NCBI GenBank assembly: GCA_016182235.1
Contig: JACOXT010000004.1
Location: forward strand, 28,537 to 92,536
Origin: Candidatus Levyibacteriota bacterium
GTDB taxonomy: Bacteria; Patescibacteriota; Microgenomatia; Levybacterales; UBA12049
Direction of reading: 5' to 3'
DNA length: 64,000 bases
The notes beneath the pieces were generated by a model. It worked only from the letters and a program-made list of their open reading frames with translations. It was not told the DNA's origin and did no database searches. Positions 1-64,000 of the stretch are shown piece after piece. The translations under genes were made by a program, and so were the position numbers. How positions within the stretch are numbered: the stretch's first letter is position 1; each line of letters begins with the position of its first letter.

Positions 1-1
1 T

Positions 2-664
2 GTTCCTCTCGGAATAGACTCTGACAAATATAGTCCCGAAAATATAGCTGAAAAACGAAAAGAATGGAGAAACAAATTGCTCCCTGAAGATCTTCGATCA
101 AGTCTTAATTTCTATATGGTTGGAAGAATTGCTCCCCAAAAAAATCAATTAAACGCTGTCAAAGCATTCTGTGAGGCAATTAGAAAAACCGGAGATAGAA
201 ATCTAACTATGTCTATTTTTGGTGGCCCATTAGATAATAACACCTACTATAATGAACTAAAAGAATTTATAAAAACTCAACCAGAATATATACAAAGAAG
301 AATTTTATTCCATGGTGTTGTAGACGGAGAAATAGCTCATGCAGTAGGAGATATATTCGTTGGTCCTTCTATTTGGGAAACGTTCTTTCTTGCCGCAGCA
401 GAGGCAATGGCTAGCGGGAAACCAACGATTATTTCAGATAAGGCCATATTAAAAGAAGTTGCCGGAAAAGGCTCAATCTTTGTATCCGACTCTAAAATCG
501 ATAAGATAGCAGATTCCATAGCTATAATGGCAACAAATCCTGATTTTAGAAGCTTCTCCTCGCAGTATAATAAAAAAAGGGCATGGAAAAATTTTACATG
601 GGGAAAATCTGCCCAAACACTCGACGATGTGTGGAACAAGCTGAAGAAAAATAATATTGCATGA
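2..664 (+). CDS. GT4-family (GT-B) glycosyltransferase, C-terminal part; 5' end outside window
   Basis: The frame is open from nt 2 (VPLGIDSDKYSPE...). It has an E-x7-E motif (WETFFLAAAEAMASGKP) typical of retaining GT4 enzymes. The track start at 77 is an internal TTG. Confidence 0.8.
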   Translation, partial: VPLGIDSDKYSPENIAEKRKEWRNKLLPEDLRSSLNFYMVGRIAPQKNQLNAVKAFCEAIRKTGDRNLTMSIFGGPLDNNTYYNELKEFIKTQPEYIQRRILFHGVVDGEIAHAVGDIFVGPSIWETFFLAAAEAMASGKPTIISDKAILKEVAGKGSIFVSDSKIDKIADSIAIMATNPDFRSFSSQYNKKRAWKNFTWGKSAQTLDDVWNKLKKNNIA

Positions 665-1878
665 CATACAATATCATTAGCAAGTGTTATGGTTTAAGCA
701 CTAAAAACCTTATCCAAAACTCGACTAGATTTGGACTTTTAGCTGCCTCTCCAACAAATCTAGAAAGCAAAGCAAAAAACTATACTTCTCTTTTTACACG
801 CGATATTGGAGTTTCTTCCTTGGGAATCCTTTCTTCTCAAAACCAAAAACTAATTGATATTCTTAGGACTTCTTTAATTACGCTTACTGAATCTCAATCT
901 AAATTAGGTCAATTTCCTTTTTACTATATACCAGAAACTAAAACAGTAAGATGGTGGGCTCCGGGAGCAATCGATAGTACGCTATGGTGGTGTATAGCTT
1001 TTTTAAATTACTATAAATCTACTAACGACAAGCAATTCTTCGATAAATACAACTCCAATCTAGAAAAAGCTTTCACTTGGCTAACTTATCAGGATACCAA
1101 TAACGATAGTCTTTTGGAACAAGGGGAAAGTGCAGATTGGGCAGATGAAATGCCTCGCCACGGAACAGTTCTCTACTCTAATACTCTATGGTATTGGCTC
1201 GTAAAATTAAGGGCAGAAGTAGAAAAACGCAATGATTTAATACCTCTACAAACAGAAATTTATGAATCTTTTAACACATTGTTCTGGACACACAAGCAAG
1301 AAGACAATACTCTTAATTATGTTCCAGAAAATAATTTTACATTAAAGAACGTTTATTCAAAGGGGGTCATAGAATATACAAATACTCATGCCGTCTTTCT
1401 TCCTTATTATTTTGGATTTGTTTCATACAAGTCTTTCGAAATGAGATGCGATGTGTATGCAAATATTTTGGCGTGTTTAGTTGGTCTTGCAGATGAAATA
1501 AAAGCCAAGCTTATTACTGATTTTATTATAAGAAGTGGAAGCAATCTTCCTTACCCAGTAAAGGCTCTTTACCCACCTATTTATCCAGGCGAAAACGATT
1601 GGAAAGAGCAAATGAGTAAAGGAAGACAAAATTATCCATGGCAATATCATAACGGAGGCATATGGCCATATATCGGAGGTTTCTGGGTAAAATGGCTTTC
1701 AATTTACGATAAAGAAATTGCAAAAAAAGAACTGCAGAAATTAGCTCAAGCTAATAGCCTTAATCATTGGGAATTCAATGAATTTTTGCATGGTCAACTT
1801 GGAACCCCAATGGGAATCCCTTTACAATCATGGAATATGGCAATGTTTATTGAGGCATACAAATCTACTATTGAATAG
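661..1878 (+). CDS. Six-hairpin glycoside hydrolase, GH100 alkaline/neutral invertase-like or GDE_C-like
   Basis: Motifs LFTRDIGVSSL, PGAIDSTLWWCIAF, GESADWADEMPRHG and YHNGGIWPY resemble (alpha/alpha)6 invertase/debranching families as I recall them. There is a 4-nt overlap with the upstream GT gene. Confidence 0.55.
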   Translation: MTYNIISKCYGLSTKNLIQNSTRFGLLAASPTNLESKAKNYTSLFTRDIGVSSLGILSSQNQKLIDILRTSLITLTESQSKLGQFPFYYIPETKTVRWWAPGAIDSTLWWCIAFLNYYKSTNDKQFFDKYNSNLEKAFTWLTYQDTNNDSLLEQGESADWADEMPRHGTVLYSNTLWYWLVKLRAEVEKRNDLIPLQTEIYESFNTLFWTHKQEDNTLNYVPENNFTLKNVYSKGVIEYTNTHAVFLPYYFGFVSYKSFEMRCDVYANILACLVGLADEIKAKLITDFIIRSGSNLPYPVKALYPPIYPGENDWKEQMSKGRQNYPWQYHNGGIWPYIGGFWVKWLSIYDKEIAKKELQKLAQANSLNHWEFNEFLHGQLGTPMGIPLQSWNMAMFIEAYKSTIE

Positions 1879-1891
1879 ATTCCCAAATGAC

Positions 1892-2875
1892 ATGACTGAA
1901 AGCATTGAGAATCTTGCAAAAATTGACGTAACTCCTAAAGCACTCGTAATTGAGAATGAAGGCCTAAAAAAGGCTGTATGGGTGCTGTCTGATATTGACG
2001 GGACTGTTAATGATGAAGGGGAAATAGAAAGCGAAAGGATATACACAATTGAACCAGCAAAAGAGGCCTTTAGGGAGCTTGAGCAAAGAGGCATAAGCGT
2101 AGGACTTATTACGGCTAGAAGTTTTGCAGAAGCAGAAGAATACCAAACAAAATTATTAATATCAGGAAACATTGTTTGCGAAGACGGAGCAGTTATTGTG
2201 CTACCTAAATCCGCATCCACCAGAAACATGAGCGAACTGATTAAATTTGGAAAAATCGAAACTCATGAGGGAAGAGTTGTGCTTCTGCCAAAAGGAGACT
2301 TAGAAAAATCACCCATCACAACAGAAGATATAAAAAACTTAATTGAAGAAGTAGAATTATCAACAAAAACAAGGATAATTTCCTCATGCACAAGTGCACC
2401 AGACGAATTAAGGGTTGCTGCAAAACATGCGACACTTGAAGCTGCAAAATTAAGCCAAGACAGGCTAGCTTCTGCTTATGCAGTAAATTTAACAGAAGAG
2501 CAAAGAGAATTAGCTAAGGATCTATCTGACTCAAAGGGAATACGTACGTTTACAAATCCTGTTGACAAGATAACAATGTTTTTTCCTAAAGGCGTAAACA
2601 AAGGTCATGCTGTTGATATTTTACTTGAAATAACACCCCTACTTTACCCCTCTCTAAACGTTGAAGGAACATTCTTAATAGCAATTGGAAACAACAACAA
2701 TGACTCACCGTTCTTAAAAAAAGCAGACATAGCAGTAGTTGTAAGGAAGAAAAATGGAGATCTAGCTATCTTACCTGAAAATATTCCTCAAGGAACAATA
2801 ATTCCAAATGCCCCATTTAGCCATGGGGTCAAAGAAGCAGTCTCCCAAATACTAGAAGCACTAAAACCTAATTAA
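1892..2875 (+). CDS. HAD-IIB sugar-phosphate phosphatase (SPP/MPGP/Cof-like)
   Basis: HAD motif I is VLSDIDGTVN, motif II is GLITARS and motif IV is GNNNNDSPF. I moved the start to the in-frame ATG at 1892, because the track start at 1778 would overlap the upstream gene by about 100 nt. Confidence 0.7.
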   Translation: MTESIENLAKIDVTPKALVIENEGLKKAVWVLSDIDGTVNDEGEIESERIYTIEPAKEAFRELEQRGISVGLITARSFAEAEEYQTKLLISGNIVCEDGAVIVLPKSASTRNMSELIKFGKIETHEGRVVLLPKGDLEKSPITTEDIKNLIEEVELSTKTRIISSCTSAPDELRVAAKHATLEAAKLSQDRLASAYAVNLTEEQRELAKDLSDSKGIRTFTNPVDKITMFFPKGVNKGHAVDILLEITPLLYPSLNVEGTFLIAIGNNNNDSPFLKKADIAVVVRKKNGDLAILPENIPQGTIIPNAPFSHGVKEAVSQILEALKPN

Positions 2876-2889
2876 GTTGAGAAAAAACA

Positions 2890-2950
2890 ATGCAGATCAT
2901 TGATTTTAAAAAATTCAATAAATCTTCCTAAAAGAACTCATCGATGTGCT
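2890..2950 (+). repeat. Copy A of the hexokinase 5'-end repeat (decayed, frameshifted)
   Basis: An ATG at 2890 is followed 34 nt later by the exact core CTTCCTAAAAGAACT (2924-2938). The core is shared with copies at 3744-3758 and 4634-4648. Confidence 0.75.
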
Positions 2951-3067
2951 GGTAAAAGGATGACTTCTCTTAATCTAATATAATCTTTTAAGTCCAAATT
3001 TATCTATTTCATCTCTTATGTATGTTGTTCAGATACATACCTTTAGCGCAAGCTAATCGTCAGATAG

Positions 3068-3625
3068 ATGTCAGTAATAAGTCAAGCTATCCATCTGTAT
3101 ATACTTTATTATTCCCATATGCATATGGAAAATAAATCTGACTGGTCATCAAAAGAATCATTAAAGACTTTATCTACGCAAGCAAGAAATGAGGTACAAA
3201 AAATAACAGAAGCTCTTGTCCCGATAGATAGAAAAGTCGACAAGAAATCACCCCTTAATGAAAGAGCTAGGCAAAATTTAGGGTTCTTAAATGAATTATT
3301 AAATAAAGCGCCATTTTTACGAGAATATCTCACGCGTACAGGTAAGCAGATTATATTATCTAAAGCCTTCAATCCTTGGACTATTATTCCTATGCCGGAT
3401 ATAGCAATAGCCGACAGAACTTTAAGTAATAATGTAGGCTTTGATTCTCAAGGAGTTGTGATGTCATTCTTTAGTGATGCTGGATACAGGAAAAGAGTTC
3501 CATTATCAATTGGTTGGCTTGATACCTATTTTGAGACAGGGCATGCTGGAGCGTTGAGTCTTAAAAAGTTTGCAGACACAAGCAGAGAATCTTTGCTTAA
3601 AAAAATAGTTGCAGGAATTAAATAA
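3068..3625 (+). CDS. Hypothetical protein (orphan cassette ORF)
   Basis: A 185-aa ORF with no motif I recognise, bracketed by repeat copies A and B. The true start may be an internal Met (MHMENK...). Confidence 0.4.
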   Translation: MSVISQAIHLYILYYSHMHMENKSDWSSKESLKTLSTQARNEVQKITEALVPIDRKVDKKSPLNERARQNLGFLNELLNKAPFLREYLTRTGKQIILSKAFNPWTIIPMPDIAIADRTLSNNVGFDSQGVVMSFFSDAGYRKRVPLSIGWLDTYFETGHAGALSLKKFADTSRESLLKKIVAGIK

Positions 3626-3709
3626 TCACAACATTTCCTAATTTTCTACAAGACCTAAAATATTCTCTGAGGGAAAGAACTCATTCTTCCCCTAACCCTC
3701 AGTAAACCA

Positions 3710-3834
3710 ATGAAATTAAATATCTTAAAACCATTCAACAAAACTTCCTAAAAGAACTTCAACGGGCAAGCGGGCAAAAAGATAGTGTCAGCATTTCTGT
3801 CAAAAAAATACTTGACAGATTAAATGACGCCTGA
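3710..3834 (+). pseudogene. Copy B: truncated, frameshifted 5' fragment of a hexokinase-like gene
   Basis: About 79% identical to the first ~60 nt of the hexokinase gene at 4599, with a 1-nt deletion. The shifted frame reads NFLKELQRASGQKDSVSISVKKILDRLNDA and then a stop. Confidence 0.7.
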
Positions 3835-3840
3835 TAAGAT
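3812..3840 (+). promoter_or_regulatory. Sigma70-like promoter of the Phd-VapC operon (near-leaderless)
   Basis: TTGACA (3812-3817), a 17-nt spacer, then TAAGAT (3835-3840). The ATG lies 8 nt after the -10 element and no SD is visible. Confidence 0.6.
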
Positions 3841-3848
3841 ATCCTTCT

Positions 3849-4121
3849 ATGATTACCCCAGGCATTATCACAACTAGACAAATACTTAGAAGTTATAAAG
3901 AGATATTTGAAAGAGTCAAGAAAACCAAAGAGCCTCTTATTGTTGTAAGCAAGAAAAAACCACAAGTTGCTATTGTGAATCTGGATGACCTGGAAGAACT
4001 TAAAAAGCTTAAGAATAAAAGATCTACAAAAGCTCTATTAGACTTAGCAGGACTAATCCCAAAGGGAAGCGGCTTACCTTCTGATTTGTCTGAAAAGCAC
4101 AATGAATACACTTGGGATTAG
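3849..4121 (+). CDS. Type II antitoxin, Phd/YefM family
   Basis: 90 aa. The pattern ITTRQILRSYKEIFERVKKTKEPLIVVSKKKPQVAIVNLDDLEEL is typical of Phd/YefM N-domains. It overlaps the downstream PIN gene by 20 nt. Confidence 0.75.
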   Translation: MITPGIITTRQILRSYKEIFERVKKTKEPLIVVSKKKPQVAIVNLDDLEELKKLKNKRSTKALLDLAGLIPKGSGLPSDLSEKHNEYTWD

Positions 4122-4572
4122 TAATCCAATTGTTGTAGGCGATACCGATGGGCTTATCGCCATTATCCACGCGGAGGATAAGAATCATATTAAAGCAAAA
4201 GAGACAGTTTTAAGACTACTGCAAAATGATATCCAAACTTTATTTCCTTTAACCTGTATCGTTGAGACTGTTACGACTTTAAAACGAAAACTCAATAGCA
4301 CAACTCTTGCTGAGCTTGTAGTAGATAGAATTACAAATGGAACAATTACGATCGAAGATGTTGATATCAAACTCCTTTCTAGTGCTTTAGTTATATTTGA
4401 CCTAAAAGGCTCCAAGCAAAACACTTTGTTTGACGCAATTGTTGCTGCAACTGCTAAAAAACATAAATCAGAGTTTATTTTCTCTTTTGACAAATGGTAT
4501 GAGAAATTAGGATTTAGACTGGCTGTTGATTTGCAAAAACAGCTCCAAGGAACAAGTACGAGAAAGAATTAA
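4102..4572 (+). CDS. vapC: PIN-domain toxin, VapC-like
   Basis: The N-terminus has an acidic D-T-D pattern (VVGDTDGLIAI) and there is a C-terminal DAIVAATAKKH motif. The gene is paired with the antitoxin. Confidence 0.7.
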   Translation: MNTLGISNPIVVGDTDGLIAIIHAEDKNHIKAKETVLRLLQNDIQTLFPLTCIVETVTTLKRKLNSTTLAELVVDRITNGTITIEDVDIKLLSSALVIFDLKGSKQNTLFDAIVAATAKKHKSEFIFSFDKWYEKLGFRLAVDLQKQLQGTSTRKN

Positions 4573-4598
4573 GTGAGGAAAATCTTACGAGATGAAAA

Positions 4599-5702
4599 AT
4601 GAAACTTAGTACATTAAAAACCATCCGGCAAAACTTCCTAAAAGAACTCCAAGATGCAAATATAGGCAGGAAGAATAGCCTTGCTTTTATTGTTAATGAA
4701 ATTCCCAAAATTCCTCTTGTAGAAAATGGGAAAAGATTTCAGGTTTTGGTTGTCGGAGGAAGTATTTGCAAAAAAGCAATTCTTGTTAAGAAAGATAATG
4801 AGCTTGAGGTTGTTAAGAATGAAACAGCTAAACAACCTTCTTTTAATAATGAATTAGTTTTTTTGGAATTTATAGAAAAGAATCTTGAAGACAACATTAA
4901 CATTTTGGCTTTAAATTTTGCTTATCCCCTAAAACCCATCTTTATAAATAAAAAGCTTGACGGAATCCTTATAAAAGGTTCTAAGGAAAATTCTTTTGGT
5001 AATCTTGTTGGCAGAAAGATCGGAGAGGAGATAGAAAAATATGTACTTCAAAAAAATGGCAAAAAAATAATTGTCTCTCTGGCAAACGATACTATCTGTC
5101 TTCTGCTTTCGGGATTAACAAAATTTTCATGGGATAATCTTGCCGCAGGAATTGTCGGAACAGGACTTAACTTTGCGATATTTAAAAACAAAAACAAATT
5201 GGTTAATTTGGAGTCTGCAAATTTTGATAAATTCCCAAAAACAAAGGAGACACAAATTATAGATAGAGAATCAAATAATCCCGGAGGTTGGCTTTTTGAA
5301 AAAGAAACAACAGGCGCATATCTTTATAAACATTTTAATATAATCCTAAAAGCAAAAAATCTCCCATTCTCGCCTATCAATTCGACGGAAGATCTAAATG
5401 CTTTATGCTCTAAAAATATTCCCAAGATTTCCAAAATTGCACAAGACCTTTTAAATCAATCCGCTCAATTGGTTGCTTGTCAAATAGCCGGAATAACTGC
5501 ATTCAAAAAACCCCACTTCGCTAAAGCTTCGAGGGGCAAGCAAAATATGGTTTTTGTTATGGAAGGAAGTTTGTTTTGGAAAGGAAATAATTATAAAAAA
5601 ATAGTCAAAGAAACTGTTAGAAAATTAGTACCAGAATATAAAGTTGAATTTGTAGAAATAAAACAAAGCGGTATAATGGGCGGCGCAAAACTAATATGTT
5701 AA
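4599..5702 (+). CDS. Hexokinase-family sugar kinase (actin-fold ATPase)
   Basis: Motifs LALNFAYPL, LANDTICLLLSG, GIVGTGLNFA and EGSLF resemble hexokinase_1/2 domains. It contains a GC-rich insert at 5511-5541. Confidence 0.7.
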   Translation: MKLSTLKTIRQNFLKELQDANIGRKNSLAFIVNEIPKIPLVENGKRFQVLVVGGSICKKAILVKKDNELEVVKNETAKQPSFNNELVFLEFIEKNLEDNINILALNFAYPLKPIFINKKLDGILIKGSKENSFGNLVGRKIGEEIEKYVLQKNGKKIIVSLANDTICLLLSGLTKFSWDNLAAGIVGTGLNFAIFKNKNKLVNLESANFDKFPKTKETQIIDRESNNPGGWLFEKETTGAYLYKHFNIILKAKNLPFSPINSTEDLNALCSKNIPKISKIAQDLLNQSAQLVACQIAGITAFKKPHFAKASRGKQNMVFVMEGSLFWKGNNYKKIVKETVRKLVPEYKVEFVEIKQSGIMGGAKLIC

Positions 5703-6064
5703 TTTATTCAATGCCTCATTAACAAATCCATCTGCTTTTGTATTTTCCTCCCGAGGAATATGTTTATAATAAATAGGCAAAGTTATCTGCGCTTCCCTAT
5801 CTCTAATGGAAAAAAGTAAATTGCGAAGATCAGAATTTTTAACCTTGAAAACCCCTATTATTTGATAACAAACTAGTTTTGAATCAAGACCATTGCAGCA
5901 ATCACCGCTTTATATTCCGCAACATTATTGGTGGCAACTCCAATTGTCTTTCCAAAGCCACCAATCTTCTCTTCTTTACCATTTGTTATATATACTCCAA
6001 TTGCGGCAGGACCAGGATTTCCTCTTGCTCCTCCATCAGTAAATATTTTTATACTATCAATCAT
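5691..6064 (-). pseudogene. rnhA: RNase HI-like gene disrupted by a frameshift and short deletion
   Basis: The N-terminal part (MIDSIKIFTDGGARGNPGPAAIGV...TNNVAEYKAVIAA) stops at a TAG at 5873-5875. The C-terminal part (DSKLVCYQIIGVFKVKN...HIPREENTKADGFVNEAL) continues in another frame down to a TAG at 5691. Confidence 0.6.
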
Positions 6065-6170
6065 ATTATTTATTTTATCATAATTGACTTGTGGTTCGAA
6101 TAAATTTTCTCCTTGACCAAAAGCCCAAAAGTATGGTTCTTTGAAAAATAGATGGAGAGAAATGTGAAAT

Positions 6171-6656
6171 TTAGCGTGGCTTAACAACAAGAACTCTATC
6201 CCTGCCCTCTCCCTGAGATTCTGAAATTACCTCTTTGTCATCTTGAAGCTCCAAGTGAATAACTCTTCTCTCCCAAGACTTCATTTCCGGAATAATAATT
6301 TCTTTATTTTCCGACAGAACTCTTTCCTTGGTTTCTTGAGCCAGACTTTTTAGCCACTCTATTCTATTTTTTTTGTAATCCCCAACCTCCAAAGATACAC
6401 GAATAAATCTTCCTAATTTTTTAGCAATGCATAAAGAAAGTACAAGCTGCAATCCCTCCATAGTATCACCGTGATACCCAATTACAATTCCTGTATCTTT
6501 TGTATCCAAAATTATATCAACGCTTTCGCTTTCTTTATCCAGCACAGAATCGGTGCTGGATTTGTTCTCCAATATGTCAAATTTACCGTCAATATTCAAA
6601 AGCCCGAAGAGTTCGTCTGCAACAGTTTTTATAACTTTTATTTCTTTTTTATCCAT
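6171..6656 (-). CDS. jag: Jag/SpoIIIJ-associated RNA-binding protein (KH + R3H)
   Basis: The C-terminus is R3H-like (ERRVIHLELQDDKEVISESQGEGRDRVLVV). The gene lies immediately downstream of yidC with a 19-nt overlap. Confidence 0.8.
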   Translation of the reverse strand: MDKKEIKVIKTVADELFGLLNIDGKFDILENKSSTDSVLDKESESVDIILDTKDTGIVIGYHGDTMEGLQLVLSLCIAKKLGRFIRVSLEVGDYKKNRIEWLKSLAQETKERVLSENKEIIIPEMKSWERRVIHLELQDDKEVISESQGEGRDRVLVVKPR

Positions 6657-7471
6657 GAACTTAACCCTCCCAACCCCATAATTTTATATTGCTGTATGAT
6701 ACCAAAAATCGTGAACGTATTCCAGTATAAAGCAAGTCCTACGGGAAATTGCCATGAGAAAAATCCAACCATAAGGGGCATTAGATACATCATTTGACTT
6801 TGCATGGCGCTCATTGCGTCTGACGTAGTTTCTTTTTCTTTTTTCTCTTTAGGCGAATCCGATGGATAAGGCTTTACTGGTTTTCCCGCCATCATTTTTG
6901 ACTGAACAAATGTCAGAAAAGCTGTAACAACGGGGATTGACAAAAGCACCAATCCATACTGACCAAACTCCGATGGCTTACTAGCTAGGTTTAAACCTAA
7001 AAAGCTGGGATCCGGCATTTTCTGTAAGTCTGGTAAAAATGAATAGACGAGATCATTAATACGCCCTAGTCCTGATTTTGCATCAAAAAAAGCGAAAATT
7101 ACCTGATACAAAGCGAAAAAAACCGGAATTTGAATCAGAGCGGGTAAACATCCAGCTGCTGGATTTATGCCGTGCTCTTTAAAAAGCGCCATTTGCGCTT
7201 TTGCAAAGTTTTGCTGATCTCCCTTGTGTTTTTGTTTCAATCTATCCAAATGGGGTTTTAGCTCTGACATTTTTGAAGTAGAACGAAGCTGAGCAGACAT
7301 TAAGGGCCATATCAAAACCCGAATTATAGCAGTTAAGGCAATAATTGAAAGCCCAAGCGATCCCGGAATGCCCAAAAAGTTAAACCCGTGGATCAGGACA
7401 ACCATTACGTTAATAATGGGAACAAAAAATAATGTGTTAAATAAAGAAACTATTAATGAAAAAGGGTTCAT
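6638..7471 (-). CDS. yidC: Membrane protein insertase YidC
   Basis: A 277-aa multi-TM protein with MSELKPHLDRLKQKHKGDQQ and GCLPALIQIPVFFALY motifs, in conserved rnpA-yidC-jag synteny. Confidence 0.9.
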   Translation of the reverse strand: MNPFSLIVSLFNTLFFVPIINVMVVLIHGFNFLGIPGSLGLSIIALTAIIRVLIWPLMSAQLRSTSKMSELKPHLDRLKQKHKGDQQNFAKAQMALFKEHGINPAAGCLPALIQIPVFFALYQVIFAFFDAKSGLGRINDLVYSFLPDLQKMPDPSFLGLNLASKPSEFGQYGLVLLSIPVVTAFLTFVQSKMMAGKPVKPYPSDSPKEKKEKETTSDAMSAMQSQMMYLMPLMVGFFSWQFPVGLALYWNTFTIFGIIQQYKIMGLGGLSSWIKKK

Positions 7472-7478
7472 TCAAAAT

Positions 7479-7817
7479 TTATTTTAGGCGATTTATGAGC
7501 CTTGCTTTTTCCAAAACTCCTCTTATCTGTAAATCAATTTTGTTATTGGTTTTATTTAGAATTTCTTTCTTTACTATAAAAAGCATATCTTGCCCGCTAA
7601 TTATATCTTTATTCAAGTCAATAAGAATTGATCTAAAAATTCTTTTGATTTTATTTCTCACAGTACTCCTTTTGTCAATTTTCTTTGAAACTACAATCCC
7701 AAACCTATTTACAATTAATCCGTTTCCTTTTACTTTTAGCACAAAAAAGGGGGTGGAAAAAAAATTGGAATTATAAAATCCTACCCCCCTAGGAAGACGG
7801 TTTTGTCTTTTAAACAT
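7479..7817 (-). CDS. rnpA: Ribonuclease P protein component
   Basis: 112 aa and basic, with an FKRQNRLPRG start and the family's typical KKxxxxAVxRNxxKR-like region (SKKIDKRSTVRNKIKR). It sits between rpmH and yidC. Confidence 0.85.
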   Translation of the reverse strand: MFKRQNRLPRGVGFYNSNFFSTPFFVLKVKGNGLIVNRFGIVVSKKIDKRSTVRNKIKRIFRSILIDLNKDIISGQDMLFIVKKEILNKTNNKIDLQIRGVLEKARLINRLK

Positions 7818-7827
7818 TTTGTCCTGC

Positions 7828-7962
7828 CTAAATGGACACCTTTCCCCTTCTTTTTAATCTTCTTCTTTTAAGAGTTTTTTGTCCCCCATGAGATCGCATT
7901 TTTACCAAAAAACCGTGCTTTCTTTTTCTTTTTACTTTTTTTAATTTTACAAATTTCTCCAT
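7828..7962 (-). CDS. rpmH: 50S ribosomal protein L34 (not in ORF track; too short)
   Basis: Manual translation gives MEKFVKLKKVKRKRKHGFLVKMRSHGGQKTLKRRRLKRRGKVSI (44 aa). This carries the L34 signature KRKRxHGF..RM....G..vL.RRR.KGR. Confidence 0.9.
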   Translation of the reverse strand: MEKFVKLKKVKRKRKHGFLVKMRSHGGQKTLKRRRLKRRGKVSI

Positions 7963-8075
7963 ATAAAAATTATAACAAATCCATAACGCCTTTTAAAGTG
8001 GCAAAAAAAGATATAGTCTTATCTACTTTATCCGTCTTGACAAAAAGTTATCCACATAGTTAAACTTCTTGCTAC
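7963..8075. promoter_or_regulatory. rpmH-dnaA divergent intergenic region with DnaA boxes (oriC/dnaA promoter candidate)
   Basis: A perfect TTATCCACA box lies at 8048-8056. Weaker boxes are TTATCTACT at 8019-8027 and TTATCCGTC at 8028-8036. Confidence 0.65.
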
Positions 8076-9437
8076 ATGGTGAATGAAGAAAACTCCATTT
8101 TTTGGAAAAAAATTTTAGGAGAAATAGAAACAGAAATATCCAAAGCCACGTATCTAACACTATTTAAGTCAACTGCGTTGTTGTCTTTGGAAAACGGTGT
8201 TGCTTCGATTGCCGCCCCTTCAACCATGATCATAGACCTTCTCCAGAAACGCTTTTACCAAACGATAAAGCGTACTGTGGATAAACATACCGGCTTTGAT
8301 ACGAAAATACTATTCGTCCCAAAGGTCATCCCCATCCCATCAGGACAGAATACGAAAACCCCAAAAGAAGAAGCTCCTCTTTTTGTACATATCGAGAAAA
8401 AACCAACCATGGTAGGACACCTTCCCGGAGTGCGTCCAGACTATACTTTTCAAACAATGGCTGTTTCCTCAAGCAACCAACTCGCTTATGTCTCAGCCAC
8501 AACGGTCGCAAAAAAAATAGGCAGCTCCTACAACCCTCTTTTTATGTACGGCCCTGTTGGCGTTGGAAAAACTCATCTGATGCAGGCAATTGCAAACGAG
8601 GTTTATAAAAACAATCCCGAAAAAAAAATAATTTACATTACAAGCGAGGGGTTTACCAATGAAGTGGTTGAGGCGATAAGAAACAACGACACGTCAAGAA
8701 TGAAAAGAAGATTTAGGAGTATTGATCTTTTGATTGTAGATGATGTTCAGTTCTTTGCCGGAAAAGAAAAGGTTCAGGAAGAGCTTTTCCACACCTTCAA
8801 CATCCTTGTTGACGCGGGCGCACAAATCGTCCTTTCATCTGATCGCCCGCCGATGGAAATAAAAAAACTGGAAAAAAGGCTTTCATCTCGATTCTCCGGC
8901 GGTCTTACTGTTGACATTGAAGCTCCGGATTTTGAACTTAGATCCGCAATTTTACTCATCAAGGCAAAAAAACACGGTGTTGATTTGCCAATAGATGTGG
9001 CTAAGAAAATTGCCGAAAAAACTAATGACTCAAGAGAGCTCGAGGGACTGCTTGTCAGGGCAATTACAATATCCAAAACAAATGGGATCAAGATAACCAC
9101 AGACACAATAGATAAGACCTTAGATGAGGGGGATGGAGAAAGACACCGCTTCTTTCGTCCGGATGACATCATAAGAAATATTTGTTCTTTCTACAACATC
9201 AAGCCTACCCTTATGAAGGGGCCAAAAAGAGAAGCTCGTCTCGTGAAGGTAAGACAAATCACAATGTATATTCTTAAAAAAGAACTGGCCCTTAGCTTTG
9301 TCGAAATAGGAAACATCCTGGGAGGAAGAGATCACACAACAATTATGCATGGCGTTACCAAAATAGAAGGACTTCTGTTGAATAATTCTTTTTCTGAGGA
9401 AATGCTGAGGATAAAGTCTTTATTAAGAAACGCGTGA
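8076..9437 (+). CDS. dnaA: Chromosomal replication initiator DnaA
   Basis: Walker A is GPVGVGKTHL, followed by LLIVDDVQFF, the sensor region and a C-terminal HTH (GGRDHTTIMHG). Confidence 0.95.
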   Translation: MVNEENSIFWKKILGEIETEISKATYLTLFKSTALLSLENGVASIAAPSTMIIDLLQKRFYQTIKRTVDKHTGFDTKILFVPKVIPIPSGQNTKTPKEEAPLFVHIEKKPTMVGHLPGVRPDYTFQTMAVSSSNQLAYVSATTVAKKIGSSYNPLFMYGPVGVGKTHLMQAIANEVYKNNPEKKIIYITSEGFTNEVVEAIRNNDTSRMKRRFRSIDLLIVDDVQFFAGKEKVQEELFHTFNILVDAGAQIVLSSDRPPMEIKKLEKRLSSRFSGGLTVDIEAPDFELRSAILLIKAKKHGVDLPIDVAKKIAEKTNDSRELEGLLVRAITISKTNGIKITTDTIDKTLDEGDGERHRFFRPDDIIRNICSFYNIKPTLMKGPKREARLVKVRQITMYILKKELALSFVEIGNILGGRDHTTIMHGVTKIEGLLLNNSFSEEMLRIKSLLRNA

Positions 9438-9579
9438 GAAAACTAACCGGCTCTTCTTATCTTGTTATTAACCACCTCTTCCACAAGATATCCACATTTT
9501 TTCCTTCTTTCAGCCTTGCTTTTTTCCACTTTTCCATATACACTACTACAACTACAAGATTATAAATATAAGTAAATAA
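9438..9579. promoter_or_regulatory. dnaA-dnaN intergenic region with DnaA-box-like sites and an AT-rich tract (alternative oriC candidate)
   Basis: ATATCCACA lies at 9488-9496 (1 mismatch) and a TTTTCCACT-like site near 9532. An AT-rich stretch precedes the dnaN start. Confidence 0.45.
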
Positions 9580-10722
9580 ATGAAAGCTTCCTTTCTTTTA
9601 CAAAACCTTTCTAGGAGAATATCTTTTGTTAATCATGCTGTTTCGGCAAAAAGCCAACTCCCAATTCTTCTTAATTTCCTAATCGAAGCAAAAAAAGGAA
9701 GGTTAATAATAAGCGCAACGGATCTGGAAATTGGTATAGTAGCAGAAGTTCCGGCAAAAATAGAAGAAGAGGGCAGCGTAACAATTCCGGCAAAAGCAAT
9801 TACAGAGCTAATATCGGTAGCCCCAATAGAGAAAATAACGCTCCAAACCAAACCCGAGGGGCTTTTTTTGACAGGAGAAAGAGTAAAGACAACTTTTCAG
9901 ACAATGCCCACAGATGAGTTTCCCAAGCTTTATGGAGACAAAGGTTCAGAGCTAATAAGGCTTAAAAGAAATACGATTGACAAAGAATTTTCAAGGGTTG
10001 TTTTTGCGGCAAGTCAAGACGCAGAAAGACCAGCCCTTTCTGGGGTTTTGATAAAAGAGGGAGAGTCAATGAGTAAAGAGGGGTTTTCTCTTGTTGCGAC
10101 CGATGGGTATAGGCTGTCTTTACAAAGGGAAGCTTTGGGAGGTACTAAAAAGAAAAAAACCACAGATGCCTCAATGATTGTGCCGTCCCGAGTTATTAGG
10201 GAGCTTATTTTAATGAATAAGGAGGCTTCGGAAGGGGGCGACATAGGCGTTTACGTACCGCAAGAAACCAACCAGGTGATATTTTCTCAAAACGACGTAA
10301 CCATTGTGGGAAGGCTTATTGAGGCGGAATTTCCTAATTTTGAAAAAATAATCCCACAAGATTATTCAACAAAAACCATCTTTGAGAAAGAAGCCCTGCA
10401 AAGAGCTGTTAAAGCAAGCTACGTGTTCGCACGGCAAACCGCAAACATAGTAAAGCTTTCGATCATGAAAGATAAGATAGTTGTTTCCGCCAATGCTCCT
10501 TCTTTCGGAAGTAGCGTTATGGAAGTGGACGCAAAAACAACCGGCGAGGAGAATGAGATCGCTTTTAGCGTGCGTTACCTTTTGGATTTTTTTTCAAATA
10601 TCGACGGGGAGGAAGTTTCATTTGAAATGACCGGCCCGTTAAATCCCGGAGTTTTTAAAATAGTAGGGGATGATACATACCTGCATCTAATAATGCCAAT
10701 TCGGATACAACAAGAGGCCTAG
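9580..10722 (+). CDS. dnaN: DNA polymerase III beta sliding clamp
   Basis: 380 aa, directly downstream of dnaA. It has three-domain clamp-like motifs (LVATDGYRLS, MPIRI C-terminus). Confidence 0.9.
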   Translation: MKASFLLQNLSRRISFVNHAVSAKSQLPILLNFLIEAKKGRLIISATDLEIGIVAEVPAKIEEEGSVTIPAKAITELISVAPIEKITLQTKPEGLFLTGERVKTTFQTMPTDEFPKLYGDKGSELIRLKRNTIDKEFSRVVFAASQDAERPALSGVLIKEGESMSKEGFSLVATDGYRLSLQREALGGTKKKKTTDASMIVPSRVIRELILMNKEASEGGDIGVYVPQETNQVIFSQNDVTIVGRLIEAEFPNFEKIIPQDYSTKTIFEKEALQRAVKASYVFARQTANIVKLSIMKDKIVVSANAPSFGSSVMEVDAKTTGEENEIAFSVRYLLDFFSNIDGEEVSFEMTGPLNPGVFKIVGDDTYLHLIMPIRIQQEA

Positions 10723-12257
10723 GGGGTTGGTTGTGATGGGATAAGGGTTGGGGTGGGGGTTGGGGCGCTGCAACTTCTTATAAAAAGACCAGACTTAAAA
10801 TAGTACTGAGGTATCGCGCAATCATATACTCGCTTTTTGCTAGCATCAGCTGGCGAATATTCTATACAAAAGCCATGTTCAATGATACACACATTTGGAT
10901 CATCAAAGCAGCTATTGTAACTTGGGTTTTTGTCGCAAGCTATAATGCCATTCGTACACTTATCAACACAACTTGCCGTTATGGTAATCCCCTCCTCCCT
11001 GCTGTGATACTCGGCAAGATTCCTGGCGCATGCATTGCCATCGGCCACCATTATGTTGTTGCCGTTGGGGTCAGAGCAGTCAACCCCAAACAACTGATGA
11101 CCCTGACCGCCATCTCTTCCGGCAAGAAAGATTATGAGAAAAACAATTATGATGATTAAAATTATAACCCCAATTACAATCCATCCCACTGGATTTGACA
11201 CCAAAGCCCCAACACCTGTGGCTACAGCTCTTCCTGCGGCCATTCCGGCCTGAACAGCAAGTCTTCCCCCGATTCTCGCTATTCCCCTTCCTGCGCCGCC
11301 ACCCCCTCTTCCAAAAGTTCTTCCCAGAAATCTTCCCGCTCTGGTTGATTGGGAGGGGATGCGCGTAAGATTCGCGGGTCTTGATTCTTCCTGCTGGATT
11401 TTCCGTAAGATCCTAGAAATGTTTTGTGAGCTGGGCTTATCTTCCCTTTCCTCAGGCTTTATTTGTTCGCCCGAGTTTTTTTCATGCGAAAGAAGATTAT
11501 GTGAGTTTGTCTTTTCCGGGTGATCTTTTGCAAATTTTGACCACTCATGTTTCTTAATGGCATTACCAACCTCTTCCATAGAATAGTTTCCGCCACCTTT
11601 TTTTAGAAAGTCACTTCTCGCAACAACATGTTCTTCGATAGTTTTGTTTAACCTTATTATCGCGGGGTCGTTCTCGGGATTTTTATAAATTTTTTTCTTT
11701 TCCCTGTCGTATCTTTCCAGCCTTTTTGCGTACTTTGGGTTATCTCGGTATGTCTTTTGGGCATCTTTTGATAGCGAGGGGAGATCCTCGTTTTCTAAAG
11801 AACCATAAAGATAGTCTAGCCCCTCCTGTGAAGAAAAATCTTTTCCGGGATTTTTTTCAAGCCAATCTTTTTTAAGTTTTTCCTCAATTTTTTTATAGTC
11901 TTTATCGTCTTGGATAATCTTTGGGCGCTCAAGAAACATTGCGGCAAGAACAGGAACACCTGCTAGAGATTGCGGAACGTTAGATAGATCAACCGAGCCA
12001 TTTTTTTGCATTTGGATATCCTCATGCTGGCTCCTAAGATAATAATAGGTATCAGCTATTTCTTTCCCGATCCAGATGTCGGGATCTATGTTTTTCTGCC
12101 TTGCCCACCTATAGAATTCTTCTGGAGTTCCTATGCCAAGAGCTTCGGGGTATTTTCTTGAAAAGTTCTGCCATTCAAATGTTTTAGCGTCGGCTTCCTT
12201 GGGGCGTTCTCTTATAAACCTCTCGATTTGGGCAAAGTTTCTGATTTGTGGATCCAT
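10719..12257 (-). CDS. Hypothetical single-pass membrane protein with a Gly/Arg-rich juxtamembrane segment and a Cys-rich C-terminal ectodomain
   Basis: 512 aa. The G/R-rich segment is RTFGRGGGGAGRGIARIGG, followed by a TM helix (WIVIGVIILIIIIVFLIIFLAG), a C-rich tail and a PT linker. It is the last gene of the T4SS-like operon. Confidence 0.5.
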   Translation of the reverse strand: MDPQIRNFAQIERFIRERPKEADAKTFEWQNFSRKYPEALGIGTPEEFYRWARQKNIDPDIWIGKEIADTYYYLRSQHEDIQMQKNGSVDLSNVPQSLAGVPVLAAMFLERPKIIQDDKDYKKIEEKLKKDWLEKNPGKDFSSQEGLDYLYGSLENEDLPSLSKDAQKTYRDNPKYAKRLERYDREKKKIYKNPENDPAIIRLNKTIEEHVVARSDFLKKGGGNYSMEEVGNAIKKHEWSKFAKDHPEKTNSHNLLSHEKNSGEQIKPEEREDKPSSQNISRILRKIQQEESRPANLTRIPSQSTRAGRFLGRTFGRGGGGAGRGIARIGGRLAVQAGMAAGRAVATGVGALVSNPVGWIVIGVIILIIIIVFLIIFLAGRDGGQGHQLFGVDCSDPNGNNIMVADGNACARNLAEYHSREEGITITASCVDKCTNGIIACDKNPSYNSCFDDPNVCIIEHGFCIEYSPADASKKRVYDCAIPQYYFKSGLFIRSCSAPTPTPTLIPSQPTP

Positions 12258-12260
12258 AGG

Positions 12261-14258
12261 CTACTCTTTGGGTTTTTGCTGGTCAAATTGCGTGGCGTTG
12301 GTTTGCAGACTAGGCGGAAAATCATTGATAATTGTTGGTTCGGGCTGGGGCTTACTTGATGGAAAAAGTTTTTCTCTTAGTTCCTCAATGCTCTGCCGAG
12401 AAGATGTGTTGGTAGGGGGAGTTTGGGGTGGGTTATTCTGGTTGGATGGAGTCTCAGGGGGCGGTGGCTGGGGTAATGCCTCTTCTCTTTCTTTTATATC
12501 TTGCGGATTTGTTGTTGCGAGAGTTTTTTCAAAAGGTGCCGCAACTATTTTTATTGCCACATGGGACTGTCCGGCGAAAAATAATCCTTCGCCAACATCA
12601 ACCGCAAGAAGAAGCTCTTTTTCTCCTTTTGAGAGGTAAAATATTTGGGTTACCATGTCTATCTCGGTCGGACTCTGCTTTAGAAGAACTTGAATAGAAG
12701 AATTAGACAATACGGCTTTGCCATAGTCTGTCGAAAGAAAATCCTGAACATCCTGGGTGGCTGTTGTTAACGCCAGATAATACTTGCGTGCCCTTTTGGC
12801 AATCCCATACACGAAAGAGGCAGAATCTGGGTATTTCATCAAATGCCATGCCTCGTCTAAAATAAGAAGTCTTTTCTTAAGGCTGGACCTAACCCTTGTC
12901 CAAACAAAATCCAAGATAATATGCATCGCAATTGACCTAAGATTGTCCTCAAGTCCCCGGATTGAGAAAACAGTAAATGGATTGGTAATATTAAAATTTG
13001 ATTGCTGATTAAATATTCCGGAAAGTGATCCTTTTATGAATTTTTCCAAACGAAGCGCGAGTTCTTGGGCACGGCTTTCTTCCATTCCAAGTAAAACCTT
13101 GTATAAGTCCTCAAGAAGGGGCGGAGTTCTTTTTTGGGTTGACGGATCTATCGTTATACCTTTTTGTCTGTATGTCTCAACCAATGCCCTGTCTAAAATA
13201 GCATCATAGGCGGGGTCAAGGTCTCCCATTACAATTTTAAGAAGCCCATGAAGAGACAGAATCTTAAGCCCCAGCTCGTTTTCTTCTTCTTTGTAAAGCC
13301 CAGCCAGATCAAAGGGGTTAATTTTTATAGGGGATGTTGGGGTAAATACCACATATTCCCCCCCAAGGGTTTTTGTTATAGCCTCATACTCTCCCTCGGG
13401 GTCAATGATTATAATTTCTGTTCCAAACATAAATTGACGCATTGCCTCTAGTTTTATAAGAAAAGACTTTCCGGATCCGGATTTTCCAAAAACAACTTCG
13501 TTGGCGTTTTCAAGCGTAAACCTGTCAAACACAACAAGAGATCCGTTTTGCTGGTTAAGCCCATACATGATTCCCTTGTCTTGGGAGAGCGTTGCTGAAG
13601 TAAAAGGGAAGGTTGACGCAAGAGACGTAGTATCCATATTTCGGGCTATAAACAGATTGTCTACTCCAAGAGGTATGGTTGACTTGAACCCGGCCTCCAT
13701 TTGTAGGGTTGCCCTTTTTGGCAGTATAAGAAGAGAAGCAAGAATGGATTCAAGTCTTTTTGAGGCCTGTTCAATCTCGGGAAGATCTTCGCCATAAAGA
13801 GTTACATACAGACTCATCTGGAAAAATCGCTCAACTCCTTTGGCTAGTTCTTCGGCAAGATTTAACGCGTCATCTAGAGCAGCCTGAACTTTCGCGTCAG
13901 GCACAAGCCCCTGATCAACCTGAGAAGCGATAGTTGCTTCCATTTCCGCGGTTTTACGCCTTATATCAGATAAGACATCCGTAGATGACGTTGGGTATAC
14001 AAACATAGATATGTTAAGAGAATGATTAAAGTCAATAAGGGGAGACAGCCAGTTTGGGGAGACATAGCGAGGATAACCTACGATAAAAAAGGTTTTATAA
14101 AAGTTTTGACCTACTCTTATAAAATTAAAATCCACTTCAACTGAGGATGGCGCTATAACGTCAACAATTGAAACCATTCCTTTCTCAAGGTAAACTAGGG
14201 GTGAATTGGAAGCGCTCTTGTTTTGAGCGGATGTTTTTTTATTATTTTTGAAAAACAT
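12261..14258 (-). CDS. VirB4/TraC/PrgJ-like type IV secretion ATPase
   Basis: Walker A is FGKSGSGKSFLIK and Walker B is RLLILDEAWHLM. Size and N-domain pattern fit VirB4. The C-terminal tail is Pro/Gln-rich. Confidence 0.85.
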   Translation of the reverse strand: MFFKNNKKTSAQNKSASNSPLVYLEKGMVSIVDVIAPSSVEVDFNFIRVGQNFYKTFFIVGYPRYVSPNWLSPLIDFNHSLNISMFVYPTSSTDVLSDIRRKTAEMEATIASQVDQGLVPDAKVQAALDDALNLAEELAKGVERFFQMSLYVTLYGEDLPEIEQASKRLESILASLLILPKRATLQMEAGFKSTIPLGVDNLFIARNMDTTSLASTFPFTSATLSQDKGIMYGLNQQNGSLVVFDRFTLENANEVVFGKSGSGKSFLIKLEAMRQFMFGTEIIIIDPEGEYEAITKTLGGEYVVFTPTSPIKINPFDLAGLYKEEENELGLKILSLHGLLKIVMGDLDPAYDAILDRALVETYRQKGITIDPSTQKRTPPLLEDLYKVLLGMEESRAQELALRLEKFIKGSLSGIFNQQSNFNITNPFTVFSIRGLEDNLRSIAMHIILDFVWTRVRSSLKKRLLILDEAWHLMKYPDSASFVYGIAKRARKYYLALTTATQDVQDFLSTDYGKAVLSNSSIQVLLKQSPTEIDMVTQIFYLSKGEKELLLAVDVGEGLFFAGQSHVAIKIVAAPFEKTLATTNPQDIKEREEALPQPPPPETPSNQNNPPQTPPTNTSSRQSIEELREKLFPSSKPQPEPTIINDFPPSLQTNATQFDQQKPKE

Positions 14259-14260
14259 AT

Positions 14261-14893
14261 TTAGGTAGTTTTTTTAACAATAGGAAATTCGAAATTGCCA
14301 GCGGCTTGATTTATGTGTTCGTATTCCCCGTTATATATTTCGTAAAACAGTCTTACCAAGTCTTCTTTTCCAAGCGTTTTTGCTTGTAAGCCAATTCGCC
14401 CCAATTGTGAATGTATAGACTCTCCTTTAATAGAAAGCCTTGCTTTTGCAGTTTTGAAGAAACTTCCCTGATCTTGTCCTAAGCCTGCCTCCAGGGAAGA
14501 GTGTGAACAAACTATATAAAATTTCTTATCTAAAACAGTATTTATGGTAACAAGTTCCTGTATAAAATCGCGATATTGTTTTATATGGCTTTTTAAAAGA
14601 GGATTCTGGCTTTCCGTAATTTCGTCGTCTAAAAGCTTAAGATATGACGATATATCGACCTTTTTACTTAGGACAACTATTTGGATAGGAAAAGACAGGG
14701 AGTTTAGAAGAGACGAATAAGAGAGCACTTTTGAGTCCTGCTCCTCTTTGGACAAAAGAGCAAAATTAGTCGCTTCAACTTCAATAATCAAACAGGCATT
14801 TCCAGAAGACAGTAAAACGACATTGTCTATAATATCCTGAATCTCAATAAATTTTTGGGTCGTTGTTCGAATTTTTTGGGCAGTTTTTTTCAT
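14261..14893 (-). CDS. Hypothetical protein resembling a VirB4 N-terminal domain, without ATPase motifs
   Basis: 210 aa. FIEIQDIIDNVVLLSSGNACLIIEVEATNFALLSKEEQ parallels the start of the adjacent VirB4-like protein. There is no Walker motif. Confidence 0.4.
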   Translation of the reverse strand: MKKTAQKIRTTTQKFIEIQDIIDNVVLLSSGNACLIIEVEATNFALLSKEEQDSKVLSYSSLLNSLSFPIQIVVLSKKVDISSYLKLLDDEITESQNPLLKSHIKQYRDFIQELVTINTVLDKKFYIVCSHSSLEAGLGQDQGSFFKTAKARLSIKGESIHSQLGRIGLQAKTLGKEDLVRLFYEIYNGEYEHINQAAGNFEFPIVKKTT

Positions 14894-14913
14894 AGTTTCG
14901 ACAAGCTCACTAT

Positions 14914-16113
14914 TTATTTGTCTCCAAAAAGGGATTTCCTAAGTTCCTCTCTTGTGTCTATGGATACGACTTCAAGAGGCATAATTATGTCACCTTTTAC
15001 CGTAATTTCTACGGCATCGAACTTGTGAATTTTCCTTGGGTCTTCAAATTCAATAGTGTAAATGCCGTTTATCAATGGGGTCGCGGAAATAAACCTGCCT
15101 AGCTCATTGGTCTTGAATGCCCTGACAGGATTTCCTTCCTTGTCCTTGACCTCAACCAAAATATTTGCCAGCATATTATCCCTTGAATCTTTTACAATAC
15201 CCGTTACGAGATTTGGGGCGCTTGGAGTTATTGGCAGACCTATATTTTTACCCATGTTTTGAGGTATGCGTATTACATTTTTAGTTTCTGTTTTTGGCAC
15301 AGCAGTAGAGGGAGTAAAGACATTCTTTGGTTTTGTCTCCATTTTTTGTCTTAGGGATAACAGCTCTTGTGCGAGTTGTTCTTTTTGAGAGTTTACTTCC
15401 TGGAGTTTGCTTTCCAGCTCTGAAACTTTTTTATGAGAGAGGTCTTCAGATTGTTTTTGCTCAGTTTGTTTTTGGACAACGGGAATTTGGATCTTTATGG
15501 GTTCGGGAGGTTTTTCTAAAATTGTAGGTATTTGGGGTTTATTTACTAAAGACTTTGGATTGTTAGCCTTCATGGGGGCGGGGGTAGGCGGATTGATAAA
15601 CCTGGGCATGGGTTGATTTTTGGGCGAAGGGGCAATGGCTTTTTGGCTAGCGGAGGTTAAATTGGAAAGAGACGCCAGAAAATTTGCTTCCTTGTCGTCT
15701 AATTTGTTTCCGGGATGTCTAGGAAGAGACCGAAGATACATTTTTAATCTGTCGTTATCGGAGGGTGGCAATTTTTTTATTTCTTTTTTTTGAGCTGGAT
15801 GAATGCTTGGGAAATAAAGTTGTCCTCCTGCTTTTTGATAAACAAATTGGGTTGGACTAATAAGAGCTTTAATAAAATGAGATATCATAGCATCAAGCGG
15901 ACGGCCCTCAACAGGTAAATATGCAAGGCTTATTCCCACGACCGCGAAAAAAACCGAGATTGGAAATTTAATGATAAAAAAAATTGGCATTTGCAAAATA
16001 AGCCATGCAAAAACAATACCTGTTATCAGATAGCTAAACTGCTTTATTGTCATATTGCCGATTAGCTTGAATTGAAATCCCGTTACGTCTTGAGGAATAG
16101 GATGATCTTCCAT
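14914..16113 (-). CDS. PrgI/VirB3-like membrane protein fused to a coiled coil and a carboxypeptidase-regulatory-like beta domain
   Basis: The N-terminus (IPQDVTGFQFKLIGNMTIKQFSYLITG plus 2 TM) looks like the PrgI family. The C-terminus (TGIVKDSRDNMLANILVEVKDKEGNPV) looks like a CarboxypepD_reg fold. Confidence 0.6.
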   Translation of the reverse strand: MEDHPIPQDVTGFQFKLIGNMTIKQFSYLITGIVFAWLILQMPIFFIIKFPISVFFAVVGISLAYLPVEGRPLDAMISHFIKALISPTQFVYQKAGGQLYFPSIHPAQKKEIKKLPPSDNDRLKMYLRSLPRHPGNKLDDKEANFLASLSNLTSASQKAIAPSPKNQPMPRFINPPTPAPMKANNPKSLVNKPQIPTILEKPPEPIKIQIPVVQKQTEQKQSEDLSHKKVSELESKLQEVNSQKEQLAQELLSLRQKMETKPKNVFTPSTAVPKTETKNVIRIPQNMGKNIGLPITPSAPNLVTGIVKDSRDNMLANILVEVKDKEGNPVRAFKTNELGRFISATPLINGIYTIEFEDPRKIHKFDAVEITVKGDIIMPLEVVSIDTREELRKSLFGDK

Positions 16114-16214
16114 ACAAACAGCATATATCGTGAAAAATTAGATTGCAACCCCTACAAAATATATCAAATCTAATAAATTATAAGTGTTTCTGTGAAAAAT
16201 GATAGAATGAAGCA

Positions 16215-16877
16215 ATGATCTATTTACTTTTACTATTTTTGGAAATCGCTTTGTTGTTTTTTCTTTCGCGCGCAGTGAGCCAGGCTCTTTCCCGATTCTT
16301 ATCCATACAAATTTTATCTTTTATTTTTTTGCCCGGGGTTATAATCCATGAGCTGTCCCATATGTTAGTCGCGTCAGTTTTGTTTGTCAGGGTAGGGGAT
16401 ATGGAGTTTTCTCCAAAAATTACAGAAGGAAAGCTCAAGTTGGGGAGTGTGGCAATCGCAAAAACCGACCCAGTAAGAAGGGCAATAATAGGCTTTGCGC
16501 CTGTTTTCACAGGCGTCTTAATAATTCTTGGAATTATATACTTTTTTTCCAATAGCTTCTTGCTCTTTCAGGAAAACCAAATATACATGACGGTATTTAT
16601 GGTTTTGGCAATCATTTATATTTTGTTTGCAATTTCAAATACTATGTTTTCAAGCAGGAGTGATATGGAAGGGACATTAGAGCTTATTATAGTTTTTTTG
16701 GTAATTTTTGCAGTTCTTTATTTTCTTGGCTTTCGTGTTCCTGTTTCTTTTTTAGAATATTTAAATACACCAGGTATCGTAAAGCTTTTCAAAGAAGCAT
16801 GTCTATTTCTTTCCGCGCCGATCGCAATAGACTTTGTTATATTAAGAGGAATTAAGCTTTTTAGAAAAGAATTATGA
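16215..16877 (+). CDS. Polytopic membrane protein with an HExxH motif (putative metalloprotease)
   Basis: 220 aa with about 5 TM helices. GVIIHELSHMLVA sits at a membrane boundary. The gene is embedded, on the opposite strand, in the pilin cluster. Confidence 0.5.
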   Translation: MIYLLLLFLEIALLFFLSRAVSQALSRFLSIQILSFIFLPGVIIHELSHMLVASVLFVRVGDMEFSPKITEGKLKLGSVAIAKTDPVRRAIIGFAPVFTGVLIILGIIYFFSNSFLLFQENQIYMTVFMVLAIIYILFAISNTMFSSRSDMEGTLELIIVFLVIFAVLYFLGFRVPVSFLEYLNTPGIVKLFKEACLFLSAPIAIDFVILRGIKLFRKEL

Positions 16878-16889
16878 ATCCAGCGCCTC

Positions 16890-17216
16890 TCAGCAGCCGA
16901 ATCCAAATGTTTTAATGCAGGGGACTTGAGTGACTTCGAATATAAGGTTTCGTATGAAAAAAGAAAATAGAACAAGCAAAAGCCCCACAATTGCAAATAT
17001 AAGCGTGTTTCTTGCCGATTCAAGAACTTTTGGATCTCCCGCAGAATGCATATACTTATAACCGCTAAAAATTATAAATACCAATGAAGTAATTCCCACA
17101 AACATTAAAAGAGCATTTATGATATTTAAGAAAACAGCAGGAATACAAGAAAGGGTGGCAACGCCATTCTCAACACAGTTAATTTTTAAAAATTCATCCC
17201 ATTGAAACTGAGGCAT
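16890..17216 (-). CDS. T4SS pilin-like protein (VirB2/TrbC-like), paralog 1
   Basis: Two-TM hairpin with the shared motif FSGYKYMHSAGDPKVLESARNTLIFAIVGLLLV. Confidence 0.7.
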   Translation of the reverse strand: MPQFQWDEFLKINCVENGVATLSCIPAVFLNIINALLMFVGITSLVFIIFSGYKYMHSAGDPKVLESARNTLIFAIVGLLLVLFSFFIRNLIFEVTQVPCIKTFGFGC

Positions 17217-17285
17217 AATTTAAGACTAGCAGAGAGAAAGCAAAAAAACAATAGTCTACAAAAAGCGTTTGATAAGCAAGAGAAG

Positions 17286-17750
17286 CTAGGAAGTAGGAGC
17301 AACTATTTTTGGAATCTTTAGATCAGTAAGGCTCAAATCGAAGGCCGCAAGAACAAGAGAAACAATAAAAATTGCCAGGAAAACAACTATAAGTCCGACT
17401 ACAGCGGCGATAATATGGTTTCTTGCCGCCTCAACTTGATCTTTTTCTCCTCTTGAAGTTATCCACTTTACCCCTCCATATAAGAGATACAAAAGTGCAA
17501 TAACAACAGCAATTACTATAATGGCAATTACTATATTGCCTAGTGTTTTAGAAGTTTGGTTTCCACCAATTGCACATAAGACATCAAGAAAGGGATTAAC
17601 TTCTTTACCGGGTCCGACTCCAACACACGGATCCACTTCTGTTTGCGCAAATGCGGGAAAAGCTAAAAGAGGATAAAGGAATGAAGCTTGAATAAAGAGA
17701 AATAATTTCTTCATTAAATTTATAGTAGAGGGTGTTTTCGCATTTGTCAA
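17286..17750 (-). CDS. T4SS pilin-like protein, paralog 2 (likely start at MKKLFLF, nt 17714)
   Basis: It has a signal peptide plus the motif YGGVKWITSRGEKDQVEAARNHIIAAVVGLIVV. Confidence 0.7.
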   Translation of the reverse strand: MTNAKTPSTINLMKKLFLFIQASFLYPLLAFPAFAQTEVDPCVGVGPGKEVNPFLDVLCAIGGNQTSKTLGNIVIAIIVIAVVIALLYLLYGGVKWITSRGEKDQVEAARNHIIAAVVGLIVVFLAIFIVSLVLAAFDLSLTDLKIPKIVAPTS

Positions 17751-17764
17751 GGGGTATCTTAGCT

Positions 17765-18097
17765 TTAATTTGACCCCAAAAGCTTTATTCCAAAAAATCC
17801 TCCTAAAAGACTTAATATAAATATTGTGAAGAAGATAACAAGTAACCCAATAATCGCGTATCTTAATCTTTCTCTGCCGTGAGCGAATCTTTCTTTATCT
17901 CCTCCTGATGTCATCATGTTGAATCCTGCAAGGAAGATGCTATAAACAGAAAAAATAAGCGCAGCAAGAATCAAAAATTCGATGACAACAGCAATGATAT
18001 TTTGGCCTCTTGGGAAAAGCCCGCCAGTCGGCACACCAGTTGGCAAGCCGATATCTATATTCGGAAATCCCGGTATTGAAAACGCAATCTTTTCCAT
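17765..18097 (-). CDS. T4SS pilin-like protein, paralog 3
   Basis: Carries the motif LAGFNMMTSGGDKERFAHGRERLRYAIIGLLVI. Confidence 0.65.
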   Translation of the reverse strand: MEKIAFSIPGFPNIDIGLPTGVPTGGLFPRGQNIIAVVIEFLILAALIFSVYSIFLAGFNMMTSGGDKERFAHGRERLRYAIIGLLVIFFTIFILSLLGGFFGIKLLGSN

Positions 18098-18098
18098 A

Positions 18099-18195
18099 TG
18101 ATTAATGATTGATGATTTCTGATTAATGAAAAAAATAATTATATTTTCTCAATTCTATATTCTTAAATCTTTAATCATTAATCTTAAATCAATTC
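18099..18195. repeat. Inverted pair of heptamer arrays forming a hairpin between two pilin genes
   Basis: The left arm is TGATTAA/TGATTGA/TGATTTC/TGATTAA (18099-18126). The right arm is TCTTAAA/TCTTTAA/TCATTAA/TCTTAAA/TCAATTC (18161-18195). The arms are mutually complementary. Confidence 0.8.
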
Positions 18196-18199
18196 AGTC

Positions 18200-19450
18200 C
18201 TACGGATTGAATCCGGGTATATGCAAAATATCCACTCCAATTACCTGAAGTATTACAAATGAGAATATGATAAACAAAAGCCCGATGATTGCGGATAATA
18301 GCTGGCCTCGAGCCGCCTGAAGAGCTTCCGGATTTCCCTGAGATGCTATGAATCTATATCCTGAAAGAATAATCAAGATTAATGCAATTCCTCCGGCCAA
18401 CCCCAAAACTATGCTATATATACGAGTTACAAAGTCCTTAGGTTGTGTACTAATACCGCCAATCGCTGTGTTAATTGTTCTGCATATTTTGTTATCATCA
18501 TTCTCGTCGGTCGGATTTCCATTCTCGTCAACCCATTCAGTGCAAACAGCAGCATTAGTCGGCGCAATATAAATATCGAAATTTACACACTTATATCGGG
18601 TGACATTATCTTCTACCGCAAATCTGCAGACTTTTCCCTCGGGACAGTTGTTTTTGCCCGGATCGCACTCAGATGTTCCCGGAGGGGCAGGTCGACAACA
18701 AAACTGTCCATTACAATCATCGCTTTTTCCTAAAAGTAGTGCGCCAGCAAAGATTGGACATTCGGAGGCTTTATTAACACAGATATCAGGAGAACTGCAA
18801 GTCACAAGAGTTTTTTGGCAGCATATTTCAGATTTACCACAATAATTTTCTCTTGGTCCCAGCGAATTTCCTCCATCGTTGCGACATTCTCCTTCTGATG
18901 CACAATAATTAGGAGATAGGCAAGCCGTTCCCGGATCTGGCGGAGCTGGTTGGCAGCATATTTCAGGACTCTCACATTTCTTATCTACTAGTGGACTTCC
19001 GTTATTTGTTTTACATTCATCACTTGATGTGCAATAATTGGGGACTGAACACAATTGTTGAATTGGAATTGGGGTGGGGGTGGGGGTAGGAGTAGGGGCA
19101 TCAGCACATTGTAAGGCGTTGCAAAAATTACTGCAGCATTGATTGTTTTGTATACATCCCTTGCCGTTTGATTGGCAGAATGGAGTTGGAGTAGGCGTAG
19201 GTTTGCCGGTTGGGGTGGGAGTGAGTGTTGGAGTAGGAGTTCGTGTGGGCGTTGGGGTCCCGAATTGGTGGGGACAGCTATTGTTCGGATCATCGCAATA
19301 CTGTCCGAAGTCATCTCTTAGACACTGGTCGTTAGGGGAGCATGTGTCAGCGCCGCAGTTGCCATTACAGTGACTTGCTTGCGCGGAATTTACAGGAACT
19401 AAAAAAAGAAGTAAAAACAAAAACAAACCAAATAATACCTTAATCTTCAT
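18200..19450 (-). CDS. Secreted Cys-rich modular protein with a C-terminal T4SS pilin-like domain (pilin fusion)
   Basis: It has a signal peptide, PT linkers, and three CxxP(N/D)xC...EC...(I/F)CC(Q/R)P modules. The C-terminal motif is LSGYRFIASQGNPEALQAARGQLLSAIIGLLFI. Confidence 0.7.
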   Translation of the reverse strand: MKIKVLFGLFLFLLLFLVPVNSAQASHCNGNCGADTCSPNDQCLRDDFGQYCDDPNNSCPHQFGTPTPTRTPTPTLTPTPTGKPTPTPTPFCQSNGKGCIQNNQCCSNFCNALQCADAPTPTPTPTPIPIQQLCSVPNYCTSSDECKTNNGSPLVDKKCESPEICCQPAPPDPGTACLSPNYCASEGECRNDGGNSLGPRENYCGKSEICCQKTLVTCSSPDICVNKASECPIFAGALLLGKSDDCNGQFCCRPAPPGTSECDPGKNNCPEGKVCRFAVEDNVTRYKCVNFDIYIAPTNAAVCTEWVDENGNPTDENDDNKICRTINTAIGGISTQPKDFVTRIYSIVLGLAGGIALILIILSGYRFIASQGNPEALQAARGQLLSAIIGLLFIIFSFVILQVIGVDILHIPGFNP

Positions 19451-19451
19451 G

Positions 19452-19898
19452 TTATTCAGTTCTATCTCCTACCATACGAATTATTCCGTCTGATTTATCC
19501 ACAAAAACCTCTATGGTGTAATCCGGAATTTCCGGTGATCGAAGATAATATGGATTATCTAGCGTCATACCAAATATCCACATTTCTTTTTTTGCACGTT
19601 CTTTATACAAGGGGGGTATGCGGTAAGAGGTTTCTTCTTTTTTTACATATTCTACTTTTCCCGGATGTTTTTGAAGGACGATATCTATTGCTTCCTCGCA
19701 GGATATCTCTCCATCAACTGATTGGTAATTAGAACAAAGGTTAGAGTAAACATTATTTTGTGAATTGGTTGGCTGAATAATGGCTGGTTGATTTGGGATA
19801 TTGGTTTCTTGAGGTTTTGTATTATTTGTCCATAGGAGAAAAACTACTATTACAATAACAGTCAAAAGAATAAATACAAGAATATTTGTTCTTCCCAC
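19452..19898 (-). CDS. Membrane-anchored hypothetical protein (possibly PepSY-like)
   Basis: An N-terminal TM helix. EISCEEAIDIVLQKHPGKVEYVKKEE vaguely resembles PepSY. Confidence 0.35.
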   Translation of the reverse strand: MGRTNILVFILLTVIVIVVFLLWTNNTKPQETNIPNQPAIIQPTNSQNNVYSNLCSNYQSVDGEISCEEAIDIVLQKHPGKVEYVKKEETSYRIPPLYKERAKKEMWIFGMTLDNPYYLRSPEIPDYTIEVFVDKSDGIIRMVGDRTE

Positions 19899-19936
19899 AT
19901 ATTTATAGTAGTAGACCCAAGAAAGAATTGCAATAT

Positions 19937-20785
19937 CTAAAGAGTGTGTGGCAAGTGGTGCTTGAAGGAGTTTTTGTTGGCATAATCAATAATTTTTTGC
20001 GCGTTTGGAAAACCAATTTTGGAAATTTCTGAAATAGTCATTTTTTTATCAAAATAAAGAAACAAAACATTGTCAGCCTCTTTGTATGAAAATCCAAATT
20101 CACCTTCATCGCTTTGTCCCTCCCAAAGCCCTGCGGTTGGAGGCTTGTCAATTATATTTTGTGGGATTTTAAGATATCTGGCAAGTTGATAAACTTGCGT
20201 CTTATATAGGTGCTGTATGGGTTCAAAATCAGACGCCTCATCTCCATGACGAGTGAAATATCCTAAAAGATGCTCAGATTTGTTTTCTGTTCCCGCGACA
20301 AGGCAATTGTGTTTCTTGGCAAGATCAAAAAGAATAATCATTCTTACACGAGCCATGATATTGCCGAGACGGATACGGTTCACCTCGGAGGAGTCATTTC
20401 GCAACACCTCGAAGGTGGCCGACTCGCCCGGCGAAGCCTTGGCGAAGCGGGGATGGACTCCTTCGAGGTGGGATTGGAACGCCCTCACCATAGGTTCAAT
20501 AGACAGTTCATAAATATTTTCTTTTGGAATCTTTGCTTCTTTTAAAATCGGCTCTATCTCATTAAAATAAGATTTAAAATAATAAAGATGTGCGACGAAA
20601 ATGTTTTGAGGGGCAAGAACTTCTCTCAAAAGATAAAAACTGGTTGTTGAGTCAATTCCGCCTGACATTCCTATAACAACCTTTTCAAAACCACTATCTT
20701 GCAATGTCTTTCTAATAAAGGAGGTAATTTTGTTTGTTTCGGCAAAAGGATTTATGTTAAGTAGATTGTTGTTCAATTGTTTCAT
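19937..20785 (-). CDS. nadE: NH3-dependent NAD+ synthetase
   Basis: PP-loop SGGIDS (VIGMSGGIDSTT) and the C-terminal family pattern. It carries an in-frame GC-rich palindromic insert at 20405-20470. Confidence 0.85.
   Translation of the reverse strand: MKQLNNNLLNINPFAETNKITSFIRKTLQDSGFEKVVIGMSGGIDSTTSFYLLREVLAPQNIFVAHLYYFKSYFNEIEPILKEAKIPKENIYELSIEPMVRAFQSHLEGVHPRFAKASPGESATFEVLRNDSSEVNRIRLGNIMARVRMIILFDLAKKHNCLVAGTENKSEHLLGYFTRHGDEASDFEPIQHLYKTQVYQLARYLKIPQNIIDKPPTAGLWEGQSDEGEFGFSYKEADNVLFLYFDKKMTISEISKIGFPNAQKIIDYANKNSFKHHLPHTL
20405..20470. repeat. GC-rich palindromic element, long form, inside nadE
   Basis: 11-bp inverted repeats: CACCTCGAAGG at 20405-20415 and CCTTCGAGGTG at 20460-20470. 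The core CCCGGCGAAGCCTTGGCGAAGCGGGG is at 20427-20452. GC content is far above the surroundings. Confidence 0.8.
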
Positions 20786-20825
20786 TGTTGTCGCTCGTTT
20801 CGCTCGCTCATTGTTATATTGTTAG

Positions 20826-20857
20826 CAATGGAGCAATGTAACAATGCAACAATGATA
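20826..20857. repeat. Octamer array CAATGNNN x4 in the nadE 5' leader
   Basis: CAATG starts at 20826, 20834, 20842 and 20850. On the nadE mRNA strand this reads CATTGTTG CATTGTTA CATTGCTC CATTGCTA. Confidence 0.75.
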
Positions 20858-20864
20858 GTGGAAA

Positions 20865-21524
20865 CTATAAGTATAGTTTCTTTTGTATTATATACTCTTC
20901 AATCTTTTCCGGCACGAGGACGGTTATTGACTTTCCTTCTTTAACTCTTTTTCGTACTTCAGTGGATGAGATGTTAATTGGAATGAAATGTAGCCAAATT
21001 AGCTTCCCACCTCGAAGGTGGCCGAATGGACTCCTTCGAGGTGAACGAATGTGTCTCGAAACTATTATTAATCCAAACTTTTCTATTATTTCTCTCCAGT
21101 TCTTCCATTTTTTAAAATCTTTTATATTATCAGAACCGATTATCCAAAAGAAATGGTCACTTGGAGATTGTTTTTGCAAAGTTTTTAGAGTGTCAATAGA
21201 ATAACTCGTTGATTGTTTTCTAAGTTCTAGATCAGAGACTTCTATGTCTCTTTCGTCATTCTGGCTTGTCCAGAATCTCTTATTGCCGCTAGGGATTCTG
21301 GAGTCGCTCCGCTCCCCAGAATGACGTTTATAAAGTTCATTTGCTAGTAATTTTGCCATTTCGAGTCTGTGGCGAGAGATTGACATTTTTTTAGCAAAAG
21401 GGTGAATTCTCGCAGGCATCAGTATTACTTTTTGGATTATTTGAGATTTCAAAAGACATCTGGCAATTGCTAAATGACCATTGTGCGGGGGATCAAAGCT
21501 GCTACCCAAAATAGCGGTGTTCAT
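20865..21524 (-). CDS. nadD: Nicotinate-nucleotide adenylyltransferase
   Basis: GSSFDPPHNGHLAIA (HxGH motif) and ISSTEVR (the ISST motif). It contains two in-frame palindromic inserts. Confidence 0.85.
   Translation of the reverse strand: MNTAILGSSFDPPHNGHLAIARCLLKSQIIQKVILMPARIHPFAKKMSISRHRLEMAKLLANELYKRHSGERSDSRIPSGNKRFWTSQNDERDIEVSDLELRKQSTSYSIDTLKTLQKQSPSDHFFWIIGSDNIKDFKKWKNWREIIEKFGLIIVSRHIRSPRRSPFGHLRGGKLIWLHFIPINISSTEVRKRVKEGKSITVLVPEKIEEYIIQKKLYL
21008..21043. repeat. GC-rich palindromic element, short form, inside nadD
   Basis: It has the same 11-bp arms as the nadE element (CACCTCGAAGG 21008-21018, CCTTCGAGGTG 21033-21043) with a 14-nt loop. Confidence 0.8.
21254..21326. repeat. 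Nested palindromic element (CGTCATTCTGG ... CCAGAATGACG) inside nadD
   Basis: The outer 11-bp inverted repeats are at 21254-21264 and 21316-21326. Inner sub-hairpins include CTGGCTTGTCCAG. It is translated in frame as HSGERSDSRIPSGNKRFWTSQNDE. Confidence 0.75.
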
Positions 21525-21583
21525 GGTTTGTGCTTATTTTAACCCGTTTGGCCAATATTGGCAAGACGAAACAAGTTTAAAAT

Positions 21584-21646
21584 AATAGACGGTAGAAGAT
21601 GGAGGATAGAAGGTGGTATTTTGAAGATAGAAGATTGAGGATAGAC
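21584..21646. repeat. Purine-rich heptamer array (9 units), left arm flanking the four-helix-bundle ORF
   Basis: The units are AATAGAC GGTAGAA GATGGAG GATAGAA GGTGGTA TTTTGAA GATAGAA GATTGAG GATAGAC. Confidence 0.85.
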
Positions 21647-21648
21647 TA

Positions 21649-22011
21649 CTAAAAGGTTTTCCAGTTGTTTCGAAGATTAGTAAGTTTTCCTCCTAATAAC
21701 AGGTATCTATTGATAAGGTCGTTGCAAAAATTCTTTTCCCAAAAAACTAAATCTCTTGCCAAGCTGATATGGACTTCCATTTCATTACAAGATCCAATTG
21801 CTGAATCTAAATGCAGCTTGAATTGTTTATCAAATCTTCTTTTTGCCCAACCTTCTGCAATATTTGCAGGAACAGATTTAGAGGCTTTTCTTAACTGCAA
21901 GCCAAGGTCATTCCTTTCAAATAGGGGAAGTTTATTAACATTTCTATTAACTGTAAGAGCTAATTCGTAGGCTTCTTTATACACTTCCAAATCTCTAAAG
22001 CTCTTGATCAT
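21649..22011 (-). CDS. Four-helix-bundle protein (23S rRNA intervening-sequence protein family)
   Basis: 120 aa. FRDLEVYKEAYELALTV and ANIAEGWAKR motifs are typical of this family. Confidence 0.8.
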   Translation of the reverse strand: MIKSFRDLEVYKEAYELALTVNRNVNKLPLFERNDLGLQLRKASKSVPANIAEGWAKRRFDKQFKLHLDSAIGSCNEMEVHISLARDLVFWEKNFCNDLINRYLLLGGKLTNLRNNWKTF

Positions 22012-22026
22012 AAATAGAGTTTATAG

Positions 22027-22089
22027 TTTCTACCTTCCATCTTCAACCCTCAAAGTACTATCTTCTACCTTCTACTTTCTATCGTCTAA
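22027..22089. repeat. Pyrimidine-rich heptamer array (9 units), right arm, inverted relative to 21584-21646
   Basis: The units are TTTCTAC CTTCCAT CTTCAAC CCTCAAA GTACTAT CTTCTAC CTTCTAC TTTCTAT CGTCTAA. The reverse complement aligns unit by unit with the left arm at roughly 75% identity. Confidence 0.85.
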
Positions 22090-22202
22090 TCTCTGTCAGG
22101 TTCGCGGTCAGAAAAAAGTCAAGCTATTTAAGGAGTTTGGGAGTAGACTGCGGGCCATGATCCTTCGACAAGCTCAGGATCATACTGAACGGAGTTGAAC
22201 GT

Positions 22203-25200
22203 ATGAAACAGGAATTATTGAACCAAACCTTGACAAGCCCACCTCAAACACCCTATTCTAGGGATGGAGCTATTTTTATGGAGGTAGTGAAAGATATGCC
22301 TAATTCCGCAAACCAACCCAAAAACCCAGAGAGAACAGAAAATAGGCCTTTAGATAAAGTAAGGGTAGAAGTAAACAACACATCCAAAAAAGAAGAAACT
22401 TCTTCAAAATCTCCCCAGTCAGTTTCCGAAGAAAAGAAGGGGTCTCCTGTCGAAGCAAAAATTACAAAAGTCGATTCTAAAAAAATAGATAATGAGGAGT
22501 TAAGAAAAGAATGGCATAAAGTATTTACACCAGAAGAGTTAAAAAATCCCGATACAAGATCAACTATAGAATTAGCTATCAAACTGGGCTATAGTCCTGA
22601 GAGCATTACATCAAAAGGCCCATTGGAATTTAAAGCAAAAGATGTTATCGCAAATGCTTTACTTGATGATCAACAGCGCATTGAGAAGGCTGAAGAACTG
22701 CTTGGGCGATCTTTGTCAATAAAACAACGAGAATTACTTCTGAAAGCACACTATGCATCAAAAGGTAAGACTGGTAAAGATGGTCGTGGGGCAGGAGTGT
22801 TCAATTTAGAAAGAAAACAACTTGCAGAAGAAGCAAGGATACTTAGTAACGAAGAAGGTTTTACTGACAAAGAAAGACGTATACTTATTGAAGCTGGTCT
22901 AGCAGCAACTCTTATTCCTAATATCTATACGGATCCCACTTTGCAACTTATTGCCGAACAATACATTAATGAGGTAAACCGTATAAATGCAACTAATCCA
23001 AGTGAACATGTAGACCCCAATTTTCTCATTCGACTAATGACTGATGTTGAAAGACGAGCTCGTGACGGCCTAGTAGACAGAACGCAAGCACTAAATCTAC
23101 TAAATGAATTTCAAACCATATTTGCTGATGAGAATCCTGCTCAAGGAGAGAGCCCTTTGACTAGAGAGATTAATCTAATCAAAGGTCTGCAAGGACAAGA
23201 CAGAAGGGATGCATTACTTAATTTATTGAGGGCTTATCCTCCCCTGAGTGCTCCTTTACCGCACGAAATTATAGAATTAACAATGGAGGATGATGAATCC
23301 TTTGAATCCTTAGTCAATAGAATTGTTTCTCTTCCACTTGACAAAGAGACCTCTGACTATACTCTCGGACTCTATGGCTCAGGAAATCTTGAAACGATTA
23401 GCGATGCACTTACTCAAAAATTAGATACTGAGACAGATCCCGATGAGAGAGATAGACTTAGTAGGTTAAAAGATAGATTTAATCTGGCTACAGAATCATT
23501 TACTTTAACCCACAATATGAATACTCGAATAGTCACTGGAGAAATACAGGAATTTATTCGTACCGCGGAAAGAATTCTACCCCCTCATCTTAATTATCTT
23601 CAAAAATTAAACGGTGTAAGCGAAGCGATGAGAATTTATGAAGAAACCTATGATAGATATCTTGCAAAGTATGGATGGATGTATCCTTTTGCATCAGTAC
23701 TATTGCATTACGAAGTTTTCAGCAAGCTAAGAGAACTAAATGATGCGGGGGGGCTTGGCGTAGCAAAGGCAATGGATGGGGAACTAAGATTAATAAAACT
23801 GGAAGAGTGGGAGTTAAGAAGAGCATATAATATAGCAAGAAAATTTTATAACAATACATTTAGATCATCAGAAAAAGTTGCTACCGGGACAGTCCCTCGC
23901 AATATGGAAGGTGAGGAGAGACAGGAAATATTGGCAGAAATCCAAGACGCGATAGATTCAGGAAACACAAATAAAGAGGCTTTACTTAGAAATGAACTGG
24001 CTGACGCTGAAGAAAGGGGACAATCTAGGTATTCTTCTTTTGCGTTAGAATCAGCTGCCAGAATTATGAATCCAATACAGCTTCTTATATATCGTTTTCA
24101 AATAGCGGGTGAGGAACATGGATTGGTTTTCCTTAAAAAAGCAAAAGAGTACTATCTAGAATTTTTGAGACATAACTATAAACTTGGAATAAATAAAATA
24201 ACCACTCTTGGTGGGGTAAACGTTGAAGAGATGGAGGTTGGAGGAGTATTTGGGGTTTCAGGATTCTATAGTTCATGGAGAACAGAAAATATCGCCATAA
24301 GCCAGATGAAAGTTAATATTGGTGGACAGGAATTAACAATAAGAAGATGGTTAGCGGAAACTACATATGAAATTGAACAAGCTAATACGGCATTCAAAGA
24401 TGCAGGGCAGAATAGACAGTTAAAGCATAACGCGCAAGTACAATTAGCTGATGCCCTAAAGCCCCTTATTGATAATGTTCATGTTGGATTAGGCATGTTG
24501 TTAAGACAGCCAGCTTTTGGTGGTGAAATAGGTTATGAAGCAAGAAAGTTACTATGGGAGAAAATTGTGAAAGGAAATGATCCAGCAAACAATAATCCAA
24601 GGGAAGGAAATCTAGATGTAGCAATAAACTATTTAACAAAGTTAAAAATTCAGGATGGAAGTATAAGATCACTAGAAGAAATTAAATCAAGTGGTGGAAA
24701 TTATTGGGACGTTCCTTCAGGAGACCCATTGACGACTCCATGGGAAATACTGAGAAGAAAAATTCTTTTGCAACATCAGAAAAATATTAGGAAATCGTTT
24801 GATACTAATGTCAATTTAATTCCTGATCAAGATTTTGATGCAAATGAAACTCGTTTAATACTTACAATTAAAGAAGAAGGCAGAAAGCTCGCTCAACATC
24901 TGGCCGACATATCATTTCCATATGTACCCTTCATGAATGACGCGCCTTTCGAAATTTTTGATTATACGCTGGCAGGAGACGAGGTTTATAGAAGAAGGGC
25001 AGGAGGAGATATACCTAGCTATTTTGAAGGGTCTAACGCGTTTGTGGCTATTGTTGATAATCCTGGCGGAATTGGTGATGAAAAAGCAATGGAGAATTTC
25101 CTTAAGCTTGAAAGAGGAGTTGAATCTCCTCAAGGACGACCAGATGCCCAAAGAAGAACATACCCACTTTTTAAAGCTTGGCTAGAATGGGTAATGACCA

Positions 25201-25502
25201 AGCCTGGACAAAGACAAGAGCAATTTAAAGCGATTAAGCAAACATTATTACATCCTACCTCTGAAGCACAGGAACATTCAGGTATGGAGGCAATGTCAAT
25301 AAATGAAGAACAAGCAAGAAAGTTTATAGACCATGCTGTATTAGCAAACTTTTTGAATGAGGAGCTGGCAGATGAGCTAAAAAAGGAAAAAAATCTTAAA
25401 TTTGTAGGTATGCTTTGGGCACTCTTTAGAGATATGTTTATTACAGTTATTCCTGCAGCTGTCGTATATAGCTTTGGTAAAGAGGTATTGAAAACAAAGT
25501 GA
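22203..25502 (+). CDS. Large hypothetical protein (1099 aa) with a C-terminal TM anchor
   Basis: A long uninterrupted ORF, mostly helical and charged, with no motif I recognise. The C-terminal hydrophobic helix is FVGMLWALFRDMFITVIPAAVVYSFG. Confidence 0.6.
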   Translation: MKQELLNQTLTSPPQTPYSRDGAIFMEVVKDMPNSANQPKNPERTENRPLDKVRVEVNNTSKKEETSSKSPQSVSEEKKGSPVEAKITKVDSKKIDNEELRKEWHKVFTPEELKNPDTRSTIELAIKLGYSPESITSKGPLEFKAKDVIANALLDDQQRIEKAEELLGRSLSIKQRELLLKAHYASKGKTGKDGRGAGVFNLERKQLAEEARILSNEEGFTDKERRILIEAGLAATLIPNIYTDPTLQLIAEQYINEVNRINATNPSEHVDPNFLIRLMTDVERRARDGLVDRTQALNLLNEFQTIFADENPAQGESPLTREINLIKGLQGQDRRDALLNLLRAYPPLSAPLPHEIIELTMEDDESFESLVNRIVSLPLDKETSDYTLGLYGSGNLETISDALTQKLDTETDPDERDRLSRLKDRFNLATESFTLTHNMNTRIVTGEIQEFIRTAERILPPHLNYLQKLNGVSEAMRIYEETYDRYLAKYGWMYPFASVLLHYEVFSKLRELNDAGGLGVAKAMDGELRLIKLEEWELRRAYNIARKFYNNTFRSSEKVATGTVPRNMEGEERQEILAEIQDAIDSGNTNKEALLRNELADAEERGQSRYSSFALESAARIMNPIQLLIYRFQIAGEEHGLVFLKKAKEYYLEFLRHNYKLGINKITTLGGVNVEEMEVGGVFGVSGFYSSWRTENIAISQMKVNIGGQELTIRRWLAETTYEIEQANTAFKDAGQNRQLKHNAQVQLADALKPLIDNVHVGLGMLLRQPAFGGEIGYEARKLLWEKIVKGNDPANNNPREGNLDVAINYLTKLKIQDGSIRSLEEIKSSGGNYWDVPSGDPLTTPWEILRRKILLQHQKNIRKSFDTNVNLIPDQDFDANETRLILTIKEEGRKLAQHLADISFPYVPFMNDAPFEIFDYTLAGDEVYRRRAGGDIPSYFEGSNAFVAIVDNPGGIGDEKAMENFLKLERGVESPQGRPDAQRRTYPLFKAWLEWVMTKPGQRQEQFKAIKQTLLHPTSEAQEHSGMEAMSINEEQARKFIDHAVLANFLNEELADELKKEKNLKFVGMLWALFRDMFITVIPAAVVYSFGKEVLKTK

Positions 25503-25549
25503 TTTCTCGTAGGACTTCTTAGATCAGTCTTTATATCTTGAATTCTTAC

Positions 25550-27172
25550 TTAACGAAACATGCGTTTGAGTACTCCTTGTATTCCTTCAGCCTTAGTAGG
25601 AGAAGGCAATTTAGATTTATAGGCAACTATTGTCCCTACAGTTTCCCTACCTATTCCAATCGCACCTCCGACTGGTGCAAAAGCAGATCCGGTCTCAACC
25701 TTTGGAGCCTTGAGCATAGCTTTGAGCATGTTGACGACATTCGGCGTCATAAGAATAATGCCAAGCCCAATTAAAGCTCCGATATGATCTTCGTTGGCGC
25801 GGGCTCCAATAAGAGGAGGAACGAACAAGGTATTTTCCGGAAATCCGCCAAAAGCTGCCATAAATACTTTTCCAAGTAAAAACATGGCAATTACAGCAGG
25901 AAATGCGGCGAGATTTGCGATCAAATCTCGGAACCATCCTCCAACATTTATCGGACTTCCAGGAATTAATCCGCCAATAATCCAAAATGGTGCTAAGATA
26001 ACATCAATTAATATATGAACATAAGCAAAAAGAAGAGTAAACCAAAGTCTAAAAAGAGCAATTAAAAGTGCAATTGAGATTATTATAAAAGCAAGAAATC
26101 CAACAAACGTACCTAGTACTACGTGAAGCATTTTGAATAGTATATCTGCAACTGCATTTGTTGCTACATTTTCTATATTGGTAATCCAATTAAGAGGGTT
26201 CCACCATGTGCCTCCTTCGCCTGCACCAGGAAGAGCCACACCAACAACTACTTTAGACACAAATGTAGAAAAACTATTTAAAAAAGGGTCATAAAAATTT
26301 GCAAGAACTTCACTAATTGCTAGAGAAGGTTCTTCTATAAGCCTCCACATTCCACCATAAGCATTTCCTCCTCCTGCGCCAACTTCTGCTGCTGCTGAGA
26401 AAGGATTAGTTTTTTGTGAAAGTTGCGTAGGAAGACTTTTGTCTAATCCAGCGGAATCAACAATAAGATTACCAATTACATGAGTTGATACATACATCAT
26501 GTCTATCAAAAACCCCGCTATAGCATAGGAAAAAGTTACAAGAAGTATGCCGATTATAATTTTGGGTATCTGGTTTTGGATAGACATTACAGTTCTAGGA
26601 TCAATTTTTACTCTAAGCATAATTGCGAGTCCTATAACAACAAATACCAAAACAAAGAAAAGATAAACGATATTTCTAAATCCTTCCCACACCCTTAGAA
26701 GTGGTTTAAGTCCTTCAAACCCAGTTCCTGTTTGAGCATAAGCTATTTTTGAAATACCGAAATTCTGCGCCAGATATTGAAAATAGTCGCCGGTACGAAG
26801 AGGGGGAGTATAAAGAGAGGCTATCAAATTGTTCATTCCTCCAATTGCTCCTCCAATCTCTCCTTTTTCCAAATCCCCTTTTGGCAAAAAACCAATTTTT
26901 CCTGTTTTCGGATCAGCTCCAAGGCAGGTGCCTTTGGGATTTGTAGGATCAATGCCTGAAATCTGGCAGGAAAGCGCGCTTGCTACCTCAATCATCACAG
27001 TCTGAGTCCAGTTATGTAAGTTATTTGGAACTTCGGGGTTGGTATTGGGAGGTGGAGGATTTATTCGGGGAAGCTCTTGAGCATTGACTGAAGTAGGAAG
27101 TAGGAAGTATGAAGTAAGAAGTAAGAGAGCAGAGAAAATGAAAACAAAAAGGAGTCGGGCAGGAATTTTCAT
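25550..27172 (-). CDS. VirB6/TrbL-like polytopic membrane protein
   Basis: 540 aa with a signal peptide and then at least 6 TM helices. The size and topology match T4SS channel subunits found next to VirB4 in Gram-positive/CPR loci. The assignment rests on context and topology only. Confidence 0.5.
   Translation of the reverse strand: MKIPARLLFVFIFSALLLLTSYFLLPTSVNAQELPRINPPPPNTNPEVPNNLHNWTQTVMIEVASALSCQISGIDPTNPKGTCLGADPKTGKIGFLPKGDLEKGEIGGAIGGMNNLIASLYTPPLRTGDYFQYLAQNFGISKIAYAQTGTGFEGLKPLLRVWEGFRNIVYLFFVLVFVVIGLAIMLRVKIDPRTVMSIQNQIPKIIIGILLVTFSYAIAGFLIDMMYVSTHVIGNLIVDSAGLDKSLPTQLSQKTNPFSAAAEVGAGGGNAYGGMWRLIEEPSLAISEVLANFYDPFLNSFSTFVSKVVVGVALPGAGEGGTWWNPLNWITNIENVATNAVADILFKMLHVVLGTFVGFLAFIIISIALLIALFRLWFTLLFAYVHILIDVILAPFWIIGGLIPGSPINVGGWFRDLIANLAAFPAVIAMFLLGKVFMAAFGGFPENTLFVPPLIGARANEDHIGALIGLGIILMTPNVVNMLKAMLKAPKVETGSAFAPVGGAIGIGRETVGTIVAYKSKLPSPTKAEGIQGVLKRMFR
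27090..27124. repeat. Heptamer array GAAGTAG x5 inside the VirB6-like signal-peptide region
   Basis: The units are GAAGTAG GAAGTAG GAAGTAT GAAGTAA GAAGTAA. On the minus strand they are translated as LLLTSYFLLPTS. Confidence 0.85.
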
Positions 27173-27209
27173 TCTTTCTTAGTTTGGATTATTCTTTCAC
27201 AAAAGTCAA

Positions 27210-27228
27210 GCGGAGAGGGCGAGATTCG
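27210..27228 (-). repeat. Orphan 19-nt copy of a tRNA-Ser 3' end (T-loop to discriminator)
   Basis: The reverse complement CGAATCTCGCCCTCTCCGC is identical to 29347-29365 of tRNA-Ser(UGA). It lies 6 nt downstream of the GIY-YIG stop. Confidence 0.8.
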
Positions 27229-27234
27229 CCACGG

Positions 27235-27525
27235 TCATTCGACGTGGCGTCCCGTCGGATGACGGGACGGACCCCCTCTTTTTATAATATCACGGTACTG
27301 TTGTTTTAGCATACGTATACCCTCTGTAGATTTCAGATACTTTTCTCTTCTGATCGCATCACTCTTCAACAGATAAGCTTCATAGCCAATAAGCTTAACA
27401 GGTCTGGAACTTTTTGTTGATTTAACTTTACCGCTTTGATGATCTTTAATTCTTAGTCGTAAATCGTTTGACTGGCCTTTATAAATATTTCCACTTGATA
27501 ACATCAGGAAATAAACATAGTGCAT
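27235..27525 (-). CDS. GIY-YIG domain protein (UPF0213-like small nuclease)
   Basis: It has YVYFLMLSSGNIYKGQSNDLRLRIKDH (GIY...YxG) and an REKYLK motif. Its start codon is 2 nt from the tRNA-Ser(GGA) 3' end. Confidence 0.8.
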   Translation of the reverse strand: MHYVYFLMLSSGNIYKGQSNDLRLRIKDHQSGKVKSTKSSRPVKLIGYEAYLLKSDAIRREKYLKSTEGIRMLKQQYRDIIKRGGPSRHPTGRHVE

Positions 27526-27526
27526 G

Positions 27527-27613
27527 CGGTGAGGGAGGGATTCGGACCCTCGATAGTCTTACGACTATGCACGCTCTCCAAGCGTGTCGATTCAACCGCT
27601 CTCGCACCTCACC
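27527..27613 (-). tRNA. tRNA-Ser(GGA)
   Basis: The acceptor is GGTGAGG/CCTCACC and the anticodon stem-loop is CACGC-TTGGAGA-GCGTG. It has a long variable arm and the T-loop GGTCCGAATCC. CCA is not encoded. Confidence 0.85.
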
Positions 27614-28052
27614 TTATTATTTTTTTGGCTTCTTGCCAAACTTTTTTGTCCGATGGGTAAGTCAGTCTTTTTTCAACCACATCTATTGGCAGCCATTCAA
27701 CATTTTCCATCTCCAGATCATGCTTACTTATATCGCCAGAAACATATTTCATTAGAAAATAATACACTTTTTTCTTGATTGTCTCATTCTGAAATTTAAA
27801 CCAATATTCTACCGGAGTTAGAGCCTTAATAATTTTCGCATCAACTCCTGTTTCTTCTCTGACTTCCCTAAGTGCTGCTTCCTCTTTTGTTTCTCTTCTT
27901 GATTCCTGATTCCTAATTCCTGATTCCTTCTTATCGATTAATCCTTTTGGAAAAACCCATCCATGATGTTGAGAGTGCTGCGCAACCAAAATAAATGTCT
28001 GGCCACTTTCTTTTTTATAAACTACTCCTCCAGCTGAAAATTGAAATTTCAT
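27609..28052 (-). CDS. NUDIX hydrolase
   Basis: The Nudix box is split by an insert: FPKGLIDKKE-[SGIRNQESRR]-ETKEEAALREVREETG. The stop codon overlaps the tRNA-Ser(GGA) 5' end. Confidence 0.8.
   Translation of the reverse strand: MKFQFSAGGVVYKKESGQTFILVAQHSQHHGWVFPKGLIDKKESGIRNQESRRETKEEAALREVREETGVDAKIIKALTPVEYWFKFQNETIKKKVYYFLMKYVSGDISKHDLEMENVEWLPIDVVEKRLTYPSDKKVWQEAKKIIR
27899..27926. repeat. Heptamer array TGATTCC x4 inside the NUDIX gene
   Basis: The units are TGATTCC TGATTCC TAATTCC TGATTCC. Confidence 0.85.
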
Positions 28053-28054
28053 AG

Positions 28055-28129
28055 TGTCCCCGGCGGGAGTTGAACCCGCAAATCTTCAGGTTCGGAACCT
28101 GACGCTCTATCCAATTGAACTACGAGGAC
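28055..28129 (-). tRNA. tRNA-Arg(CCG)
   Basis: GTCCTCGTAGTTCAATTGGATAGAGCGTCAGGTTCCGAACCTGAAGATTTGCGGGTTCAACTCCCGCCGGGGACA. The anticodon loop is TTCCGAA. Confidence 0.85.
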
Positions 28130-28136
28130 TCCAATG

Positions 28137-28222
28137 CGGAGAGAGTGAGATTCGAACTCACGGTCGCCTAAGGCGACAGCGGTTTTCGAAACCGCCGCAC
28201 TCGTCCACTATGCGATCTCTCC
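28137..28222 (-). tRNA. tRNA-Ser(CGA)
   Basis: The acceptor is GGAGAGA/TCTCTCC and the anticodon loop is TTCGAAA. It has a long variable arm and the T-arm GTGAGTTCGAATCTCAC. Confidence 0.85.
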
Positions 28223-28241
28223 CATTTTCGACTTTCTTTGG

Positions 28242-28314
28242 TGTGCCCGGTGGGAGTTGAACCCGCAATCGCTGGGTCCGCAACCCAGTGCTCTATCCAT
28301 TAAGCTACGGGCAC
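28242..28314 (-). tRNA. tRNA-Arg(GCG), with a C-A mismatch in the T stem
   Basis: GTGCCCGTAGCTTAATGGATAGAGCACTGGGTTGCGGACCCAGCGATTGCGGGTTCAACTCCCACCGGGCACA. The anticodon loop is TTGCGGA. Confidence 0.7.
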
Positions 28315-28315
28315 A

Positions 28316-28432
28316 GAGAGTAGAAAACAGAAAGTAAAAAGCTGAAGGTAGATTATTGGAAATGTTTAACTCCATCCTCTAGCTTCTATCATCAAAATAC
28401 TATCTTCTACCTTCCATCTTCCACCGTCTATT
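28316..28432. repeat. Heptamer-array hairpin without cargo (6 purine-rich units, 12-nt spacer, 9 pyrimidine-rich units)
   Basis: The left arm is GAGAGTA GAAAACA GAAAGTA AAAAGCT GAAGGTA GATTATT (28316-28357). The right arm is CTCCATC CTCTAGC TTCTATC ATCAAAA TACTATC TTCTACC TTCCATC TTCCACC GTCTATT (28370-28432). The right arm closely matches the reverse complement of 21584-21646. Confidence 0.85.
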
Positions 28433-28469
28433 TTATCCTATTGCAGATTATGAAGCAAATTTGACTAGA

Positions 28470-29096
28470 TTAACTTGTCTTTTCCAGGGGGAAATTGCGG
28501 GATAGCCAATCGCCGGATTTCTCCATGAATGTTGGTTTTATATATTCCCTATACGGAAGATAGGGGAGTAAGGCTGTCTTAATATGTTCTCGATCTACAT
28601 TCCCAAGCGTCAATGTTAATTCGCCGGGAATAAATGAATGAGTTCGTATATGAACAACATCTACTCCCTCTCTTTTTTTAAAGTAGAAGTCATATAATTC
28701 CTGCCAGAGGAAAAAATGATCCTCTATTGTTAGTCCTTCTGTACTTATTCTATAGCGGAAATTTGAAGGCGGAACCGTATTTAAGGCAAAAGCGACAAAC
28801 ACTAAAGACGCAACAACAAGCATCAAGAGGTATTGAGAAAATAGAAAAAGAATAATTTCAATAAGAAGCATTATTAGAATACTTGTTAAATAATATTGAC
28901 TGCCTCTTTTTCTAAAAGGTCTCCCGGGAGCACTCCACTCAAGTAGTGTTTTAATCTCATGTAGGTTATCGTCATGATGAATATTTTTAGTTTGCTGAGG
29001 ATCATTTTTGTCAACTTGAGGCTCAGAAAGCTCGAGAGGCTCTTTGGGGAGATCCAAGGGCTCTTTTGGAAGAAAAGGTTGTTCTTGAGCAGCCAT
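28470..29096 (-). CDS. Hypothetical 2-TM membrane protein (PH-like C-terminal domain)
   Basis: 208 aa, with an N-terminal repeated PKEPL(D/E)L, a central TM hairpin and a soluble C-domain. Confidence 0.5.
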   Translation of the reverse strand: MAAQEQPFLPKEPLDLPKEPLELSEPQVDKNDPQQTKNIHHDDNLHEIKTLLEWSAPGRPFRKRGSQYYLTSILIMLLIEIILFLFSQYLLMLVVASLVFVAFALNTVPPSNFRYRISTEGLTIEDHFFLWQELYDFYFKKREGVDVVHIRTHSFIPGELTLTLGNVDREHIKTALLPYLPYREYIKPTFMEKSGDWLSRNFPLEKTS

Positions 29097-29164
29097 ACAT
29101 TTATAGTATAGCAGTATTTAGTATTAGTCAAGATAAGAGAATGATGATATAATAAGTTTGTCTG

Positions 29165-29254
29165 GGAGGAGTCGCATAGCTTGGTCAATTGCGAGGGTTT
29201 GCTAAACCCTTGAGCAATAAAATGCTCGCGTGGGTTCGAATCCCACCTCCTCCG
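29165..29254 (+). tRNA. tRNA-Ser(GCU)
   Basis: The acceptor is GGAGGAG/CTCCTCC and the anticodon loop is TTGCTAA. It has a long variable arm and the T-arm GTGGGTTCGAATCCCAC. Confidence 0.85.
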
Positions 29255-29277
29255 CTTCACCCCGCTAAGCGGGGTAG

Positions 29278-29364
29278 GGAGAGGTCGCATAGTGGCCGAG
29301 TGCGGATGTCTTGAAAACATCTAAGATAGTAATATCTTCGCGAGTTCGAATCTCGCCCTCTCCG
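29278..29364 (+). tRNA. tRNA-Ser(UGA)
   Basis: The acceptor is GGAGAGG/CCTCTCC and the anticodon stem-loop is GATGT-CTTGAAA-ACATC. It has a long variable arm and the T-arm GCGAGTTCGAATCTCGC. Confidence 0.85.
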
Positions 29365-29390
29365 CCCTCAATTTCTGCTAAACTGATTCC

Positions 29391-30077
29391 GTGAATATTC
29401 TTGATCTTATTTTTCCCAAATACTGTGTTAATTGCGGAAAGCAAGGAGAATATATCTGTACTAACTGTTTTTCCTTCATTTCATTTGATGTTTCGATGAT
29501 TTGCCTTGTCTGCGGAAGACCCACAATTGACGGGTTAACTCATCCAAGATGCCAAGGGAGATACGTAATTGATGGCGCTTTTGCGGCCCTTTCTTATAAA
29601 GGAATTGTTAAAAAGCTTATTTATCAATTTAAGTACAAGCCTTATTTATCTGATCTTAAAGATTCTTTAGTTGACCTTTTTTATGAAGCAATTATTCAGA
29701 ATGAAATTTTCCAGAAGATATATGAAAATAAACCAATTCTTGTACCAATTCCTCTTCACAAGACACGATTGAGGAATAGGGGATATAATCATGCCCAGAT
29801 TTTAGCAACTGGTCTTTCTGAAAAGTTAAATCTTGAGGCACTAGATTTACTAGAGAGAAATCGGGAAACCAAGTCTCAGTTTGGATTGGATTTAAAAAAA
29901 AGAAAAGAAAATTTAAAGGACGCGTTTATTCTCAATACTAAATACCCGCCTACCGGTAAGAATCTGTTATTGGTTGATGATATTCTTACAACAGGCTCAA
30001 CACTTTTTGAAGCGGCAAAAGAGCTTAAGAAAAAAGGAGTAAAAAGGGTTTGGGGACTAACTCTAGCAAGAGGTTAA
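29391..30077 (+). CDS. comFC: ComF-family phosphoribosyltransferase-domain protein
   Basis: An N-terminal double Cys zinc ribbon (CVNCG...CTNC, CLVCG...HPRC) and a PRTase motif (LLLVDDILTTGSTL). The start codon is GTG. Confidence 0.8.
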   Translation: MNILDLIFPKYCVNCGKQGEYICTNCFSFISFDVSMICLVCGRPTIDGLTHPRCQGRYVIDGAFAALSYKGIVKKLIYQFKYKPYLSDLKDSLVDLFYEAIIQNEIFQKIYENKPILVPIPLHKTRLRNRGYNHAQILATGLSEKLNLEALDLLERNRETKSQFGLDLKKRKENLKDAFILNTKYPPTGKNLLLVDDILTTGSTLFEAAKELKKKGVKRVWGLTLARG

Positions 30078-30826
30078 TCACGTTTTTTATGCCCATTTAA
30101 CTTAAAATAATTTATAGTTTCAGATATTCTATCAGTTACAATGTCTTTAATTCCAGCTTGATTGAAAAGTCTTAGGCCAGCATCGTTATTTATTACTCCT
30201 GCCATAACATTAAAGCCATTTTTTTCAAAGCGCGCTTTTAGTTTGAGCAACCTTCCTCTTGCGACTAGAGCTCTAAAAAATGTTTGGCTTCCGGGAATAC
30301 TATCAAGCCAGCCTAGAAAAATTCCATAGCTTTTTGGAGGCCTTTTTATAAAAGAGTATCTTGGGAAACGTAAAAATTGGTCTACCCTAAGTTTTGGATA
30401 GTAAGATTGCGCGCTTAATGAGTTTTTGAGAATAAAAGAAAACCCGACAACGTGAATTTGAGACCATAATTTTTTTTCCCGGGTTTTTTTAATAATAGCA
30501 TCAATCAGAAGCGGAGAAGATGATTTAACTTCCAGAAAGAATTCCGCTTGTTTCTGTGGGATATACTCAAAAAGCTCATCTAGCGTCAAAAGTTCTTCTG
30601 CGGCGTGCTTTCGCATTTCTAGAAGATCAGAGAATTTTGTATCTGAAATCTTAACACTTACGCCATTCAGCCTTAATTTGTTATTATGATTTACAACTAC
30701 TTTGTTATCGGATGTTAAACGCAAATCACACTCAATTCCTTCTGCGCCTGCCTTAATTGCGGCATCAAAAGCTCGTATTGTATTTTCTTGGTAAAGCTTG
30801 CTATAACCCCTATGGGCAATTATCAT
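30074..30826 (-). CDS. Glycerophosphodiester phosphodiesterase
   Basis: The GDPD signature is IIAHRGYS...ENTIRAFDAAIKAGAEGIECDLRLTSD. Confidence 0.8.
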   Translation of the reverse strand: MIIAHRGYSKLYQENTIRAFDAAIKAGAEGIECDLRLTSDNKVVVNHNNKLRLNGVSVKISDTKFSDLLEMRKHAAEELLTLDELFEYIPQKQAEFFLEVKSSSPLLIDAIIKKTREKKLWSQIHVVGFSFILKNSLSAQSYYPKLRVDQFLRFPRYSFIKRPPKSYGIFLGWLDSIPGSQTFFRALVARGRLLKLKARFEKNGFNVMAGVINNDAGLRLFNQAGIKDIVTDRISETINYFKLNGHKKRD

Positions 30827-31500
30827 GTTGTAAAGTCCAGTGCCTTTAGTGAGGCAGACTTCTTTTTATAATTGTATCTTTTAATAATAAAGTAAATAAG
30901 AGCCATTATCAATAGGATTATTGCTCCAACAAACAAACTATCACCAAAAAATCTTTTATACGCTTCTTCTCCCAAATAGAAGATCAGAATATCCGGAAGA
31001 CTTGCAATAAGCGTTGCTGCGGCAAATTTTTTGTAAGAAATTTTTGTAAATCCGGCAATATAGCTTGAAAAATCAATAACCGGCACTGTAAATAGTCTTA
31101 ATGCAACGATAGCTAAGAATTGTTTTTTAGTAGACATTTGTTTTTCAAGTTGGCGAATTTTCTGAAGAGGAATAAATTTTGCGACTAAAGGCTCTCTATA
31201 CTTTCTCGCAAGCCAAAAGGCAAGAGATGTACCAATAAATATTCCAGTTACTGTGTAAACATAAGTATTGAACCATCCCAATAACGGAACCAAAGCAAAA
31301 GATACAATTCCTCCCGGGATAAAAGGGAAAACTATGCCTATGATCCTGATTAAAACAAGGGAAAATGCCGCGATATAAAGATGCTCTTTGGTAAAAGTGG
31401 TTTCGGCCAGTTTGTATGGATTGATAAATATAAAAAAGGCCAATAATAAAGAAAGTGCTATTAGCGCGAGAATACTAATAGCAATATATTTTTTCCTCAT
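30823..31500 (-). CDS. DedA/VTT (TVP38/TMEM64)-family membrane protein
   Basis: 225 aa, multi-TM, with an FPFIPGG-type motif (IVFPFIPGGIVSF). Confidence 0.65.
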   Translation of the reverse strand: MRKKYIAISILALIALSLLLAFFIFINPYKLAETTFTKEHLYIAAFSLVLIRIIGIVFPFIPGGIVSFALVPLLGWFNTYVYTVTGIFIGTSLAFWLARKYREPLVAKFIPLQKIRQLEKQMSTKKQFLAIVALRLFTVPVIDFSSYIAGFTKISYKKFAAATLIASLPDILIFYLGEEAYKRFFGDSLFVGAIILLIMALIYFIIKRYNYKKKSASLKALDFTT

Positions 31501-31651
31501 CTTTTAATTGTAGCACAGTTTTAAGTGATCGATCCAATCATGAAAATTTTATCAGCTGGTAGGTTAGTTTGGGACTTGGACCTTTTTATATAATTTAAGC
31601 TGATAATTATGAAGAAAGAAATTCGAGGCTAATTTGAGGCTATTTGTACTA

Positions 31652-31680
31652 TTGACTTTGAGTAGGAAATCGTATACAAT
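31652..31680 (+). promoter_or_regulatory. Sigma70-like promoter of ssrA
   Basis: TTGACT (31652-31657), a 17-nt spacer, then TACAAT (31675-31680). The mature 5' end of tmRNA lies 11 nt downstream. Confidence 0.65.
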
Positions 31681-31690
31681 TCATGTTCTT

Positions 31691-32048
31691 GGGGATGAAC
31701 TGATTCGACGAGAATGCACTTTAAAAAACAGCAAGCCGACATTGATTGAAAGTCGTAAAACTCAATCAAAATATAAATGCTAACGATCAAAATCGTTATG
31801 CGTTCGCTTACGCCTAATAACGTTTAGGGAACTGTTTATAGAGTCTTTTCTCAATGGGACTTTATAAGCATAAATACAGTTGAGAAATAGTAAGGAAAGT
31901 TGGTTTTTGTCCTTATCGAATTTATAAACCTTGGTGTTATTGATTCTTGTTGATTAGAAAAAAATAGCGCGACTCAAAATAATCAACTAAGCTTGTAGAA
32001 GTTTTTAATGTAAATTCTTGGACTCCGGTTCATTGCCGGACATCTCCA
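31691..32048 (+). ncRNA. ssrA: tmRNA (SsrA)
   Basis: The 5' end is GGGGATGAACTGATTCGACG. The 3' end has a tRNA-like T-arm (TCCGGTTCATTGCCGGA) and acceptor CATCTCC-A, with a G3-U pair. The tag ORF at 31779-31817 is GCT AAC GAT CAA AAT CGT TAT GCG TTC GCT TAC GCC TAA TAA, giving ANDQNRYAFAYA. Confidence 0.9.
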
Positions 32049-32052
32049 CACA

Positions 32053-32081
32053 AACCCTGATTTTAAAAGATCGGGGTTTTT
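32053..32081 (+). terminator. Rho-independent terminator after ssrA
   Basis: A 9-bp stem (AACCCTGAT / ATCGGGGTT, including one G-U pair) with an 8-nt loop, followed by a T run. Confidence 0.6.
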
Positions 32082-32344
32082 AGTTGTCTTCTTTTTGTCT
32101 TTATTCTGTCAAGCCGAACTATTTTTTCTCTGATAAATTCAAAAATATGGAAAGAAGTCCAGAATTGAGGTCTTCGGTAATAGAAGTACCCCAGGAAATA
32201 AAAGATCCTGCAAAACTAAGTGAACCTTTTCCACAAGAGAAAAAGGCAATCGACGAAATTTTTACACTAAATCGGGAAATGGCAGAGTTTTACCGAAGAA
32301 ATGGTATGGGAGAGGGTGTTAATTGGTAGTTAAAAATAAAACGG

Positions 32345-32785
32345 TTAAATAGCGTCGCTTAATTCCTGTTCTTCTTCTCTTTGTATGTCTTTTCTTTTGA
32401 TCGCCTCTTTTTTGTCAAACTCTTTTTTTCCTTTTGCTAAAGCCAGTTCGACTTTTATAAGATGGGAAGTTGTATATAGGGAAATTGGCACAATAGCCAA
32501 ACCTTGTCCTTCAGTTTTTGATTTAAGAGCAATAATTTCTCTTTTGTGAAGGAGCAGTTTTCTCGTACGCCTCTCATCATAGCCCTCGGGACGTGCAAAT
32601 TTATAAGGAAAGATTTTTGCATTTATAAGATATGCCTCGCTTCCCAGAATTTTGACATGGCTTCCTGTTAAATCCGCATGGCCAAGCCTCACAGCTTTGA
32701 CCTCGGCTCCAAAAAGATTTATTCCAGCCTCAAATTTCTCCAAAATCCGATAGTCATAAAATGCCCGTCTATTCGTAATTTTCAT
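32345..32785 (-). CDS. smpB: SsrA-binding protein SmpB
   Basis: ITNRRAFYDYRILEKFEAGINLFGAEVKAVR and a basic C-terminal tail. Confidence 0.9.
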   Translation of the reverse strand: MKITNRRAFYDYRILEKFEAGINLFGAEVKAVRLGHADLTGSHVKILGSEAYLINAKIFPYKFARPEGYDERRTRKLLLHKREIIALKSKTEGQGLAIVPISLYTTSHLIKVELALAKGKKEFDKKEAIKRKDIQREEEQELSDAI

Positions 32786-32803
32786 GTTTTATAATACTTT
32801 AAA

Positions 32804-34234
32804 CTATTTGCCTATAATTATCAAAGCATCAGATGGCGACGAGGGGTTAAGGTCAGAAGATGAGGATGTGACTGTATAACTTTTCATAAGATCTTTTTTG
32901 AGTAGATCTAGAAAATTGCTTTTATCTTTTTTTACTTTGATGGTCACTCCTATATAATTATAATTGTCAGCATTTTCCGTTGAAACGACATTATAGCCAA
33001 GTTCTTTTAATATTTTTCCCCCTTTTCCCGCTGTGCCTTCAATTCCGCTGCCATTTGCAACAGAGATAGAAAGCTTACCTCTATCAATGCCATCTTTTAC
33101 CGTATCGACTTGAGAAAGCCCATTATTTATCTTAGCCAATAAATCTTGAATTTGTTTTTCTTCTTTTGATCCTTTTTCAAACTTCTCTTGGTTTTCTTGA
33201 AGTATCTTTTGTGCGGAAAGATATGAATCTCGGGCATAATTCCTATTCAGATCCAAAAGGCTTTGACCCTCATCAAATTTTTTTTCTGCCTGTGGATAGA
33301 TTTCATTAAAAAGAGCATTAGCTTTGGCGTTATTTTGGTTTTTTATGGCGCTTAAAATACTAGATATGAGAATAATTGTGATAACGATAGAGATTATTAA
33401 AAAGACTATTTTTTTTGGGTTAGATTTAAAACTCAGTCGTTTAATCCAAGAGCGAAATAGCGAAGGATAGTTGTCTATAAAAAGAGATACACTCTTCGTT
33501 ATCCCTAGTGACTTCCTAAGCTCGTCTCCGCCAGCCATATATGGATTGTAAACAGGCTGTATGTTAGACTGATCCTCATCAGATATAACTGCCGTTTGGT
33601 CAACAGCTTTAGGCTTATTATATTTAATAATAATTGCGGCTAGTCTTCCATCTTCGGTTTTATGTATTTTGGGGGCAAGTTGTTCTGTGGCATCAGACGG
33701 AAGGTTTTTCTCTAGGCTCGAAAAAAGATCGTCTGGGGAGATAATTTCTGAGAAAGCATCCGTTCCCAATACTATTAGATCATTGTCCTTAACAAGCCCA
33801 GAAGAAGAAGCAATATTGTCGGTATTCTCATCGGAGGAGCTCAAAATCTTGCCAAGTTTTCCTTCTCTTAGGAGAAGTACATTTCCCTTGCCCAATATAA
33901 AAGTATATAAAATATCTTCCCTAAAAAAACAACAAACAAAAGAGATAATTATTCCGCTTTTAACTTTTTCAAAAGTAGCAGAAATTGCATGTTTAATAGA
34001 TTCTAAATCTTTGGTTTCCGTAGAAAAGAATTCCTGTTCGAGCTTATCCAGTAAACTCTTGCCCAATATATTTAGAGAACCTAAATCATTGTCTTCACCA
34101 AGCTTAGTTTGATCTTGATTTCCGACCTTTTCAATAGACAGAGCTACAAAGAGTTTTCCGGCGTTATAGACTTGAGACCAAGAAGCTAGCCTTGGTGTTG
34201 CGACGATTTTCGAGAAAGATATACTAGCGTCCAT
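32804..34234 (-). CDS. Membrane protein with a cytoplasmic N-domain and an extracellular C-terminal LytR_C domain
   Basis: A central TM helix (IVFLIISIVITIILISSILSAI). The C-terminus (LSISVANGSGIEGTAGKGGKILKELGYNV...ADNYNY...ALIIIGK) matches the LytR_C pattern. Confidence 0.6.
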   Translation of the reverse strand: MDASISFSKIVATPRLASWSQVYNAGKLFVALSIEKVGNQDQTKLGEDNDLGSLNILGKSLLDKLEQEFFSTETKDLESIKHAISATFEKVKSGIIISFVCCFFREDILYTFILGKGNVLLLREGKLGKILSSSDENTDNIASSSGLVKDNDLIVLGTDAFSEIISPDDLFSSLEKNLPSDATEQLAPKIHKTEDGRLAAIIIKYNKPKAVDQTAVISDEDQSNIQPVYNPYMAGGDELRKSLGITKSVSLFIDNYPSLFRSWIKRLSFKSNPKKIVFLIISIVITIILISSILSAIKNQNNAKANALFNEIYPQAEKKFDEGQSLLDLNRNYARDSYLSAQKILQENQEKFEKGSKEEKQIQDLLAKINNGLSQVDTVKDGIDRGKLSISVANGSGIEGTAGKGGKILKELGYNVVSTENADNYNYIGVTIKVKKDKSNFLDLLKKDLMKSYTVTSSSSDLNPSSPSDALIIIGK

Positions 34235-34241
34235 TGTTTAC

Positions 34242-34478
34242 CTAAAGTATAACAAAGGCTCCCAAAAAAAGCGAAGCAGCAGCAATAATATTAATTATGG
34301 CTAGCGTCTCAAATAAAACTTCGGCATGAGGGAGATTAAGAATTTGACTCATTGCTCTTACTTGAGTAAAAATAACGACGCTAAAGATCAAATAAAACCC
34401 AATAATTATAAGAGTAACGATTTTAACAAAAAGAACTGGCTGAAAAAAATTAGCAAAATCTAAAGAATTAAAATCCAT
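34242..34478 (-). CDS. Small 2-TM membrane protein
   Basis: 78 aa with two hydrophobic helices. Its start is adjacent to the upstream gene's stop. Confidence 0.45.
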   Translation of the reverse strand: MDFNSLDFANFFQPVLFVKIVTLIIIGFYLIFSVVIFTQVRAMSQILNLPHAEVLFETLAIINIIAAASLFLGAFVIL

Positions 34479-35134
34479 TATTTTGCCTTTCCTATAAGGT
34501 CTCCGATTATATGAGTTGCTTCTCTTGGTTTTGGAACTGCTGTTGCTTCAAAATTAATTTCTGTTCCTGCTGTTTGGACAAAAAGATTGCCGTAATTAAA
34601 AAGAGTGGGAATAAATCCGGATTGAGTATAATTTACATCCTGAACATGACTAAGTTTAGTTACTGCAATATTATGTATCACAATATCTGAATAATCTATA
34701 TCAACGACGCGTTCTGAGGTAACGATAAATACATTATAAAACCAATGCAAGAAATTTACGAACACAAAAGAAAATACGATTAGATAATAAAAAAGAATAT
34801 AGACAGTCATGAAATGGCTTGCAATAGGAGAAGAAAGAATTCGTATCTCAAACAAGGAAGAAAATATTGCAATTATTAAAGGTATAAAAATAAGAACAAT
34901 ACTTATAGCTATCCAATATAAATTTGTTATAAAATGAGACCTTAAAAATAAGATAATAACCTCACCTTGTTTTTGAGTCTGAAACGTGACTCCTTTAGGA
35001 TCCTTACAGAAAGAGGAGAAAATATTCATATGCGGTCCATCTTGCTTTAACAATGAAAACAATTTCAATCCTCCAACATGCTTTTTTATTATATCTCCTT
35101 TATGGTTTTTTGGAGCAACGAAAATATCATTCAT
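34478..35134 (-). CDS. Hypothetical membrane protein (bPH/YdbT-like topology)
   Basis: 218 aa with a TM hairpin and then a soluble beta-rich C-domain. Confidence 0.45.
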   Translation of the reverse strand: MNDIFVAPKNHKGDIIKKHVGGLKLFSLLKQDGPHMNIFSSFCKDPKGVTFQTQKQGEVIILFLRSHFITNLYWIAISIVLIFIPLIIAIFSSLFEIRILSSPIASHFMTVYILFYYLIVFSFVFVNFLHWFYNVFIVTSERVVDIDYSDIVIHNIAVTKLSHVQDVNYTQSGFIPTLFNYGNLFVQTAGTEINFEATAVPKPREATHIIGDLIGKAK

Positions 35135-36852
35135 TTCTTTTCAATATTATACAATGGCGATTTTATAGAGACATATCCCGGTGCTCTTAGATTAAAAATC
35201 TGCTTGAATTCTGATCCGGAAATAGAAATACTACCCTTATTAGTATTGAATATTACATCCGCTGTTTTTCCATCTGTTGAGTACGTTACAGATACAGATG
35301 AGATAGAGTTAACGGATCCTCCGGAAGCGCTGTCAGCCAAACCTTTTACTTCTGCCATAGAATATGGATTACCGCCCCAGCAGGAGGTTGTTATGGGGGT
35401 AATGCGTCCATTGTCAACGCCACTTTTGTTTTGGATTAGGAAGCTATTTAAAACATCAGACATTTCTTCCAAAGTAAGCCAAGGATGAGAATGGCCGCAG
35501 TTAGCTGAGTTTATGTTGTAATTTTGAGTATACCAACCTTTATAAAACCATGGGCTCCCCGCTAATTTTTCGTAAGCGCCTCCTGTCCATGTATCTTTAT
35601 TTCCTGAGGTTGTATCCCAACCAGAATTGTTGCTATAGCCTCCTGTTGTAGATGAATATTGAGCATTTGGCCCGCCTTCCAAGACCCATCCTCGAGTTTG
35701 ATTTACCGCGTCTTCCCAGTTACCGCCCTTATTGATATCTTTGTAGACTTGACATGATTCTGTCGCACATATTGAGCTTCCTGATCTTATAGCATAAGTT
35801 CGCGCCGCTACCGCTTGAGCCTTCAAAGCTTCCATTGGAAATGAATTTGGCATTTCATAAATTCGCTTCATGTATTCATCCTCAAAACTACGATCTCCAA
35901 AACCTATGACATTTATAGTTGCTGGAACTCCATAGCTTTTGTTGATTGTTGCGCCAGGATAATAAAAAGACAAAATCTGCTCTGCAGATTGTCCTGCCTC
36001 AGCGCGTCCTTTTGCTCCGTATTGACTCATCCCGTTTCTGTGAGTAAAAGCGCCAAAGGAAAAAGCTGCGAATGCCGGAGAAAATCCAGGATTGAAGTTT
36101 GGGGATGCATTAGGATCATCAGCTAAAGGAACGTCACCAACTGAAGTTGTAAAAGTTCCGGATTTAGCAGAAAGTATTTCCTGCTGTTTTGCAGTAAGTT
36201 GAGCAATCTGACCTGATAAAGTTGATTGATAGGCTTTTGCGCCGGATACAATTTTCCCAATTTTTGTAGATTCATCATCAAGGGTTGCTTTTACAGAAAC
36301 AAGATTTTTTTGTTCAGTTTCTAGATTTTTTCTTTTAGTTTCCAAATCAAGAATAGAAAGAGCTATGTTTGTGATAGTTGCTTTATCTTGATCTGTAAGG
36401 ACTCTTTGATACGTTAAAACCTTTGTAATTTGAGAAGCAGAGCCTTGTGATAAAAATGCCAAGACAGGAGAGTTATAGTAACTTTTGATGTAGAAATCGC
36501 GGATAGTACGATTTAAAATTTCTTCTTGTTTTGTCAGATTTTTATAACCTTCGTTGATATTTTTTTCTTTTACCAAAAGATCCTGTTCAATTGTATCTAC
36601 TCGATTTTTGATTTCATTAATTTGAGACTGCATGGAGAGTAGCTGGGATTCCAAAGGTTGAGTTGCTTTGACAGACATATCATAGGCTTTCTGAATATCC
36701 GAAAGACATCTTCCAATTGCCTCTAGATTAAGAGTATTGGGGTTGGAGCAATTAGATTCTTCTCCGAAAACAGTTAAACTAAAAAACGGGGAAGAGAAAA
36801 AGATTGACATAAATAGGAAAATTATCAATGTAATTCCTGATACCTTTTTCAT
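35131..36852 (-). CDS. SpoIID/LytB-domain protein with an N-terminal coiled coil
   Basis: HRNGMSQYGAKGRAEAG and ALKAQAVAARTYAI are SpoIID signatures. It has a signal peptide and a long coiled-coil N-region. Confidence 0.8.
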   Translation of the reverse strand: MKKVSGITLIIFLFMSIFFSSPFFSLTVFGEESNCSNPNTLNLEAIGRCLSDIQKAYDMSVKATQPLESQLLSMQSQINEIKNRVDTIEQDLLVKEKNINEGYKNLTKQEEILNRTIRDFYIKSYYNSPVLAFLSQGSASQITKVLTYQRVLTDQDKATITNIALSILDLETKRKNLETEQKNLVSVKATLDDESTKIGKIVSGAKAYQSTLSGQIAQLTAKQQEILSAKSGTFTTSVGDVPLADDPNASPNFNPGFSPAFAAFSFGAFTHRNGMSQYGAKGRAEAGQSAEQILSFYYPGATINKSYGVPATINVIGFGDRSFEDEYMKRIYEMPNSFPMEALKAQAVAARTYAIRSGSSICATESCQVYKDINKGGNWEDAVNQTRGWVLEGGPNAQYSSTTGGYSNNSGWDTTSGNKDTWTGGAYEKLAGSPWFYKGWYTQNYNINSANCGHSHPWLTLEEMSDVLNSFLIQNKSGVDNGRITPITTSCWGGNPYSMAEVKGLADSASGGSVNSISSVSVTYSTDGKTADVIFNTNKGSISISGSEFKQIFNLRAPGYVSIKSPLYNIEKK

Positions 36853-36936
36853 ATAATACGCTGATTATATCAAATTACATTAATCATTAGGTTTCAAGTT
36901 GCAAAAAATAAAGATAGCTGATATTATAGGGGCATT

Positions 36937-37527
36937 ATGGATAATCAATTCCAGCCACCTCTGGCTCAAGCTAATTATCCTAATCAGGGATCAGGTAAAT
37001 CAAAAAAGTTTTTGTTCATAGTCATTTTTTTACTGCTTCTTCTTGGTGTTGGTTATCTGGTTGTTCAATATTTTCTTCCTTCAAAAAACGAAACAAAATC
37101 TTTAACTATTACGCCAACTCCAACAGAATATCAATTTCCAACAGATACCCCAACTCCGCAGGCGACTCCTACAGCTAGCCTAAAACCAACTACAGGCCCC
37201 ACAACAAAACCAACGACAAACCCAGTTGATCAAGCGTCAGGATTGGATAGAAGCACATTAAGTGTGGAAGTGCAGAATGGCAGCGGAGAAGCTGGGGTAG
37301 CTGCTAAGGCATCGGATATCCTTAAAGGCTTTGGTTATAAAGTTGCCTCAACCGGCAACGCAGATAATTATGATTATCAAGATGTAACAATTCAGGTTAA
37401 AAGTACAAAAAGCAAATATCTCACTCTTCTTAAGAAAGATTTAGGATTTAGCTACACAGTTGGTACAACTTCTGCTGATTTGTCTTCAGAATCAACCGCA
37501 GACGCACTGATTATTATTGGAAAGTAA
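36937..37527 (+). CDS. LytR_C-domain membrane-anchored protein
   Basis: A TM helix, a PT-rich linker, then LSVEVQNGSGEAGVAAKASDILKGFGYKV...ADNYDY...ALIIIGK. Confidence 0.7.
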   Translation: MDNQFQPPLAQANYPNQGSGKSKKFLFIVIFLLLLLGVGYLVVQYFLPSKNETKSLTITPTPTEYQFPTDTPTPQATPTASLKPTTGPTTKPTTNPVDQASGLDRSTLSVEVQNGSGEAGVAAKASDILKGFGYKVASTGNADNYDYQDVTIQVKSTKSKYLTLLKKDLGFSYTVGTTSADLSSESTADALIIIGK

Positions 37528-37586
37528 CTTCAAATCATAGGACAATTTTTGTTTCCTTTTTATTTCTTTTTTGCTAAAATATATCT

Positions 37587-38225
37587 ATGTTGGAGGTTAT
37601 TCCTGGGATTTTGGAGAAAGAGTGGAGTGAGATTGAGAGAAAGATAAATCTCGTAAAGTCATTTGCCAGGACAATACATATAGATATTATTGACGGAAAA
37701 TTTGCTCCGAATACCACTTTTCTTGACCCAACCCCATTTGCCAAATATGCCAAAGAATTAACATTGGAAATTCACATGATGGTTGAAAATCCTATTCAAT
37801 ATCTCAAGCCCTTTGCAGACGCTGGGTTTAGACGTTTTTTGGGACACGTTGAGAGAATGAATAATCAAGAAGAATTTGTAGCACAAGGAGAGCTTTTGGG
37901 GGAAGTAGGACTAGCGATTGATGGGCCAACCACCCTTGATGCCATTAAAGTTCCGTACAGAGATCTGGATTGCATCCTGGTAATGACAATAAAAGCTGGG
38001 GAGTCTGGTCAAGTCTTTGTTCAGGACAATTTGAAAAAAGTAGAAATTATTCGCAAAGCTTCGAATGATGTTCCTTTTTCGATTGAGGTTGATGGTGGGA
38101 TAAGCGATAAAACAATAAGTGAGTCAAAAAATAAAGGAGCAGTTCGTTTTGTCGCAAATAGCTTTATTTTTCAAAGTCAAGACCCCCACAATCAATTCAA
38201 CCTTCTTAAAAAATGCTTGGAATAG
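37587..38225 (+). CDS. rpe: Ribulose-phosphate 3-epimerase-like protein
   Basis: IHIDIIDGKFAPNTTF, HMMVENP and VDGGI motifs of the Rpe TIM barrel. Confidence 0.75.
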   Translation: MLEVIPGILEKEWSEIERKINLVKSFARTIHIDIIDGKFAPNTTFLDPTPFAKYAKELTLEIHMMVENPIQYLKPFADAGFRRFLGHVERMNNQEEFVAQGELLGEVGLAIDGPTTLDAIKVPYRDLDCILVMTIKAGESGQVFVQDNLKKVEIIRKASNDVPFSIEVDGGISDKTISESKNKGAVRFVANSFIFQSQDPHNQFNLLKKCLE

Positions 38226-38530
38226 ACATAGTATATTTGCCGGAATTTGAAGCTAGGATGAAGAACGTTTCTCTTGAGAAAGTTTTTTTACAAGTTGAAC
38301 TCTCTCAAAACAAAACTTCGGAAAATTTGGCTGGAATCTTTGCTGCAAAGGAAGCTTTTTTTAAGGCACTGGGTAAGAAAGCAAATTGGCTAGATGTTTG
38401 GATAGAGAAGAATAAATTCGGTATGCCGAGCCTTCACTCAAATATTGTTAATCCCTCTTATAATATGGAAGTTAGCATTTCTCATAAGAACAAATATGCC
38501 ATATCAGTAGTTTTCATATGGAAACATTAA
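38213..38530 (+). CDS. acpS: Holo-ACP synthase (4'-phosphopantetheinyl transferase)
   Basis: GIDIV at the N-terminus, AAKEAFFKALG, and SISHKNKYAISVV. It overlaps the downstream fusion gene by 13 nt. Confidence 0.8.
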   Translation: MLGIDIVYLPEFEARMKNVSLEKVFLQVELSQNKTSENLAGIFAAKEAFFKALGKKANWLDVWIEKNKFGMPSLHSNIVNPSYNMEVSISHKNKYAISVVFIWKH

Positions 38531-40971
38531 TTGACCTTTTGCCTCTTTTTAAAAAAAGAGGCAAAAAAGAAGTTTTTATATATAGAACCGGAATTCGAAG
38601 ATTCACATTTAGTTATAGACAGCTTTATGATTTGTCTCTTAAAATGGCATCTTATCTTGAAGAGCGGGGGATTAAAAAAGGAGATCGAGTTGCGCTTTGG
38701 GCGCCGAATAGTCCTTTTTGGGCTGTTTGTTTTTTCGGAATTTTATTAAAAGAGGCAATTGTTGTGCCAATTGATTTTGCATCCGGTAAACAAAGAGCGC
38801 AAAATATAATTAGGCTTTCAGGCTCAAGTTTTGTCATAGAAAGTAACTATAAATTTGAAAAGTTAAGTGGAATAAAAAGTATTGCAATTGAGGATCTGGA
38901 TTTTTTATTAAGGAATATTTCTTCTAAGTATAATTTTCCAAAACCTAAGCCAAATGATATCGCTGAAATTGTTTATACTTCCGGAACAACTGGCAATCCA
39001 AAGGGAGTTGAGCTTAATCATAAGAATCTTGTGACGAATATTTTGCAGGCGGAGCATCACATTCGTTTTCCGTCTCGGTTTTCATTCCTTTCAGTTTTGC
39101 CTCTTTCTCATTTATTTGAGCAGACTGCTGGATTTCTAACTCCTTTACACAGAGGAGATAAAATTGTCTACCTTCGAACCATAAAACCCTTGGCAATCAT
39201 GGAAGCATTTTCCCAAGAAAATGTTGCGGCAATGTTGGTTGTTCCGCGACTTTTACTTCTTCTTAAGAATTCAATTGAAAGAGAATTTGATTCGCTAGGT
39301 TTGAGAGGATTTTTAAATATCAATATCTTTAAAAAAATACTCTCTTATCCTGTTCATAGAAAAATAGGATCTAATTTTCAAATGTTTATCTCAGGAGGAG
39401 CGGGTTTGCCAACGGAGACTTACAGATTCTGGAATAGCATGGGGTTTAGGGTAGTTGAGGGATACGGCCTGACTGAATGTTCACCAATAGTTTGCGCCAA
39501 CACATTTGATAAACAAATTCCGGGGTCTGTCGGAAAGCTAGTCAAAGGCGTGAAAGTAAAGGTAGATAATGGAGAACTTTTGGTAAAAGGGGATAATGTT
39601 TTTTCAGGATATTACCGCAATGACAAAGAAACAGAGAAGGCTTTTAATAAAGACGGCTGGTTTAGAACAGGAGATTTAGCAAGTTTTGATAAGGAAGGGA
39701 ATATTTATATTAAAGGAAGGAAAAAAGATGTAATTATAACTCCATCCGGTGTCCATGTGTATCCGTTGGAGGTTGAAGAAGTACTAAATCACATAAGTGG
39801 AGTAAAAGAGTCTTGCGTTTTTGGTCTAAATAGAGGAAAAGGGGAAGAAACTCATGCCGTTTTGCTTCTTAATGACCCCAATGTCAATCCCTCAAAAATT
39901 ATTCAACTTGCCAATGAGAAACTTGATCCTTTAGCTCAAATTGAAGGCTTCTCCGTATGGAAGGATTATGATTTCCCAAGAACAACTACTCTTAAGGTCC
40001 AAAAATTTAAAGTTCTGGAAGCGGTATCGGGCAAAGTCAATGGGAATGATCCAAATCTCAAAGATGCCCTCGTCTCCCTTCTTTCTACGATGAGTAAAAA
40101 GCCAGGTGCAGATATACGAGAAAATTCAATATTAACTACAGATTTAGGATTAGACTCTATTTCAAGGCTCGAGCTTATTAACTTTTTGGAGCAGGAATAC
40201 CGTCTTGATTTGGAAGATTCAAATATTGATCAATATACCACAGTTTCTGATTTACGTCGGATGCTTGAGAAAAGAGGGGACCAGAAAAAAAAGTCAGGCT
40301 TGTGGTTTTGGACCAATAACAAGAGAGGGCGAATCCTTAGGAAATTTTTAGATAAAATATTTCACATACCCATCTCACATTTGTTTTTTGACTTAGAAGT
40401 TATAGGACTTTCCAATTTGAAAAACATAAAACCCCCTGTTGTTTTTATTTCAAATCATGTAAGTTATTTAGACCAGCCTGCTATTATGTTTGCTTTGCCG
40501 TCTATTTGGCGCTACTCAACTGCAAGCGCGGTACGGGAAGAATTCTTCTTTAATAGGGAAAATGAGTCTTTATTCCATAAACTTCTTTTTCCCTATACTA
40601 TATTTGCTTTTAATGGTTTTTTATTACCGCAAAAAAGCGGATTCAGAAAAAGCCTGTCATTTATGGGAAAACTCATTGATAACAACAGGAATATTCTGGT
40701 TTTTCCAGAAGGAACCAGATCAAAAAACGGAGAAATTTTACCTTTTATGCATGGTTTAGGAATTATCGTAAAGGAATTACAAGTTCCCTTAGTCACAATT
40801 AGAATTATAGGGATGGAGAAAATTTTTCCTAGAGGAAAATTTTTCCCAAAAAAAGGGAAATGTTTCATTGTTATTGGAAAAGCTTTAAATTTTACAACCG
40901 AAACGCCAAGTGAAATTGTTGAAAAATCGCGAAGAGCGATACTTTCCTTAGGTAATAAACTTGACATATAG
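38518..40971 (+). CDS. Tri-domain fusion: acyl-AMP ligase (FadD/AasS-like), acyl carrier domain, and PlsC-type lysophospholipid acyltransferase
   Basis: AMP-binding motifs are YTSGTTGNPKGV, GYGLTECSP and GWFRTGD...GRKKDVI. The carrier-domain motif is DLGLDSISRLEL. The acyltransferase motifs are NHVSYLD (HX4D) and FPEGTRS. Confidence 0.85.
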   Translation: METLIDLLPLFKKRGKKEVFIYRTGIRRFTFSYRQLYDLSLKMASYLEERGIKKGDRVALWAPNSPFWAVCFFGILLKEAIVVPIDFASGKQRAQNIIRLSGSSFVIESNYKFEKLSGIKSIAIEDLDFLLRNISSKYNFPKPKPNDIAEIVYTSGTTGNPKGVELNHKNLVTNILQAEHHIRFPSRFSFLSVLPLSHLFEQTAGFLTPLHRGDKIVYLRTIKPLAIMEAFSQENVAAMLVVPRLLLLLKNSIEREFDSLGLRGFLNINIFKKILSYPVHRKIGSNFQMFISGGAGLPTETYRFWNSMGFRVVEGYGLTECSPIVCANTFDKQIPGSVGKLVKGVKVKVDNGELLVKGDNVFSGYYRNDKETEKAFNKDGWFRTGDLASFDKEGNIYIKGRKKDVIITPSGVHVYPLEVEEVLNHISGVKESCVFGLNRGKGEETHAVLLLNDPNVNPSKIIQLANEKLDPLAQIEGFSVWKDYDFPRTTTLKVQKFKVLEAVSGKVNGNDPNLKDALVSLLSTMSKKPGADIRENSILTTDLGLDSISRLELINFLEQEYRLDLEDSNIDQYTTVSDLRRMLEKRGDQKKKSGLWFWTNNKRGRILRKFLDKIFHIPISHLFFDLEVIGLSNLKNIKPPVVFISNHVSYLDQPAIMFALPSIWRYSTASAVREEFFFNRENESLFHKLLFPYTIFAFNGFLLPQKSGFRKSLSFMGKLIDNNRNILVFPEGTRSKNGEILPFMHGLGIIVKELQVPLVTIRIIGMEKIFPRGKFFPKKGKCFIVIGKALNFTTETPSEIVEKSRRAILSLGNKLDI

Positions 40972-41048
40972 ATAGAAAAAGTGCCAAACTAAAAATAAAG
41001 ATATATGCCTGAAGAAGGAACTTGGCAGGAAGGAGGTGATAACTAAGT

Positions 41049-41234
41049 ATGGCGGAAGAAAGAATGATTCACCCCAATCCAGGGAAAATTTTCATGATAT
41101 TTGGTGTTCTAGCTATTGTCTATGGGATTATAAATTATTTCATGATGGCTATGAATTGGTCTCCGTATGCGTCATGGATTGTGGGTGGAGTTATTTTAAT
41201 TTTGGTCTCCTGGGCAATTAAATCAAAGATATAA
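41049..41234 (+). CDS. Small 2-TM membrane protein
   Basis: 61 aa with two hydrophobic helices. Confidence 0.4.
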   Translation: MAEERMIHPNPGKIFMIFGVLAIVYGIINYFMMAMNWSPYASWIVGGVILILVSWAIKSKI

Positions 41235-41237
41235 CTG

Positions 41238-43445
41238 CTAATTGTTTTTTATTAGGCTAGTTGATTTGGGAACAAAATTACAGTTGACAAGATTTTCTGT
41301 TCCTTGCATAAAATATTCTTCTCTTCCTAAGCATTTTTTCTTCACTACGCTAGACGGTATAACTATCTTGGTATTTTCTGAATTAGCAATAAGGTTAGTC
41401 ATTATATTATTCCAAATTGGCGCTGCGCCTGTGATGCCGGAAGCAAGATTTTGACTCATTGGAGAATTATCATTATTTCCTACCCATACGCCAACGACAT
41501 AGTGAGGCGTGTAGCCGATAGTCCAGTTATCTCTTTTATTGTCTGAGGTTCCTGTTTTAACTGAGACATTGTGGTTTGGAATATTAAGTGGAGAGTTGGA
41601 GCCAAATTCCATTTCGCGCGCTTTGTTATCAGAAAGAATATCTGAGATAATAAAAGCGACTCCCGGGTCAACCACCTCTTGTTTTTCGCTATTTGACGGA
41701 TCTTTTTTCTCCTCTAGTATATTTCCCTGCGAATCAGTAAGTTTAAGAATTGGATTAAGATCAACCCTATATCCGCCATTTGCAAGAACGCCATATACAG
41801 TCGCCATATCTATCATTTTTACCTCGGCTCCTCCTAATGTGATTGCTAAGCCGTAAGAATTTGGGTCTTTCCATGTTGTAATCCCCATCTCTCGGCCCAG
41901 ATTAACCATCGTTGGTATTCCAATTTTTGAAAGAACTTTTATGGCTGGAATATTTATTGAATTCCCCAAGGCTTGCCTTAACGTTACTAATCCATGGAAC
42001 TTGCCATCATAGTTAACAGGTGAGTATGGAGGGCTGCCCAGAGTTCTGTATGTAATAGGGCTGTCGTCAAGAATTGTCGCGGCAGTAAATCCTTGAGTAA
42101 GAGCAGCGGCATAGGTTACGACTTTTATGCTTGATCCTGGTTGTCGAAGCGCAGTAGTTACGTTAAAATTCCCAACATTAGGTTCTTGGTAGTCGCGGCT
42201 TCCAACCATTGATATTATGTCTCCATTCTTGGGATTAGTAACAAGGGAAGCTCCGTTTGTTAGATTAAGATACTCATTTTTTTCTACTTCTGCTTTTAGA
42301 ATTTTTTCGACCATTTCTTGTGTTTTAAGATCAATACTTGTTATCACTCTAAGTCCGCCTTTCTCGACCATCCCCAATCCATATTTTTTAACAAGATGCT
42401 CTTTCACATACATAACAAAATGAGGAGCGTGAATCGGGACCTCTTTATTAAAAAAAACAAGTTTTTCTTTAATAGCGTCTTCTTTTTGTTTAGAATTTAT
42501 ATATCCCAATTGGTTCATTTTTGTCAAAACTTCCACTTGACGTTTTTTCCAAAGATTTTGGGATTCTCCATATGGAGAATAAAGAGTTGGGGCTCTTGTT
42601 AATCCTGCTAAAAACGCACTTTGGGCAAGATTAAGATTCTTTATTGGTTTATCGAAATATACCTCAGCCGCAGAAGCAGCGCCCCAAGCAGTCCCTCCAT
42701 ATGGAATACGATTAAAATACATTTCCAGGATTTGATCTTTTGTATAGATTCTCTCTGCCCAAAATGCTAAGATTATTTCTTTAATTTTTCTTTTTACGCT
42801 GATTTCAGAAGTTAGTAAAGTTGATTTAATGAGCTGTTGAGTGATGGTCGAACCTCCTTGCAAGGGTTGTCCTGATAAATCAGCGATTGCTGCTCGAATA
42901 ATTGCAGAAATATCAAAGCCTGAATTGGAATAAAAGTTTTTATCTTCAGCTGCAATTGTGGCTTGCTGTAGATAGATAGAGATAGACTCTAAGGGCACTA
43001 AGGTTCTATTTTGACTTGTGTAGATTTGGTAAAGTAGAGTTCCATTTCTATCAAATAACTTTGTAGTAAGAGGAGCCTCCTGAAAATCCAACTCCTTGGG
43101 ATGAGGCAGTTCTTGTAAGAAAAGAATTAAAAGTAGCGGAAGGAAAACAAAAATAAAAGAGAAAATAGAGCCAATAACAAAATACTTAATTTTATATCTA
43201 ACAGGCAAAGGGAAGATGTTGATTTCTTTTACTCGTCTTTTACTTTTTGTTTTTAAACCAAGAGTTTTTTTGCGGCTTAATCCAAACTTTATCTTAATCT
43301 TTAAAATTAGCTTAAAGATTTTTTTTGTTGCCCTAGAGACAAACTTGAATATAAATATAGTAATATCTCCAGTGCCAATAAGGATTTTTATAAATAAAGC
43401 AAGAATATTAACAATGATATCCATATTTGAAAGGAATAGAGCCAA
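41238..43445 (-). CDS. Class A penicillin-binding protein (PBP1A-type glycosyltransferase/transpeptidase), copy 1
   Basis: GT51 motifs are AAEDKNFYSNSGFD, GGSTITQQL and RKIKE. The TP motifs are SSIK (SxxK) and KTGTS. Confidence 0.9.
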   Translation of the reverse strand: MALFLSNMDIIVNILALFIKILIGTGDITIFIFKFVSRATKKIFKLILKIKIKFGLSRKKTLGLKTKSKRRVKEINIFPLPVRYKIKYFVIGSIFSFIFVFLPLLLILFLQELPHPKELDFQEAPLTTKLFDRNGTLLYQIYTSQNRTLVPLESISIYLQQATIAAEDKNFYSNSGFDISAIIRAAIADLSGQPLQGGSTITQQLIKSTLLTSEISVKRKIKEIILAFWAERIYTKDQILEMYFNRIPYGGTAWGAASAAEVYFDKPIKNLNLAQSAFLAGLTRAPTLYSPYGESQNLWKKRQVEVLTKMNQLGYINSKQKEDAIKEKLVFFNKEVPIHAPHFVMYVKEHLVKKYGLGMVEKGGLRVITSIDLKTQEMVEKILKAEVEKNEYLNLTNGASLVTNPKNGDIISMVGSRDYQEPNVGNFNVTTALRQPGSSIKVVTYAAALTQGFTAATILDDSPITYRTLGSPPYSPVNYDGKFHGLVTLRQALGNSINIPAIKVLSKIGIPTMVNLGREMGITTWKDPNSYGLAITLGGAEVKMIDMATVYGVLANGGYRVDLNPILKLTDSQGNILEEKKDPSNSEKQEVVDPGVAFIISDILSDNKAREMEFGSNSPLNIPNHNVSVKTGTSDNKRDNWTIGYTPHYVVGVWVGNNDNSPMSQNLASGITGAAPIWNNIMTNLIANSENTKIVIPSSVVKKKCLGREEYFMQGTENLVNCNFVPKSTSLIKNN

Positions 43446-43545
43446 AATCGATCTTAAGCTGTAGAATTATACAACAAATATAACTTATTTGAATAGATGG
43501 TAAATTTATATTATCTAAGGCTTATAGTAGGGAAATATAAGGTAT

Positions 43546-45735
43546 TTAGTTAGGGGCAGAGGTGGGATTTTGTTCTCCGGTTGGGGTGGGATGAGGACAA
43601 GTTATACAGTATGGTTCGCCAGCTGCGTCGTTTATTAAAACTACTTCTTTTTCTTCAATATTCTCTGTTTGGTTTGGCTTTGCAAGATCCTGAGTTGTTT
43701 TATCTATTCTAACTTTTTGTAGTCCTTCTTCCTGTTTTTTGGGCTCAGTGCCTTTTAGGAAATATTCAAATCTAGTTTCACATTTTTCCCCATCCGATTT
43801 AGGAAGAAGCCCCGAAATTGAGCAGATACTCTTTTGGATGACGTTTGGCGGCCGCGGCAGGGGTTCTATAGGCTTGTCTTTCAAAAGATAAGTCATGATC
43901 TCGTTCCAAATTGGTGCTGCCCCTGTAACTCCGGAGGTAAGTCTACCCATGGGGGTGTTGTCATTGTTGCCAACCCAAACAGCAACCACAAAAGAAGGAG
44001 TATAGCCAATAGTCCAATTATCGCGAAGGTCATTGGTGGTTCCGGTTTTTACAGAAACAGTTCGGTCTGGTATTCGAAGGGATGAGTTTGACCCAAAGGC
44101 CATCATGCGTGAGTTATTATCAGCTAGAATATCAGAAATAATAAAAGCAACGCCTTCGGGAAGAACTTTCTTACCAAAAATTGGAGAAGAAAGAGGTTTA
44201 TATTCTTCCAGAACTTTTCCGCGACTATCGGTAATCTTAAGAATTGGATGAAGATTAATTCTATACCCTTGATTTGCAAAGACTGCGTAACTTTCTCCCA
44301 TATCAAGCATGGTAACTTCTCCTCCTCCCAAAGTTAGAGAAAGTCCGTATCTGTCAGGATCGTCAAAACTAGTAATTCCCATAGCCGACGCAGTTGAAAT
44401 CATGCTTTGTATGCCGTTAAGCTTTAGCATCTTCACTGCAGGGATATTTATAGAATTTCCCAAAGCATAACGCATCTGAACTACACCATGCCAATTCCCG
44501 TCATAATTGACAGGACAATAGTTTTTACCATCCAGAGTCGGAAAGCAGACAGGAGCGTCGATAAAAGGAGTCGCGGCAGTGTATCCTTTTATGAGTCCTA
44601 CAGCATAATTAACAGGTTTTATCGAAGATCCAGGCTGACGAAGCGAAAGAACAACATTTACATTGCCGTCTATTGAGTCGTCAAAATAGTCCCGGCTTCC
44701 AACCATTGCCAAAATTTCTCCAGTTCCCGGGATAGTCACCAAGGCTGCTCCATTGGTAACATGATAGCCGGCAAGCTCTTCAATATTTTTTTTGACAGTT
44801 TTTTGGGCGAAATCTTGAATTTCATAGTCAAGGCTTGTAATAACGTTTAACCCCCCCTCTTCTACTAGTTTTTCGCCGTACTTTTTGACCAACAGATCTT
44901 TTATATAAAGAACAAAATGGGGAGCAAGAATATTGTCATAAGCTGGCTTAAATTTAAGCTTTTGCTTTAGAGCTTTTTCTTTCTGAGAGACTGTTATATA
45001 TTTTTGCTCGTACATTTTGTTAAGAATTAGGGTTTGGCGTTTTTTGGCAAATTCCGGATGAGCCCCATATGGAGAGTTGGTAGTTGGAGATTCGGGTAAC
45101 CCAGCCAAAAGAGCGCTCTCTGCAAGATCTAAGCTGCTTGTTGACTTACCAAAATACGTTTGCGCTGCTGCTTCAATTCCCCAGGCAGTCCCCCCATATG
45201 GAACTTGATTAAGATACATTTCAAGTATTTTGTCTTTTGGATAGATTGCTTCAGTTACAAAAGATAAAATAACTTCTTTAATCTTTCTTGAGATAGTTCT
45301 CTCTGGAGTTAACAAACTGTTTTTGACTAATTGTTGGGTTAAAGTAGATCCGCCTTGAAGCTCTCTACGAAATATTATTGAAACTAAAGATCTAGAAATA
45401 GCTCGAAAATCTATTGCCCCATGAGAGTAGAAATCTTTGTCTTCAATAGCAATAGTTGCTTCACGCACATGTTTTGGAATTGACGATAGCGGAATAAATT
45501 TTTGATTTCTTGAGGAGTAAATGGAGTAGAGAAGACGTTTATTTCTGTCAAAAATTTGAGTAGATTGTGCGAAATCTAGGCTATTTAACTTTGTGGGAAA
45601 AGGTAAATCTTTTAAAATGAAAAGATAAAAAAGCATTGAAATCGTAACAAAAGCAATTAGTAAAAACCATAGCTTCTTTTTTAAGCGCAACGAAAAGATA
45701 CTTTTGTTTTTTTTCGAGTGCGGGAAGCTTTGCAT
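43546..45735 (-). CDS. Class A penicillin-binding protein, copy 2
   Basis: GT51 motifs are AIEDKDFYSHGAID, GGSTLTQQL and RKIKE. The TP motifs are SSIK and KTGTT. Confidence 0.9.
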   Translation of the reverse strand: MQSFPHSKKNKSIFSLRLKKKLWFLLIAFVTISMLFYLFILKDLPFPTKLNSLDFAQSTQIFDRNKRLLYSIYSSRNQKFIPLSSIPKHVREATIAIEDKDFYSHGAIDFRAISRSLVSIIFRRELQGGSTLTQQLVKNSLLTPERTISRKIKEVILSFVTEAIYPKDKILEMYLNQVPYGGTAWGIEAAAQTYFGKSTSSLDLAESALLAGLPESPTTNSPYGAHPEFAKKRQTLILNKMYEQKYITVSQKEKALKQKLKFKPAYDNILAPHFVLYIKDLLVKKYGEKLVEEGGLNVITSLDYEIQDFAQKTVKKNIEELAGYHVTNGAALVTIPGTGEILAMVGSRDYFDDSIDGNVNVVLSLRQPGSSIKPVNYAVGLIKGYTAATPFIDAPVCFPTLDGKNYCPVNYDGNWHGVVQMRYALGNSINIPAVKMLKLNGIQSMISTASAMGITSFDDPDRYGLSLTLGGGEVTMLDMGESYAVFANQGYRINLHPILKITDSRGKVLEEYKPLSSPIFGKKVLPEGVAFIISDILADNNSRMMAFGSNSSLRIPDRTVSVKTGTTNDLRDNWTIGYTPSFVVAVWVGNNDNTPMGRLTSGVTGAAPIWNEIMTYLLKDKPIEPLPRPPNVIQKSICSISGLLPKSDGEKCETRFEYFLKGTEPKKQEEGLQKVRIDKTTQDLAKPNQTENIEEKEVVLINDAAGEPYCITCPHPTPTGEQNPTSAPN

Positions 45736-45769
45736 TGTAGTATAATAGCATGATATTTTTGGGCTTACA

Positions 45770-46729
45770 ATGTTAGAACTTAACTGGGTTGATTACATAT
45801 TAATAATAATTTTGATTGTATATGCCTTTGAAGGATATTCTGTTGGATTTCTTAGTGCTTTTTTAGATTTAGTAAGTTTGATTGTATCTTTCGTTGTGGG
45901 GTTGAAGTTTTATGGATTTTTTGCAAATATTTTAATTGATAGATTATCTATTCCCCAAGGCTTTTCAAACGCGATAGGTTTTTTTATCGCGGCGCTTCTC
46001 ACAGATGTTATTATTAAAGCCTTGATAAGGAAATTTTTTGCCCCTCATCCTACAATGTTTAAAGATTTAAATCATGTAATGGGGGTTTTCCCTGGGGTTT
46101 TATCTGCGACAATTCTTCTTTCTTTTTTATTGACTTTAATTGTTGCACTTCCTGTATCTTCGTATGTCAAAAACTCTACTTTCTCGTCTAAGATGGGTAA
46201 ATTCCTGGTTTCCAATACTCAGGGCCTTGAGAAAGATATTAATGAAGTCTTTGGGGGAGCAGTTAATGAGACTATCAATTTTTTGACAGTTGAGCCTAAA
46301 AGCAATGAAATATTAAGCCTAAACTTTAAAACTGCAAACTTCAGCATAGACAGAAATGCGGAAAACGACATGTTTAATCTTATAAATAAAGAGAGAGTGA
46401 ATCGAGGAATAAAACAGCTTGTATTTGACGATAAGCTAAGAGATGTTGGAAGATCGCATTGTAAAGACATGTTTGAGAGGGGCTACTTTTCACACTACAC
46501 CTTGGAAGGAAATTCTCCTTTTGACAGGATGGAAGAGGAGAATATTGTATATAGTCAGGCCGGAGAGAACTTAGCTCTTTCTCCAAATACTGATCTCGCG
46601 ATGCAAGGACTGATGAATAGTGAAGGCCACAAAGCAAATATATTGTCTTCGGATTTTGGAAGAGTAGGAATTGGAGTAATAGACGGAGGGATATATGGAG
46701 AAATGTTTTGTCAGGAATTTACGGATTAA
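45770..46729 (+). CDS. CvpA-like membrane domain fused to a CAP/SCP (YkwD-like) domain
   Basis: The N-terminus has 4 TM helices and begins NWVDYILIIILIVYAFEGY. The C-terminus has HCKDM, FSHY...G, ENL and GHKANIL motifs of CAP domains. Confidence 0.65.
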   Translation: MLELNWVDYILIIILIVYAFEGYSVGFLSAFLDLVSLIVSFVVGLKFYGFFANILIDRLSIPQGFSNAIGFFIAALLTDVIIKALIRKFFAPHPTMFKDLNHVMGVFPGVLSATILLSFLLTLIVALPVSSYVKNSTFSSKMGKFLVSNTQGLEKDINEVFGGAVNETINFLTVEPKSNEILSLNFKTANFSIDRNAENDMFNLINKERVNRGIKQLVFDDKLRDVGRSHCKDMFERGYFSHYTLEGNSPFDRMEEENIVYSQAGENLALSPNTDLAMQGLMNSEGHKANILSSDFGRVGIGVIDGGIYGEMFCQEFTD

Positions 46730-47736
46730 GACTGAGGTTCTTTAATAAAATAATAAACTGTTTCTGGCCTTATTTCTGGTAATTTAATTTGATCTTTTGC
46801 TACTCTTTGTGCAATTACTTCTGGTTTTGGTTTCTTAGCATCGTGTTTTTGCAGAATGTCAAGCTTATCCTGAGAAGCTTTTTCCAAAAGTTCTGAATCG
46901 TAAATATATGCAACCATGCTTTCGCAAATATCCTCATCCGTATTCTGCTTGGCATAATAATTAATGCATTGTTCAGGTTGAAGAGGAAACCGCCATTGTG
47001 GCGCCATTTCACCAGTGTTTTTGTGAAAGTAAACTTTCTTTTTTCCATCTGGAGATTCCTTAAGCTCCCATTCATTAGGATAGGAGTCACAAAGTTCCCA
47101 TTTGAACTTTTCATTCCATTCTTTTCTAAAACCATCTACTATTAGGTGAGTTAATTCATGGGTAAGTGTTCCTTCAAAATTAGAAGCTTTCTGTATTCTA
47201 TGAGGCTCAAAAGACATTCCTCTTGGAAATAATCTAAACGTTTTCCATCTAGACCAAGAATTTCCATTAGCAGGATACTTATTTGGATCTCCCAAAAGAC
47301 TAGGTTCCTGATGATCTTCTATCAAGATCCATCTTAAGTTATTGAGTATTTGGGGAAATCTTGATCCAAGCTCTTGTAGAGCCTTCTTAGCTTCCTCTAT
47401 ATGTCTTTCAGTAAAAGGTTGTTCTTCGTTCCAATTATAAAGAGTTATAGGAGAATTATCGATGGTAAATTCAACTTGTTCATTAGGTTGTCCTTTTTTT
47501 CTCCAATACTCAGTCAGAAACCAATCTTTACTTTCTCTTTCTTTTCTTACCATTTGTATAATATCTTGGTCTTTTCTGGGTTTATTTTCCTGCCCTTTAA
47601 TCGTAACGGGTGAAATGCGCCACTGCTCATAGACAGCTTTTTTTTGATCATATGTTTGTTCGTAGGTGAAAGGGAGCGGGGCTAGTTCTTGGTTTGCCAA
47701 TTCTGTTTCCATAATTATATTGCATAAGTATATCAA
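46726..47736 (-). CDS. Hypothetical protein with an HExxH motif (putative metallopeptidase)
   Basis: GTLTHELTHLIVDGF. No signal peptide is seen. The start may be the internal METEL (nt 47712). Confidence 0.45.
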   Translation of the reverse strand: MIYLCNIIMETELANQELAPLPFTYEQTYDQKKAVYEQWRISPVTIKGQENKPRKDQDIIQMVRKERESKDWFLTEYWRKKGQPNEQVEFTIDNSPITLYNWNEEQPFTERHIEEAKKALQELGSRFPQILNNLRWILIEDHQEPSLLGDPNKYPANGNSWSRWKTFRLFPRGMSFEPHRIQKASNFEGTLTHELTHLIVDGFRKEWNEKFKWELCDSYPNEWELKESPDGKKKVYFHKNTGEMAPQWRFPLQPEQCINYYAKQNTDEDICESMVAYIYDSELLEKASQDKLDILQKHDAKKPKPEVIAQRVAKDQIKLPEIRPETVYYFIKEPQS

Positions 47737-47778
47737 CAGCTATGCTATTTTGCTATATTTGCAAGTTTGTTTCGACTA

Positions 47779-47807
47779 TTGACAAGTCAATGTACATCTT
47801 GTACACT
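47779..47807 (+). promoter_or_regulatory. Sigma70-like promoter of the second antitoxin-VapC operon (near-leaderless)
   Basis: TTGACA (47779-47784), a 17-nt spacer, then TACACT (47802-47807). The ATG lies 9 nt after the -10 element. GTACA direct repeats occur in the spacer. Confidence 0.55.
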
Positions 47808-47816
47808 AAGATCATT

Positions 47817-48107
47817 ATGAAGAATGTTTTATCCGCAACTGAAGCTAGAAACAGGTTTTTTGAGATGTTAGATATAGTTAAGGATAAGGGGGAAGAGTTT
47901 GTCGTTGAAAAGGACGGTAAGCCAATTGTTAAGGTCTCACCCGCAATTAAAAAAAGAGATCCAGAAGAAATAGATAAGATTCTCAGAGAAGTAAGGGAGA
48001 TTTTTGGTAAAAAGAAAAGGAAATATTGGTCTGTTATAGATACTCCAGCGTGGAAAAAGAAAGAAAGAAGATATTTAGAAAGACTATCCAAAGGAATAAT
48101 AGATTGA
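47817..48107 (+). CDS. Type II antitoxin, Phd/YefM-like
   Basis: It begins MKNVLSATEARNRFFEMLDIVKDKGEEFVVEKDGKPIVKV. I moved the start to the ATG downstream of the promoter. Confidence 0.7.
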   Translation: MKNVLSATEARNRFFEMLDIVKDKGEEFVVEKDGKPIVKVSPAIKKRDPEEIDKILREVREIFGKKKRKYWSVIDTPAWKKKERRYLERLSKGIID

Positions 48108-48508
48108 AAGCTATTGTTTTAGATACAAATATTTTAATAGACAATGTTCATGGTTTTGTACCATGGGTTGATTCCCTACAGAAAAGAGAACATGAATACC
48201 GCTTAATTTTACCAACAATTGTTGTAGCGGAATATCTAACTGCTAGGCAAGTAGAAACAACCGAAGGATATGAGAGGTCAAAAAGATATCTTTCTCTTTT
48301 TGAAAAGATGGACCTAACAGTAGAAATTGCCGAAATATTAGGTCAAATTCTAAGACGTAAGACTTATTCGCAAGGAGCAAATACGGCTGATTTAATTATT
48401 GCCTCAACTGCCATTTACCTAGATGGAGAACTTGCTACTAATAACAGAGCTGATTTTGCTAAAATCCCTGACTTGCGTTTATTTGATCCAAAAAAGTTGA
48501 AAAACTAA
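48104..48508 (+). CDS. vapC: PIN-domain toxin, VapC-like (probable TTG start overlapping the antitoxin stop)
   Basis: It reads (L/M)KAIVLDTNILIDN...TADLIIASTAI. The TTG at 48104 gives a 4-nt overlap with the antitoxin TGA. Confidence 0.7.
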   Translation: MKAIVLDTNILIDNVHGFVPWVDSLQKREHEYRLILPTIVVAEYLTARQVETTEGYERSKRYLSLFEKMDLTVEIAEILGQILRRKTYSQGANTADLIIASTAIYLDGELATNNRADFAKIPDLRLFDPKKLKN

Positions 48509-48509
48509 C

Positions 48510-49616
48510 ATGAATCTGTCAACAATAGAAAAAGTTAATGTTTCCGGTAAAAGGGTTTTTGTGAGAGCGGATTTGGATGTTCCTCTTTCCGAGACACGAG
48601 ATTCGCAACACGAGACACGAAAAATTGAGGATGAGACGAGGTTGAGAGCTGTGATGCCGACAATTGAGTATCTTCTGGGGCATAGAGCAAAGGTTATTGT
48701 TGGAGGACATTTGGGGAGACCGGAAGGATTTGATAAGAGTTTAAGCCTTGAGCCAGTCGCGAAATGGTTAAGTATTAAGTATAAAGTATTAAGTATAAAG
48801 TATGGAAAACGCGGGGAATTTGACGGGTGGGAAATAACTCCAGATCTTTTCATTCTGGAGAACTTAAGATTTTATAAAGGCGAGGAGGCCAATGATCTTA
48901 ATTTTGCAAAAAAACTGTCAAGCTTGGCAGACGTTTATGTTAACGACGCGTTTGCGATGTCGCATAGAAATCATGCCTCAATTGTCGGGATAACAAAATT
49001 TCTGCCTCATTATGCTGGTTTTCATTTGGCAAAAGAAATAGAAATGTTAGGTAAAGCTATGGATAATCCAAAGAGACCGCTTGTTGTAATTATAGGAGGC
49101 AAAAAAATTGAAACTAAGCTTCCGTTAGTTCATAGGATGCATGAAATTGCCGACTATGTGCTTGTTGGGGGAAAAATTGCCCAAGAATCCAAAGTTCTTC
49201 TGAAAGAACAGCACTCAAAATTAACCGGAAAGAAATCAGTGCTTTTAGTTGCAGATTCCAACAGTGACAAGTCAGACATAACAGAACAAGATGCTGAAAA
49301 TTTTTTGCAAATCATTAATACAGCGCGTACTGTTATTTGGAATGGAAGTATGGGGATAATAAGTGAAAAGCGAAAAGTGAAAAGCGAAAAGAATGATACA
49401 GAGAGGGGAACGCGCTTGATCGCTAAGGGCATTATGGAGAGCGGCGCTTATTCTGTGGTTGGCGGAGGAGATACGGTTGAATTTTTAAATAAACTGGGAA
49501 TTTTAGATAAATTTTCTTTTACCTCAACAGGCGGAGGAGCAATGCTAGCGTTTTTAAGTGGTGAAAAACTTCCAGGCATCGAAGCCCTGTTAAATAACGG
49601 GCTATATCACGCTTAA
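48510..49616 (+). CDS. pgk: Phosphoglycerate kinase, with three in-frame heptamer-array inserts
   Basis: Motifs are VRADLDVPL, LENLRFYKGEE, FAMSHRNHAS, GGKKIETKL, WNGSMG and GGGD(T). Inserts lie at 48591-48618, 48769-48803 and 49361-49388. Confidence 0.9.
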   Translation: MNLSTIEKVNVSGKRVFVRADLDVPLSETRDSQHETRKIEDETRLRAVMPTIEYLLGHRAKVIVGGHLGRPEGFDKSLSLEPVAKWLSIKYKVLSIKYGKRGEFDGWEITPDLFILENLRFYKGEEANDLNFAKKLSSLADVYVNDAFAMSHRNHASIVGITKFLPHYAGFHLAKEIEMLGKAMDNPKRPLVVIIGGKKIETKLPLVHRMHEIADYVLVGGKIAQESKVLLKEQHSKLTGKKSVLLVADSNSDKSDITEQDAENFLQIINTARTVIWNGSMGIISEKRKVKSEKNDTERGTRLIAKGIMESGAYSVVGGGDTVEFLNKLGILDKFSFTSTGGGAMLAFLSGEKLPGIEALLNNGLYHA

Positions 49617-52079
49617 ACACCAGGACTGTCCTTCCCGATCGGGGATTTTTGAGCATTCTTTTCTTACAGTTGTCTTATTTCTGTCCCAATCCAAGATTCC
49701 ATTTCCAATTTGCTTAAAGCAAATTTCTCTATTTTGGGAATCAGTTAATAGACAAAAATCAATCATTTTCTGCATATTTCCTACAAAACGATAAGACAGT
49801 GAAGACACAACTCCTCCAACGCAAACATCTTTAAAGTGTTCCGAAGGCATCAAATCGCAATCCTTCTTCATAGTTTCTAGCGATTGCGTAAATCCGACTT
49901 GGTTTGTTCCTATGGTTCTAAAACACCTGTCTTGATATTCTTGCGGAATTTGCAGACAAAGATCCGCAACTTTTTTCCAATCCTGGTTGCTAATTATAGA
50001 AAAATAGGAACTTTGATATTGCCAGCAGAGAGATTGATATTTTTCTTCCAAGACATTGCATGGATAGAAGGGATCGTCTTTTTTGATATAGCGACTCACA
50101 TGATCAAAAGAGGTAGAGGATGAGGAATTTTCCATAAATACTCCCGTATAACATCTTTCTTTGTGTTCCTGGTTTGAAATTGAATCGCAGAGTTTTAAAG
50201 ATTCCTTAAGTTCCATTTCCGTTACAAACATTGCGGCATGTCCCATGCCGTGAAGACATTCGTTAAATTCAATAGGCTTTTGATAGTCGTTTTCACTTCC
50301 GCAAACTTTGGCAAAATTCGCATTTGAATTTCGCTTTAAATATGCCTCAAGCGTCCCGTGGTAACATCCTCCATGGCAAGTTGAATCGCACTGAGCATAA
50401 ACTTTGGAAATACTTTGCTGTTTCTCATATTCAAGGCGGGAAAGATAGTGTGTTGTCTCGTGGCAGCGTGCATAAACTTCAGTAAATTGTTCATTTTCTT
50501 TAAAAATATTAAGCGTTTTAGCTAACCCGAACTGACTGTACAAAACATCTGCTGCTTTCTTATAACATCCATCGCGGCCGTCTGATTCATAACACGTCTT
50601 CATAACCTTTCTGGTATATGAGTTAATAGCCTCAGAAGCCAGTTTTGGAGGAAAATTAATTTGCGCTTGTCGATTGTATTCCTTAATTAGCCTTTCAATA
50701 TGCTCAAGGCACTCTTTTTGACCAAAACCTACGCCATTACATACTTGAAGGGATTTCTCAGACCAGCCGGGAACTTCTTGGAAAACCAACTCTCCGGCCG
50801 CAGACTTAATGCATTTTGCTATGAATTCATCTACTCCGATTTTTTGACATCCTGTAATTATTTGTTGTGTATTACCAGTTGAAGCTAATGAAAATCCCAA
50901 AGAGTCAATGCATGCATTTTTAAATGGGCTGGAATTTGAATTAATACAGACTTTCACGACTTCGTCAAACCCCATCTTATATCTTCCCATCAAAAGGGAA
51001 GACTGATTTCTTCCGCAGGCAAATGAATAGGAATAGCCATATTTTCTCTCGAGAAAGTTACAAGGATAGTATGGATCATTGTTTTTGAAAAAGGTATCGG
51101 GCGCAGATCTTACAAATTCCATAAATACTCCGTCAAAACAATATTCATTGCCTGATGTTAATTTGCGGCATGTGATAAGTGCTTTTTCTAAATCAGAAGT
51201 TCTGTAAAAAGATGCAATCCCATGTCCAATGCCATGAATACAGCTTGCTGCCGGACCGGTAATTGTTCCCGCTTGCGAGCTTAATTTAAGACACGCATCT
51301 TGCGCGTCTAATAAATGATCTAAATTTTTAGCAAAAGCCTTGTCCAAAAATCCGTGATAACAACCAAATGCAAATTTGGCTGAGCAGTCAGAAATACCGT
51401 TAAAACCTTTTTGTTCATAAATTAAAATGCCGGATAAATGAGCAAGATCATGAATGTTGCCAGTTGATCCTGCCTCATTGCCGAAGACATCTTGTATATA
51501 TTTCCAAGAAGCTGATGGTCCATTTGCCTTGGCAATTTCCGTCAGAGTTTTGGATTGAGCATCATAGACACTGTTTTTAAATGTTTCTTTATTTGGCAAT
51601 TGACTTTGTTGTACGGATTTAGGCTTTGGCTTAAATAGATTTTTTACTTTATTTACTATATTATTAATAAAACTTTTAAATTTAGTTAGAATATTATTAG
51701 GCGGAGAAGATGGCTCCTCAGGCTTGTCTTCATCTACAACAATTATAACTCCTCTCATATGGGGAAAGTTGTGATCATGGTATTTCCATTCTCCGGCCTT
51801 TGTTGGTTTGAATGTCCATGATTCTTCTGGATCAATATTTTTCCTAGGGTCAAGCTCGGGATATATTTCGTGAGTTGGGTGGACATTACTCGCAGGCCAG
51901 CGTGGCTTGGTGTCTTTATTCACAAAGATTACAGTCGAATCCGTATCGATCATGATCTCTGAAGGAGTAAAGCCGTTTTCATTCATCTCTATAATCCTAA
52001 CTTCAGAGTGAGCTGAAGTGTTTATGGGTAAAATTAGGGATGCTATTACAAATACCAGCAGAAGGAGTATTTTTTTCAT
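49602..52079 (-). CDS. Secreted protein: cupredoxin-like N-domain plus two copies of a Cys/His-motif domain
   Basis: It has a signal peptide. The cupredoxin-like segment is FVNKDTKPRWPASNVHP...WKYHDHNFPHMRGVIIV. The motif series CYHG / C(I/L)HG(I/M)GH / GVFME / DP(Y/F)YPCN then occurs twice. Confidence 0.6.
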   Translation of the reverse strand: MKKILLLLVFVIASLILPINTSAHSEVRIIEMNENGFTPSEIMIDTDSTVIFVNKDTKPRWPASNVHPTHEIYPELDPRKNIDPEESWTFKPTKAGEWKYHDHNFPHMRGVIIVVDEDKPEEPSSPPNNILTKFKSFINNIVNKVKNLFKPKPKSVQQSQLPNKETFKNSVYDAQSKTLTEIAKANGPSASWKYIQDVFGNEAGSTGNIHDLAHLSGILIYEQKGFNGISDCSAKFAFGCYHGFLDKAFAKNLDHLLDAQDACLKLSSQAGTITGPAASCIHGIGHGIASFYRTSDLEKALITCRKLTSGNEYCFDGVFMEFVRSAPDTFFKNNDPYYPCNFLERKYGYSYSFACGRNQSSLLMGRYKMGFDEVVKVCINSNSSPFKNACIDSLGFSLASTGNTQQIITGCQKIGVDEFIAKCIKSAAGELVFQEVPGWSEKSLQVCNGVGFGQKECLEHIERLIKEYNRQAQINFPPKLASEAINSYTRKVMKTCYESDGRDGCYKKAADVLYSQFGLAKTLNIFKENEQFTEVYARCHETTHYLSRLEYEKQQSISKVYAQCDSTCHGGCYHGTLEAYLKRNSNANFAKVCGSENDYQKPIEFNECLHGMGHAAMFVTEMELKESLKLCDSISNQEHKERCYTGVFMENSSSSTSFDHVSRYIKKDDPFYPCNVLEEKYQSLCWQYQSSYFSIISNQDWKKVADLCLQIPQEYQDRCFRTIGTNQVGFTQSLETMKKDCDLMPSEHFKDVCVGGVVSSLSYRFVGNMQKMIDFCLLTDSQNREICFKQIGNGILDWDRNKTTVRKECSKIPDREGQSWCLSVI

Positions 52080-52124
52080 CGTCTTATTATTGCATAAAAT
52101 TAGATGCGAAGAAATTATGAAGAT

Positions 52125-54824
52125 TTAATAGCCAAAGACTTTACCCAGGGAGTTATTCCAGAGTAGTTCTAATAAGCTAATTGATGTTGAGACTCCTTGA
52201 GTTCCAGAAGGTGTCGGATAGGAATAAGATTCGGAAGGTGTACCATAGGAAGGAGTGCCGTATTCTGGTGTCCCGTAAGATGGAGTTCCATAACTTGGGG
52301 TTCCATAGCTTTCAGAAGGAGTGCCGTAGGATGGCGTACCATAAGTTGGAGTTCCATATGTTGGTGAGGGATAAGAGTAGCTGGTTCCTGGCGTTGGATA
52401 GGCATACCCTGTAGATGGAGAGGGATAACTAGTATCAGAGGGCGTTGGATAGTAATAGGTGTTTGGCGTTGGGTAATAGTATCCGCTTCCGGGTGTCGGG
52501 TAACCGTAAACCGGGCTTTGATCGCTTCCTCCTGGTGTTGGGTAACCGTATGCTCCGCCGGGTGTTGGGTAGTAATACGGAGTTTGGTATACAGTACTTG
52601 GTGTTGGATAATTTGATGTTGGCGAAGTATATCCACTACCTGGTGTGTAATACGGGCTGGTATATGTTCCACCGGGCGTGTAGTAGGAAGGAGAATAGTA
52701 AGAAGGCGTTAAGTAGTTTGGAGTTATGTAAGGCGTGTAATAGCTTGGGCTTGTATACGTTGATCCAGGAGGAGGTGTGTAATAAGTAGGCGATGAATAA
52801 GGGGTGTAGTAGGAAGGAGTTGGATAAAAGCCAGGTGTGTAATATGAAGGGGTAGGATAGCTTGCCGGCGAGTAATAGCTAGGAGACGTATATGTTGATC
52901 CTGGAGGAGGAGTGTTGTAGGAAGGAGAGGTATAAGCGATAGGGGATGTGTATGTTGGAGGCGTTGGGTATGTGCCTGGAGTATAGTAATTCGGTGTTGT
53001 ATAGCGAGGTGGCGGCGTATAGTATGAAGGCGTTGTATAGTTTGATCCTACAGGGGGAGTATAGTAAGTTGGAGTTGTATAAGTTGGAGGAGTGAAATAA
53101 ACAGGTGTAGTATAGCCGCCCCCGGTGTATGGCGTGTAATACTGAGGTGTTGTATATGGTGGGGGTGTTGAATAGGTCGGAGTAGTATAGTTGGAAGATA
53201 TACCACCTTGACCGGGAGTATAATAGTAAGGTGTTGAATATTGTGGAGGTGTGTAATAATAAGGAGTAGTATAGCCGCTTCCTACCGGAGGAGTATAATA
53301 AGTTGGACTTGCATAGCTTGGTGTTGGATACTCACCGGTTGGCGTAGTATAGTTGCCCCAAGGAGTATAGTAATTGGGGGTTGGGTAATTTGATCCCGAT
53401 GGAGGCGTTTGATAAGAAGGTGTTGAATACATGCCTGGCGTGTAGTATTGAGGCGTTGTATAAGTCGATCCTGTTGGCGGGGTATAATAAATGGGTGTTG
53501 TATAAAAACTGGTTGTTGGCGGAGTCGCATAAGCTATATCACTGGGCGGTGTATAATATGTTCCGGGAATATAAGATTCGGGGGGTCTTGGAGAATTTGG
53601 ACTAAAGCCTTCGCATCCTCCCGGATTGTCCGAACAATAATCATAACATGCTGCAGGAGATGTGCATCCACCCATTGACTCAATAGGCTCATGCGTTACT
53701 TGGTCTCCGGGGGTGTAGTAAAGATATGGATTGTAACTGTCGGTTGGTCTGGAAGTAGTAGCATCAAAGCCAGGGCAGACGCTTGCCCCATTCACAAGAT
53801 TATCCTTACAATAGTCATAACATTCTCCAGGAGTTGAACAATTTCCCATCTCCGGCCGAGATTCAAAATGAGCAGATAGAATATCTGTTGCGATACCTAT
53901 TGGTGGTTGATCTTGACAAGAAGAACCATTCCAGAACTTGTCAGCTCCTACGCAATTAATCGCTTCTTGTGTTTGAGTTGGTAGGGTGCAAACACCGCCC
54001 GGGCCGTGTTGCTCGCCATTTGGACAAACTAGAGAAGCATAAACTCCGTTTGAGCCGGGCGAATAACTTCGGCAATCTTGTGGGTTTTGATCGCAGTATG
54101 TTCTGCAGCTTTCTTCACTAGTGCATCCGCCAGGACCGCTAAACGATCCGCCATCTGTTGGGGGATAGGTGTTGCAAAGAGAGAAATTAGCTGGATCGGA
54201 ACAGAAGGCAGAACATGTCTCAGCACTCTGACAGCCCCCTGGTCCTTCGGTGGTATTACCTCCCAATAACCCGACTTGACTAGCAAAATCTGAACAAGAT
54301 TGGCTGTTAGCTGGATTGTCACAGAAGGTTGCACAAGAATCTAATGAGTCACAACCCAATACATCTTGGGCGATTTCCAGAAATTCAGGCTTGTCTGGAT
54401 TTTCTGTATATCCACCTGTGATTTCATTTCTTTTCGCCCAAGCATCGCAAGCTTCATGGTTTTCCGTCTTAGAACAGAAATCCAAACATGTATCTTTGGA
54501 GTCACAACCGAACTCGTCTTTTGCGCTTTCTAAAAGCTCACTGTCATATGTGACTGGATTATCTTTATAAAAACCATGCTCTTTGGCAAACGTACTGCAA
54601 CTGTTATAGTTGACAGGGTCTTCACAATAGTTGGTGCAAGTATCAATATCGTTGCATCCGCCTAGTTCTTCAATAGGAAACGAAAATTCGGAGGAAGGAT
54701 CTGGAGAAACCTCGGGTGAGGGAGTTTGGGAGAAAACATTAGTTGCTACGAAAAACAACAAGGCTAAAGTAATGCTTGTTATAGTCAAAAATTTAATTAA
54801 ATTAGGCCGTAAAATAGTTGTCAT
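52125..54824 (-). CDS. Secreted protein: about 7 four-Cys modules followed by a roughly 480-aa Tyr/Thr/Pro-rich repeat region
   Basis: It has an N-terminal signal/anchor. The modules fit GGCxSxExCxxYCxDPxNxxxC. A long YYTP / TPSYGTP low-complexity tract follows. Confidence 0.6.
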   Translation of the reverse strand: MTTILRPNLIKFLTITSITLALLFFVATNVFSQTPSPEVSPDPSSEFSFPIEELGGCNDIDTCTNYCEDPVNYNSCSTFAKEHGFYKDNPVTYDSELLESAKDEFGCDSKDTCLDFCSKTENHEACDAWAKRNEITGGYTENPDKPEFLEIAQDVLGCDSLDSCATFCDNPANSQSCSDFASQVGLLGGNTTEGPGGCQSAETCSAFCSDPANFSLCNTYPPTDGGSFSGPGGCTSEESCRTYCDQNPQDCRSYSPGSNGVYASLVCPNGEQHGPGGVCTLPTQTQEAINCVGADKFWNGSSCQDQPPIGIATDILSAHFESRPEMGNCSTPGECYDYCKDNLVNGASVCPGFDATTSRPTDSYNPYLYYTPGDQVTHEPIESMGGCTSPAACYDYCSDNPGGCEGFSPNSPRPPESYIPGTYYTPPSDIAYATPPTTSFYTTPIYYTPPTGSTYTTPQYYTPGMYSTPSYQTPPSGSNYPTPNYYTPWGNYTTPTGEYPTPSYASPTYYTPPVGSGYTTPYYYTPPQYSTPYYYTPGQGGISSNYTTPTYSTPPPYTTPQYYTPYTGGGYTTPVYFTPPTYTTPTYYTPPVGSNYTTPSYYTPPPRYTTPNYYTPGTYPTPPTYTSPIAYTSPSYNTPPPGSTYTSPSYYSPASYPTPSYYTPGFYPTPSYYTPYSSPTYYTPPPGSTYTSPSYYTPYITPNYLTPSYYSPSYYTPGGTYTSPYYTPGSGYTSPTSNYPTPSTVYQTPYYYPTPGGAYGYPTPGGSDQSPVYGYPTPGSGYYYPTPNTYYYPTPSDTSYPSPSTGYAYPTPGTSYSYPSPTYGTPTYGTPSYGTPSESYGTPSYGTPSYGTPEYGTPSYGTPSESYSYPTPSGTQGVSTSISLLELLWNNSLGKVFGY

Positions 54825-55084
54825 TTACTTACTACAAAAGGATTTTTATACGTGTCAAATGGATTAACGTATTGAGTTTCTTTAGCAAACGGGTTTTTAT
54901 ATTCGGTTTTAAGCTTAACTTGTGCTTTTTTCTCAAGAAGCGGGGACGTAGGAAGCCCTGGAACTTTAATAACTCCCAAAAGAAAACCAATTGCAACAAT
55001 AAGGAGCGTAACTAATATTCCTATTCTGACTGACTTTTTCTTAAATACTCCTCCGACAACCTCTCTATTCAACTGATTATCCAT
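54821..55084 (-). CDS. Small membrane-anchored protein with three NPF motifs
   Basis: 87 aa with one TM helix. The C-terminus is YKNPFAKETQYVNPFDTYKNPFV. There is a 4-nt overlap with the downstream gene. Confidence 0.45.
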   Translation of the reverse strand: MDNQLNREVVGGVFKKKSVRIGILVTLLIVAIGFLLGVIKVPGLPTSPLLEKKAQVKLKTEYKNPFAKETQYVNPFDTYKNPFVVSK

Positions 55085-55151
55085 TTTGGTTAATATATTA
55101 ATTAAAGAACTGTTTATTCTAATTTGTCAAGCTGGTAAATTGAAGCTAAAA

Positions 55152-56324
55152 TTAGTTAGATAGATTGGAGATCTGACCAAAACACTGATTGTTAAAAGGA
55201 GATTCGATTTTTTGACAGAGCATTTGTTTTTGGTTTACGTCAATTGGATCTGAGGCAATTTGCCCAATTACTCTTTGGTAGCATTCATCTTTTAGGTGAG
55301 GAGGGACATTTTGACAGATAAATATTGCTTCGTCTCGACCTCCAACAGAGTAAAATGATCCGGCATTAACAACCAAACAATCATCGTACCAATCTTGTCC
55401 TTCTTGTTGGCAAAGCTCAAATGATTTTGCAGGATCTCCTAGGGTCAGAGGATGGATTTGTCTTGCGACATTATCCATGCACCAAGCTTCATATTCTTCA
55501 TTTTCAACCGTTTGGCAAAGCTCTGATGTTTTGACTATGTCTCCGTTGTTCATTTGGTAGATTCTTGCTGCCTGATTTAGCCAGCAGCCTCTTTGATATT
55601 TTTCGGGAAAAGCATTACAGGGGAAATAAGGGTCATCTGATATCCAGTCTCGTATTTGTTCTTTACCCGTACCCCAATCATGAACACCAAAAAGATTTTC
55701 CATAAAAGCGCCGTTATGGCAGGACGATAAGGCTTCAGGAAACTGAGCTTCTTTTTCATAGAGCTCATCGCAAGTTGTGAGTGCCTTGGGCAATTCATAA
55801 TTCCACATGGCAAGTATTGAGTGTCCGGCGGCATGGACACATTGAAAATAACGAACAGAAGACTCCTTGCATTTGTCAGTCATCTTTTCAATTGCTTCAA
55901 ATCCCTGGTCTGAGGCTGCCTCAATTATTGTTCCGTGATAACATGCGTAGAGAAAATAGTCTTTGCATTTGAGAATCGAATCAGCGCCGTATTTTTTGTA
56001 AGCAAAAAATCCGATTTGATGTACGACTAAATGTCCCTCTCCTGTATGAGGAAGAGGAGAATGTTCTAGGATTTCTAGGGCTTCCTCCACATCTACTCTT
56101 TCAACGAGTTTCCTTGCAGCCTTTAGTCTTTTTTCTTGATCTTTAGGATCTAATATATCTTTCATCTCCGGAACGTCTTTATAAGAGGTTGAAGTTATTT
56201 GAGTTTCTGCAATAGGTGCGGACTTAATAAGGGTTTTGCTCCACTTATTAATCGATGGGGTTGCGTTTACTATTCCAGCCAATAAACCGCCTAACAAAAT
56301 AATTATAACTATCTTTTTTATCAT
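55152..56324 (-). CDS. Secreted protein with a single copy of the Cys/His-motif domain (paralog of 49602-52079)
   Basis: It has a signal peptide and the motifs ACYHGTIIEA, CVHAAGHS, CHNGAFMEN and DDPYFPCN. Confidence 0.6.
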   Translation of the reverse strand: MIKKIVIIILLGGLLAGIVNATPSINKWSKTLIKSAPIAETQITSTSYKDVPEMKDILDPKDQEKRLKAARKLVERVDVEEALEILEHSPLPHTGEGHLVVHQIGFFAYKKYGADSILKCKDYFLYACYHGTIIEAASDQGFEAIEKMTDKCKESSVRYFQCVHAAGHSILAMWNYELPKALTTCDELYEKEAQFPEALSSCHNGAFMENLFGVHDWGTGKEQIRDWISDDPYFPCNAFPEKYQRGCWLNQAARIYQMNNGDIVKTSELCQTVENEEYEAWCMDNVARQIHPLTLGDPAKSFELCQQEGQDWYDDCLVVNAGSFYSVGGRDEAIFICQNVPPHLKDECYQRVIGQIASDPIDVNQKQMLCQKIESPFNNQCFGQISNLSN

Positions 56325-56416
56325 TGAGTCAGAACTCGCAAATTAATTATACATTTTCTGATATAACTGTAAATACCCTCTTGTCCCTAAGTTTTTAAAC
56401 CCTTATACTATATTAT

Positions 56417-57499
56417 ATGATTCGGGTTGCGATTAATGGATATGGAAGGATAGGCAGAGTTGCTCACAGAGTAATTTTGGAAAAGCATTCCTCAGAAATT
56501 GATGTTGTTGCTATAAATGCCGGTTCTTCTACTGATATAAAAGGATGGATGTACCTGCTTCGGTATGATTCTTCGTATGGAATACTTCAGAATCATACCT
56601 TGAATTTCCAATTTCCAATTTCCAATTTCCAATCAAATCAAAATAATCAATTTTCAAATGTTCAAAATAGAGATGACTATATTGGCTCACTTATCATTGA
56701 CAGCAAAAAGATTCCGGTATTTTCGCAGAAGGACCCGAGTCTTTTGCCTTGGCGAGATTTAAATGTCGACGTAGTCATTGAGTCAACCGGGCATTTTACC
56801 ACAGAAGAAAAGCTTAAGACTCATATTACAGCTGGAGCGAAAAAGGTACTTTTGTCAGCTCCGGCAAAAGGTGGAGAAGTTTCGACTTATGTCCTCTCGG
56901 TCAATGATAAGGATTATAAAGGAGAGTCTCTTATAAATAATGCCTCATGTACAACAAATTGTATTGCGCCAGTTGCTAAGATAATGGTTGCTAATTTTGG
57001 AGTGGAGAAGGCAATGATGACGACAATTCATGGCTATACATCTGACCAAAGACTCCAAGACGGGGGGCATAAAGACTACAGGCGTGCGCGGGCGGCAGGA
57101 GAAAATATTGTTCCAACATCAACCGGAGCAACAATCGCGGCAAGTGAAGGAGTTCCGGAGCTTAAGGGAATATTTTCTGGATTGGCAATTAGAGTTCCGG
57201 TTCCGGTTGGGTCACTTTCGGATTTTACCTTTCTTCTTAAAAAAAATACAACTGTTGAAGAGATAAATGAAGTAATGAGAAGCGAAGCTCAAAATCCTAC
57301 ATATAATGGTATATTAGAAGTAACAGAAGATCCAATTGTTTCTTCAGATATAATCGGTAACTCTCACTCCTCAATCGTTGATTTGTCTCTTACTCAAGTT
57401 GTCGGCGGAAACATGGCTAAAGTTATTGCCTGGTATGACAACGAGTATGGATATGCAAATAGATTGGTGGAAGAAGTAGTTATGGTTGGAAAATCATAG
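56417..57499 (+). CDS. gap: Glyceraldehyde-3-phosphate dehydrogenase, with an in-frame heptamer-array insert
   Basis: Motifs are INGYGRIGR, the catalytic SCTTNC, WYDNEYGY. An insert of about 25 aa (LNFQFPISNFQSNQNNQFSNVQN) follows LLRYDSSYG. Confidence 0.9.
   Translation: MIRVAINGYGRIGRVAHRVILEKHSSEIDVVAINAGSSTDIKGWMYLLRYDSSYGILQNHTLNFQFPISNFQSNQNNQFSNVQNRDDYIGSLIIDSKKIPVFSQKDPSLLPWRDLNVDVVIESTGHFTTEEKLKTHITAGAKKVLLSAPAKGGEVSTYVLSVNDKDYKGESLINNASCTTNCIAPVAKIMVANFGVEKAMMTTIHGYTSDQRLQDGGHKDYRRARAAGENIVPTSTGATIAASEGVPELKGIFSGLAIRVPVPVGSLSDFTFLLKKNTTVEEINEVMRSEAQNPTYNGILEVTEDPIVSSDIIGNSHSSIVDLSLTQVVGGNMAKVIAWYDNEYGYANRLVEEVVMVGKS
56604..56668. repeat. Heptamer array ATTTCCA x4, then degenerate (A/T)TCAAAT-like units, inside gap
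   Basis: ATTTCCA is exact four times (56604-56631). The 7-nt periodicity then continues in degenerate form to about 56668. Confidence 0.85.
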
Positions 57500-57500
57500 G

Positions 57501-57570
57501 TGTCATGCCGAACTAGTTTCGGCATCTAGTTTTTTCAGGAATAAGATCCTGAAACAAGTTCAGGATGACA
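57501..57570. repeat. Nested palindromic element (TGTCAT ... ATGACA) between gap and the kinase-like gene; includes a terminator-like hairpin
   Basis: The inner hairpin is ATGCCGAA-CTAGT-TTCGGCAT (57505-57525), followed by a T6 run. A second hairpin is TCAGG...CCTGA. The outer arms are TGTCAT (57501-57506) and ATGACA (57565-57570). Confidence 0.7.
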
Positions 57571-58194
57571 AGAATAATTATGTTTACTCCTATTTCTCTG
57601 CCCAATATTAAAAACATCACTGTTTCAGGTCGAATTGGCTCTGGTACAACGACTCTTGCAAAGGGTTTGTCAAAAGCTCTAGGATGGTCACTTCTTGAAG
57701 GAGGAGTGTTATTTGAGAAAATTCATAAAGAGATCTTAAATGACAAATCAGAACTAGCAGTAGATGCCCGGCCGGATAAATTTGATCTTGAATACGAAGA
57801 GAAAATAAAAAAGATGTTAAAAGACGCAAAAAATCAGATTATACAAAGTCACTTAGCTGGCTTTGACGCACAGGGCATGGAAGGTGTTTTTAAGATTTTA
57901 GTGCTATGTACAGATGATGAGGGAAATGACAAGACTGGGATTAGAATAGATAGATTAGTCAACAGACGAGGTGTTTCAATCGAAGAGGCAAAAGAAGATG
58001 TTCTAATGAGAGAAAAACGTAACTTAGATAAATGGCGAAAGCTTTATGCAGAAGGGGATTCTAATTGGGTATATTGGGACAGAAAGTATTATGATCTTGT
58101 GATCAATACCTACTCCCACAATCAAGACGAGACTCTAAAAGTAGCTCTTAAGGCAATTGGGTTGAAGTATCGACAGCCCTCAATTGAGGTCTAG
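57565..58194 (+). CDS. Cytidylate-kinase-like P-loop kinase
   Basis: The P-loop is VSGRIGSGTTTLAK. The size and pattern fit the cytidylate kinase-like family. The start may be the Met at 57580, since 57565 lies inside the palindromic element. Confidence 0.6.
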   Translation: MTRIIMFTPISLPNIKNITVSGRIGSGTTTLAKGLSKALGWSLLEGGVLFEKIHKEILNDKSELAVDARPDKFDLEYEEKIKKMLKDAKNQIIQSHLAGFDAQGMEGVFKILVLCTDDEGNDKTGIRIDRLVNRRGVSIEEAKEDVLMREKRNLDKWRKLYAEGDSNWVYWDRKYYDLVINTYSHNQDETLKVALKAIGLKYRQPSIEV

Positions 58195-59068
58195 GCTCCC
58201 TACAGATAATAACAGGCAATTTTCTTAAAGGACCATTTGAGGTTTGGAAAAATCTGTAATCCAGAGGTGGATTCACTGTGACAAGAGTTCTAGAGACTCC
58301 GTTGAAATTTCTTTCTACTAGATTTCTTTGTTCGTCATTCATTCCTCCTTCGTAACCAGCATGATATCCAAAAAAGGCAAAAACTCCATCGGGCTCTAAG
58401 CATTTTACCAAAGTTTCCAGATCTAATAAGTCGTTTACGCTTCGTTCATCCTCGGATAGTGGAAATGTGTCAGAAATAATAATATCAAATTTTTTTCCTT
58501 CTCCTGCTAATCTTCTAGTTTCCTCAAATGCATCTCCTTCTATAACTTCAATTCCTACATTGAGCCCTCTAAATATACCCCCAATTTCACTAGTGGCTTT
58601 AGCTCTAGATATGGTAGTCTGTTTTTGTCTCCAAGTTGTATTGGCGTAATTGGCAACTTTTCTATTAAGTTCAATAACAGTATAGCTACCGCCTAAGTCC
58701 CTTAGATAATCCATAACCTGCGTAGCTATTAAACCTAATCCAAATCCTCTTTCTAAGACCCTCACGTCTTTTTTGTCACCAAGTTCCTCAAATGCTTCAA
58801 ATGCTTTACGAACTGTTTCCTCTGCCCAAGGTTTTTGACAGGAATCCATTACCTCATCTTGATCTCCTATCCAAAGCCTTACGCCTGCTGAATATTCATA
58901 GATATTTCCTTCTCCATCAACAGCCGTTCCATGTCGATATCTCGAAATATCTTGCGGCGCGTTTCTCCACTTCTCAACCAGTACCTCTCTGGGCGTTAGC
59001 TTTTCGGCTTGCCCACTATCGAAGGAAGCTTCAGTTGGTATGCATGCTGGTTGCGCTTCGCTATTCAT
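58148..59068 (-). CDS. Class I SAM-dependent methyltransferase / spermidine-synthase-like fold
   Basis: Motif I is VLERGFGLGLIA, and an acidic DIIISDTF follows. The 3' end overlaps the convergent kinase-like gene by 47 nt. Confidence 0.55.
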   Translation of the reverse strand: MNSEAQPACIPTEASFDSGQAEKLTPREVLVEKWRNAPQDISRYRHGTAVDGEGNIYEYSAGVRLWIGDQDEVMDSCQKPWAEETVRKAFEAFEELGDKKDVRVLERGFGLGLIATQVMDYLRDLGGSYTVIELNRKVANYANTTWRQKQTTISRAKATSEIGGIFRGLNVGIEVIEGDAFEETRRLAGEGKKFDIIISDTFPLSEDERSVNDLLDLETLVKCLEPDGVFAFFGYHAGYEGGMNDEQRNLVERNFNGVSRTLVTVNPPLDYRFFQTSNGPLRKLPVIICREPRPQLRAVDTSTQLP

Positions 59069-59190
59069 ATAATATATTAATTATAGCATGGATAGGATAC
59101 TTAGAATAAGTCCCTTATTCTATAGTCTTTTATGCGTAAAGTCAATGACCATTGATAATTATTAGATTTGGTGATATATTTAGGGCGCTT

Positions 59191-60444
59191 ATGAAAGTAG
59201 CTGATGCAATGTCAAGGCAAGTCGATTATGTATCTTTGGATGCTAGACTAAAAGATGTTGCGAAACTTATTTTTGGACGAGGAGTAAATGGAGTTCCTGT
59301 TGTAGATAATAAGAAGAAATTAATAGGTTTTGTTACCGAGAAAGATATACTCTCTAAATTTTATCCCTCAATGCAAGAATACGTAGAAGATCCATTTCAT
59401 TCTTCGGATTTTGAGATTATGGAAGGGAAGATAGATGAAATTCTTGAAATGCCAGTAGATAGAATAATGAGTAAGAATCCCGTTACCGTAAATGCGAATA
59501 CGCCGCTTCTTAAAGCACAGTCTATAATGTTTGTAGAAAAAGTTGGAAGACTTCCTGTTGTAGACAAGGAGAATAAGTTAGTTGGAATAATTTCAAAAGG
59601 AGATATATTCAAGGTAATGGTAGGAGAAAAACTCCCTTTAGAGGAAGATGAGAAATTTCATGATTGGTTGTCTCGAAGATACGATCTTATTATTGATCAA
59701 AAAGTAAGACTTTCCAAAGAGATTCCAGATTTAACAAAGAAGCTTAAGGATCTAAATGTAAAAACTATTATTGATATTGGTTGTGGTACCGGCGTACACA
59801 CTGTAGCACTTGCCCAAGAGGGTTTTGAAGTGTTGGGGATGGATAGAAGTAGCAGAATGATTGATGAGGCTCGAATGAAATTGAAATCTTTTTCCAAGCA
59901 AGTATATCAAAAAATAAAATTTATAAGTAAAGATTACAAGAACTTAGATAAGTTATTAGATGAAAGGTTTGACGCTGTAATATTTATGGGGTCTGCGCTT
60001 GCCCACGTAGAAGATCCTCAGCAGACATTAAAAGAAGTAAGTAAAATTCTTAATAATAATGCTGTAGTAATATGTCAGATTACAAATTACGAGAAAGTTT
60101 TGAAATTAAACAAAGGATTCATGGACTTCAATATTAGAAATTCTCCGCATTCAAATGATGATAGAGAGGCGTTTTTAAGATTTTTTGACGAGGGAGCTGA
60201 AGGTTTTTTGTCACAAAACGTAAGCGTTTTTACTAGAATCTCGAAAAAATGGACGTTTAGAGGCTTGAGATCTATGCGGGTATATCACTTGACTAAGGAC
60301 AAAATAACATCTTTTCTCAAAAATATCAATTTCTCGGATATTAAATATTATGGTGGAGAAAAGGGGTTTTTCTACGATAATTTATTTAGAACACCTTTCA
60401 AAGAGTTAGAAAGTGACGTACTAACTGTGGTTGCGAGAAGATAA
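59191..60444 (+). CDS. CBS-pair domain fused to a class I SAM-dependent methyltransferase
   Basis: It has two CBS repeats (GVPVVDNKKKLIGFVTEKDI, RLPVVDKENKLVGIISKGDI) and MTase motif I (IIDIGCGTGVHT). I chose the ATG at 59191 (MKVADAM). Confidence 0.7.
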   Translation: MKVADAMSRQVDYVSLDARLKDVAKLIFGRGVNGVPVVDNKKKLIGFVTEKDILSKFYPSMQEYVEDPFHSSDFEIMEGKIDEILEMPVDRIMSKNPVTVNANTPLLKAQSIMFVEKVGRLPVVDKENKLVGIISKGDIFKVMVGEKLPLEEDEKFHDWLSRRYDLIIDQKVRLSKEIPDLTKKLKDLNVKTIIDIGCGTGVHTVALAQEGFEVLGMDRSSRMIDEARMKLKSFSKQVYQKIKFISKDYKNLDKLLDERFDAVIFMGSALAHVEDPQQTLKEVSKILNNNAVVICQITNYEKVLKLNKGFMDFNIRNSPHSNDDREAFLRFFDEGAEGFLSQNVSVFTRISKKWTFRGLRSMRVYHLTKDKITSFLKNINFSDIKYYGGEKGFFYDNLFRTPFKELESDVLTVVARR

Positions 60445-61063
60445 TATGCTAAAGACAAAATATTTATTCTTTTTGCTGTTATTCTTTTTAAGTTTCTGGG
60501 TTTTTGTCTCAGTTGATAAGTCACATGCGCAGGAAGACACTAACATGGTTCCTTCTCCAACACCTCAAGTACAAAATACAGTAGAATACGAACTTCCTTA
60601 TCCAGGACTTTTGCCTGATAATCCTTTATATTTTCTTAAAGTAATAAGAGATAGAGTTGTAAGTTTTCTCATATCTGATCCCAAGAAAAAAGCGGAATTT
60701 AATTTACTCCAAGCTGACAAAAGACTAAATGCCGGCTTGTATCTCTTTAATTCTGCAAAGTCGGGTACTGTCCAGAACCCGACAAAGGAAAATGAGAAGA
60801 AAATAAATCTAGCAATCTCGACTATTTCAAAAGCTGAAAATTATTTTTTCGAAGCGATCTTAGAAATTAATAAAGCAAAGACTCAAGGAATAGATATAAC
60901 TAATCTAGCGGGAAGACTTTTAACATCTTCCGAAAAACACCAAGAAATAATAATATCTTTGGAAAAAAGATCAAAAGGAAACATTAAGGAAAGTTTGATG
61001 GGGGAGCGAAAAAGGACAGAGAGTTTTGAAAAACAGGTTAGAGAGATTTTGTTAGGAAAATAG
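60431..61063 (+). CDS. Secreted hypothetical protein
   Basis: 210 aa with a signal peptide and a helical body. YELPYPGLLPDNPLYFLK is a motif common in small CPR secreted proteins, as I recall. Confidence 0.5.
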   Translation: MREDNMLKTKYLFFLLLFFLSFWVFVSVDKSHAQEDTNMVPSPTPQVQNTVEYELPYPGLLPDNPLYFLKVIRDRVVSFLISDPKKKAEFNLLQADKRLNAGLYLFNSAKSGTVQNPTKENEKKINLAISTISKAENYFFEAILEINKAKTQGIDITNLAGRLLTSSEKHQEIIISLEKRSKGNIKESLMGERKRTESFEKQVREILLGK

Positions 61064-61177
61064 GAATAAAGCTTGTATTTTGAGAACATTTTTTCCTCTT
61101 GTTATTTTTTAAAACAGCCAAAAAACTAAACTGAGGCTAAAAAAACTACTGATCTTTTTTGATACACAAATTTCTAG

Positions 61178-61206
61178 TTGACATAGTAGATTTAGTGTTT
61201 TAATAT
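61178..61206 (+). promoter_or_regulatory. Sigma70-like promoter of nrdR-nrdJ
   Basis: TTGACA (61178-61183), a 17-nt spacer, then TAATAT (61201-61206). Confidence 0.6.
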
Positions 61207-61214
61207 ACTTATGA

Positions 61215-61229
61215 ACACTATTAGTAGTG
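61215..61229 (+). promoter_or_regulatory. NrdR-box-like palindrome
   Basis: ACACTATTAGTAGTG (inverted repeat CACTA-n4-TAGTG) sits just downstream of the -10 element. It resembles the NrdR box consensus acaCwAtATaTwGtgt. A weaker ACATAGTAGATTTAGTGT lies at 61181-61198, about 33 nt centre to centre. Confidence 0.45.
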
Positions 61230-61248
61230 CTTGAGCGTTAACAAGTTT

Positions 61249-61698
61249 ATGAAGTGTCCTTACTGCGGATCGAAAGATACAGAAGTAGTTGAAACACGCG
61301 CAAGCGAAGATTTAGATATTATTAGAAGAAGAAGAGAGTGTTTAAAATGTCAAAAAAGATTTACAACATACGAGCGGATTGAAAATATTAATTTGGTCGT
61401 CATTAAAAAAGACGGAAAAAGAGAGCAATTCGACAGAGATAAACTAAAAAACGGAATAATAAGAAGTTGCGAGAAAACAAAGGTCTCAATAGAGCAGATT
61501 GAAAAGATAGTTACGGAGATCGAGAGGGAATTAAGAAGCGCGGATTCAGTTGAGGTAGAAAGCAAAAAAATCGGCCAGATGGTAGCAGGAAAACTAAAAA
61601 AGATTGACAAAGTTGCGTATATTAGATTTTCAAGTGTATTTAAGAGGTTTGTTGACGTAGAGGATTTTGAGAAAGAAGTCAGGAGGCTAATAAAATAA
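61249..61698 (+). CDS. nrdR: Transcriptional repressor NrdR
   Basis: The zinc ribbon is MKCPYCGS...CLKCQKRFTTYE, followed by an ATP-cone. I moved the start to the ATG at 61249; the track used an upstream TTG. Confidence 0.9.
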   Translation: MKCPYCGSKDTEVVETRASEDLDIIRRRRECLKCQKRFTTYERIENINLVVIKKDGKREQFDRDKLKNGIIRSCEKTKVSIEQIEKIVTEIERELRSADSVEVESKKIGQMVAGKLKKIDKVAYIRFSSVFKRFVDVEDFEKEVRRLIK

Positions 61699-61700
61699 TT

Positions 61701-64000
61701 ATGAAGCTTGATGGAATAAGGGGAAAAGTATTTTTGGACAGATACGCTCTCAAGGGAGTGAAGGGTGAGCTTTTGGAGCATACGCCCCCTCAGATGTGGA
61801 AAAGGGTTGCTCGCGGAATTGCCCAGAACGAAAAACCAAAAGATAGAAAGTATTGGGAGAAAAAGTTCTACTCGGTTATGGAAGATTTCAAATTCGTACC
61901 CGGGGGAAGGATACTATCAGGCGCCGGAACAAAATATCAGGTAACTTATTTTAATTGCTTTGTAATCCCGTCCCCTAAAGATTCAAGAGAGGGTATTGTG
62001 GATTCTCTTAAGCAGTTAATTGAAATCCAGTCCCGCTCAGGAGGAGTAGGGCTTAATCTCTCATCTCTTAGGCCCCGAGGAGCTCGGGTCAAAAAGGTAA
62101 ATGGGACTTCTTCAGGTCCTGTTACTTGGGCCGGGCTTTTCTCATACGCGACACATGACGTAGTCCAGCAGGGAGGGACAAGACGAGGCGCGACAATGCT
62201 TATGCTTTGGGATTGGCATCCCGACATAGAAGAATTTATAACAGTCAAACAGGACCCATCTAAAATTAACGGAGCAAATCTTTCAGTTTGTATATCTGAT
62301 AGCTTTATGGACGCGGTTAAAAAAGATAAGAATTGGGATTTAGTCTATCCGGATTTAGATGATCCTAATTATGATTCGAAATGGAATGGCGAGATAGACG
62401 AATGGCGTAAAATGAATGGTAAAGTAAAAGTATATAAAACGGTTAAGGCTAAGTATCTTTGGAATCTTATATGTACAGCCGCATGGAGATCTGCAGAGCC
62501 GGGGCTTCATTTCCTAGAGCGCTCCAACAAAAGATCAAATACAGCGTATTTTGAGAAATTAATTGCCACAAATCCGTCACTTAGAGCAGGAACTCGAGTT
62601 TTGACCAAAGAGGGAATTTTTCCAATAGAAGAATTAGAAGGTAAAAAAATTGTTGTTAAGAATTTAGACGGTAAATGGGCCAATGCAGAGTGTTTTTTAT
62701 CTGGGGAAAATAAGGAACTTTATAAAATAACACTTAATAATGGCAAAGAGATATTTGCAACAGCTGAGCATAAATGGCCTGTTCTTCTTGTGGGCGGAGG
62801 TTTTGGTAAAGTTGCAACAGATAAATTACTGACAGGCAATATTTTGCCTTTTCCAAAAACAGAGGATATCCAGTTTAATGCAAGAACAACTTTTTCAAAA
62901 GAAGAAGGATTTATGCTTGGTTGGTTATATGGGGACGGATGGATTTCAATTAGAGGGATAAAAGCTAAAGTTGATACTCTGCCGTTTCCTTATAAGAATT
63001 CTTTTATGGGGCCAACTAATATTCGCAATTTTTCTCCTGAACCCATATTGTCGATTAATAGCATATCTTCTATTCATCACGATATCCATAAGGAAGATAA
63101 AAAAGCAGTTTATTCGAAAAAGAAAGAAGAATGGGTATTTGGTTTTCTTTTTTCAGAAGAAGATGAGGCTTTGGCAGGTAGAATAGAAAGTCAAGTAAAT
63201 AAACTTAAAAGAGTGAAAAGTAATCTGAGGAAAGCAAGCGGTAATACGTATACTATACAAGTTACATCTTTGGAATTTGCAGAAAAACTTGCTTCCCTTT
63301 ATGGAGTTGGTAAAAAAGAAAAAGGATTGCCGTCATCTGTTTGGGGATCAGGAAGTGATTTTATTAAAGGGTTTGTGGATGGGTTGATAAGCTCCGATGG
63401 GTTTATTGCTAGGAATGCAAATAGGATTATTCTTACAACCAAACACAAGAAGATAGCTGAGGATTTTTCTGACCTCTTAAGCTTCTACGGTATTAAAAAT
63501 AATATTAGAAGAAGTGAATCTGAGAATATCAAGTTTCCGAATGGAAAAAAGTATTACAGAACCTATGAGAGATATGATGTAAGCATAGATGGGCATAACG
63601 TAGTCCAGTTTGGCAAGATTTTTAAATTATCTCATCCAAGAAAGCAGAGAAATCTTCAAAGAATAATAAGCGAATATACATCATCACGCAAATCACCAGA
63701 TGAAGAGTTGATACGAATAAAGTCAGTTGAAAAAACCAACATAAGAGAAAATGTATGGGACGTCTCTGTTTATGATGATGCACACTGTTTTTACATTAGT
63801 CATTGTATTACTGGCAATTGTGGCGAACAGCCCCTTGGGGCTTGGGCTGTTTGTAATTTAGGGGCAATGAATTTGGCCGCTTATGTCGGGAACGGTAAAT
63901 TTGATTATAAAAATTTTGGCCTTGATCTAAAGGTAGCACTTCGATTATTGGATAACGTTATTGATCAAACATATTACTTCTTCAAGGAGAACGAAAAGTG
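61701..64000 (+). CDS. nrdJ: Class II (B12-dependent) ribonucleotide reductase NrdJ, 3' end outside window, interrupted by an intein
   Basis: By manual translation the frame is open from the ATG at 61701 to the window end. Motifs are FLDRYALK, TYFNCFV, GGVGLNLSSLRPRGA and GGTRRGA. The active-site motif NP|CGEQPL is split at 62576/63819. Confidence 0.9.
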   Translation, partial: MKLDGIRGKVFLDRYALKGVKGELLEHTPPQMWKRVARGIAQNEKPKDRKYWEKKFYSVMEDFKFVPGGRILSGAGTKYQVTYFNCFVIPSPKDSREGIVDSLKQLIEIQSRSGGVGLNLSSLRPRGARVKKVNGTSSGPVTWAGLFSYATHDVVQQGGTRRGATMLMLWDWHPDIEEFITVKQDPSKINGANLSVCISDSFMDAVKKDKNWDLVYPDLDDPNYDSKWNGEIDEWRKMNGKVKVYKTVKAKYLWNLICTAAWRSAEPGLHFLERSNKRSNTAYFEKLIATNPSLRAGTRVLTKEGIFPIEELEGKKIVVKNLDGKWANAECFLSGENKELYKITLNNGKEIFATAEHKWPVLLVGGGFGKVATDKLLTGNILPFPKTEDIQFNARTTFSKEEGFMLGWLYGDGWISIRGIKAKVDTLPFPYKNSFMGPTNIRNFSPEPILSINSISSIHHDIHKEDKKAVYSKKKEEWVFGFLFSEEDEALAGRIESQVNKLKRVKSNLRKASGNTYTIQVTSLEFAEKLASLYGVGKKEKGLPSSVWGSGSDFIKGFVDGLISSDGFIARNANRIILTTKHKKIAEDFSDLLSFYGIKNNIRRSESENIKFPNGKKYYRTYERYDVSIDGHNVVQFGKIFKLSHPRKQRNLQRIISEYTSSRKSPDEELIRIKSVEKTNIRENVWDVSVYDDAHCFYISHCITGNCGEQPLGAWAVCNLGAMNLAAYVGNGKFDYKNFGLDLKVALRLLDNVIDQTYYFFKENEK
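62577..63818 (+). mobile_element. Intein (414 aa) with a LAGLIDADG homing-endonuclease domain
   Basis: It starts SLRAGTRVLTKEG (Ser1) and has block B TAEH. The DOD motifs are LGWLYGDGWI and FVDGLISSDGFI. It ends ...ISHCITGN, followed by the extein Cys+1 (CGEQPL). Confidence 0.85.

Follow-up and report, generated by a model that had tools for sequence, protein, structure and literature searches.

Gene-less palindrome of inverted heptamer arrays between two pilin genes of a Candidatus Levyibacteriota bacterium belongs to a class of inserts at stop-start junctions

The stretch of Candidatus Levyibacteriota DNA analysed here (the window, 64,000 nt in length) carries a pilin operon on its minus strand, in which a spacer of 102 nt separates two neighbouring pilin genes. 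The upstream gene (18200..19450, minus strand) encodes a protein of 416 aa with a signal peptide, Cys-rich and PT-rich repeats and a C-terminal T4SS pilin domain. Because the match of this ORF to PF18895 (T4SS_pilin, E 6e-8) is confined to its C-terminus, at residues 337-404 of 416, the protein is regarded as a fusion, and the label "pilin fusion" given to the gene in the preliminary description is correct. The downstream gene (17765..18097, minus strand, ATG at 18097-18095) encodes a T4SS pilin of 110 aa (PF18895, E 2.7e-6), which is identical to NCBI protein HYT07_03560 of a Candidatus Levybacteria MAG. Its nearest other relative in the databases shows 69% identity, and no exact copy was found among the indexed contigs. 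Further downstream in the operon, two more pilins, a PrgI-family protein and a VirB4-like ATPase are encoded; the gene order fusion pilin, pilin, pilin, pilin, ..., PrgI, p210, VirB4 is conserved.

The spacer (18098-18199, minus strand) reaches from the stop codon of the fusion pilin (TAG, 18202-18200) to the ATG of the next pilin at 18097. On the mRNA strand, the TAG is followed by GAC TGAATTGA TTTAAGA TTAATGA TTAAAGA TTTAAGA ATATAGA ATTGAGA, then by an AT-rich loop and finally by TCA TTAATCA GAAATCA TCAATCA TTAATCA T, directly ahead of the ATG. The 5' arm (18161..18199, minus strand), whose first base lies 3 nt past the stop codon, is an array of the GATTNAN type (GATTTAA GATTAAT GATTAAA GATTTAA), for which Tandem Repeats Finder reported a period of 7, 4.3 copies and 82% matches at 18161-18190; it extends inward as GAATATA GAATTGA GAAAATA, to about 18140. 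The loop (18130..18160, minus strand) is 31 nt long and AT-rich, and contains inner degenerate heptamers, a TATAAT box and a U-run. The 3' arm (18098..18129, minus strand), consisting of TTAATCA GAAATCA TCAATCA TTAATCA, is complementary to the 5' arm and ends 1 nt short of the ATG (Tandem Repeats Finder: 18098-18129, period 7, 4.6 copies, 80% matches). All details first reported for this spacer, namely two inverted heptamer arrays, a 31-nt AT loop and a 1-nt gap to the AUG, were thus confirmed by the sequence and by Tandem Repeats Finder.

By inverted-repeat search, 18097-18130 and 18153-18186 were found to be arms of 34 nt with 76% complementarity, together with three more arm pairings, each shifted by whole heptamers. 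The many pairing registers that had been anticipated are borne out by these four alternative pairings at whole-heptamer offsets. The 19-bp core comprises 17 Watson-Crick pairs and no G:U pair. At least three tandem heptamers in an intergenic position, a few nt from a start codon, place the target among the heptamer arrays, and within the 64-kb window arrays of the GATTNAN type occur at 18098-18190 only. Chance low-complexity sequence could be ruled out by the excess of period-7 arrays over shuffled DNA. When the window was scanned for periods 3-15 at an equal threshold, arrays were returned only at 7 and 14 (2x7), and in 912 kb of Levybacteria DNA 82 period-7 arrays were counted against 1 in shuffled sequence (about 80-fold; other periods, 3-23). 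No SD is visible ahead of the pilin start, as had been remarked, but this is not a local peculiarity, since SD-like motifs are present in just 2 of the 33 genes checked within the window.

The fold predicted for the target is weak and diffuse. For the mRNA strand an MFE of -19.6 kcal/mol was calculated, against -14.8 +/- 2.7 for dinucleotide shuffles (z -1.79), with 9 of 200 shuffles as good; for the opposite strand the MFE is -19.3 (z -2.63). The hairpin originally proposed is therefore better than the mean shuffle, but only marginally so. The MFE structure accounts for 0.7% of the ensemble. In the centroid the closing helix alone is retained; in this helix, CCGUA from the stop codon region is predicted to pair with UAUGG at the start codon. 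In longer context, pairing of 5'-arm bases to the 3' arm amounts to 46% in the ensemble.

It had been suggested that this structure terminates or attenuates transcription after the fusion gene, or that it occludes the next start codon and in this way sets the stoichiometry between the pilins. A terminator finds no support: the scan at 18098-18199 returned none, the stem is AU-rich and not G+C-rich, and the U-run lies inside the loop, with no U-tract after the stem. For the start region (-10..+12), an accessibility of 0.35 was predicted, compared with 0.47 +/- 0.12, and this value is below that of 30 of the 32 (94%) other genes of the window. The suggestion of occlusion holds in so far as a lower accessibility is predicted for the AUG region than for those of nearly all these genes, but it does not hold for a conserved device, as 13 orthologous junctions are without arrays (see below).

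A promoter-like site is also located in the spacer (18138..18166, minus strand; TTAAGA, 17 nt, TATAAT; 10 of 12 consensus matches), with the -35-like hexamer in the last heptamer of the 5' arm and the -10-like hexamer in the loop. If the element acted as the carrier of this sigma-70-type promoter (TTAAGA-17-TATAAT, 18166-18138) and the downstream pilin were transcribed from it independently, the hairpin would never form on that transcript, because only the 3' arm would be in the leader. Such a role is considered rather improbable. The site shares the highest promoter-like score of the 2.8 kb scanned, TGATATAAT is found in the equivalent loop of a full-length metagenomic relative (L184), upstream of its four-helix-bundle gene, and Correia elements are able to create promoters (PMC2649163). 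However, the scan records consensus matches only, and in this AT-rich DNA it returned 13 sites in the 2.8 kb against 7.8 +/- 3 in shuffles. In addition, the -10-like box lies 40 nt ahead of the ATG, whereas such boxes are usually located 7-12 nt ahead of the ATG in this genome, in many genes, and the arrangement is not kept in the other hairpins examined.

A search with the VirB4-like protein as query yielded 51 loci, nearly all from Candidatus Levybacteria/Levyibacteriota or unclassified CPR MAGs. The fusion-pilin/pilin junction was extracted from every locus having one, which gave 27 orthologous loci, window included. At 13 of these junctions, the gap between stop and start is 1-10 nt and no arrays are present (e.g. 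TAA-T-ATG, TGA-TTT-ATG). Eleven others (L001, L003, L007, L018, L020, L023, L043, L050, L053, L054-56, L057) contain an insert of 430-610 nt with one ORF of 119-139 aa each. All nine insert ORFs that were scanned against Pfam match PF05635 (E 4e-39 to 4e-14), and those additionally run against NCBIfam match TIGR02436 (four-helix-bundle protein). The insert ORFs are flanked by inverted short tandem arrays, mostly heptamers, with a repeat unit that varies by locus (TAGCGTC, AAAGTTA, GAATCAT, CGGTTTT, TAGGGTG and others). The 5' array begins 0-5 nt past the upstream stop, and the 3' array mostly ends about 0-10 nt ahead of the ATG. Two further junctions (L011 and L052) have a 3'-arm fragment only, related to the TAGCGTN family. 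The junction of the window, with arms and no ORF, is the sole one in this state among the 27.

The junction is accordingly polymorphic for presence and absence, with 13 empty against 14 occupied loci and with different families in sister taxa. From these states across the loci it follows that the insertion site is variable and that the 102-nt spacer of the window shows it with arms only, and the target is an insertion at a stop-start junction that normally measures 1-10 nt. The arrays do not constitute a conserved feature of the junction: they are missing from about half of the orthologs and elsewhere flank a PF05635 gene. It has thus become very improbable that the hairpin evolved as a dedicated attenuator, terminator or start-codon occluder that sets the fusion-pilin:pilin ratio. 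Its position exactly between two pilin genes and the low predicted accessibility of the AUG region would suit such a regulator. The reading is nevertheless largely refuted by the 13 loci that have the same gene order and a gap of 1-10 nt without arrays. The stem without G+C-richness and without a following U-tract, the z of only -1.79, the lack of an Rfam match and the occurrence of the same kind of hairpin beside unrelated genes in many organisms also speak against it.

When aligned, the 5' arm of the window spacer kept register with those of L050, L018 and L020, and its 3' arm with those of L050, L018 and L039. L050, L018 and L020 represent the same pilin junction, and the L039 sequence in this alignment is a gene-less hairpin. 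The unit of the aligned family is GAATNAT / ATNATTC; in the window, the outer four units read GATTNAN / NTNAATC and the inner units retain GAAT. A complementary change is therefore found in both arms of the window element (GAAT>GATT and ATTC>AATC). The target shares its arm architecture, its position and its heptamer family with four-helix-bundle cassettes at the same site. In the VirB4 tree, L023 (TAGCGTT) is sister to L050 (GAATNAT), and the window (GATTNAN) is sister to L001 (TAGCGTC); L004, of the same clade, is empty. At L020, an old GAATNAT 5' arm is followed by a complete element of another family (CAATTTT). Since the families are interleaved among sister taxa, and in view of the composite at L020, repeated insertion and replacement are indicated and not a single conserved regulator; in Levybacteria this junction is a hot spot at which one heptamer family has replaced another.

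The window carries two more elements with such arms. A full-length element at 21586-22088 (minus strand) has arms of about 60 nt around a PF05635/TIGR02436 gene. Its 5' arm (22012-22088, minus strand) begins with TAGACG and consists of GTAGAAG-type heptamers, its gene (21649-22011, minus strand) encodes a four-helix bundle (Pfam PF05635, E 1e-22; NCBIfam TIGR02436, E 2.5e-21), and its 3' arm (21586-21648, minus strand) ends with CGTCTA, the arms pairing over 60 nt. A second gene-less hairpin is located at 28315-28430 (minus strand), where its 3' arm adjoins the 5' end of tRNA-Arg (28314). Its folding energy is -35.8 kcal/mol for the minus strand and -21.5 for the plus strand. The arms share homology with those of the full-length element, a TAGACG terminus and a GTATTTTGA core being common to both, and the GTAGAAG family is thereby represented at two loci in the window. 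None of the three elements in the window is bordered by visible direct repeats, and no transposase candidate was identified for them. An Rfam search at E<=1 over 17000-29000 returned tRNAs only, with no match at the hairpin and no rRNA.

With an HMM built from nine insert proteins, 27 genes were detected in the first 892 kb (loci and window), and 32 when later loci were included. About 20 of the 27 Levybacteria PF05635 genes have inverted arms with a period of 7, sometimes 8. The 5' unit and the reverse-complemented 3' unit differ at 1.5 positions within elements and at 3.3 between elements; as the automatic heptamer consensus is noisy, family assignments rest on alignments. Ten gene-less hairpins of this build were found in 0.9 Mb of Levybacteria DNA, eight of them outside the window, and several (L039, L043) fill stop-to-start spacers exactly. 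Inserts of this class sit exactly from a stop codon to the next, usually co-directional, start codon. A reading as oriT was rejected, as hairpins built alike adjoin many unrelated genes, and so was a CRISPR-like reading, the 7-nt units being contiguous and without spacers.

Beyond the CPR, a metagenome scan for GATTWAW x3.5 gave at least 120 contigs, with 128 arrays among the matches listed. An inverted partner within 900 nt is present for 50 of these 128 listed arrays. The paired arrays listed mostly have loops of 13-50 nt and fill inter-ORF spacers with the 3' arm against the ATG, and some of the listed pairs merely bracket ribosomal protein genes. A four-helix-bundle gene stands beside 1 of the 128 listed arrays (L184), and two such genes were detected with a small HMM in the 120 loci. 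The expectation that GATTWAW arrays flank four-helix-bundle genes was dropped on this count; since only this one listed array adjoins such a gene, the PF05635 gene is regarded as optional cargo and not as a constant partner. The L184 element has the heptamer type and polarity of the target and begins directly after the upstream stop codon.

For the plasmids, a tblastn search of PLSDB with a Levybacteria four-helix-bundle protein returned 35 records, mostly from Nostocales, plus Riemerella and Gemmatirosa. All eight plasmid PF05635 genes examined, from three other phyla, have an array within 125 nt, with a period of 7 at six loci and of 8 at two, usually as inverted pairs. One plasmid PF05635 gene is wedged between cas10 and cmr3. 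Taken together, the target belongs to a class of inserts that consist of inverted 7-nt arrays, often enclose a four-helix-bundle gene, occupy stop-start junctions and occur in several bacterial phyla.

One locus is represented by three metagenomic contigs whose flanks are 100% identical and which differ only in having 7, 6 or 4 heptamers directly 5' of an ATG. This observation on a sibling hairpin bears on another explanation, by which the array at the AUG would serve as a leader, single-stranded and rich in A/U, or would act as a platform on which each unit of a protein occupies one heptamer, and slippage in the number of repeats would tune pilin expression. Such a tunable leader might be compared to contingency loci and to the proposals made for the TAACTGA arrays of Beggiatoaceae and for the Nostoc heptamers; for the target it is judged unlikely. 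The 1-nt gap to the ATG is the commonest position of TAACTGA arrays (PMC4679880), Coxiella strains differ in heptamer number (PMC4990558), expression of hmw1A depends on the number of heptamers (PMC12721329), and the gene downstream of the target codes for a surface structure. On the other hand, an inverted pair of arrays is superfluous for a single-stranded platform, like hairpins precede housekeeping genes and a tRNA, the nearest pilin homologue is only 69% identical, and a binding protein would still have to be postulated.

Pairing was also compared between elements with and without a gene. The arms around four-helix-bundle genes are 76% Watson-Crick paired and contain all kinds of mismatches, with 64 sense-strand G:U against 56 A:C (p 0.52). 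In the GTAGAAG family, the 5' arms across genomes are more alike than each is to its own 3' arm. Because of the missing G:U bias and these arm similarities, pairing in the full-length form is not visibly maintained, and selection on it at the RNA level is not clearly present. Gene-less hairpins are 87% Watson-Crick paired, with 37 sense-strand G:U against 17 A:C (p 0.009), among 30 gene-less hairpins listed of which 23 have an assignable sense strand. This excess of G:U fits selection on a sense-strand RNA hairpin; strand-biased mutation could account for part of it.

These data have to be weighed for the possibility that the target is an inert scar, that is, the remnant of a cassette or of a mobile palindrome whose arms served as terminal repeats at the DNA level and now decay without an RNA role, the pilin being expressed regardless. 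This is a possibility that we hold tentatively and do not favour. The 76% complementarity of the arms, all kinds of mismatches without G:U bias in full-length elements, the series of decay at the junction (the 3'-arm remnants of L011 and L052 and the 13 empty loci) and a fold that barely beats shuffles are in line with it. It is opposed by the closer pairing of the gene-less hairpins and their sense-strand G:U excess, by the precision with which they span the gap between a stop codon and a start codon or the 5' end of a tRNA, and by the complementary change that both arms of the target share.

With moderate confidence, the target is best explained as a gene-less, IVS-like palindromic insert that is co-transcribed with the pilin operon, whose stem would bring the stop near the start and may be cut by RNase III. 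The part of this reading that concerns identity is much firmer than the part that concerns function. The hairpin is real, yet it is no device built for these pilin genes. It is most likely a deletion derivative of a gene-carrying insert. No remaining homology between the target loop and a PF05635 gene was detected, and derivation by deletion can for this reason only be inferred; alternatively, the hairpin could have come first, with the gene as cargo that not every copy carries.

Functionally, the gene-less insert would, from its operon context, be transcribed within the pilin operon. The arms would then pair with each other as an imperfect, AU-rich stem, at the base of which the upstream stop would lie beside the downstream AUG. 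The two pilin genes, with their usual spacing of 1-10 nt in a genome without SD sites, are presumably translationally coupled. Proximity of stop and start would preserve the coupling of translation of the second pilin to that of the first; the outer stem would be melted by the ribosome that terminates there, which would leave the AUG free. Instead of this or besides it, RNase III could cut the stem, by analogy with rRNA IVSs and the hmw hairpin, and a pilin mRNA with a short leader would result; no RNase III gene or signature was found in the 64-kb window. Any change in the pilin ratio would be a side effect of the insertion and not its purpose.

A more general idea is offered as a conjecture that we think may well fail. 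It holds that PF05635/TIGR02436 genes and inverted 7-8-nt arrays are the two halves of selfish "junction cassettes" spread across phyla, that heptamer repeats are the traces of these cassettes and that the protein recognises its own array. If this is true, cassettes enter the stop-start gaps of co-transcribed genes, or rRNA and tRNA spacers, where they are called intervening sequences, and they are tolerated because, in the RNA, fold-back of the arms allows them to be removed or bypassed. The cyanobacterial STRR, which are comparable intergenic heptamer repeats, would then be arms, miniatures or footprints of such cassettes, as would the heptamers of Beggiatoaceae and Bacteroidetes, in-frame inserts in housekeeping proteins and the gene-less hairpins. 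Each heptamer array would be recognised by the pentameric four-helix-bundle protein of its own cassette.

Taken alone, the hairpin is a further palindromic insert; its context, however, joins three puzzles kept apart in the searchable literature. These are the role of S23p or "23S rRNA intervening-sequence" proteins, unexplained since the 1990s; the origin of the start-codon heptamer repeats in cyanobacteria, giant sulfur bacteria and Bacteroidetes; and the tolerance of inserts in the tightly coupled operons of SD-less CPR genomes. A link among them is supported by the arrays near all eight plasmid genes examined, by the inverted arrays around about 20 of the 27 Levybacteria genes and by the repeated re-occupation of the junction by different families. 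The wider interest lies in the association of four-helix-bundle genes with heptamer arrays across phyla. For annotation, such spacers, as well as short in-frame heptamer inserts in enzymes (seen in PGK, GAPDH and NUDIX), should be taken as a repeat system and not as gene-specific regulators.

Among known systems, the 23S rRNA IVSs of Coxiella burnetii and Leptospira (PMC4990558) resemble the class in having terminal inverted repeats, which pair into a stem with a four-helix-bundle ORF inside. In Coxiella, the 23S rRNA IVS measures 428 nt and carries an S23p (PF05635) ORF; RNase III cuts its terminal stem of 28 bp, and GACAGAT heptamers stand in tandem 5' of the ORF, in a number that varies among strains. 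The function of the protein is given as unknown (PMC4990558). Features of these IVSs are thus heptamers in variable number by the ORF start, co-orientation with the host transcript, short forms without an ORF and cleavage by RNase III. PF05635 ORFs are also found inside rRNA inserts of CPR (10.1101/2024.02.27.582315). The target is like an IVS in its terminal inverted repeats (34-nt arms, 76% complementary, predicted stem of -19.6 kcal/mol). It is unlike an IVS in being an mRNA spacer between two PF18895 genes, without an ORF and with arms made wholly of heptamers. The PF05635 ORF of the IVS type is not contained in its 31-nt loop, while it is present at 11 orthologous junctions and at 21649-22011 of the window. 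A link of PF05635/S23p genes to heptamer arrays outside rRNA was not found in the literature searched, which largely leaves subscription journals uncovered; the paper on the Coxiella IVS alone brings the two together.

The hairpin upstream of hmw1A in H. influenzae (PMC12721329), in which an (ATCTTTC)n tract is transcribed as one arm and processed by RNase III, is like the target in having tandem heptamers just 5' of a surface-protein gene. Its processing affects expression, and its repeat number is variable. It differs in that the left arm alone consists of repeats and the right arm is a G-rich stretch, in its position in a promoter-proximal 5' UTR instead of a spacer between cistrons, and in having no link to a four-helix-bundle gene.

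Correia elements and MITEs (PMC2649163) are, like the target, palindromic intergenic inserts of about 100-150 nt; their presence or absence differs between strains. They are co-transcribed with neighbouring genes, can be bound or cut by RNase III and can create promoters. Unlike the target, Correia elements have arms of unique sequence, many near-identical copies per genome and TA duplications, whereas the heptamer type of the target is single-copy in the 64-kb window and no duplication was seen.

Intergenic heptamer repeats (PMC4679880; bioRxiv 10.1101/2022.06.06.494920) are like the target in being intergenic arrays that most often end about 1 nt from a start codon. TAACTGA arrays take this position in Beggiatoaceae, Cyanobacteria and Bacteroidetes, with no mechanism given (PMC4679880), and the start-codon heptamers of Nostoc alter expression by a mechanism described as unresolved (bioRxiv 10.1101/2022.06.06.494920). 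Such repeats comprise 2-40 units, occur in SD-poor contexts and are occasionally found in-frame in ORFs. In contrast to the target, they are direct repeats of one heptamer per genome, with one inverted case and no reported link to PF05635, while the class described here consists of inverted pairs of many different heptamers.

The PF05635 family resembles Avd, an accessory protein in diversity-generating retroelements (PMC10053308). Avd (PF22296; NF033474) belongs to the same four-helix-bundle superfamily as the cargo protein, which gives weak bAvd/Avd matches (E 1e-6 to 3e-4). These matches reach 21-29 bits against a cut-off of 80, no reverse transcriptase or template repeat lies near the cargo gene, and the target itself encodes no protein. 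The target resembles known kinds of elements, the IVS, the heptamer SSR hairpin and the MITE; it is a palindrome of heptamer arrays without a gene, located in the pilin operon of a CPR bacterium.

Besides the gene-less hairpin between the two pilin genes, the window carries a full-length cassette on the minus strand (21586-22088), in which a gene of the PF05635/TIGR02436 four-helix-bundle family (21649-22011) is flanked by inverted arms of 60 nt, each built from GTAGAAG-type heptamers and bearing a TAGACG terminus. Four of the orthologous pilin-operon loci (L001, L007, L043 and L050) encode proteins that share 75-90% identity with its product, and the arms are the same there. Arms homologous to those of this cassette also form a second gene-less hairpin (28315-28430, minus strand), which heads a four-gene tRNA cluster, with tRNA-Arg directly adjoining the 3' arm. 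Its predicted fold reaches -35.8 kcal/mol on the minus strand versus -21.5 on the plus strand, and seven G:U pairs are present on the sense strand.

Three metagenomic contigs, L070 (8940-9130), L157 (2864-3047) and L109 (405-560), represent one locus with a sibling hairpin and are identical except that 7, 6 or 4 ATAAATC units immediately precede a start codon; this is copy-number variation by whole heptamers. In the orthologous locus L020 (5611-6141) the pilin junction is composite: an orphan 5' arm of the GAATNAT family is followed by a complete four-helix-bundle element of the CAATTTT family, as if one cassette had replaced another or the two were nested.

At the pilin junction of the window, the fusion pilin ends in HIPGFNP (18203-18223, minus strand) and the next pilin starts with MEKIAFSIPGFPNI (18050-18076, minus strand). 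The IPGF(N)P motif common to both may serve in processing at the protein level; the stretches encoding it supply complementary CCCGG/CCGGG, which are paired in a longer predicted fold.

An SD-like motif could be seen at only two of 33 gene starts in the window. In many of these genes a TAnAAT or TGnTAnAAT box lies 7-12 nt 5' of the ATG (gene starts surveyed include those of 28470-29096, 30823-31500, 35131-36852 and 58148-59068), which suggests that leaderless or very short-leader mRNAs are the norm for this genome. For the 154-aa pilin, the listed TTG start is probably wrong: a promoter-like TTGACA-17 nt-TACTAT (17722-17750, minus strand) is followed about 10 nt downstream by an in-frame ATG (MKKLF...), and the gene may have its own promoter and a leaderless-type start.

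Heptamer arrays also occur in frame inside protein genes. The phosphoglycerate kinase (PGK) gene (48510-49616, plus strand) contains three, at 48590-48620, 48768-48803 and 49361-49391; compared with solved PGKs, two are 8-residue insertions (ETRDSQHET and SEKRKVKSEK) and the remaining one replaces a variable loop (LSIKYKVLSIKY). Further in-frame arrays, again in housekeeping genes, are (AATTTCC)4.4 at 56603-56633 in the GAPDH-like ORF 56417-57499 (plus strand), encoding LNFQFPISNFQ; TTCCTGA units at 27896-27928 in the NUDIX ORF 27609-28052 (minus strand), encoding KESGIRNQESR immediately N-terminal of the Nudix box; and (GAAGTAG)5 at 27090-27126 in ORF 25550-27172 (minus strand), encoding part of a signal peptide. 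These last three may be traces left by the repeat system to which the hairpin arms belong.

Between this last ORF and tRNA-Ser (27526-27613), a stand-alone GIY-YIG protein of 96 aa is encoded (27235-27525, minus strand), possibly another small selfish gene. A Picosynechococcus sp. PCC 7003 plasmid (NZ_CP016476.1, 126152-127290) has a type III-B CRISPR operon in which a co-directional four-helix-bundle gene, accompanied by period-8 arrays, is wedged between cas10 and cmr3, with spacers of about 36 nt to its neighbours. Such a position may explain the reported "associations" of the four-helix-bundle family with cas genes.

Follow-up and report, generated by a model that had tools for sequence, protein, structure and literature searches.

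What does a palindromic, GC-rich sequence do in frame in the middle of two adjacent protein-coding genes, nadE and nadD, and is it removed before the mature enzyme forms or simply carried along in it? The question is raised by a 64-kb stretch of DNA (hereafter the window, meaning the whole stretch that was analysed) from an uncultured groundwater bacterium, Candidatus Levybacteria. Both products match existing Ca. Levybacteria records at 100% identity (for NadE, a NAD(+) synthase record), and Pfam detects the host domains alone in each. The best PDB relatives of NadD are NaMN adenylyltransferases such as 1kam, and in alignments of NadE with relatives such as 2e18 matched sequence flanks a gap at query residues 109-132, the insert mapping between residues 95 and 96 of 2e18. 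The features discussed below are collected in Table 1.

Table 1. Host genes and repeat copies of the nadE-nadD stretch, in window coordinates.
Feature	Position	Strand	Location	Description	Read as
nadE, NH3-dependent NAD+ synthetase (282 aa)	19937..20785	(-)		Pfam NAD_synthase 6e-62; host of long copy	
Degenerate extra family A half-copy	20378..20401	(.)	adjoining conserved RLGN motif	GTTCACCTCGGAGGAGTCATTTCG	SSEVN
Family A composite copy (66 nt)	20405..20470	(.)	inside nadE	18-nt left part + 30-nt nested insert + 18-nt right part	HLEGVHPRFAKASPGESATFEV
Family B 30-nt element	20423..20452	(-)	nested in family A loop, nadE	CCCCGCTTCGCCAAGGCTTCGCCGGGCGAG	PRFAKASPGE
nadD, nicotinate-nucleotide adenylyltransferase (219 aa)	20865..21524	(-)		Pfam CTP_transf_like 1e-18; host of short copy and family C	
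Family A 36-nt unit form	21008..21043	(.)	inside nadD		(S)PRRSPFGHLRGG
Family C palindrome (73 nt)	21254..21326	(.)	inside nadD	CGTCATTCTGG...CCAGAATGACG, inner pair CCAGAATC/GATTCTGG	RHSGERSDSRIPSGNKRFWTSQND

In nadE the arm CACCTCGAAGG (20405-20415) and its complement CCTTCGAGGTG (20460-20470) enclose a loop of 44 nt, and the same arms recur in nadD at 21008-21018 and 21033-21043 around a loop of 14 nt. Coordinates and loops are those of the original prediction, and the recurrence is far beyond chance: with at most one mismatch the 11-mer arm has five matches in the window, all within one 660-bp stretch, against a shuffled expectation of 0.41 (0 of 100 shuffles reach five), and a looser core, CACCTNNNAGG, has seven matches against 0.95 expected, again all in the nadE/nadD stretch. 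Only three perfect hairpins (arms of at least 10 nt, GC of at least 50%, loop of at most 70 nt) turned up when the entire window was scanned, namely these two copies and a third palindrome in nadD. The 100 nt from 20390 to 20489 form a GC island of 64%, versus 37.6% for the window. The two copies are identical over 18+18 nt (20405-20422 equals 21008-21025, and 20453-20470 equals 21026-21043), which upholds the claim of a single element family, here called family A, in both genes. The presumed "long form" of nadE, on the other hand, is not a longer version of the element but the short form with an unrelated 30-bp repeat (family B) nested in its loop. The 36-bp unit consists of CACCTCGAAGG, the 14-nt loop and CCTTCGAGGTG; its arms are perfect over 11 bp, with 88% over 16 nt, and stop codons are absent from all six frames. 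Lengths of 66 and 36 nt keep the reading frame in both ORFs, and the peptides first quoted for them are true translations, so that the in-frame position holds for both genes; the frame itself differs between the copies, which are read as HLEG...TFEV in nadE and PRR...HLRGG in nadD. Peptides expected from read-through of the inserts include AFQSHLEGVHPR and SPFGHLR.

The stretch holds further repeats; the degenerate half-copy and the 73-nt palindrome in nadD had escaped the original prediction, as had the separate nature of the 30 nt and the difference in frame. The degenerate half-copy next to the composite copy is 88% complementary to 21023-21046 and 93% to 20456-20470, and its arm, read as DSSEVNR, is kept in the nadE orthologues of the orthologous loci L001, L003, L005, L006 and L007 and missing in L008. 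Family B is missing from the otherwise identical 36-nt copies in the L007 nadE orthologue and in nadD of the window. A second copy of it (24 of 30 nt identical) lies at 5511-5540 inside a hexokinase-like ORF, and its peptide recurs as PHFAKASRGK in the NadD orthologue P0132; folding of the 30 nt gave no significant hairpin (z -0.6). Family B is a repeat, but unconvincing as a hairpin. Family C, the third palindrome, has perfect 11-nt arms and folds at -27.1 kcal/mol (z -3.1); it represents a net insertion of about 29 residues in nadD, missing at the same site in all 23 aligned NadD orthologues. The window has this one copy, and a search with its arm gave nothing else above chance; its peptide family reappears in two orthologues, at the other NadD site (P0150) and at the NadE hot spot (P0042).

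Outside the window, the original suggestion of a MITE- or REP-like dispersed palindrome is borne out: in related genomes, many genes with nothing in common contain exact-arm copies or the identical 36-mer. We scanned 185,579 species genomes for the exact arms with a variable gap, a design that under-counts diverged copies, including most of those in Levybacteria, and obtained 65 loci. About 15 of them come from Streptomyces and other high-GC genomes; their interiors are unrelated, and we excluded them as palindromes that had probably arisen by chance in GC-rich coding DNA. The 46 loci in low-GC (0.33-0.48) MAGs, up to seven per genome, all share the ends CACC.../...GGTG with the window copies, and termini of 11-13 bp, CACCTCGAAGG(TG)/(CA)CCTTCGAGGTG, are kept across variants with differing interiors; density in the sampled DNA is roughly one per 15-30 kb. 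Counting a copy as intragenic when the ORF around it runs on in one frame for 40 codons or more to either side, we found 34 of the 46 to be intragenic, and in every one of these, as in every orthologue variant, the frame is kept and in-frame stops are absent. The other 12 lie at gene ends or in intergenic DNA, and long ORFs on both sides in different frames were seen at none of the 46. Hosts identified through NCBIfam comprise PheT, RF1, AspRS, an RluA-family synthase, RadA, a GT4 glycosyltransferase, an Obg-like GTPase, mevalonate kinase and Rpe, to which PurL can be added by eye only. The identical 36-mer was found on 12 metagenome contigs at seven distinct sites, or about ten with nadD of the window and the loci L017 and L074: in nadE of other genomes, nadD, MiaA, Tgt, a Mur ligase and a PMT-like protein, and also upstream of two genes. 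It is read in four of the six frames, as HLEGGRMDSFEV, HLEGVHSATFEV, SPRRSPFGHLRGG and TPRRWPNGLLRGG. The 36-bp unit is a dispersed repeat of Microgenomates (Levybacteria, Daviesbacteria and relatives).

Comparison with orthologues revealed occupied and empty sites side by side. In place of the 66 nt of the window, nadE of L007 contains the 36-nt unit and nothing more, and in L008 neither nadD nor nadE carries the element; across orthologues the same NadE site holds from none to at least three copies, tandem or nested, and MiaA likewise occurs in filled, nested and empty states. Whether the element adds length, as first assumed, depends on the gene. NadE has indeed gained about 19-25 residues relative to palindrome-free orthologues (about 24 relative to the solved P. 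horikoshii enzyme), but NadD shows no net gain, the family A site spanning 22 residues here and 18-30 in palindrome-free orthologues, whose loops are as long or longer. For nadD, this is the very outcome that the original prediction had named as its refutation. The nadD copy is really present, but it adds no length and appears from these alignments to replace variable-loop sequence. Net changes at this site and in MiaA range from -8 to +6 residues, a result that fits replacement or later trimming better than simple insertion. A near-identical filled/empty pair was not found, the closest empty MiaA orthologue being 75% identical (protein) with unalignable junctions; the nested 30-nt insertion, compared between the window and L007, shows no target-site duplication, and the flanks of the 46 low-GC copies have no repeated motif in common.

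The original prediction had treated the two adjacent essential genes as a special case, and this did not hold: the feature is general in this bacterial group, and both loops, that of NadE and that of NadD, host other repeat families in other lineages. Among the orthologous loci L001-L009 the family is nonetheless limited to nadE and nadD in seven of nine, as in the window, the exceptions being L005, with one match outside these genes, and L008, with none. Permissive loops explain this clustering of the window hairpins and of the orthologous-locus matches only partly.

We consider it likely that these are selfish palindromic repeats, translated and tolerated in permissive loops, akin to the RPEs of Rickettsia, intragenic REPs and yeast GC clusters. 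Short GC-rich hairpin repeats populate the AT-rich genomes of Microgenomates, and a copy landing in frame in a gene would add only about 12 hydrophilic residues, or more if tandem or nested, because the 36-bp unit has no stop in any of its six frames. Copies would persist where the peptide falls in a permissive surface loop, and those that break frame or structure would be lost by selection. Candidate permissive sites are the NadE loop before the RLGN helix and two NadD loops, probably colonised repeatedly by several families. Since no target duplications were seen and insertions nest in hairpin loops, the mobiliser might be a single-strand transposase (HUH/Y1, RAYT-like) that recognises hairpins, although recognisable transposases are few in genomes as small as these.

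Structure prediction agrees with loop placement. The AlphaFold models are confident overall (pLDDT 85.8 and 86.1); in NadE, pLDDT falls below 50 only at residues 1-6 and 112-130, the latter at the insert, and in NadD it is below 50 at residues 74-90, at the family C insert, the site of the 36-nt copy (residues 160-180) being modelled as a coil of reduced confidence (pLDDT 65-74). Of the two fates envisaged at the outset, removal or accommodation in surface loops, the second is thus favoured by the frame kept in 34/34 copies, the low-confidence loops of the models and the lack of an Rfam match. Most likely the inserts are transcribed and translated with the gene and not excised, translation being inferred from frame preservation.

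A further argument for the selfish reading, which also leaves some room for others, is that conservation lies in the DNA of the element and not in its peptide. The 36-mer is identical at 36/36 positions across genomes in which the flanking nadE DNA is only 67-80% identical, and in L007 nadD a 1-nt deletion in the loop alters the encoded peptide and leaves the arms intact. Because the hosts of identical 36-mers differ by 20-30% in DNA sequence and the frame of the peptide can change freely, the repeats might be maintained at the nucleic-acid level across Microgenomates, either as phylum-wide hairpin sites in mRNA or genes for some protein or the ribosome (an anti-SD-like CACCTC is paired in the arms with an SD-like GAGGTG), or through a replacement-type spread (a templated patch) that overwrites loop-coding DNA. 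We regard this as improbable; if the templated-patch version were true, it would give very small genomes a built-in generator of surface-loop diversity.

Somewhat less probable again is that the hairpins are functional nucleic-acid elements (protein binding or processing sites, ribosome-pausing or mRNA-stability hairpins, or recombination sites) that regulate or diversify their hosts, nadD-nadE especially. As RNA the copies do form strong hairpins, at -34.3 kcal/mol (z -4.4) for the 66-nt nadE copy and -21 kcal/mol (z -5.1) for the 36-nt nadD copy. Inspection of the sequence shows CACCTC/GAGGTG in the arms, which corresponds to the anti-Shine-Dalgarno core with its complement, and the arms are kept where the peptide changes frame; the concentration of all three perfect GC-rich hairpins of the window and of nearly all orthologous-locus motif matches in nadD/nadE also speaks for such a role, as does the identity of the 36-mer amid diverged coding DNA. 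Yet the same 36-mer sits in MiaA, Tgt, the Mur ligase, the PMT-like protein and intergenic DNA, the number of copies per site varies from none to at least three among orthologues, with L008 devoid of the element in both genes, and the same loops carry unrelated repeat families in other lineages. An Rfam search of 19900-22250 gave no match at E of 1 or below, and recent spread or gene conversion among copies explains the high identity equally well. The element is more conserved than its host genes, which might also reflect selection acting directly on the DNA or RNA. A NAD-specific regulatory RNA, considered because of the clustering in nadD/nadE, was rejected: the identical unit occurs in unrelated genes, and Rfam holds no match.

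That the inserts are removed before the mature protein forms, by RNA splicing or processing, by programmed translational bypass (known from T4 gene 60 and from the byps of yeast mitochondria) or by protein splicing, is in our view very unlikely. In its favour, the inserts fold into stable hairpins and are predicted to be disordered, and Magnusiomyces mitochondria bypass GC-rich hairpins inserted into AT-rich genes (PMC5009743). Removal, however, would require neither the kept frame nor the absence of stops found in all 34 intragenic copies and all orthologue variants, and byps, by contrast, disrupt the frame in 12 of 15 genes (PMC5009743). Each specific route was also rejected in turn: bypass, as the ORFs continue through all copies without in-frame stops; an intein, as 12-22 residues are far too small and even the full range of inserts (12-29 residues) compares with more than 100 for a Hint-type domain, which is absent, Pfam finding host domains only; and a group I or II intron, given a length of 36-66 nt and no Rfam match. 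An origin of the palindromes in place, by slippage, duplication or nadD-nadE gene conversion in a locus-specific hypervariable region instead of a mobile family, seems just as improbable. For it speak the varying number of tandem or nested copies at one site, the identity of the nadD and nadE copies, only 600 bp apart, and the confinement of the family to these genes within the window. Against it, many genomes have the identical 36-mer or the exact arms, at dozens of unrelated loci in all, a dispersal that local expansion, although it probably adds to copy-number change at a site, cannot explain.

With selfish, translated repeats as the preferred reading, selfish DNA within coding sequence, a classic oddity of Rickettsia, would prove common in the Candidate Phyla Radiation (CPR) as well, where it would reach core genes such as those for aminoacyl-tRNA synthetases, release factor 1, RadA, MiaA, NadD and NadE (PurL by eye only). 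Selfish DNA inside genes is known from Rickettsia and, as far as could be found, is so far undescribed for this bacterial group; our literature search for such elements in CPR/Patescibacteria returned nothing relevant. A paper on a RubisCO insertion (PMC5113843) was checked and is unrelated. For annotation, such repeats would account for many of the "insertions" specific to one lineage, and of the odd peptides of low complexity, that CPR proteins contain, and repeat-derived segments should not be read as functional motifs. As markers, the elements might further help to type strains and to follow recent movement of DNA in unculturable organisms.

Several known systems resemble family A in part. 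Like MITEs it has terminal inverted repeats (11-13 bp), but MITEs measure 70-300 bp and have related autonomous IS with the same ends (PMC3733652), whereas family A units measure 36-66 bp. Bypass inserts (T4 gene 60; Magnusiomyces byps, PMC5009743) are also short GC-rich or hairpin inserts in coding sequence of AT-rich genomes; they break the frame and are skipped by the ribosome, whereas family A always stays in frame without stops, so that no bypass is needed. The GC clusters of yeast mitochondria (PMC4464245) are likewise mobile and GC-rich, being palindromes of 30-80 bp set in an AT-rich genome; they belong to several classes, are often arranged in tandem and, in VAR1/rps3, change the size of the product. 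Family A shares the GC-rich palindromes in an AT-rich genome, the two to three tandem or nested copies per site and the position inside a protein gene; yet the yeast clusters are mitochondrial, mostly intergenic and of unrelated consensus, and affect one protein gene versus many here. As the mitochondrial consensus classes do not apply, this likeness is a functional analogy only.

The intragenic REPs with GTAG and CGTC tags (Di Nocera et al., 2013, PMC3733652) are stem-loops of 20-40 bp, often in dimers or clusters that encode 20-30 residues of known housekeeping proteins, among which are tRNA synthetases and enzymes of DNA repair; mobilisation of REPs, without target duplication, is attributed to tyrosine (RAYT) transposases (PMC3733652). 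The 36-nt palindrome of family A forms a stem-loop within that size range, but has neither tag at its ends (of the palindromes here, only that of the unrelated family C begins with CGTC), and it is mainly intragenic (34/46) and of moderate copy number, whereas REPs are mainly extragenic and high-copy. The RPEs of Rickettsia, palindromic repeats that interrupt genes in frame (Ogata et al., 2000; summaries in PMC10969869 and PMC3733652), share with it the placement in many unrelated, intact housekeeping ORFs of a small AT-rich genome, the translation, presumed for family A, into fold-compatible segments and the presence of several families per genome. About three quarters of the sampled family A copies are intragenic; size and host phylum set the two apart, RPEs being of about 100-150 bp and found in Rickettsia, and family A of 36 bp (to 66 bp when nested) and found in Patescibacteria.

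The window is AT-rich (37.6% GC), and its encoded proteins are 100% identical to those of a 96-kb MAG contig assigned to Candidatus Levybacteria. Within it, a GC-rich palindromic repeat, here family A, lies inside both nadE and nadD (see table). The arm positions given in the original prediction were exact, both copies keep the reading frame, and the peptides quoted for them are their true translations. Arm matches are far above chance level: with at most one mismatch the 11-mer occurs five times in the 64-kb window (0.41 expected) and the looser core CACCTNNNAGG seven times (0.95 expected), in every case inside the nadE-nadD stretch. A scan of the whole window for perfect GC-rich hairpins returned three, all within these two genes and belonging to two different families. 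The RNA hairpins predicted for the family A copies are very stable (-21 and -34 kcal/mol; z-scores -5.1 and -4.4). The arms pair CACCTC with GAGGTG (e.g., 21008-21013 and 21038-21043), i.e., the anti-Shine-Dalgarno core of 16S rRNA and its complement, a likeness that may be coincidental, as it concerns a 6-mer.

The two copies are identical across 18+18 nt, so that the nadD copy equals the nadE copy without its internal 30 nt (20423-20452). As the nadE of an orthologous locus (L007) carries the exact 36-nt unit where the window has 66 nt, the "long form" reads as this unit with an insert in the hairpin loop, its junctions being free of duplication. The view of a long and a short form of one element thus stands for the family A unit shared by both genes, and not for the extra 30 nt, which are a separate nested repeat. 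This piece is itself a small repeat (family B), whose second copy in the window has no significant fold and whose peptide also occurs in the NadD of another genome (P0132). Elsewhere, family A variants of 36, 40 and 55-58 nt have constant termini and variable interiors, which fits repeated nesting in the hairpin loop.

Host genes and repeat copies in the window
Feature	Position	Strand	Description
NH3-dependent NAD+ synthetase (nadE) ORF	19937-20785	minus	Pfam NAD_synthase 6e-62
Nicotinate-nucleotide adenylyltransferase (nadD) ORF	20865-21524	minus	Pfam CTP_transf_like 1e-18; best relatives are solved NadD structures
Family A arms in nadE	20405-20415; 20460-20470		CACCTCGAAGG; CCTTCGAGGTG
Family A arms in nadD	21008-21018; 21033-21043		CACCTCGAAGG/CCTTCGAGGTG pair again
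Degenerate extra half-arm of family A	20378-20401		adjoins nadE copy; common to most Levybacteria orthologues
Second family B copy	5511-5540		CCCCACTTCGCTAAAGCTTCGAGGGGCAAG; in hexokinase-like ORF 4599-5702; 24/30 identical to nadE-nested piece; peptide PHFAKASRGK
Family C palindrome, 73 nt, in frame in nadD	21254-21326		CGTCATTCTGG...CCAGAATGACG, inner pair CCAGAATC/GATTCTGG; unrelated to family A

Whether these elements add length differs between sites. In NadE, the predicted net insertion was borne out: the solved P. horikoshii enzyme matches the sequence flanking query residues 109-132 and has a gap opposite them, the region spans 33 residues versus 8-14 in four palindrome-free orthologues (P0013, P0034, P0081, P0065), and the site is empty at the DNA level in the nadE of locus L008. 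Likewise, at the family C site NadD is ~29 residues (…HSGERSDSRIPSGNKRFWTSQNDE…) longer than every one of 23 aligned orthologues. For the short family A copy in NadD the claim of a net insertion fails, as the stretch bounded by the same conserved flanks measures 22 residues here and 18-30 in palindrome-free orthologues, the very outcome that the prediction had named as counting against it. This copy, unquestionably present as a DNA element, seems to take the place of loop sequence and to add no length. The pattern recurs in MiaA, an additional host, where filled and empty orthologues are only ~6 residues apart.

A scan of 185,579 species (one genome each) for exact family A arms spaced 14-44 nt apart returned 65 loci, of which ~15 lie in high-GC genomes and look like chance matches. 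Forty-six copies were found in low-GC MAGs (Daviesbacteria, Microgenomates, Patescibacteria), with up to seven loci per genome. Their hosts, by profile search, include PheT, RF1, AspRS, a RluA-family synthase, RadA, a GT4 glycosyltransferase, an Obg-like GTPase, mevalonate kinase and Rpe. In metagenomes, the exact 36-mer occurs on 12 contigs at seven distinct sites (nadE, MiaA, Tgt, a Mur ligase, a PMT-like membrane protein, upstream of a tsaD-like gene as judged by eye, and one unassigned site), giving ~10 sites in four different reading frames once the window nadD and loci L017 and L074 are counted. We therefore agree with the proposal of a MITE- or REP-like dispersed repeat, not limited to nadE and nadD, given the 46 low-GC copies and the identical 36-mers in unrelated genes. 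Additional motif clusters in flanks suggest a density of ~1 copy per 15 kb in the genomes of the fetched loci; the window has 1 per 32 kb. Several of the low-GC MAGs are recorded as "uncultured Gammaproteobacteria ... binchicken" (L010, L011, L016, L017, L022, L027, L030, L032, L036, L037 and others) and carry a nadE of Levybacteria type; since their RF1, PurL, AspRS, RadA, GT4 and prepilin-peptidase are 59-73% identical to orthologues labelled Daviesbacteria or Microgenomates, this label is almost certainly wrong.

Neither the 34 intragenic copies nor the orthologue variants include any exception to frame preservation. These 34 of the 46 low-GC copies lie within ORFs open for at least 40 codons on each side in a single frame, the other 12 being at gene ends or between genes; none of the 46 is flanked by long ORFs in differing frames. 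This would be expected if the inserts are translated and under selection; excision or bypass would not need the frame. An intein reading was rejected, the inserts (12-29 residues) being too small and Pfam detecting host domains only; no Rfam match was obtained over 19900-22250, even at an E-value of 1. Two intein-looking segments (C[VQ]TGDT…/…HN motifs, by eye) were seen in a very large surface-type protein of Daviesbacteria (1694-aa ORF, L065), which also has a family A copy. In the AlphaFold model of NadE (pLDDT 85.8), values below 50 are confined to residues 1-6 and to residues 112-130, the latter linking helices 97-104 and 131-158, and in that of NadD (pLDDT 86.1) values are below 50 at residues 74-90 and 65-74 at residues 160-180. 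The models place the inserts in segments of low or reduced confidence within confident folds, where they may be exposed at the surface.

The DNA is more conserved than the peptide. When the window is compared with its orthologues, the nadE coding DNA around the element shows 67-80% identity, yet the 36-mer is identical (36/36) in several of these and in unrelated genes; in the nadD of L007, a 1-nt loop deletion puts the second half of the element in a different frame (SPRRSPSATFEV versus SPRRSPFGHLRGG). This agrees with a recent spread of the element or with gene conversion between its copies. It also leaves room for the main, less likely alternative, selection on the hairpin itself and its maintenance at that level, for which the unchanged 36-mer amid divergent flanks and the intact arms despite the frame change in L007 would speak. 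Were the copies spread by transposition, the mobilizer might be a single-strand hairpin-recognizing transposase of the RAYT or IS200/IS605 type, because target duplication is not visible either at the nested 30-nt insertion (window versus L007) or in the flanks of the 46 copies, and because of the nesting in hairpin loops.

Two further segments of the window deserve mention. Imperfect inverted repeats of 54 nt (70% complementary, 21585-22082) enclose a 23S rRNA-intervening-sequence-protein gene (21649-22011, Pfam 23S_rRNA_IVP), an arrangement resembling a mobile cassette. Genes of this kind differ in position among orthologous loci, where they precede nadD, separate it from nadE or are duplicated, and several copies per locus adjoin T4SS-pilin-like genes, some also matching bAvd. 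An 81-nt segment of 62% GC (27205-27285), which separates the start of a 540-aa minus-strand ORF from a tRNA-Ser gene, folds into two hairpins with a GAGAGGG/CCCUCU closing stem (z-scores -2.8 for the plus and -3.7 for the minus strand), and a U-run follows it on the plus strand; it has no credible Rfam match and may be an unannotated small RNA, leader or terminator.

The NadE site is hypervariable across Microgenomates, with 0, 1, 2 or 3 family A units per orthologue, tandem or nested (recognized by HLEG/HLRG/HLGG ... SEV/FEV peptides and CACCTNNNAGG motifs in the DNA), and with wholly different repeat-derived peptides in other lineages. The two NadD sites hold families A, B, C and others, varying by genome; peptides of the family C type recur in P0150, where they occupy the other NadD site, and in P0042, where they lie in the hot spot of NadE. 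That such sites host several repeat families speaks less for site-specific targeting than for selection that retains copies in permissive loops. Of the nine orthologous loci, seven have family A only in nadD and nadE, L005 having one match elsewhere and L008 none. An AT-rich, CAATG-rich palindrome between nadD and nadE (20808-20855; 17-nt arms, 88% complementary) probably represents one more repeat family, which lies between genes here and within them in other genomes: in P0009, P0031 and P0059 similar sequence apparently encodes …NNETMQQ… at the hot spot of NadE, and in P0006 and P0021 an N-terminal extension (MVNNATIEQFNNEA…). A small palindrome, ATGATCCT...AGGATCAT (22150-22190), just upstream of a 1099-aa ORF starting at 22203, has no significant fold (z -0.3) and may be a decayed repeat of a further family.

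Overall, the feature is real and the core idea of the original prediction is upheld. The best explanation is that selfish, translated palindromic repeats, a kind already known, are represented here by a new family in a phylum new to them, translation being predicted from the frame. Full-text literature searches yielded no description of such elements in CPR/Patescibacteria; family A should be useful for CPR genome biology and annotation, while the principle itself will not surprise a specialist. In Rickettsia, RPEs are in-frame palindromic repeats of ~150 bp in housekeeping genes, with 44 insertions in R. conorii (PMC10969869); family A differs from them in size and taxon, and from MITEs in size. 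Intragenic GTAG/CGTC REPs of several bacteria, often dimers, code for 20-30 residues in repair enzymes and tRNA synthetases (PMC3733652), whereas family A lacks the GTAG/CGTC tag and is not mainly extragenic. In the AT-rich mitochondrial genome of yeast, the GC clusters are GC-rich palindromes (30-80 bp) that are mobile, form tandem arrays and alter VAR1 (PMC4464245). The byps of Magnusiomyces break the frame and are bypassed (PMC5009743), unlike family A, which keeps it. By analogy, family A would work like RPEs, REPs and GC clusters, yet it belongs to no named family.

Follow-up and report, generated by a model that had tools for sequence, protein, structure and literature searches.

A small gene enclosed by two complementary arrays of 7-nt repeats lies in the window (the whole 64-kb stretch of DNA that was analysed), and the question is what kind of element this gene and its arms form. 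To our knowledge, the protein family concerned, PF05635, is large and widespread and has solved structures, with no known function except in its Avd branch, and we know of no accepted origin for rRNA intervening sequences (IVSs), which have been known since about 1990. Abundant heptanucleotide repeats have also been reported repeatedly from bacterial genomes, with no function known to us. The reading that we favour, at slightly better than even odds (about 55%), is that of an IVS-type PF05635 cassette with inverted 7-nt arrays and its own promoter, part of a palindromic heptamer family in the CPR (Patescibacteria) whose members mostly carry no gene. The features on which this reading rests are given in Table 1.

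Table 1. Features of the gene-bearing cassette and of the ORF-less hairpin in the window; 5' and 3' arms are named in the orientation of the gene.
Feature	Position	Strand	Basis or remark
5' arm, nine purine-rich heptamers	22027-22089	minus	inverted-repeat and heptamer-pattern scans
-35-like TTGAAG	22041-22046	minus	inferred from cross-locus TTGANN peak at -35 to -37
-10-like TAAACT	22018-22023	minus	6 nt before ATG, 17 nt after TTGAAG
PF05635 / TIGR02436 gene, 120 aa, four-helix bundle	21649-22011	minus	profile, structure and dN/dS evidence
3' arm, nine pyrimidine-rich heptamers	21584-21646	minus	inverted-repeat and heptamer-pattern scans
Long arm of ORF-less hairpin	28370-28432	minus	minus strand reads AATAGACGGTGGAAGATGGAAGG...
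Stretch between arms of ORF-less hairpin, 12 nt	28358-28369	no strand
Short degenerate partner arm, ~5.5 units	28316-28357	minus	purine-rich on plus strand

The gene starts with an ATG at 22011-22009 and ends with a stop codon at 21651-21649. Its product matched PF05635 with 80.8 bits (cut-off 33.8, E 1e-22), TIGR02436 with 76 bits (cut-off 24, E 2.5e-21) and the sequence of PDB entry 2GSC with an E value of 5.6e-9. The AF2 monomer model has four long helices (pLDDT 95.4), and Foldseek aligned it with 2GSC (XCC0516) at TM scores of 0.86-0.92 and with 2RLD (BT_0352) at 0.8. The Q/R...S...N..EG motif of PF05635 is present in helices 2-3, and Q39, R41, S46, N50, E53 and G54 are invariant in the alignment with Xanthomonadales members. 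These results bear out the original prediction of a four-helix-bundle protein of the "23S rRNA IVS protein" family, which is that of XCC0516, S23p and Avd. With a dN/dS of ~0.1 for the cassette gene, the protein is under strong purifying selection; dS is saturated between copies. No nuclease, recombinase, polymerase or transposase domain or fold was found in it by Pfam or Foldseek. The gene is bordered by nadD, with nadE beyond, on one side and by a 1099-aa ORF on the other, which has no Pfam match of any kind, reverse transcriptase included. The fold is related to that of Avd from diversity-generating retroelements (DGRs; 4DWL, TM 0.58-0.63, probability 0.97), but the sequence identity is only ~6%, and nadD/nadE and the 1099-aa ORF, unlike the neighbours of a DGR, include no reverse transcriptase match. 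Nor did repeat scans reveal a template/variable repeat pair in the vicinity of the gene. CRISPR, DGR and integron attC identities were rejected because the 7-nt period has no spacers, no reverse transcriptase or cas gene is nearby and the repeats flank both sides of the gene.

Both arms are 63-nt arrays of GRTAGAA-type heptamers, each with nine imperfect, non-identical 7-nt units (GRTDGAR type) and an irregular central unit, GTAYTTTGA. On the minus strand, the 5' arm reads TTAGAC GATAGAA AGTAGAA GGTAGAA GATAGTA CTTTGAG GGTTGAA GATGGAA GGTAGAA. Together the arms form a 60-nt inverted repeat (21586-21645 and 22029-22088, with 383 nt between) that is 75% Watson-Crick complementary. A three-heptamer pattern with at most two mismatches matched 13 times in the window compared with 0.11 times expected from shuffles, and all 13 matches fall inside the three arrays of Table 1. 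When the two arms were joined by a tetraloop and folded, the free energy was -60.6 kcal/mol as plus-strand RNA (z -9.1 relative to shuffles), -49.2 kcal/mol as minus-strand RNA (z -5.3) and -21.8 as DNA (z -4.0). The terminal inverted repeats around the ORF thus form a stable stem, as in IVSs. The nine and nine complementary heptamers described earlier, 2-15 nt from the gene, were recovered, with measured distances of 15-17 nt at the gene start and 2-3 nt at its end, and their duplex is well above shuffled controls in stability. Rfam had no match at the cassette or at the ORF-less hairpin. An intrinsic terminator was also rejected, as the promoter/terminator scan found no terminator-like site (short GC-rich stem followed by a T run) in 21400-22300. 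Further heptamer arrays of the window sit within coding genes.

A promoter-like signal is conserved in the inner 5' arm. Of 43 non-rRNA CPR homologues, 23 have TANNNT with its first base exactly at -12, compared with 0-5 for any other offset, and SD-like motifs precede only two of the genes. For the window gene, the position of TAAACT predicts a leaderless mRNA, and the conserved signal implies that transcription would begin at the start codon. The GTG start of 9 of the 43 genes suits leaderless translation poorly, and a generic promoter scan of the window did not call the cassette promoter. Since the 5' arm is missing from an mRNA that begins at the start codon, the ORF would be in the loop of the hairpin only in read-through transcripts; the earlier placement of the ORF in the loop would hold for these and fail for the gene's own mRNA.

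In many bacterial phyla, genes of the PF05635 family are usually framed by complementary heptamers. In a sample of 76 homologous genes from Patescibacteria (CPR), Planctomycetota, Omnitrophota, Deltaproteobacteria, Xanthomonadales and others, most are flanked on either side by heptamer arrays that complement each other; some distant homologues depart from this, among them those of Flavobacteriales with a hairpin downstream. At these 76 loci, the autocorrelation was 0.43 at lag 7 compared with ~0.28 at other lags, the purine fraction was 0.66 upstream and 0.40 downstream, and the arm complementarity score was 46 within a locus compared with 20 for shuffled partners. The median arm of the homologous loci is 60 nt long with 72% Watson-Crick pairing, and the 3' arm begins a median of 2.5 nt past the stop codon. 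A stem built of 7-nt repeats, as had been proposed for this locus, is thus the rule in the family. The heptamer sequence varies by lineage and paralogue, usually in both arms together. Most lineages share an NNNRGAA core and differ at other positions, the RGAA core is absent from the heptamers of some paralogues, and purine/pyrimidine polarity is reversed at one locus (L013). The number of units per arm ranges from 3-4 in Coxiella and Xanthomonas through 8-10 in CPR to as many as 16 in one deltaproteobacterium.

The arrays could in principle be ordinary simple sequence repeats (SSRs) that change by slippage, possibly with phase-variable expression, and whose inverted layout has no function. 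Heptanucleotide repeats are a common bacterial SSR class (PMC4679880, PMC4692102), the unit number differs between Coxiella strains (PMC4990558), and the window's other heptamer arrays lie within coding genes. However, imperfect units are a poor slippage substrate, the mirrored irregular centre and the outer ends of both arms are conserved across genomes, arrays less than 80 nt apart are arranged purine-then-pyrimidine in 25 cases versus 1, and the arrangement recurs at most sampled homologues from many phyla. Slippage is disfavoured as the full explanation and we consider it very improbable.

The link of the cassette to rRNA genes supports the IVS-type reading. At seven CPR loci, cassettes with GRTAGAA arms and a protein 67-73% identical to that of the window lie in or beside 16S/23S rRNA genes, and therefore the window cassette can be regarded as a copy, located outside rRNA, of such an IVS-type module. 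The shared flanks of the rRNA-linked cassettes gave group I intron matches that were below the gathering score. In the rRNA-linked arms, G-U-compatible mismatches number 61 on the rRNA-sense strand compared with 20 on the other strand, and seven of eight copies are biased in this direction. Outside rRNA there was no such strand bias (49 versus 58 for ++ flanks, 34 versus 27 for -- flanks), and ORF-less hairpins showed no consistent stability bias towards the transcribed strand. Selection at the RNA level is therefore supported only at the rRNA-linked copies. No rRNA was found in the window, and the cassette is not in 23S helix 25 or 45, in agreement with the earlier statement that this ORF-in-hairpin design occurs outside any rRNA.

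The cassette resembles the 23S IVSs with an S23p ORF (Leptospira, Coxiella, Brucella and Xanthomonas-type) in its protein family, in the long stem that terminal inverted repeats form around the ORF and in having close CPR relatives in or next to rRNA genes. In Coxiella, moreover, the IVS has tandem GACAGAT heptamers in the stem at the site cut by RNase III, the one earlier mention of heptamer stems in this family (PMC4990558). In contrast to these IVSs, the window copy lies between nadD and the 1099-aa gene, its 63-nt arms consist of heptamers throughout and it seems to bring a promoter of its own; in addition, the Coxiella ORF is reported to be decaying, whereas the window-type protein is under strong purifying selection. 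According to the IVS-type reading, a read-through transcript would fold both arms into an imperfect stem of ~60 bp, which would join the flanks and let rRNA, operons and intergenic spacers tolerate the insert. RNase III may cut this stem and free the cassette from the host RNA, as we infer by analogy to the 23S IVSs of Coxiella, Leptospira and Salmonella. For the gene itself, a sigma-70-type promoter in the inner 5' arm would drive a leaderless mRNA, which has no 5' arm and so would escape the hairpin. A search of the 64-kb window for an RNase III signature motif gave no match, a result that carries no information on the genome as a whole.

The arms are better conserved than pairing with each other accounts for. 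The 3' arm of the window is identical at 56 of 63 positions to that of the syntenic cassette at locus L014, and the identity of arms from different genomes reaches 79% where third codon positions are 46-54% identical. Since the same arm is 87-90% similar across genomes compared with 73% complementarity to its own partner, constraints beyond pairing are indicated. In the CPR subfamily, arms paired with their own partner at a score of 50 versus 45 with arms of other loci (p = 7e-4); pairing with the own partner is thus only slightly better, so complementarity is largely a by-product of one shared heptamer consensus, and locus-specific compensatory change is weak in this subfamily. Arms were compared without gaps because gapped global identity gave 71% for unrelated outer flanks. 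Heptamer arrays align in several registers, and pairing alone leaves the 7-nt unit length unexplained.

One alternative is that the arrays are putative periodic binding sites for a ring-shaped oligomer, either on single-stranded RNA in the manner of TRAP, which binds spaced triplets, or on DNA in the manner of iterons. The protein would then autoregulate its gene, which has its putative promoter and its start within or beside the 5' array, and the arms would be complementary as one site array in both orientations. Avd, a relative of the window protein, binds nucleic acid. Such sites would fit the strict 7-nt period with an NNNRGAA core in most lineages, the own heptamer type of each paralogue, the retention of GGGAATC between Xanthomonas and Dyella, the promoter inside the array, arms more conserved than their pairing and pairing with the own partner only weakly above that across loci. 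Relatives are also homopentameric, as described for 2GSC (PMC4990558), but the unit numbers of 3-4, 8-10 and up to 16 are unrelated to a pentamer. Paralogues without the RGAA core and the reversed polarity at L013 are against a common site, and the G-U-compatible strand bias of the rRNA-linked copies indicates real RNA pairing. We regard binding sites as an unlikely explanation of the arrays.

The third array of the window belongs to a hairpin without an ORF, and it had been described as closely matching an occupied arm. The reverse complement of 28370-28432 is identical to the left arm (21584-21646) at 53 of 63 positions (84%), with the outer end AATAGACGG as well as the central TTTTGA in common, and read directly it is identical to the right arm at 47 of 63. 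The occupied and ORF-less copies have a common outer boundary and also share the inner end of the ninth unit, so that the boundary comparison came out as foreseen. As minus-strand RNA, the ORF-less hairpin folded at -39.7 kcal/mol (z -3.5) by means of G-U pairs; it did no better than shuffles when folded as RNA of the plus strand (z -0.3) or as DNA of either strand. The window's ORF-less copy is therefore a weak hairpin, and the idea of "the same hairpin without cargo" is upheld for minus-strand RNA only. We interpret it as a probable decayed ORF-less member of the heptamer-array family. On its two sides are the 3' end of a protein gene and a tRNA cluster, which share the minus strand with the hairpin, and the base of its short arm adjoins the 5' end of tRNA-Arg(GCG) at 28314, which places the "empty" copy next to tRNA genes as previously noted. 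Adjacency to tRNA was rejected as a general trait, as no tRNA gene adjoins the ORF-less hairpin at any of the 24 metagenome loci that carry one. Copying of the third array within this genome was likewise rejected, because a hairpin from an unrelated metagenome is just as close to it (53 of 63) as the occupied arm.

The ORF-less hairpins that had been expected beyond the window copy are common in metagenomes. Among 80 matches to the arm motif there were at least 15 clear ORF-less hairpins compared with 4-5 gene-bearing ones, a ratio of at least 3:1, and both kinds have the same outer ends, TAGACGR...YCGTCTA. The window itself has two heptamer-hairpin loci. ORF-less hairpins mostly lie directly past stop codons and occasionally in frame within genes: three complete hairpins are in frame in a glutamate dehydrogenase gene, as insertions of 45 aa, and two more are inside long ORFs. 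The ends of 20 hairpins read A-rich/TAGACG...CGTC(T)A, and by inspection alone no consistent direct repeat or target-site duplication was seen at them. Three arrangements occur of the cassette next to nadD/nadE, of which one is inverted, and its position is syntenic in L014. One site within shared flanks, which give sub-threshold group I intron matches, is occupied at L040 by a cassette that differs in protein subfamily and heptamer from those at L019 and L023. Phage carriage was rejected, as viral contigs had no relatives. The differing insertion contexts and the in-frame glutamate dehydrogenase insertions are indirect signs of mobility, and the saturated dS, the synteny and the lack of visible target-site duplications give no pointer to recent movement. 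Of the "mobile IVS-like module" first proposed, the IVS-like part is supported by the rRNA-linked CPR relatives; mobility is weaker than was stated.

These data also bear on a second alternative, in which the palindrome is a DNA insertional element of the MITE, REPIN or Rickettsia palindromic kind, the gene-bearing copy is autonomous, the protein acts in trans to spread or maintain the ORF-less copies and the RNA stem is a side effect. RAYT genes are flanked by REP sequences, a layout similar to that of the cassette, and as in REP/REPIN with RAYT and in MITE-like palindromes, a repeat-framed gene is accompanied by many gene-less palindromic copies. Correia elements are RNase III substrates. 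Like Correia/nemis elements (Neisseria), Rickettsia palindromic elements (RPEs) and REPINs, the copies are mostly directly after genes, and RPEs also include some in-frame insertions within ORFs. This explanation would account for the excess of ORF-less hairpins with shared outer ends, for those inside coding sequences, for the different cassettes at one site and for the three nadD/nadE arrangements. However, the protein is a small helical bundle and not an HUH or other transposase, with no nuclease, recombinase or polymerase fold, and the arms, unlike those of REPIN/RAYT or MITE elements, are built of 7-nt tandem units. Against it are also the hairpin ends without visible target-site duplications, the saturated dS and synteny kept in L014 and Xanthomonadales with no sign of recent copying or movement, the third array, to which the occupied arm and a hairpin from an unrelated metagenome are equally close, and the viral contigs without relatives. 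We consider an insertional DNA element doubtful, if somewhat more plausible than binding sites.

In Xanthomonas and Dyella, whose proteins are each ~70-85% identical to XCC0516, the PF05635 gene lies between accB and accC with four copies of GGGAATC upstream and their complement downstream. GGGAATC is dispersed in Xanthomonas at ~186 sites, 70 of which are inverted pairs (PMC4692102), a further point for the insertional element. Similar dispersed heptanucleotides are GGGGAYT in Nostoc and TAACTGA in Beggiatoaceae and cyanobacteria; they are intergenic, often form convergent pairs and are of unknown function (PMC4692102, PMC4679880). These repeats share the 7-nt unit with the cassette arms, and GGGAATC is the very repeat that frames the PF05635 gene of Xanthomonas. 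On the other hand, the two papers discuss G-quadruplexes or regulation and make no link to PF05635, and the AT-rich GRTAGAA units of the window are incapable of forming G-quadruplexes. Our literature search found no paper that links PF05635 genes, rRNA IVSs and heptanucleotide repeats, although one may have been published.

A bolder and tentative possibility, to which we give no better chances than to the insertional element, is that PF05635 proteins and heptamer palindromes are one two-part system across phyla. The ORF-less hairpins would have the gene-bearing cassette as their master copy, and the protein would bind the 7-nt arrays as RNA or single-stranded DNA, perhaps spreading or maintaining them. 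This would resemble the way in which RAYT and REPINs are related, except that the protein here has no catalytic fold that is known. If true, it would explain the origin of rRNA IVSs, the role of S23p/Avd-like proteins outside retroelements and the abundance of heptanucleotides in Xanthomonas, cyanobacteria, CPR and others. The locus and its relatives, with gene-less hairpins of such arrays found between genes, in rRNA genes and in frame within proteins, suggest that PF05635, rRNA IVSs and heptanucleotide repeats are facets of one thing. Since Xanthomonas is genetically tractable and has one GGGAATC-framed PF05635 gene inside the accB-accC operon, the question is directly testable there. The synteny of this gene is kept across Xanthomonadales.

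Profile searches assigned the 120-aa window protein to PF05635 (23S rRNA intervening sequence protein; Pfam, E 1e-22) and TIGR02436 (four helix bundle protein, E 2.5e-21), and a sequence search matched it to 2GSC, the solved structure of Xanthomonas XCC0516 (E 5.6e-9). The AlphaFold model (pLDDT 95.4) has four long helices and superposes on 2GSC with a TM of 0.86-0.92 and on BT_0352 (2RLD) with about 0.8; the retroelement protein Avd (4DWL) is a more distant match at about 0.6. A DGR reading was rejected because neither a reverse transcriptase nor a repeat pair was found near the gene. An identical protein is recorded in the databases for a Candidatus Levybacteria genome (CPR/Patescibacteria). 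Downstream of the gene, nadD-nadE lie on the same strand, and the other neighbour is a divergent 1099-aa ORF.

As the original prediction stated, the gene stands between two arrays of nine heptamers. Each arm has nine 7-nt units of the GRTDGAR type, with one irregular central unit (GTAYTTTGA), and over 60 nt (21586-21645 and 22029-22088) the two arms are inverted repeats of each other, 75% Watson-Crick complementary. A three-unit pattern was matched 13 times in the window compared to 0.11 expected by chance, and all 13 matches fall within the two cassette arms and the array at 28370-28432. Chance or plain slippage repeats are untenable as a full explanation of the arrays. Joined by a tetraloop, the cassette arms folded to -60.6 kcal/mol as plus-strand RNA (z -9.1), -49.2 kcal/mol as minus-strand RNA (z -5.3) and -21.8 kcal/mol as DNA (z -4.0), which bears out the predicted stable duplex relative to shuffled controls; the arms also paired on either strand when the whole 536-nt region was folded. 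The gap between the ATG and its arm is 15-17 nt and that between the stop codon and the opposite arm 2-3 nt, in agreement with the expected closeness of the gene ends to the arms.

Coordinates of the cassette, its promoter-like elements and other heptamer arrays in the window
Feature	Position	Strand	Remarks
PF05635 / TIGR02436 gene	21649-22011	minus	120-aa protein
TTGAAG	22041-22046		followed by a 17-nt spacer
TAAACT	22018-22023		followed by 6 nt, then ATG
Long arm of ORF-less hairpin	28370-28432	read on minus	53/63 identical to 21584-21646 on plus
Shorter degenerate array	28316-28357		12 nt from the 28370-28432 array
GGAATCA-type x4 array	27883-27941	coding strand	within NUDIX ORF 27609-28052
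Three short arrays in pgk	48590-48624; 48774-48814; 49352-49401		CGAGACA..., ATTAAGTATAAAGT x2 and AAGTGAAAAGCGAA x2
TTTCCAA x4 array	56593-56639		within GAPDH-like ORF 56417-57499

We found that the cassette is widely distributed and that inverted heptamer framing is usual for the PF05635 gene family. Scanning one genome per species gave relatives at 79 loci, with identities between 35% and 89%, and flank statistics were taken from 76 homologous genes with full flanks. Autocorrelation at lag 7 was 0.43 both upstream and downstream (0.40 at lag 14, about 0.28 at other lags), purine content was 66% in the upstream 110 nt and 40% in the downstream 110 nt, and the flank-flank complementarity score was 46 compared to 20 for shuffled partners. 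The homologues' arms have a median length of 60 nt with 72% Watson-Crick pairing; the median gap is 2.5 nt between the stop codon and the 3' arm, and 18 nt between the 5' arm and the start. The heptamer unit varies with lineage: CPR classes have GATAGAA/GGTAGAA or GCTAGAA/GTTAGAG/ATTGGAA, and GCAAGAA, GTCAGAA, GTAAGGA and GTGAGAA occur in Omnitrophota, Planctomycetota, Deltaproteobacteria, Elusimicrobia and Flavobacteriales. Where both flanks have clear arrays, the lineage's unit is in most cases present in both arms. A minority of distant homologues (about 35-45% identity; e.g. L061, L070, L072 and L078) show little or no arm complementarity, and two Flavobacteriales loci carry a complete heptamer hairpin downstream of the gene, not around it. 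Since divergent second PF05635 paralogues in CPR loci have units of their own (AATGGAA, AAAGTTA, TAACCAT, AGCGTCT, AACAGTA, TTAAGAA) and the paralogue at L013 has arms of reversed purine/pyrimidine polarity, the universal traits are a period of 7 nt and the inversion of the arrays, whereas the sequence is not fixed. Five loci (L005, L008, L009, L014, L048) have a divergent paralogue at one conserved site, directly after an ORF ending ...ILKIPGF and before a conserved AATTCCCGG... sequence, with a separate heptamer type for each copy.

Between cassettes of different genomes, dN was 0.09-0.22 with dS saturated, and the median dN/dS of the gene was 0.11 where computable; these rates indicate that the protein is functional and that the copies are old, not recently transferred. 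At L014, gene order is as in the window (540-aa gene, 1099-aa gene, cassette, nadD, nadE), and the cassette protein, whose gene appears truncated or frameshifted at the N-terminus, is 89% identical over aligned residues 17-120, compared to only 33% for NadD and 68% for NadE. The cassette adjoins nadD at L012 (1848-2207) in the orientation opposite to the window copy, an arrangement that inversion between the arms would give, and is positioned after nadE at L002. The arms themselves are conserved: the window 5' arm agrees with its L002 counterpart at 57/63 positions and the 3' arm with its L014 counterpart at 56/63, whereas identity at third codon positions in the same gene pairs is only 46-54%. 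Because each window arm is closer to its counterparts elsewhere than complementary to its own partner (46/63), and pairing with the own partner is only slightly above pairing with arms of other loci (50 vs 45, p = 7e-4), pairing alone does not explain the constraint on the arms. The arrays might also be periodic binding sites for the ring-shaped protein, which we hold to be quite unlikely. Should the PF05635 protein prove to act on the arrays, gene and arrays together would make up a new kind of system.

Seven CPR loci lie in or beside 16S or 23S genes (L019, L020, L022, L023, L025, L027, L030). Their proteins are 67-73% identical to the window protein, their arms are of the same GRTAGAA type, and they share conserved flanks beyond the arms, including a GATATAGTC element, with sub-threshold matches to a group I intron model. 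A different paralogue with AACAGTA arms (L040) lies in a flank of this kind. In the rRNA-linked cassettes, G-U-compatible arm mismatches numbered 61 on the rRNA-sense strand compared to 20 on the other, with 7 of 8 copies biased in this direction, which is the clearest indication of RNA-level pairing between the arms. No such bias was found outside rRNA, whatever the neighbour orientation, or in hairpins that lack the gene (ORF-less hairpins). Inside the 23S gene at L025, 1615-1755 gives weak matches to plant microRNA precursor models, which suggests another long hairpin insertion.

Of 43 non-rRNA CPR homologues, 23 have a TANNNT that begins exactly 12 nt ahead of the start codon, compared to 0-5 for every other offset, and the peak of TTGANN, with 18 cases, is at 35-37 nt upstream. 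Only 2 show a Shine-Dalgarno-like motif, and 9 start with GTG. The window's TTGAAG/TAAACT geometry predicts a leaderless mRNA starting at the start codon; a generic promoter scan of the window did not call this site. Such a transcript would lack the 5' arm, so the hairpin would form only in RNA reading through from outside.

We propose, with a probability of about 0.55 for the whole, that through its arms the insert would fold on itself in any read-through RNA and so be tolerated within rRNA, between genes and in operons such as accBC, that RNase III would cut the stem, by analogy with characterised rRNA intervening sequences (IVSs), and that the gene would be expressed separately from a promoter in the arm. 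The cassette would work like a 23S IVS, but the window copy is not inside rRNA, the defining feature of that class.

ORF-less relatives are abundant and form the majority over gene-bearing copies. Around the 79 loci, arrays less than 80 nt apart were ordered purine-then-pyrimidine in 25 cases vs 1. Scanning metagenomes for the outer arm motif TAGACGRTRGAWGRTRGARG gave 80 loci (20 chance matches without an array, 11 cut by contig ends), with the PF05635 gene in four or five. At least 15 of the 80 are compact hairpins whose partner arm begins 58-73 nt past the start of the own arm, and about ten more are weaker versions; folding 20 compact hairpins gave energies between -40 and -72 kcal/mol for the matched strand and as low as -83 for the opposite one. 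The metagenome ORF-less hairpins are mostly intergenic, often 0-20 nt past a stop codon, and none adjoins a tRNA gene. This majority bears on a rival that casts the protein as trans-acting factor of a MITE/REPIN-like family, with the gene-bearing copy as its master; we consider this rival unlikely. In layout and distribution the cassette is similar to REPIN/RAYT, Correia and RPE elements; it differs in having no transposase and no visible target duplication. Neither it nor the binding-site alternative excludes the self-folding, IVS-type reading.

The predicted 'empty' copy at 28316-28432 exists and shares the outer end AATAGACGG and central TTTTGA with the cassette arm at 21584-21646. However, it is a decayed or RNA-only version, since it folds better than shuffles only when read as minus-strand RNA (-39.7 kcal/mol, z -3.5) and not as plus-strand RNA (z -0.3) or DNA. 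The surrounding genes are all on the minus strand; about 25 nt separate the stop of a 208-aa gene from the hairpin behind it, whose base reaches the first nucleotides of tRNA-Arg(GCG). The tRNA island (27526-29366) has Ser, Arg, Ser, Arg on minus and Ser, Ser on plus, interleaved with a GIY-YIG gene (27235-27525) and the NUDIX gene; its opposite-strand tRNA-Ser genes were detected as inverted repeats.

In Xanthomonas campestris, where the gene was located from the 2GSC sequence, it sits between accB and accC (L081 1424-1872), preceded by GGGAATC GGGAGTG GAGAATC GGGAATC and followed, directly before the accC ATG, by CATTCCC CATTCTC GACTCCC TATTCCC. Dyella (L085 1484-1930) has the same layout and GGGAATC unit. 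In both, the gene is inside an essential operon, and the annotated XCC0516 start (GTG, L081 1441) is inside the upstream array. GGGAATC has been described at about 186 Xanthomonas sites, 70 as convergent pairs, with function not known and no mention of XCC0516 or accBC (Rehm et al., PMC4692102). The Coxiella 23S IVS has three or four GACAGAT units ahead of the S23p start, and RNase III cuts it at the first (PMC4990558). Our literature search found no statement of a general link between PF05635 and heptamer arrays, and this Coxiella report was the only earlier hint.

Heptamers also occur inside genes. A 612-aa glutamate dehydrogenase ORF (L128 2054-3892, identical to L124) contains three complete GRTAGAA hairpins in frame, each of about 135 nt and adding about 45 residues (T[VI]DD...HHLPS), a likeness to Rickettsia palindromic elements; at L154 and L164, too, long ORFs contain hairpins. 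In the window, the pgk coding sequence (48510-49616) has three short arrays of 7- or 14-nt period that are read through in frame and look like small protein insertions, and Pfam matches PGK in two stretches of its product. In the 540-aa ORF, the signal-peptide region overlaps with a further array (27077-27145), whose heptamers, like those in the GAPDH-like and NUDIX ORFs, differ in type from the cassette arms. An AT-rich inverted repeat at 18097-18186 (34-nt arms, 76% complementary, 22 nt apart, TGATTAA-like units) has a modest fold energy of about -19 kcal/mol on both strands. Dense direct repeats at 52230-53510 (spacings 15, 33, 36, 42 and 75 nt) probably encode a repetitive protein, and 41391-42265 and 43885-44762, about 2.5 kb apart and 71-77% identical, are probably tandem paralogous genes.
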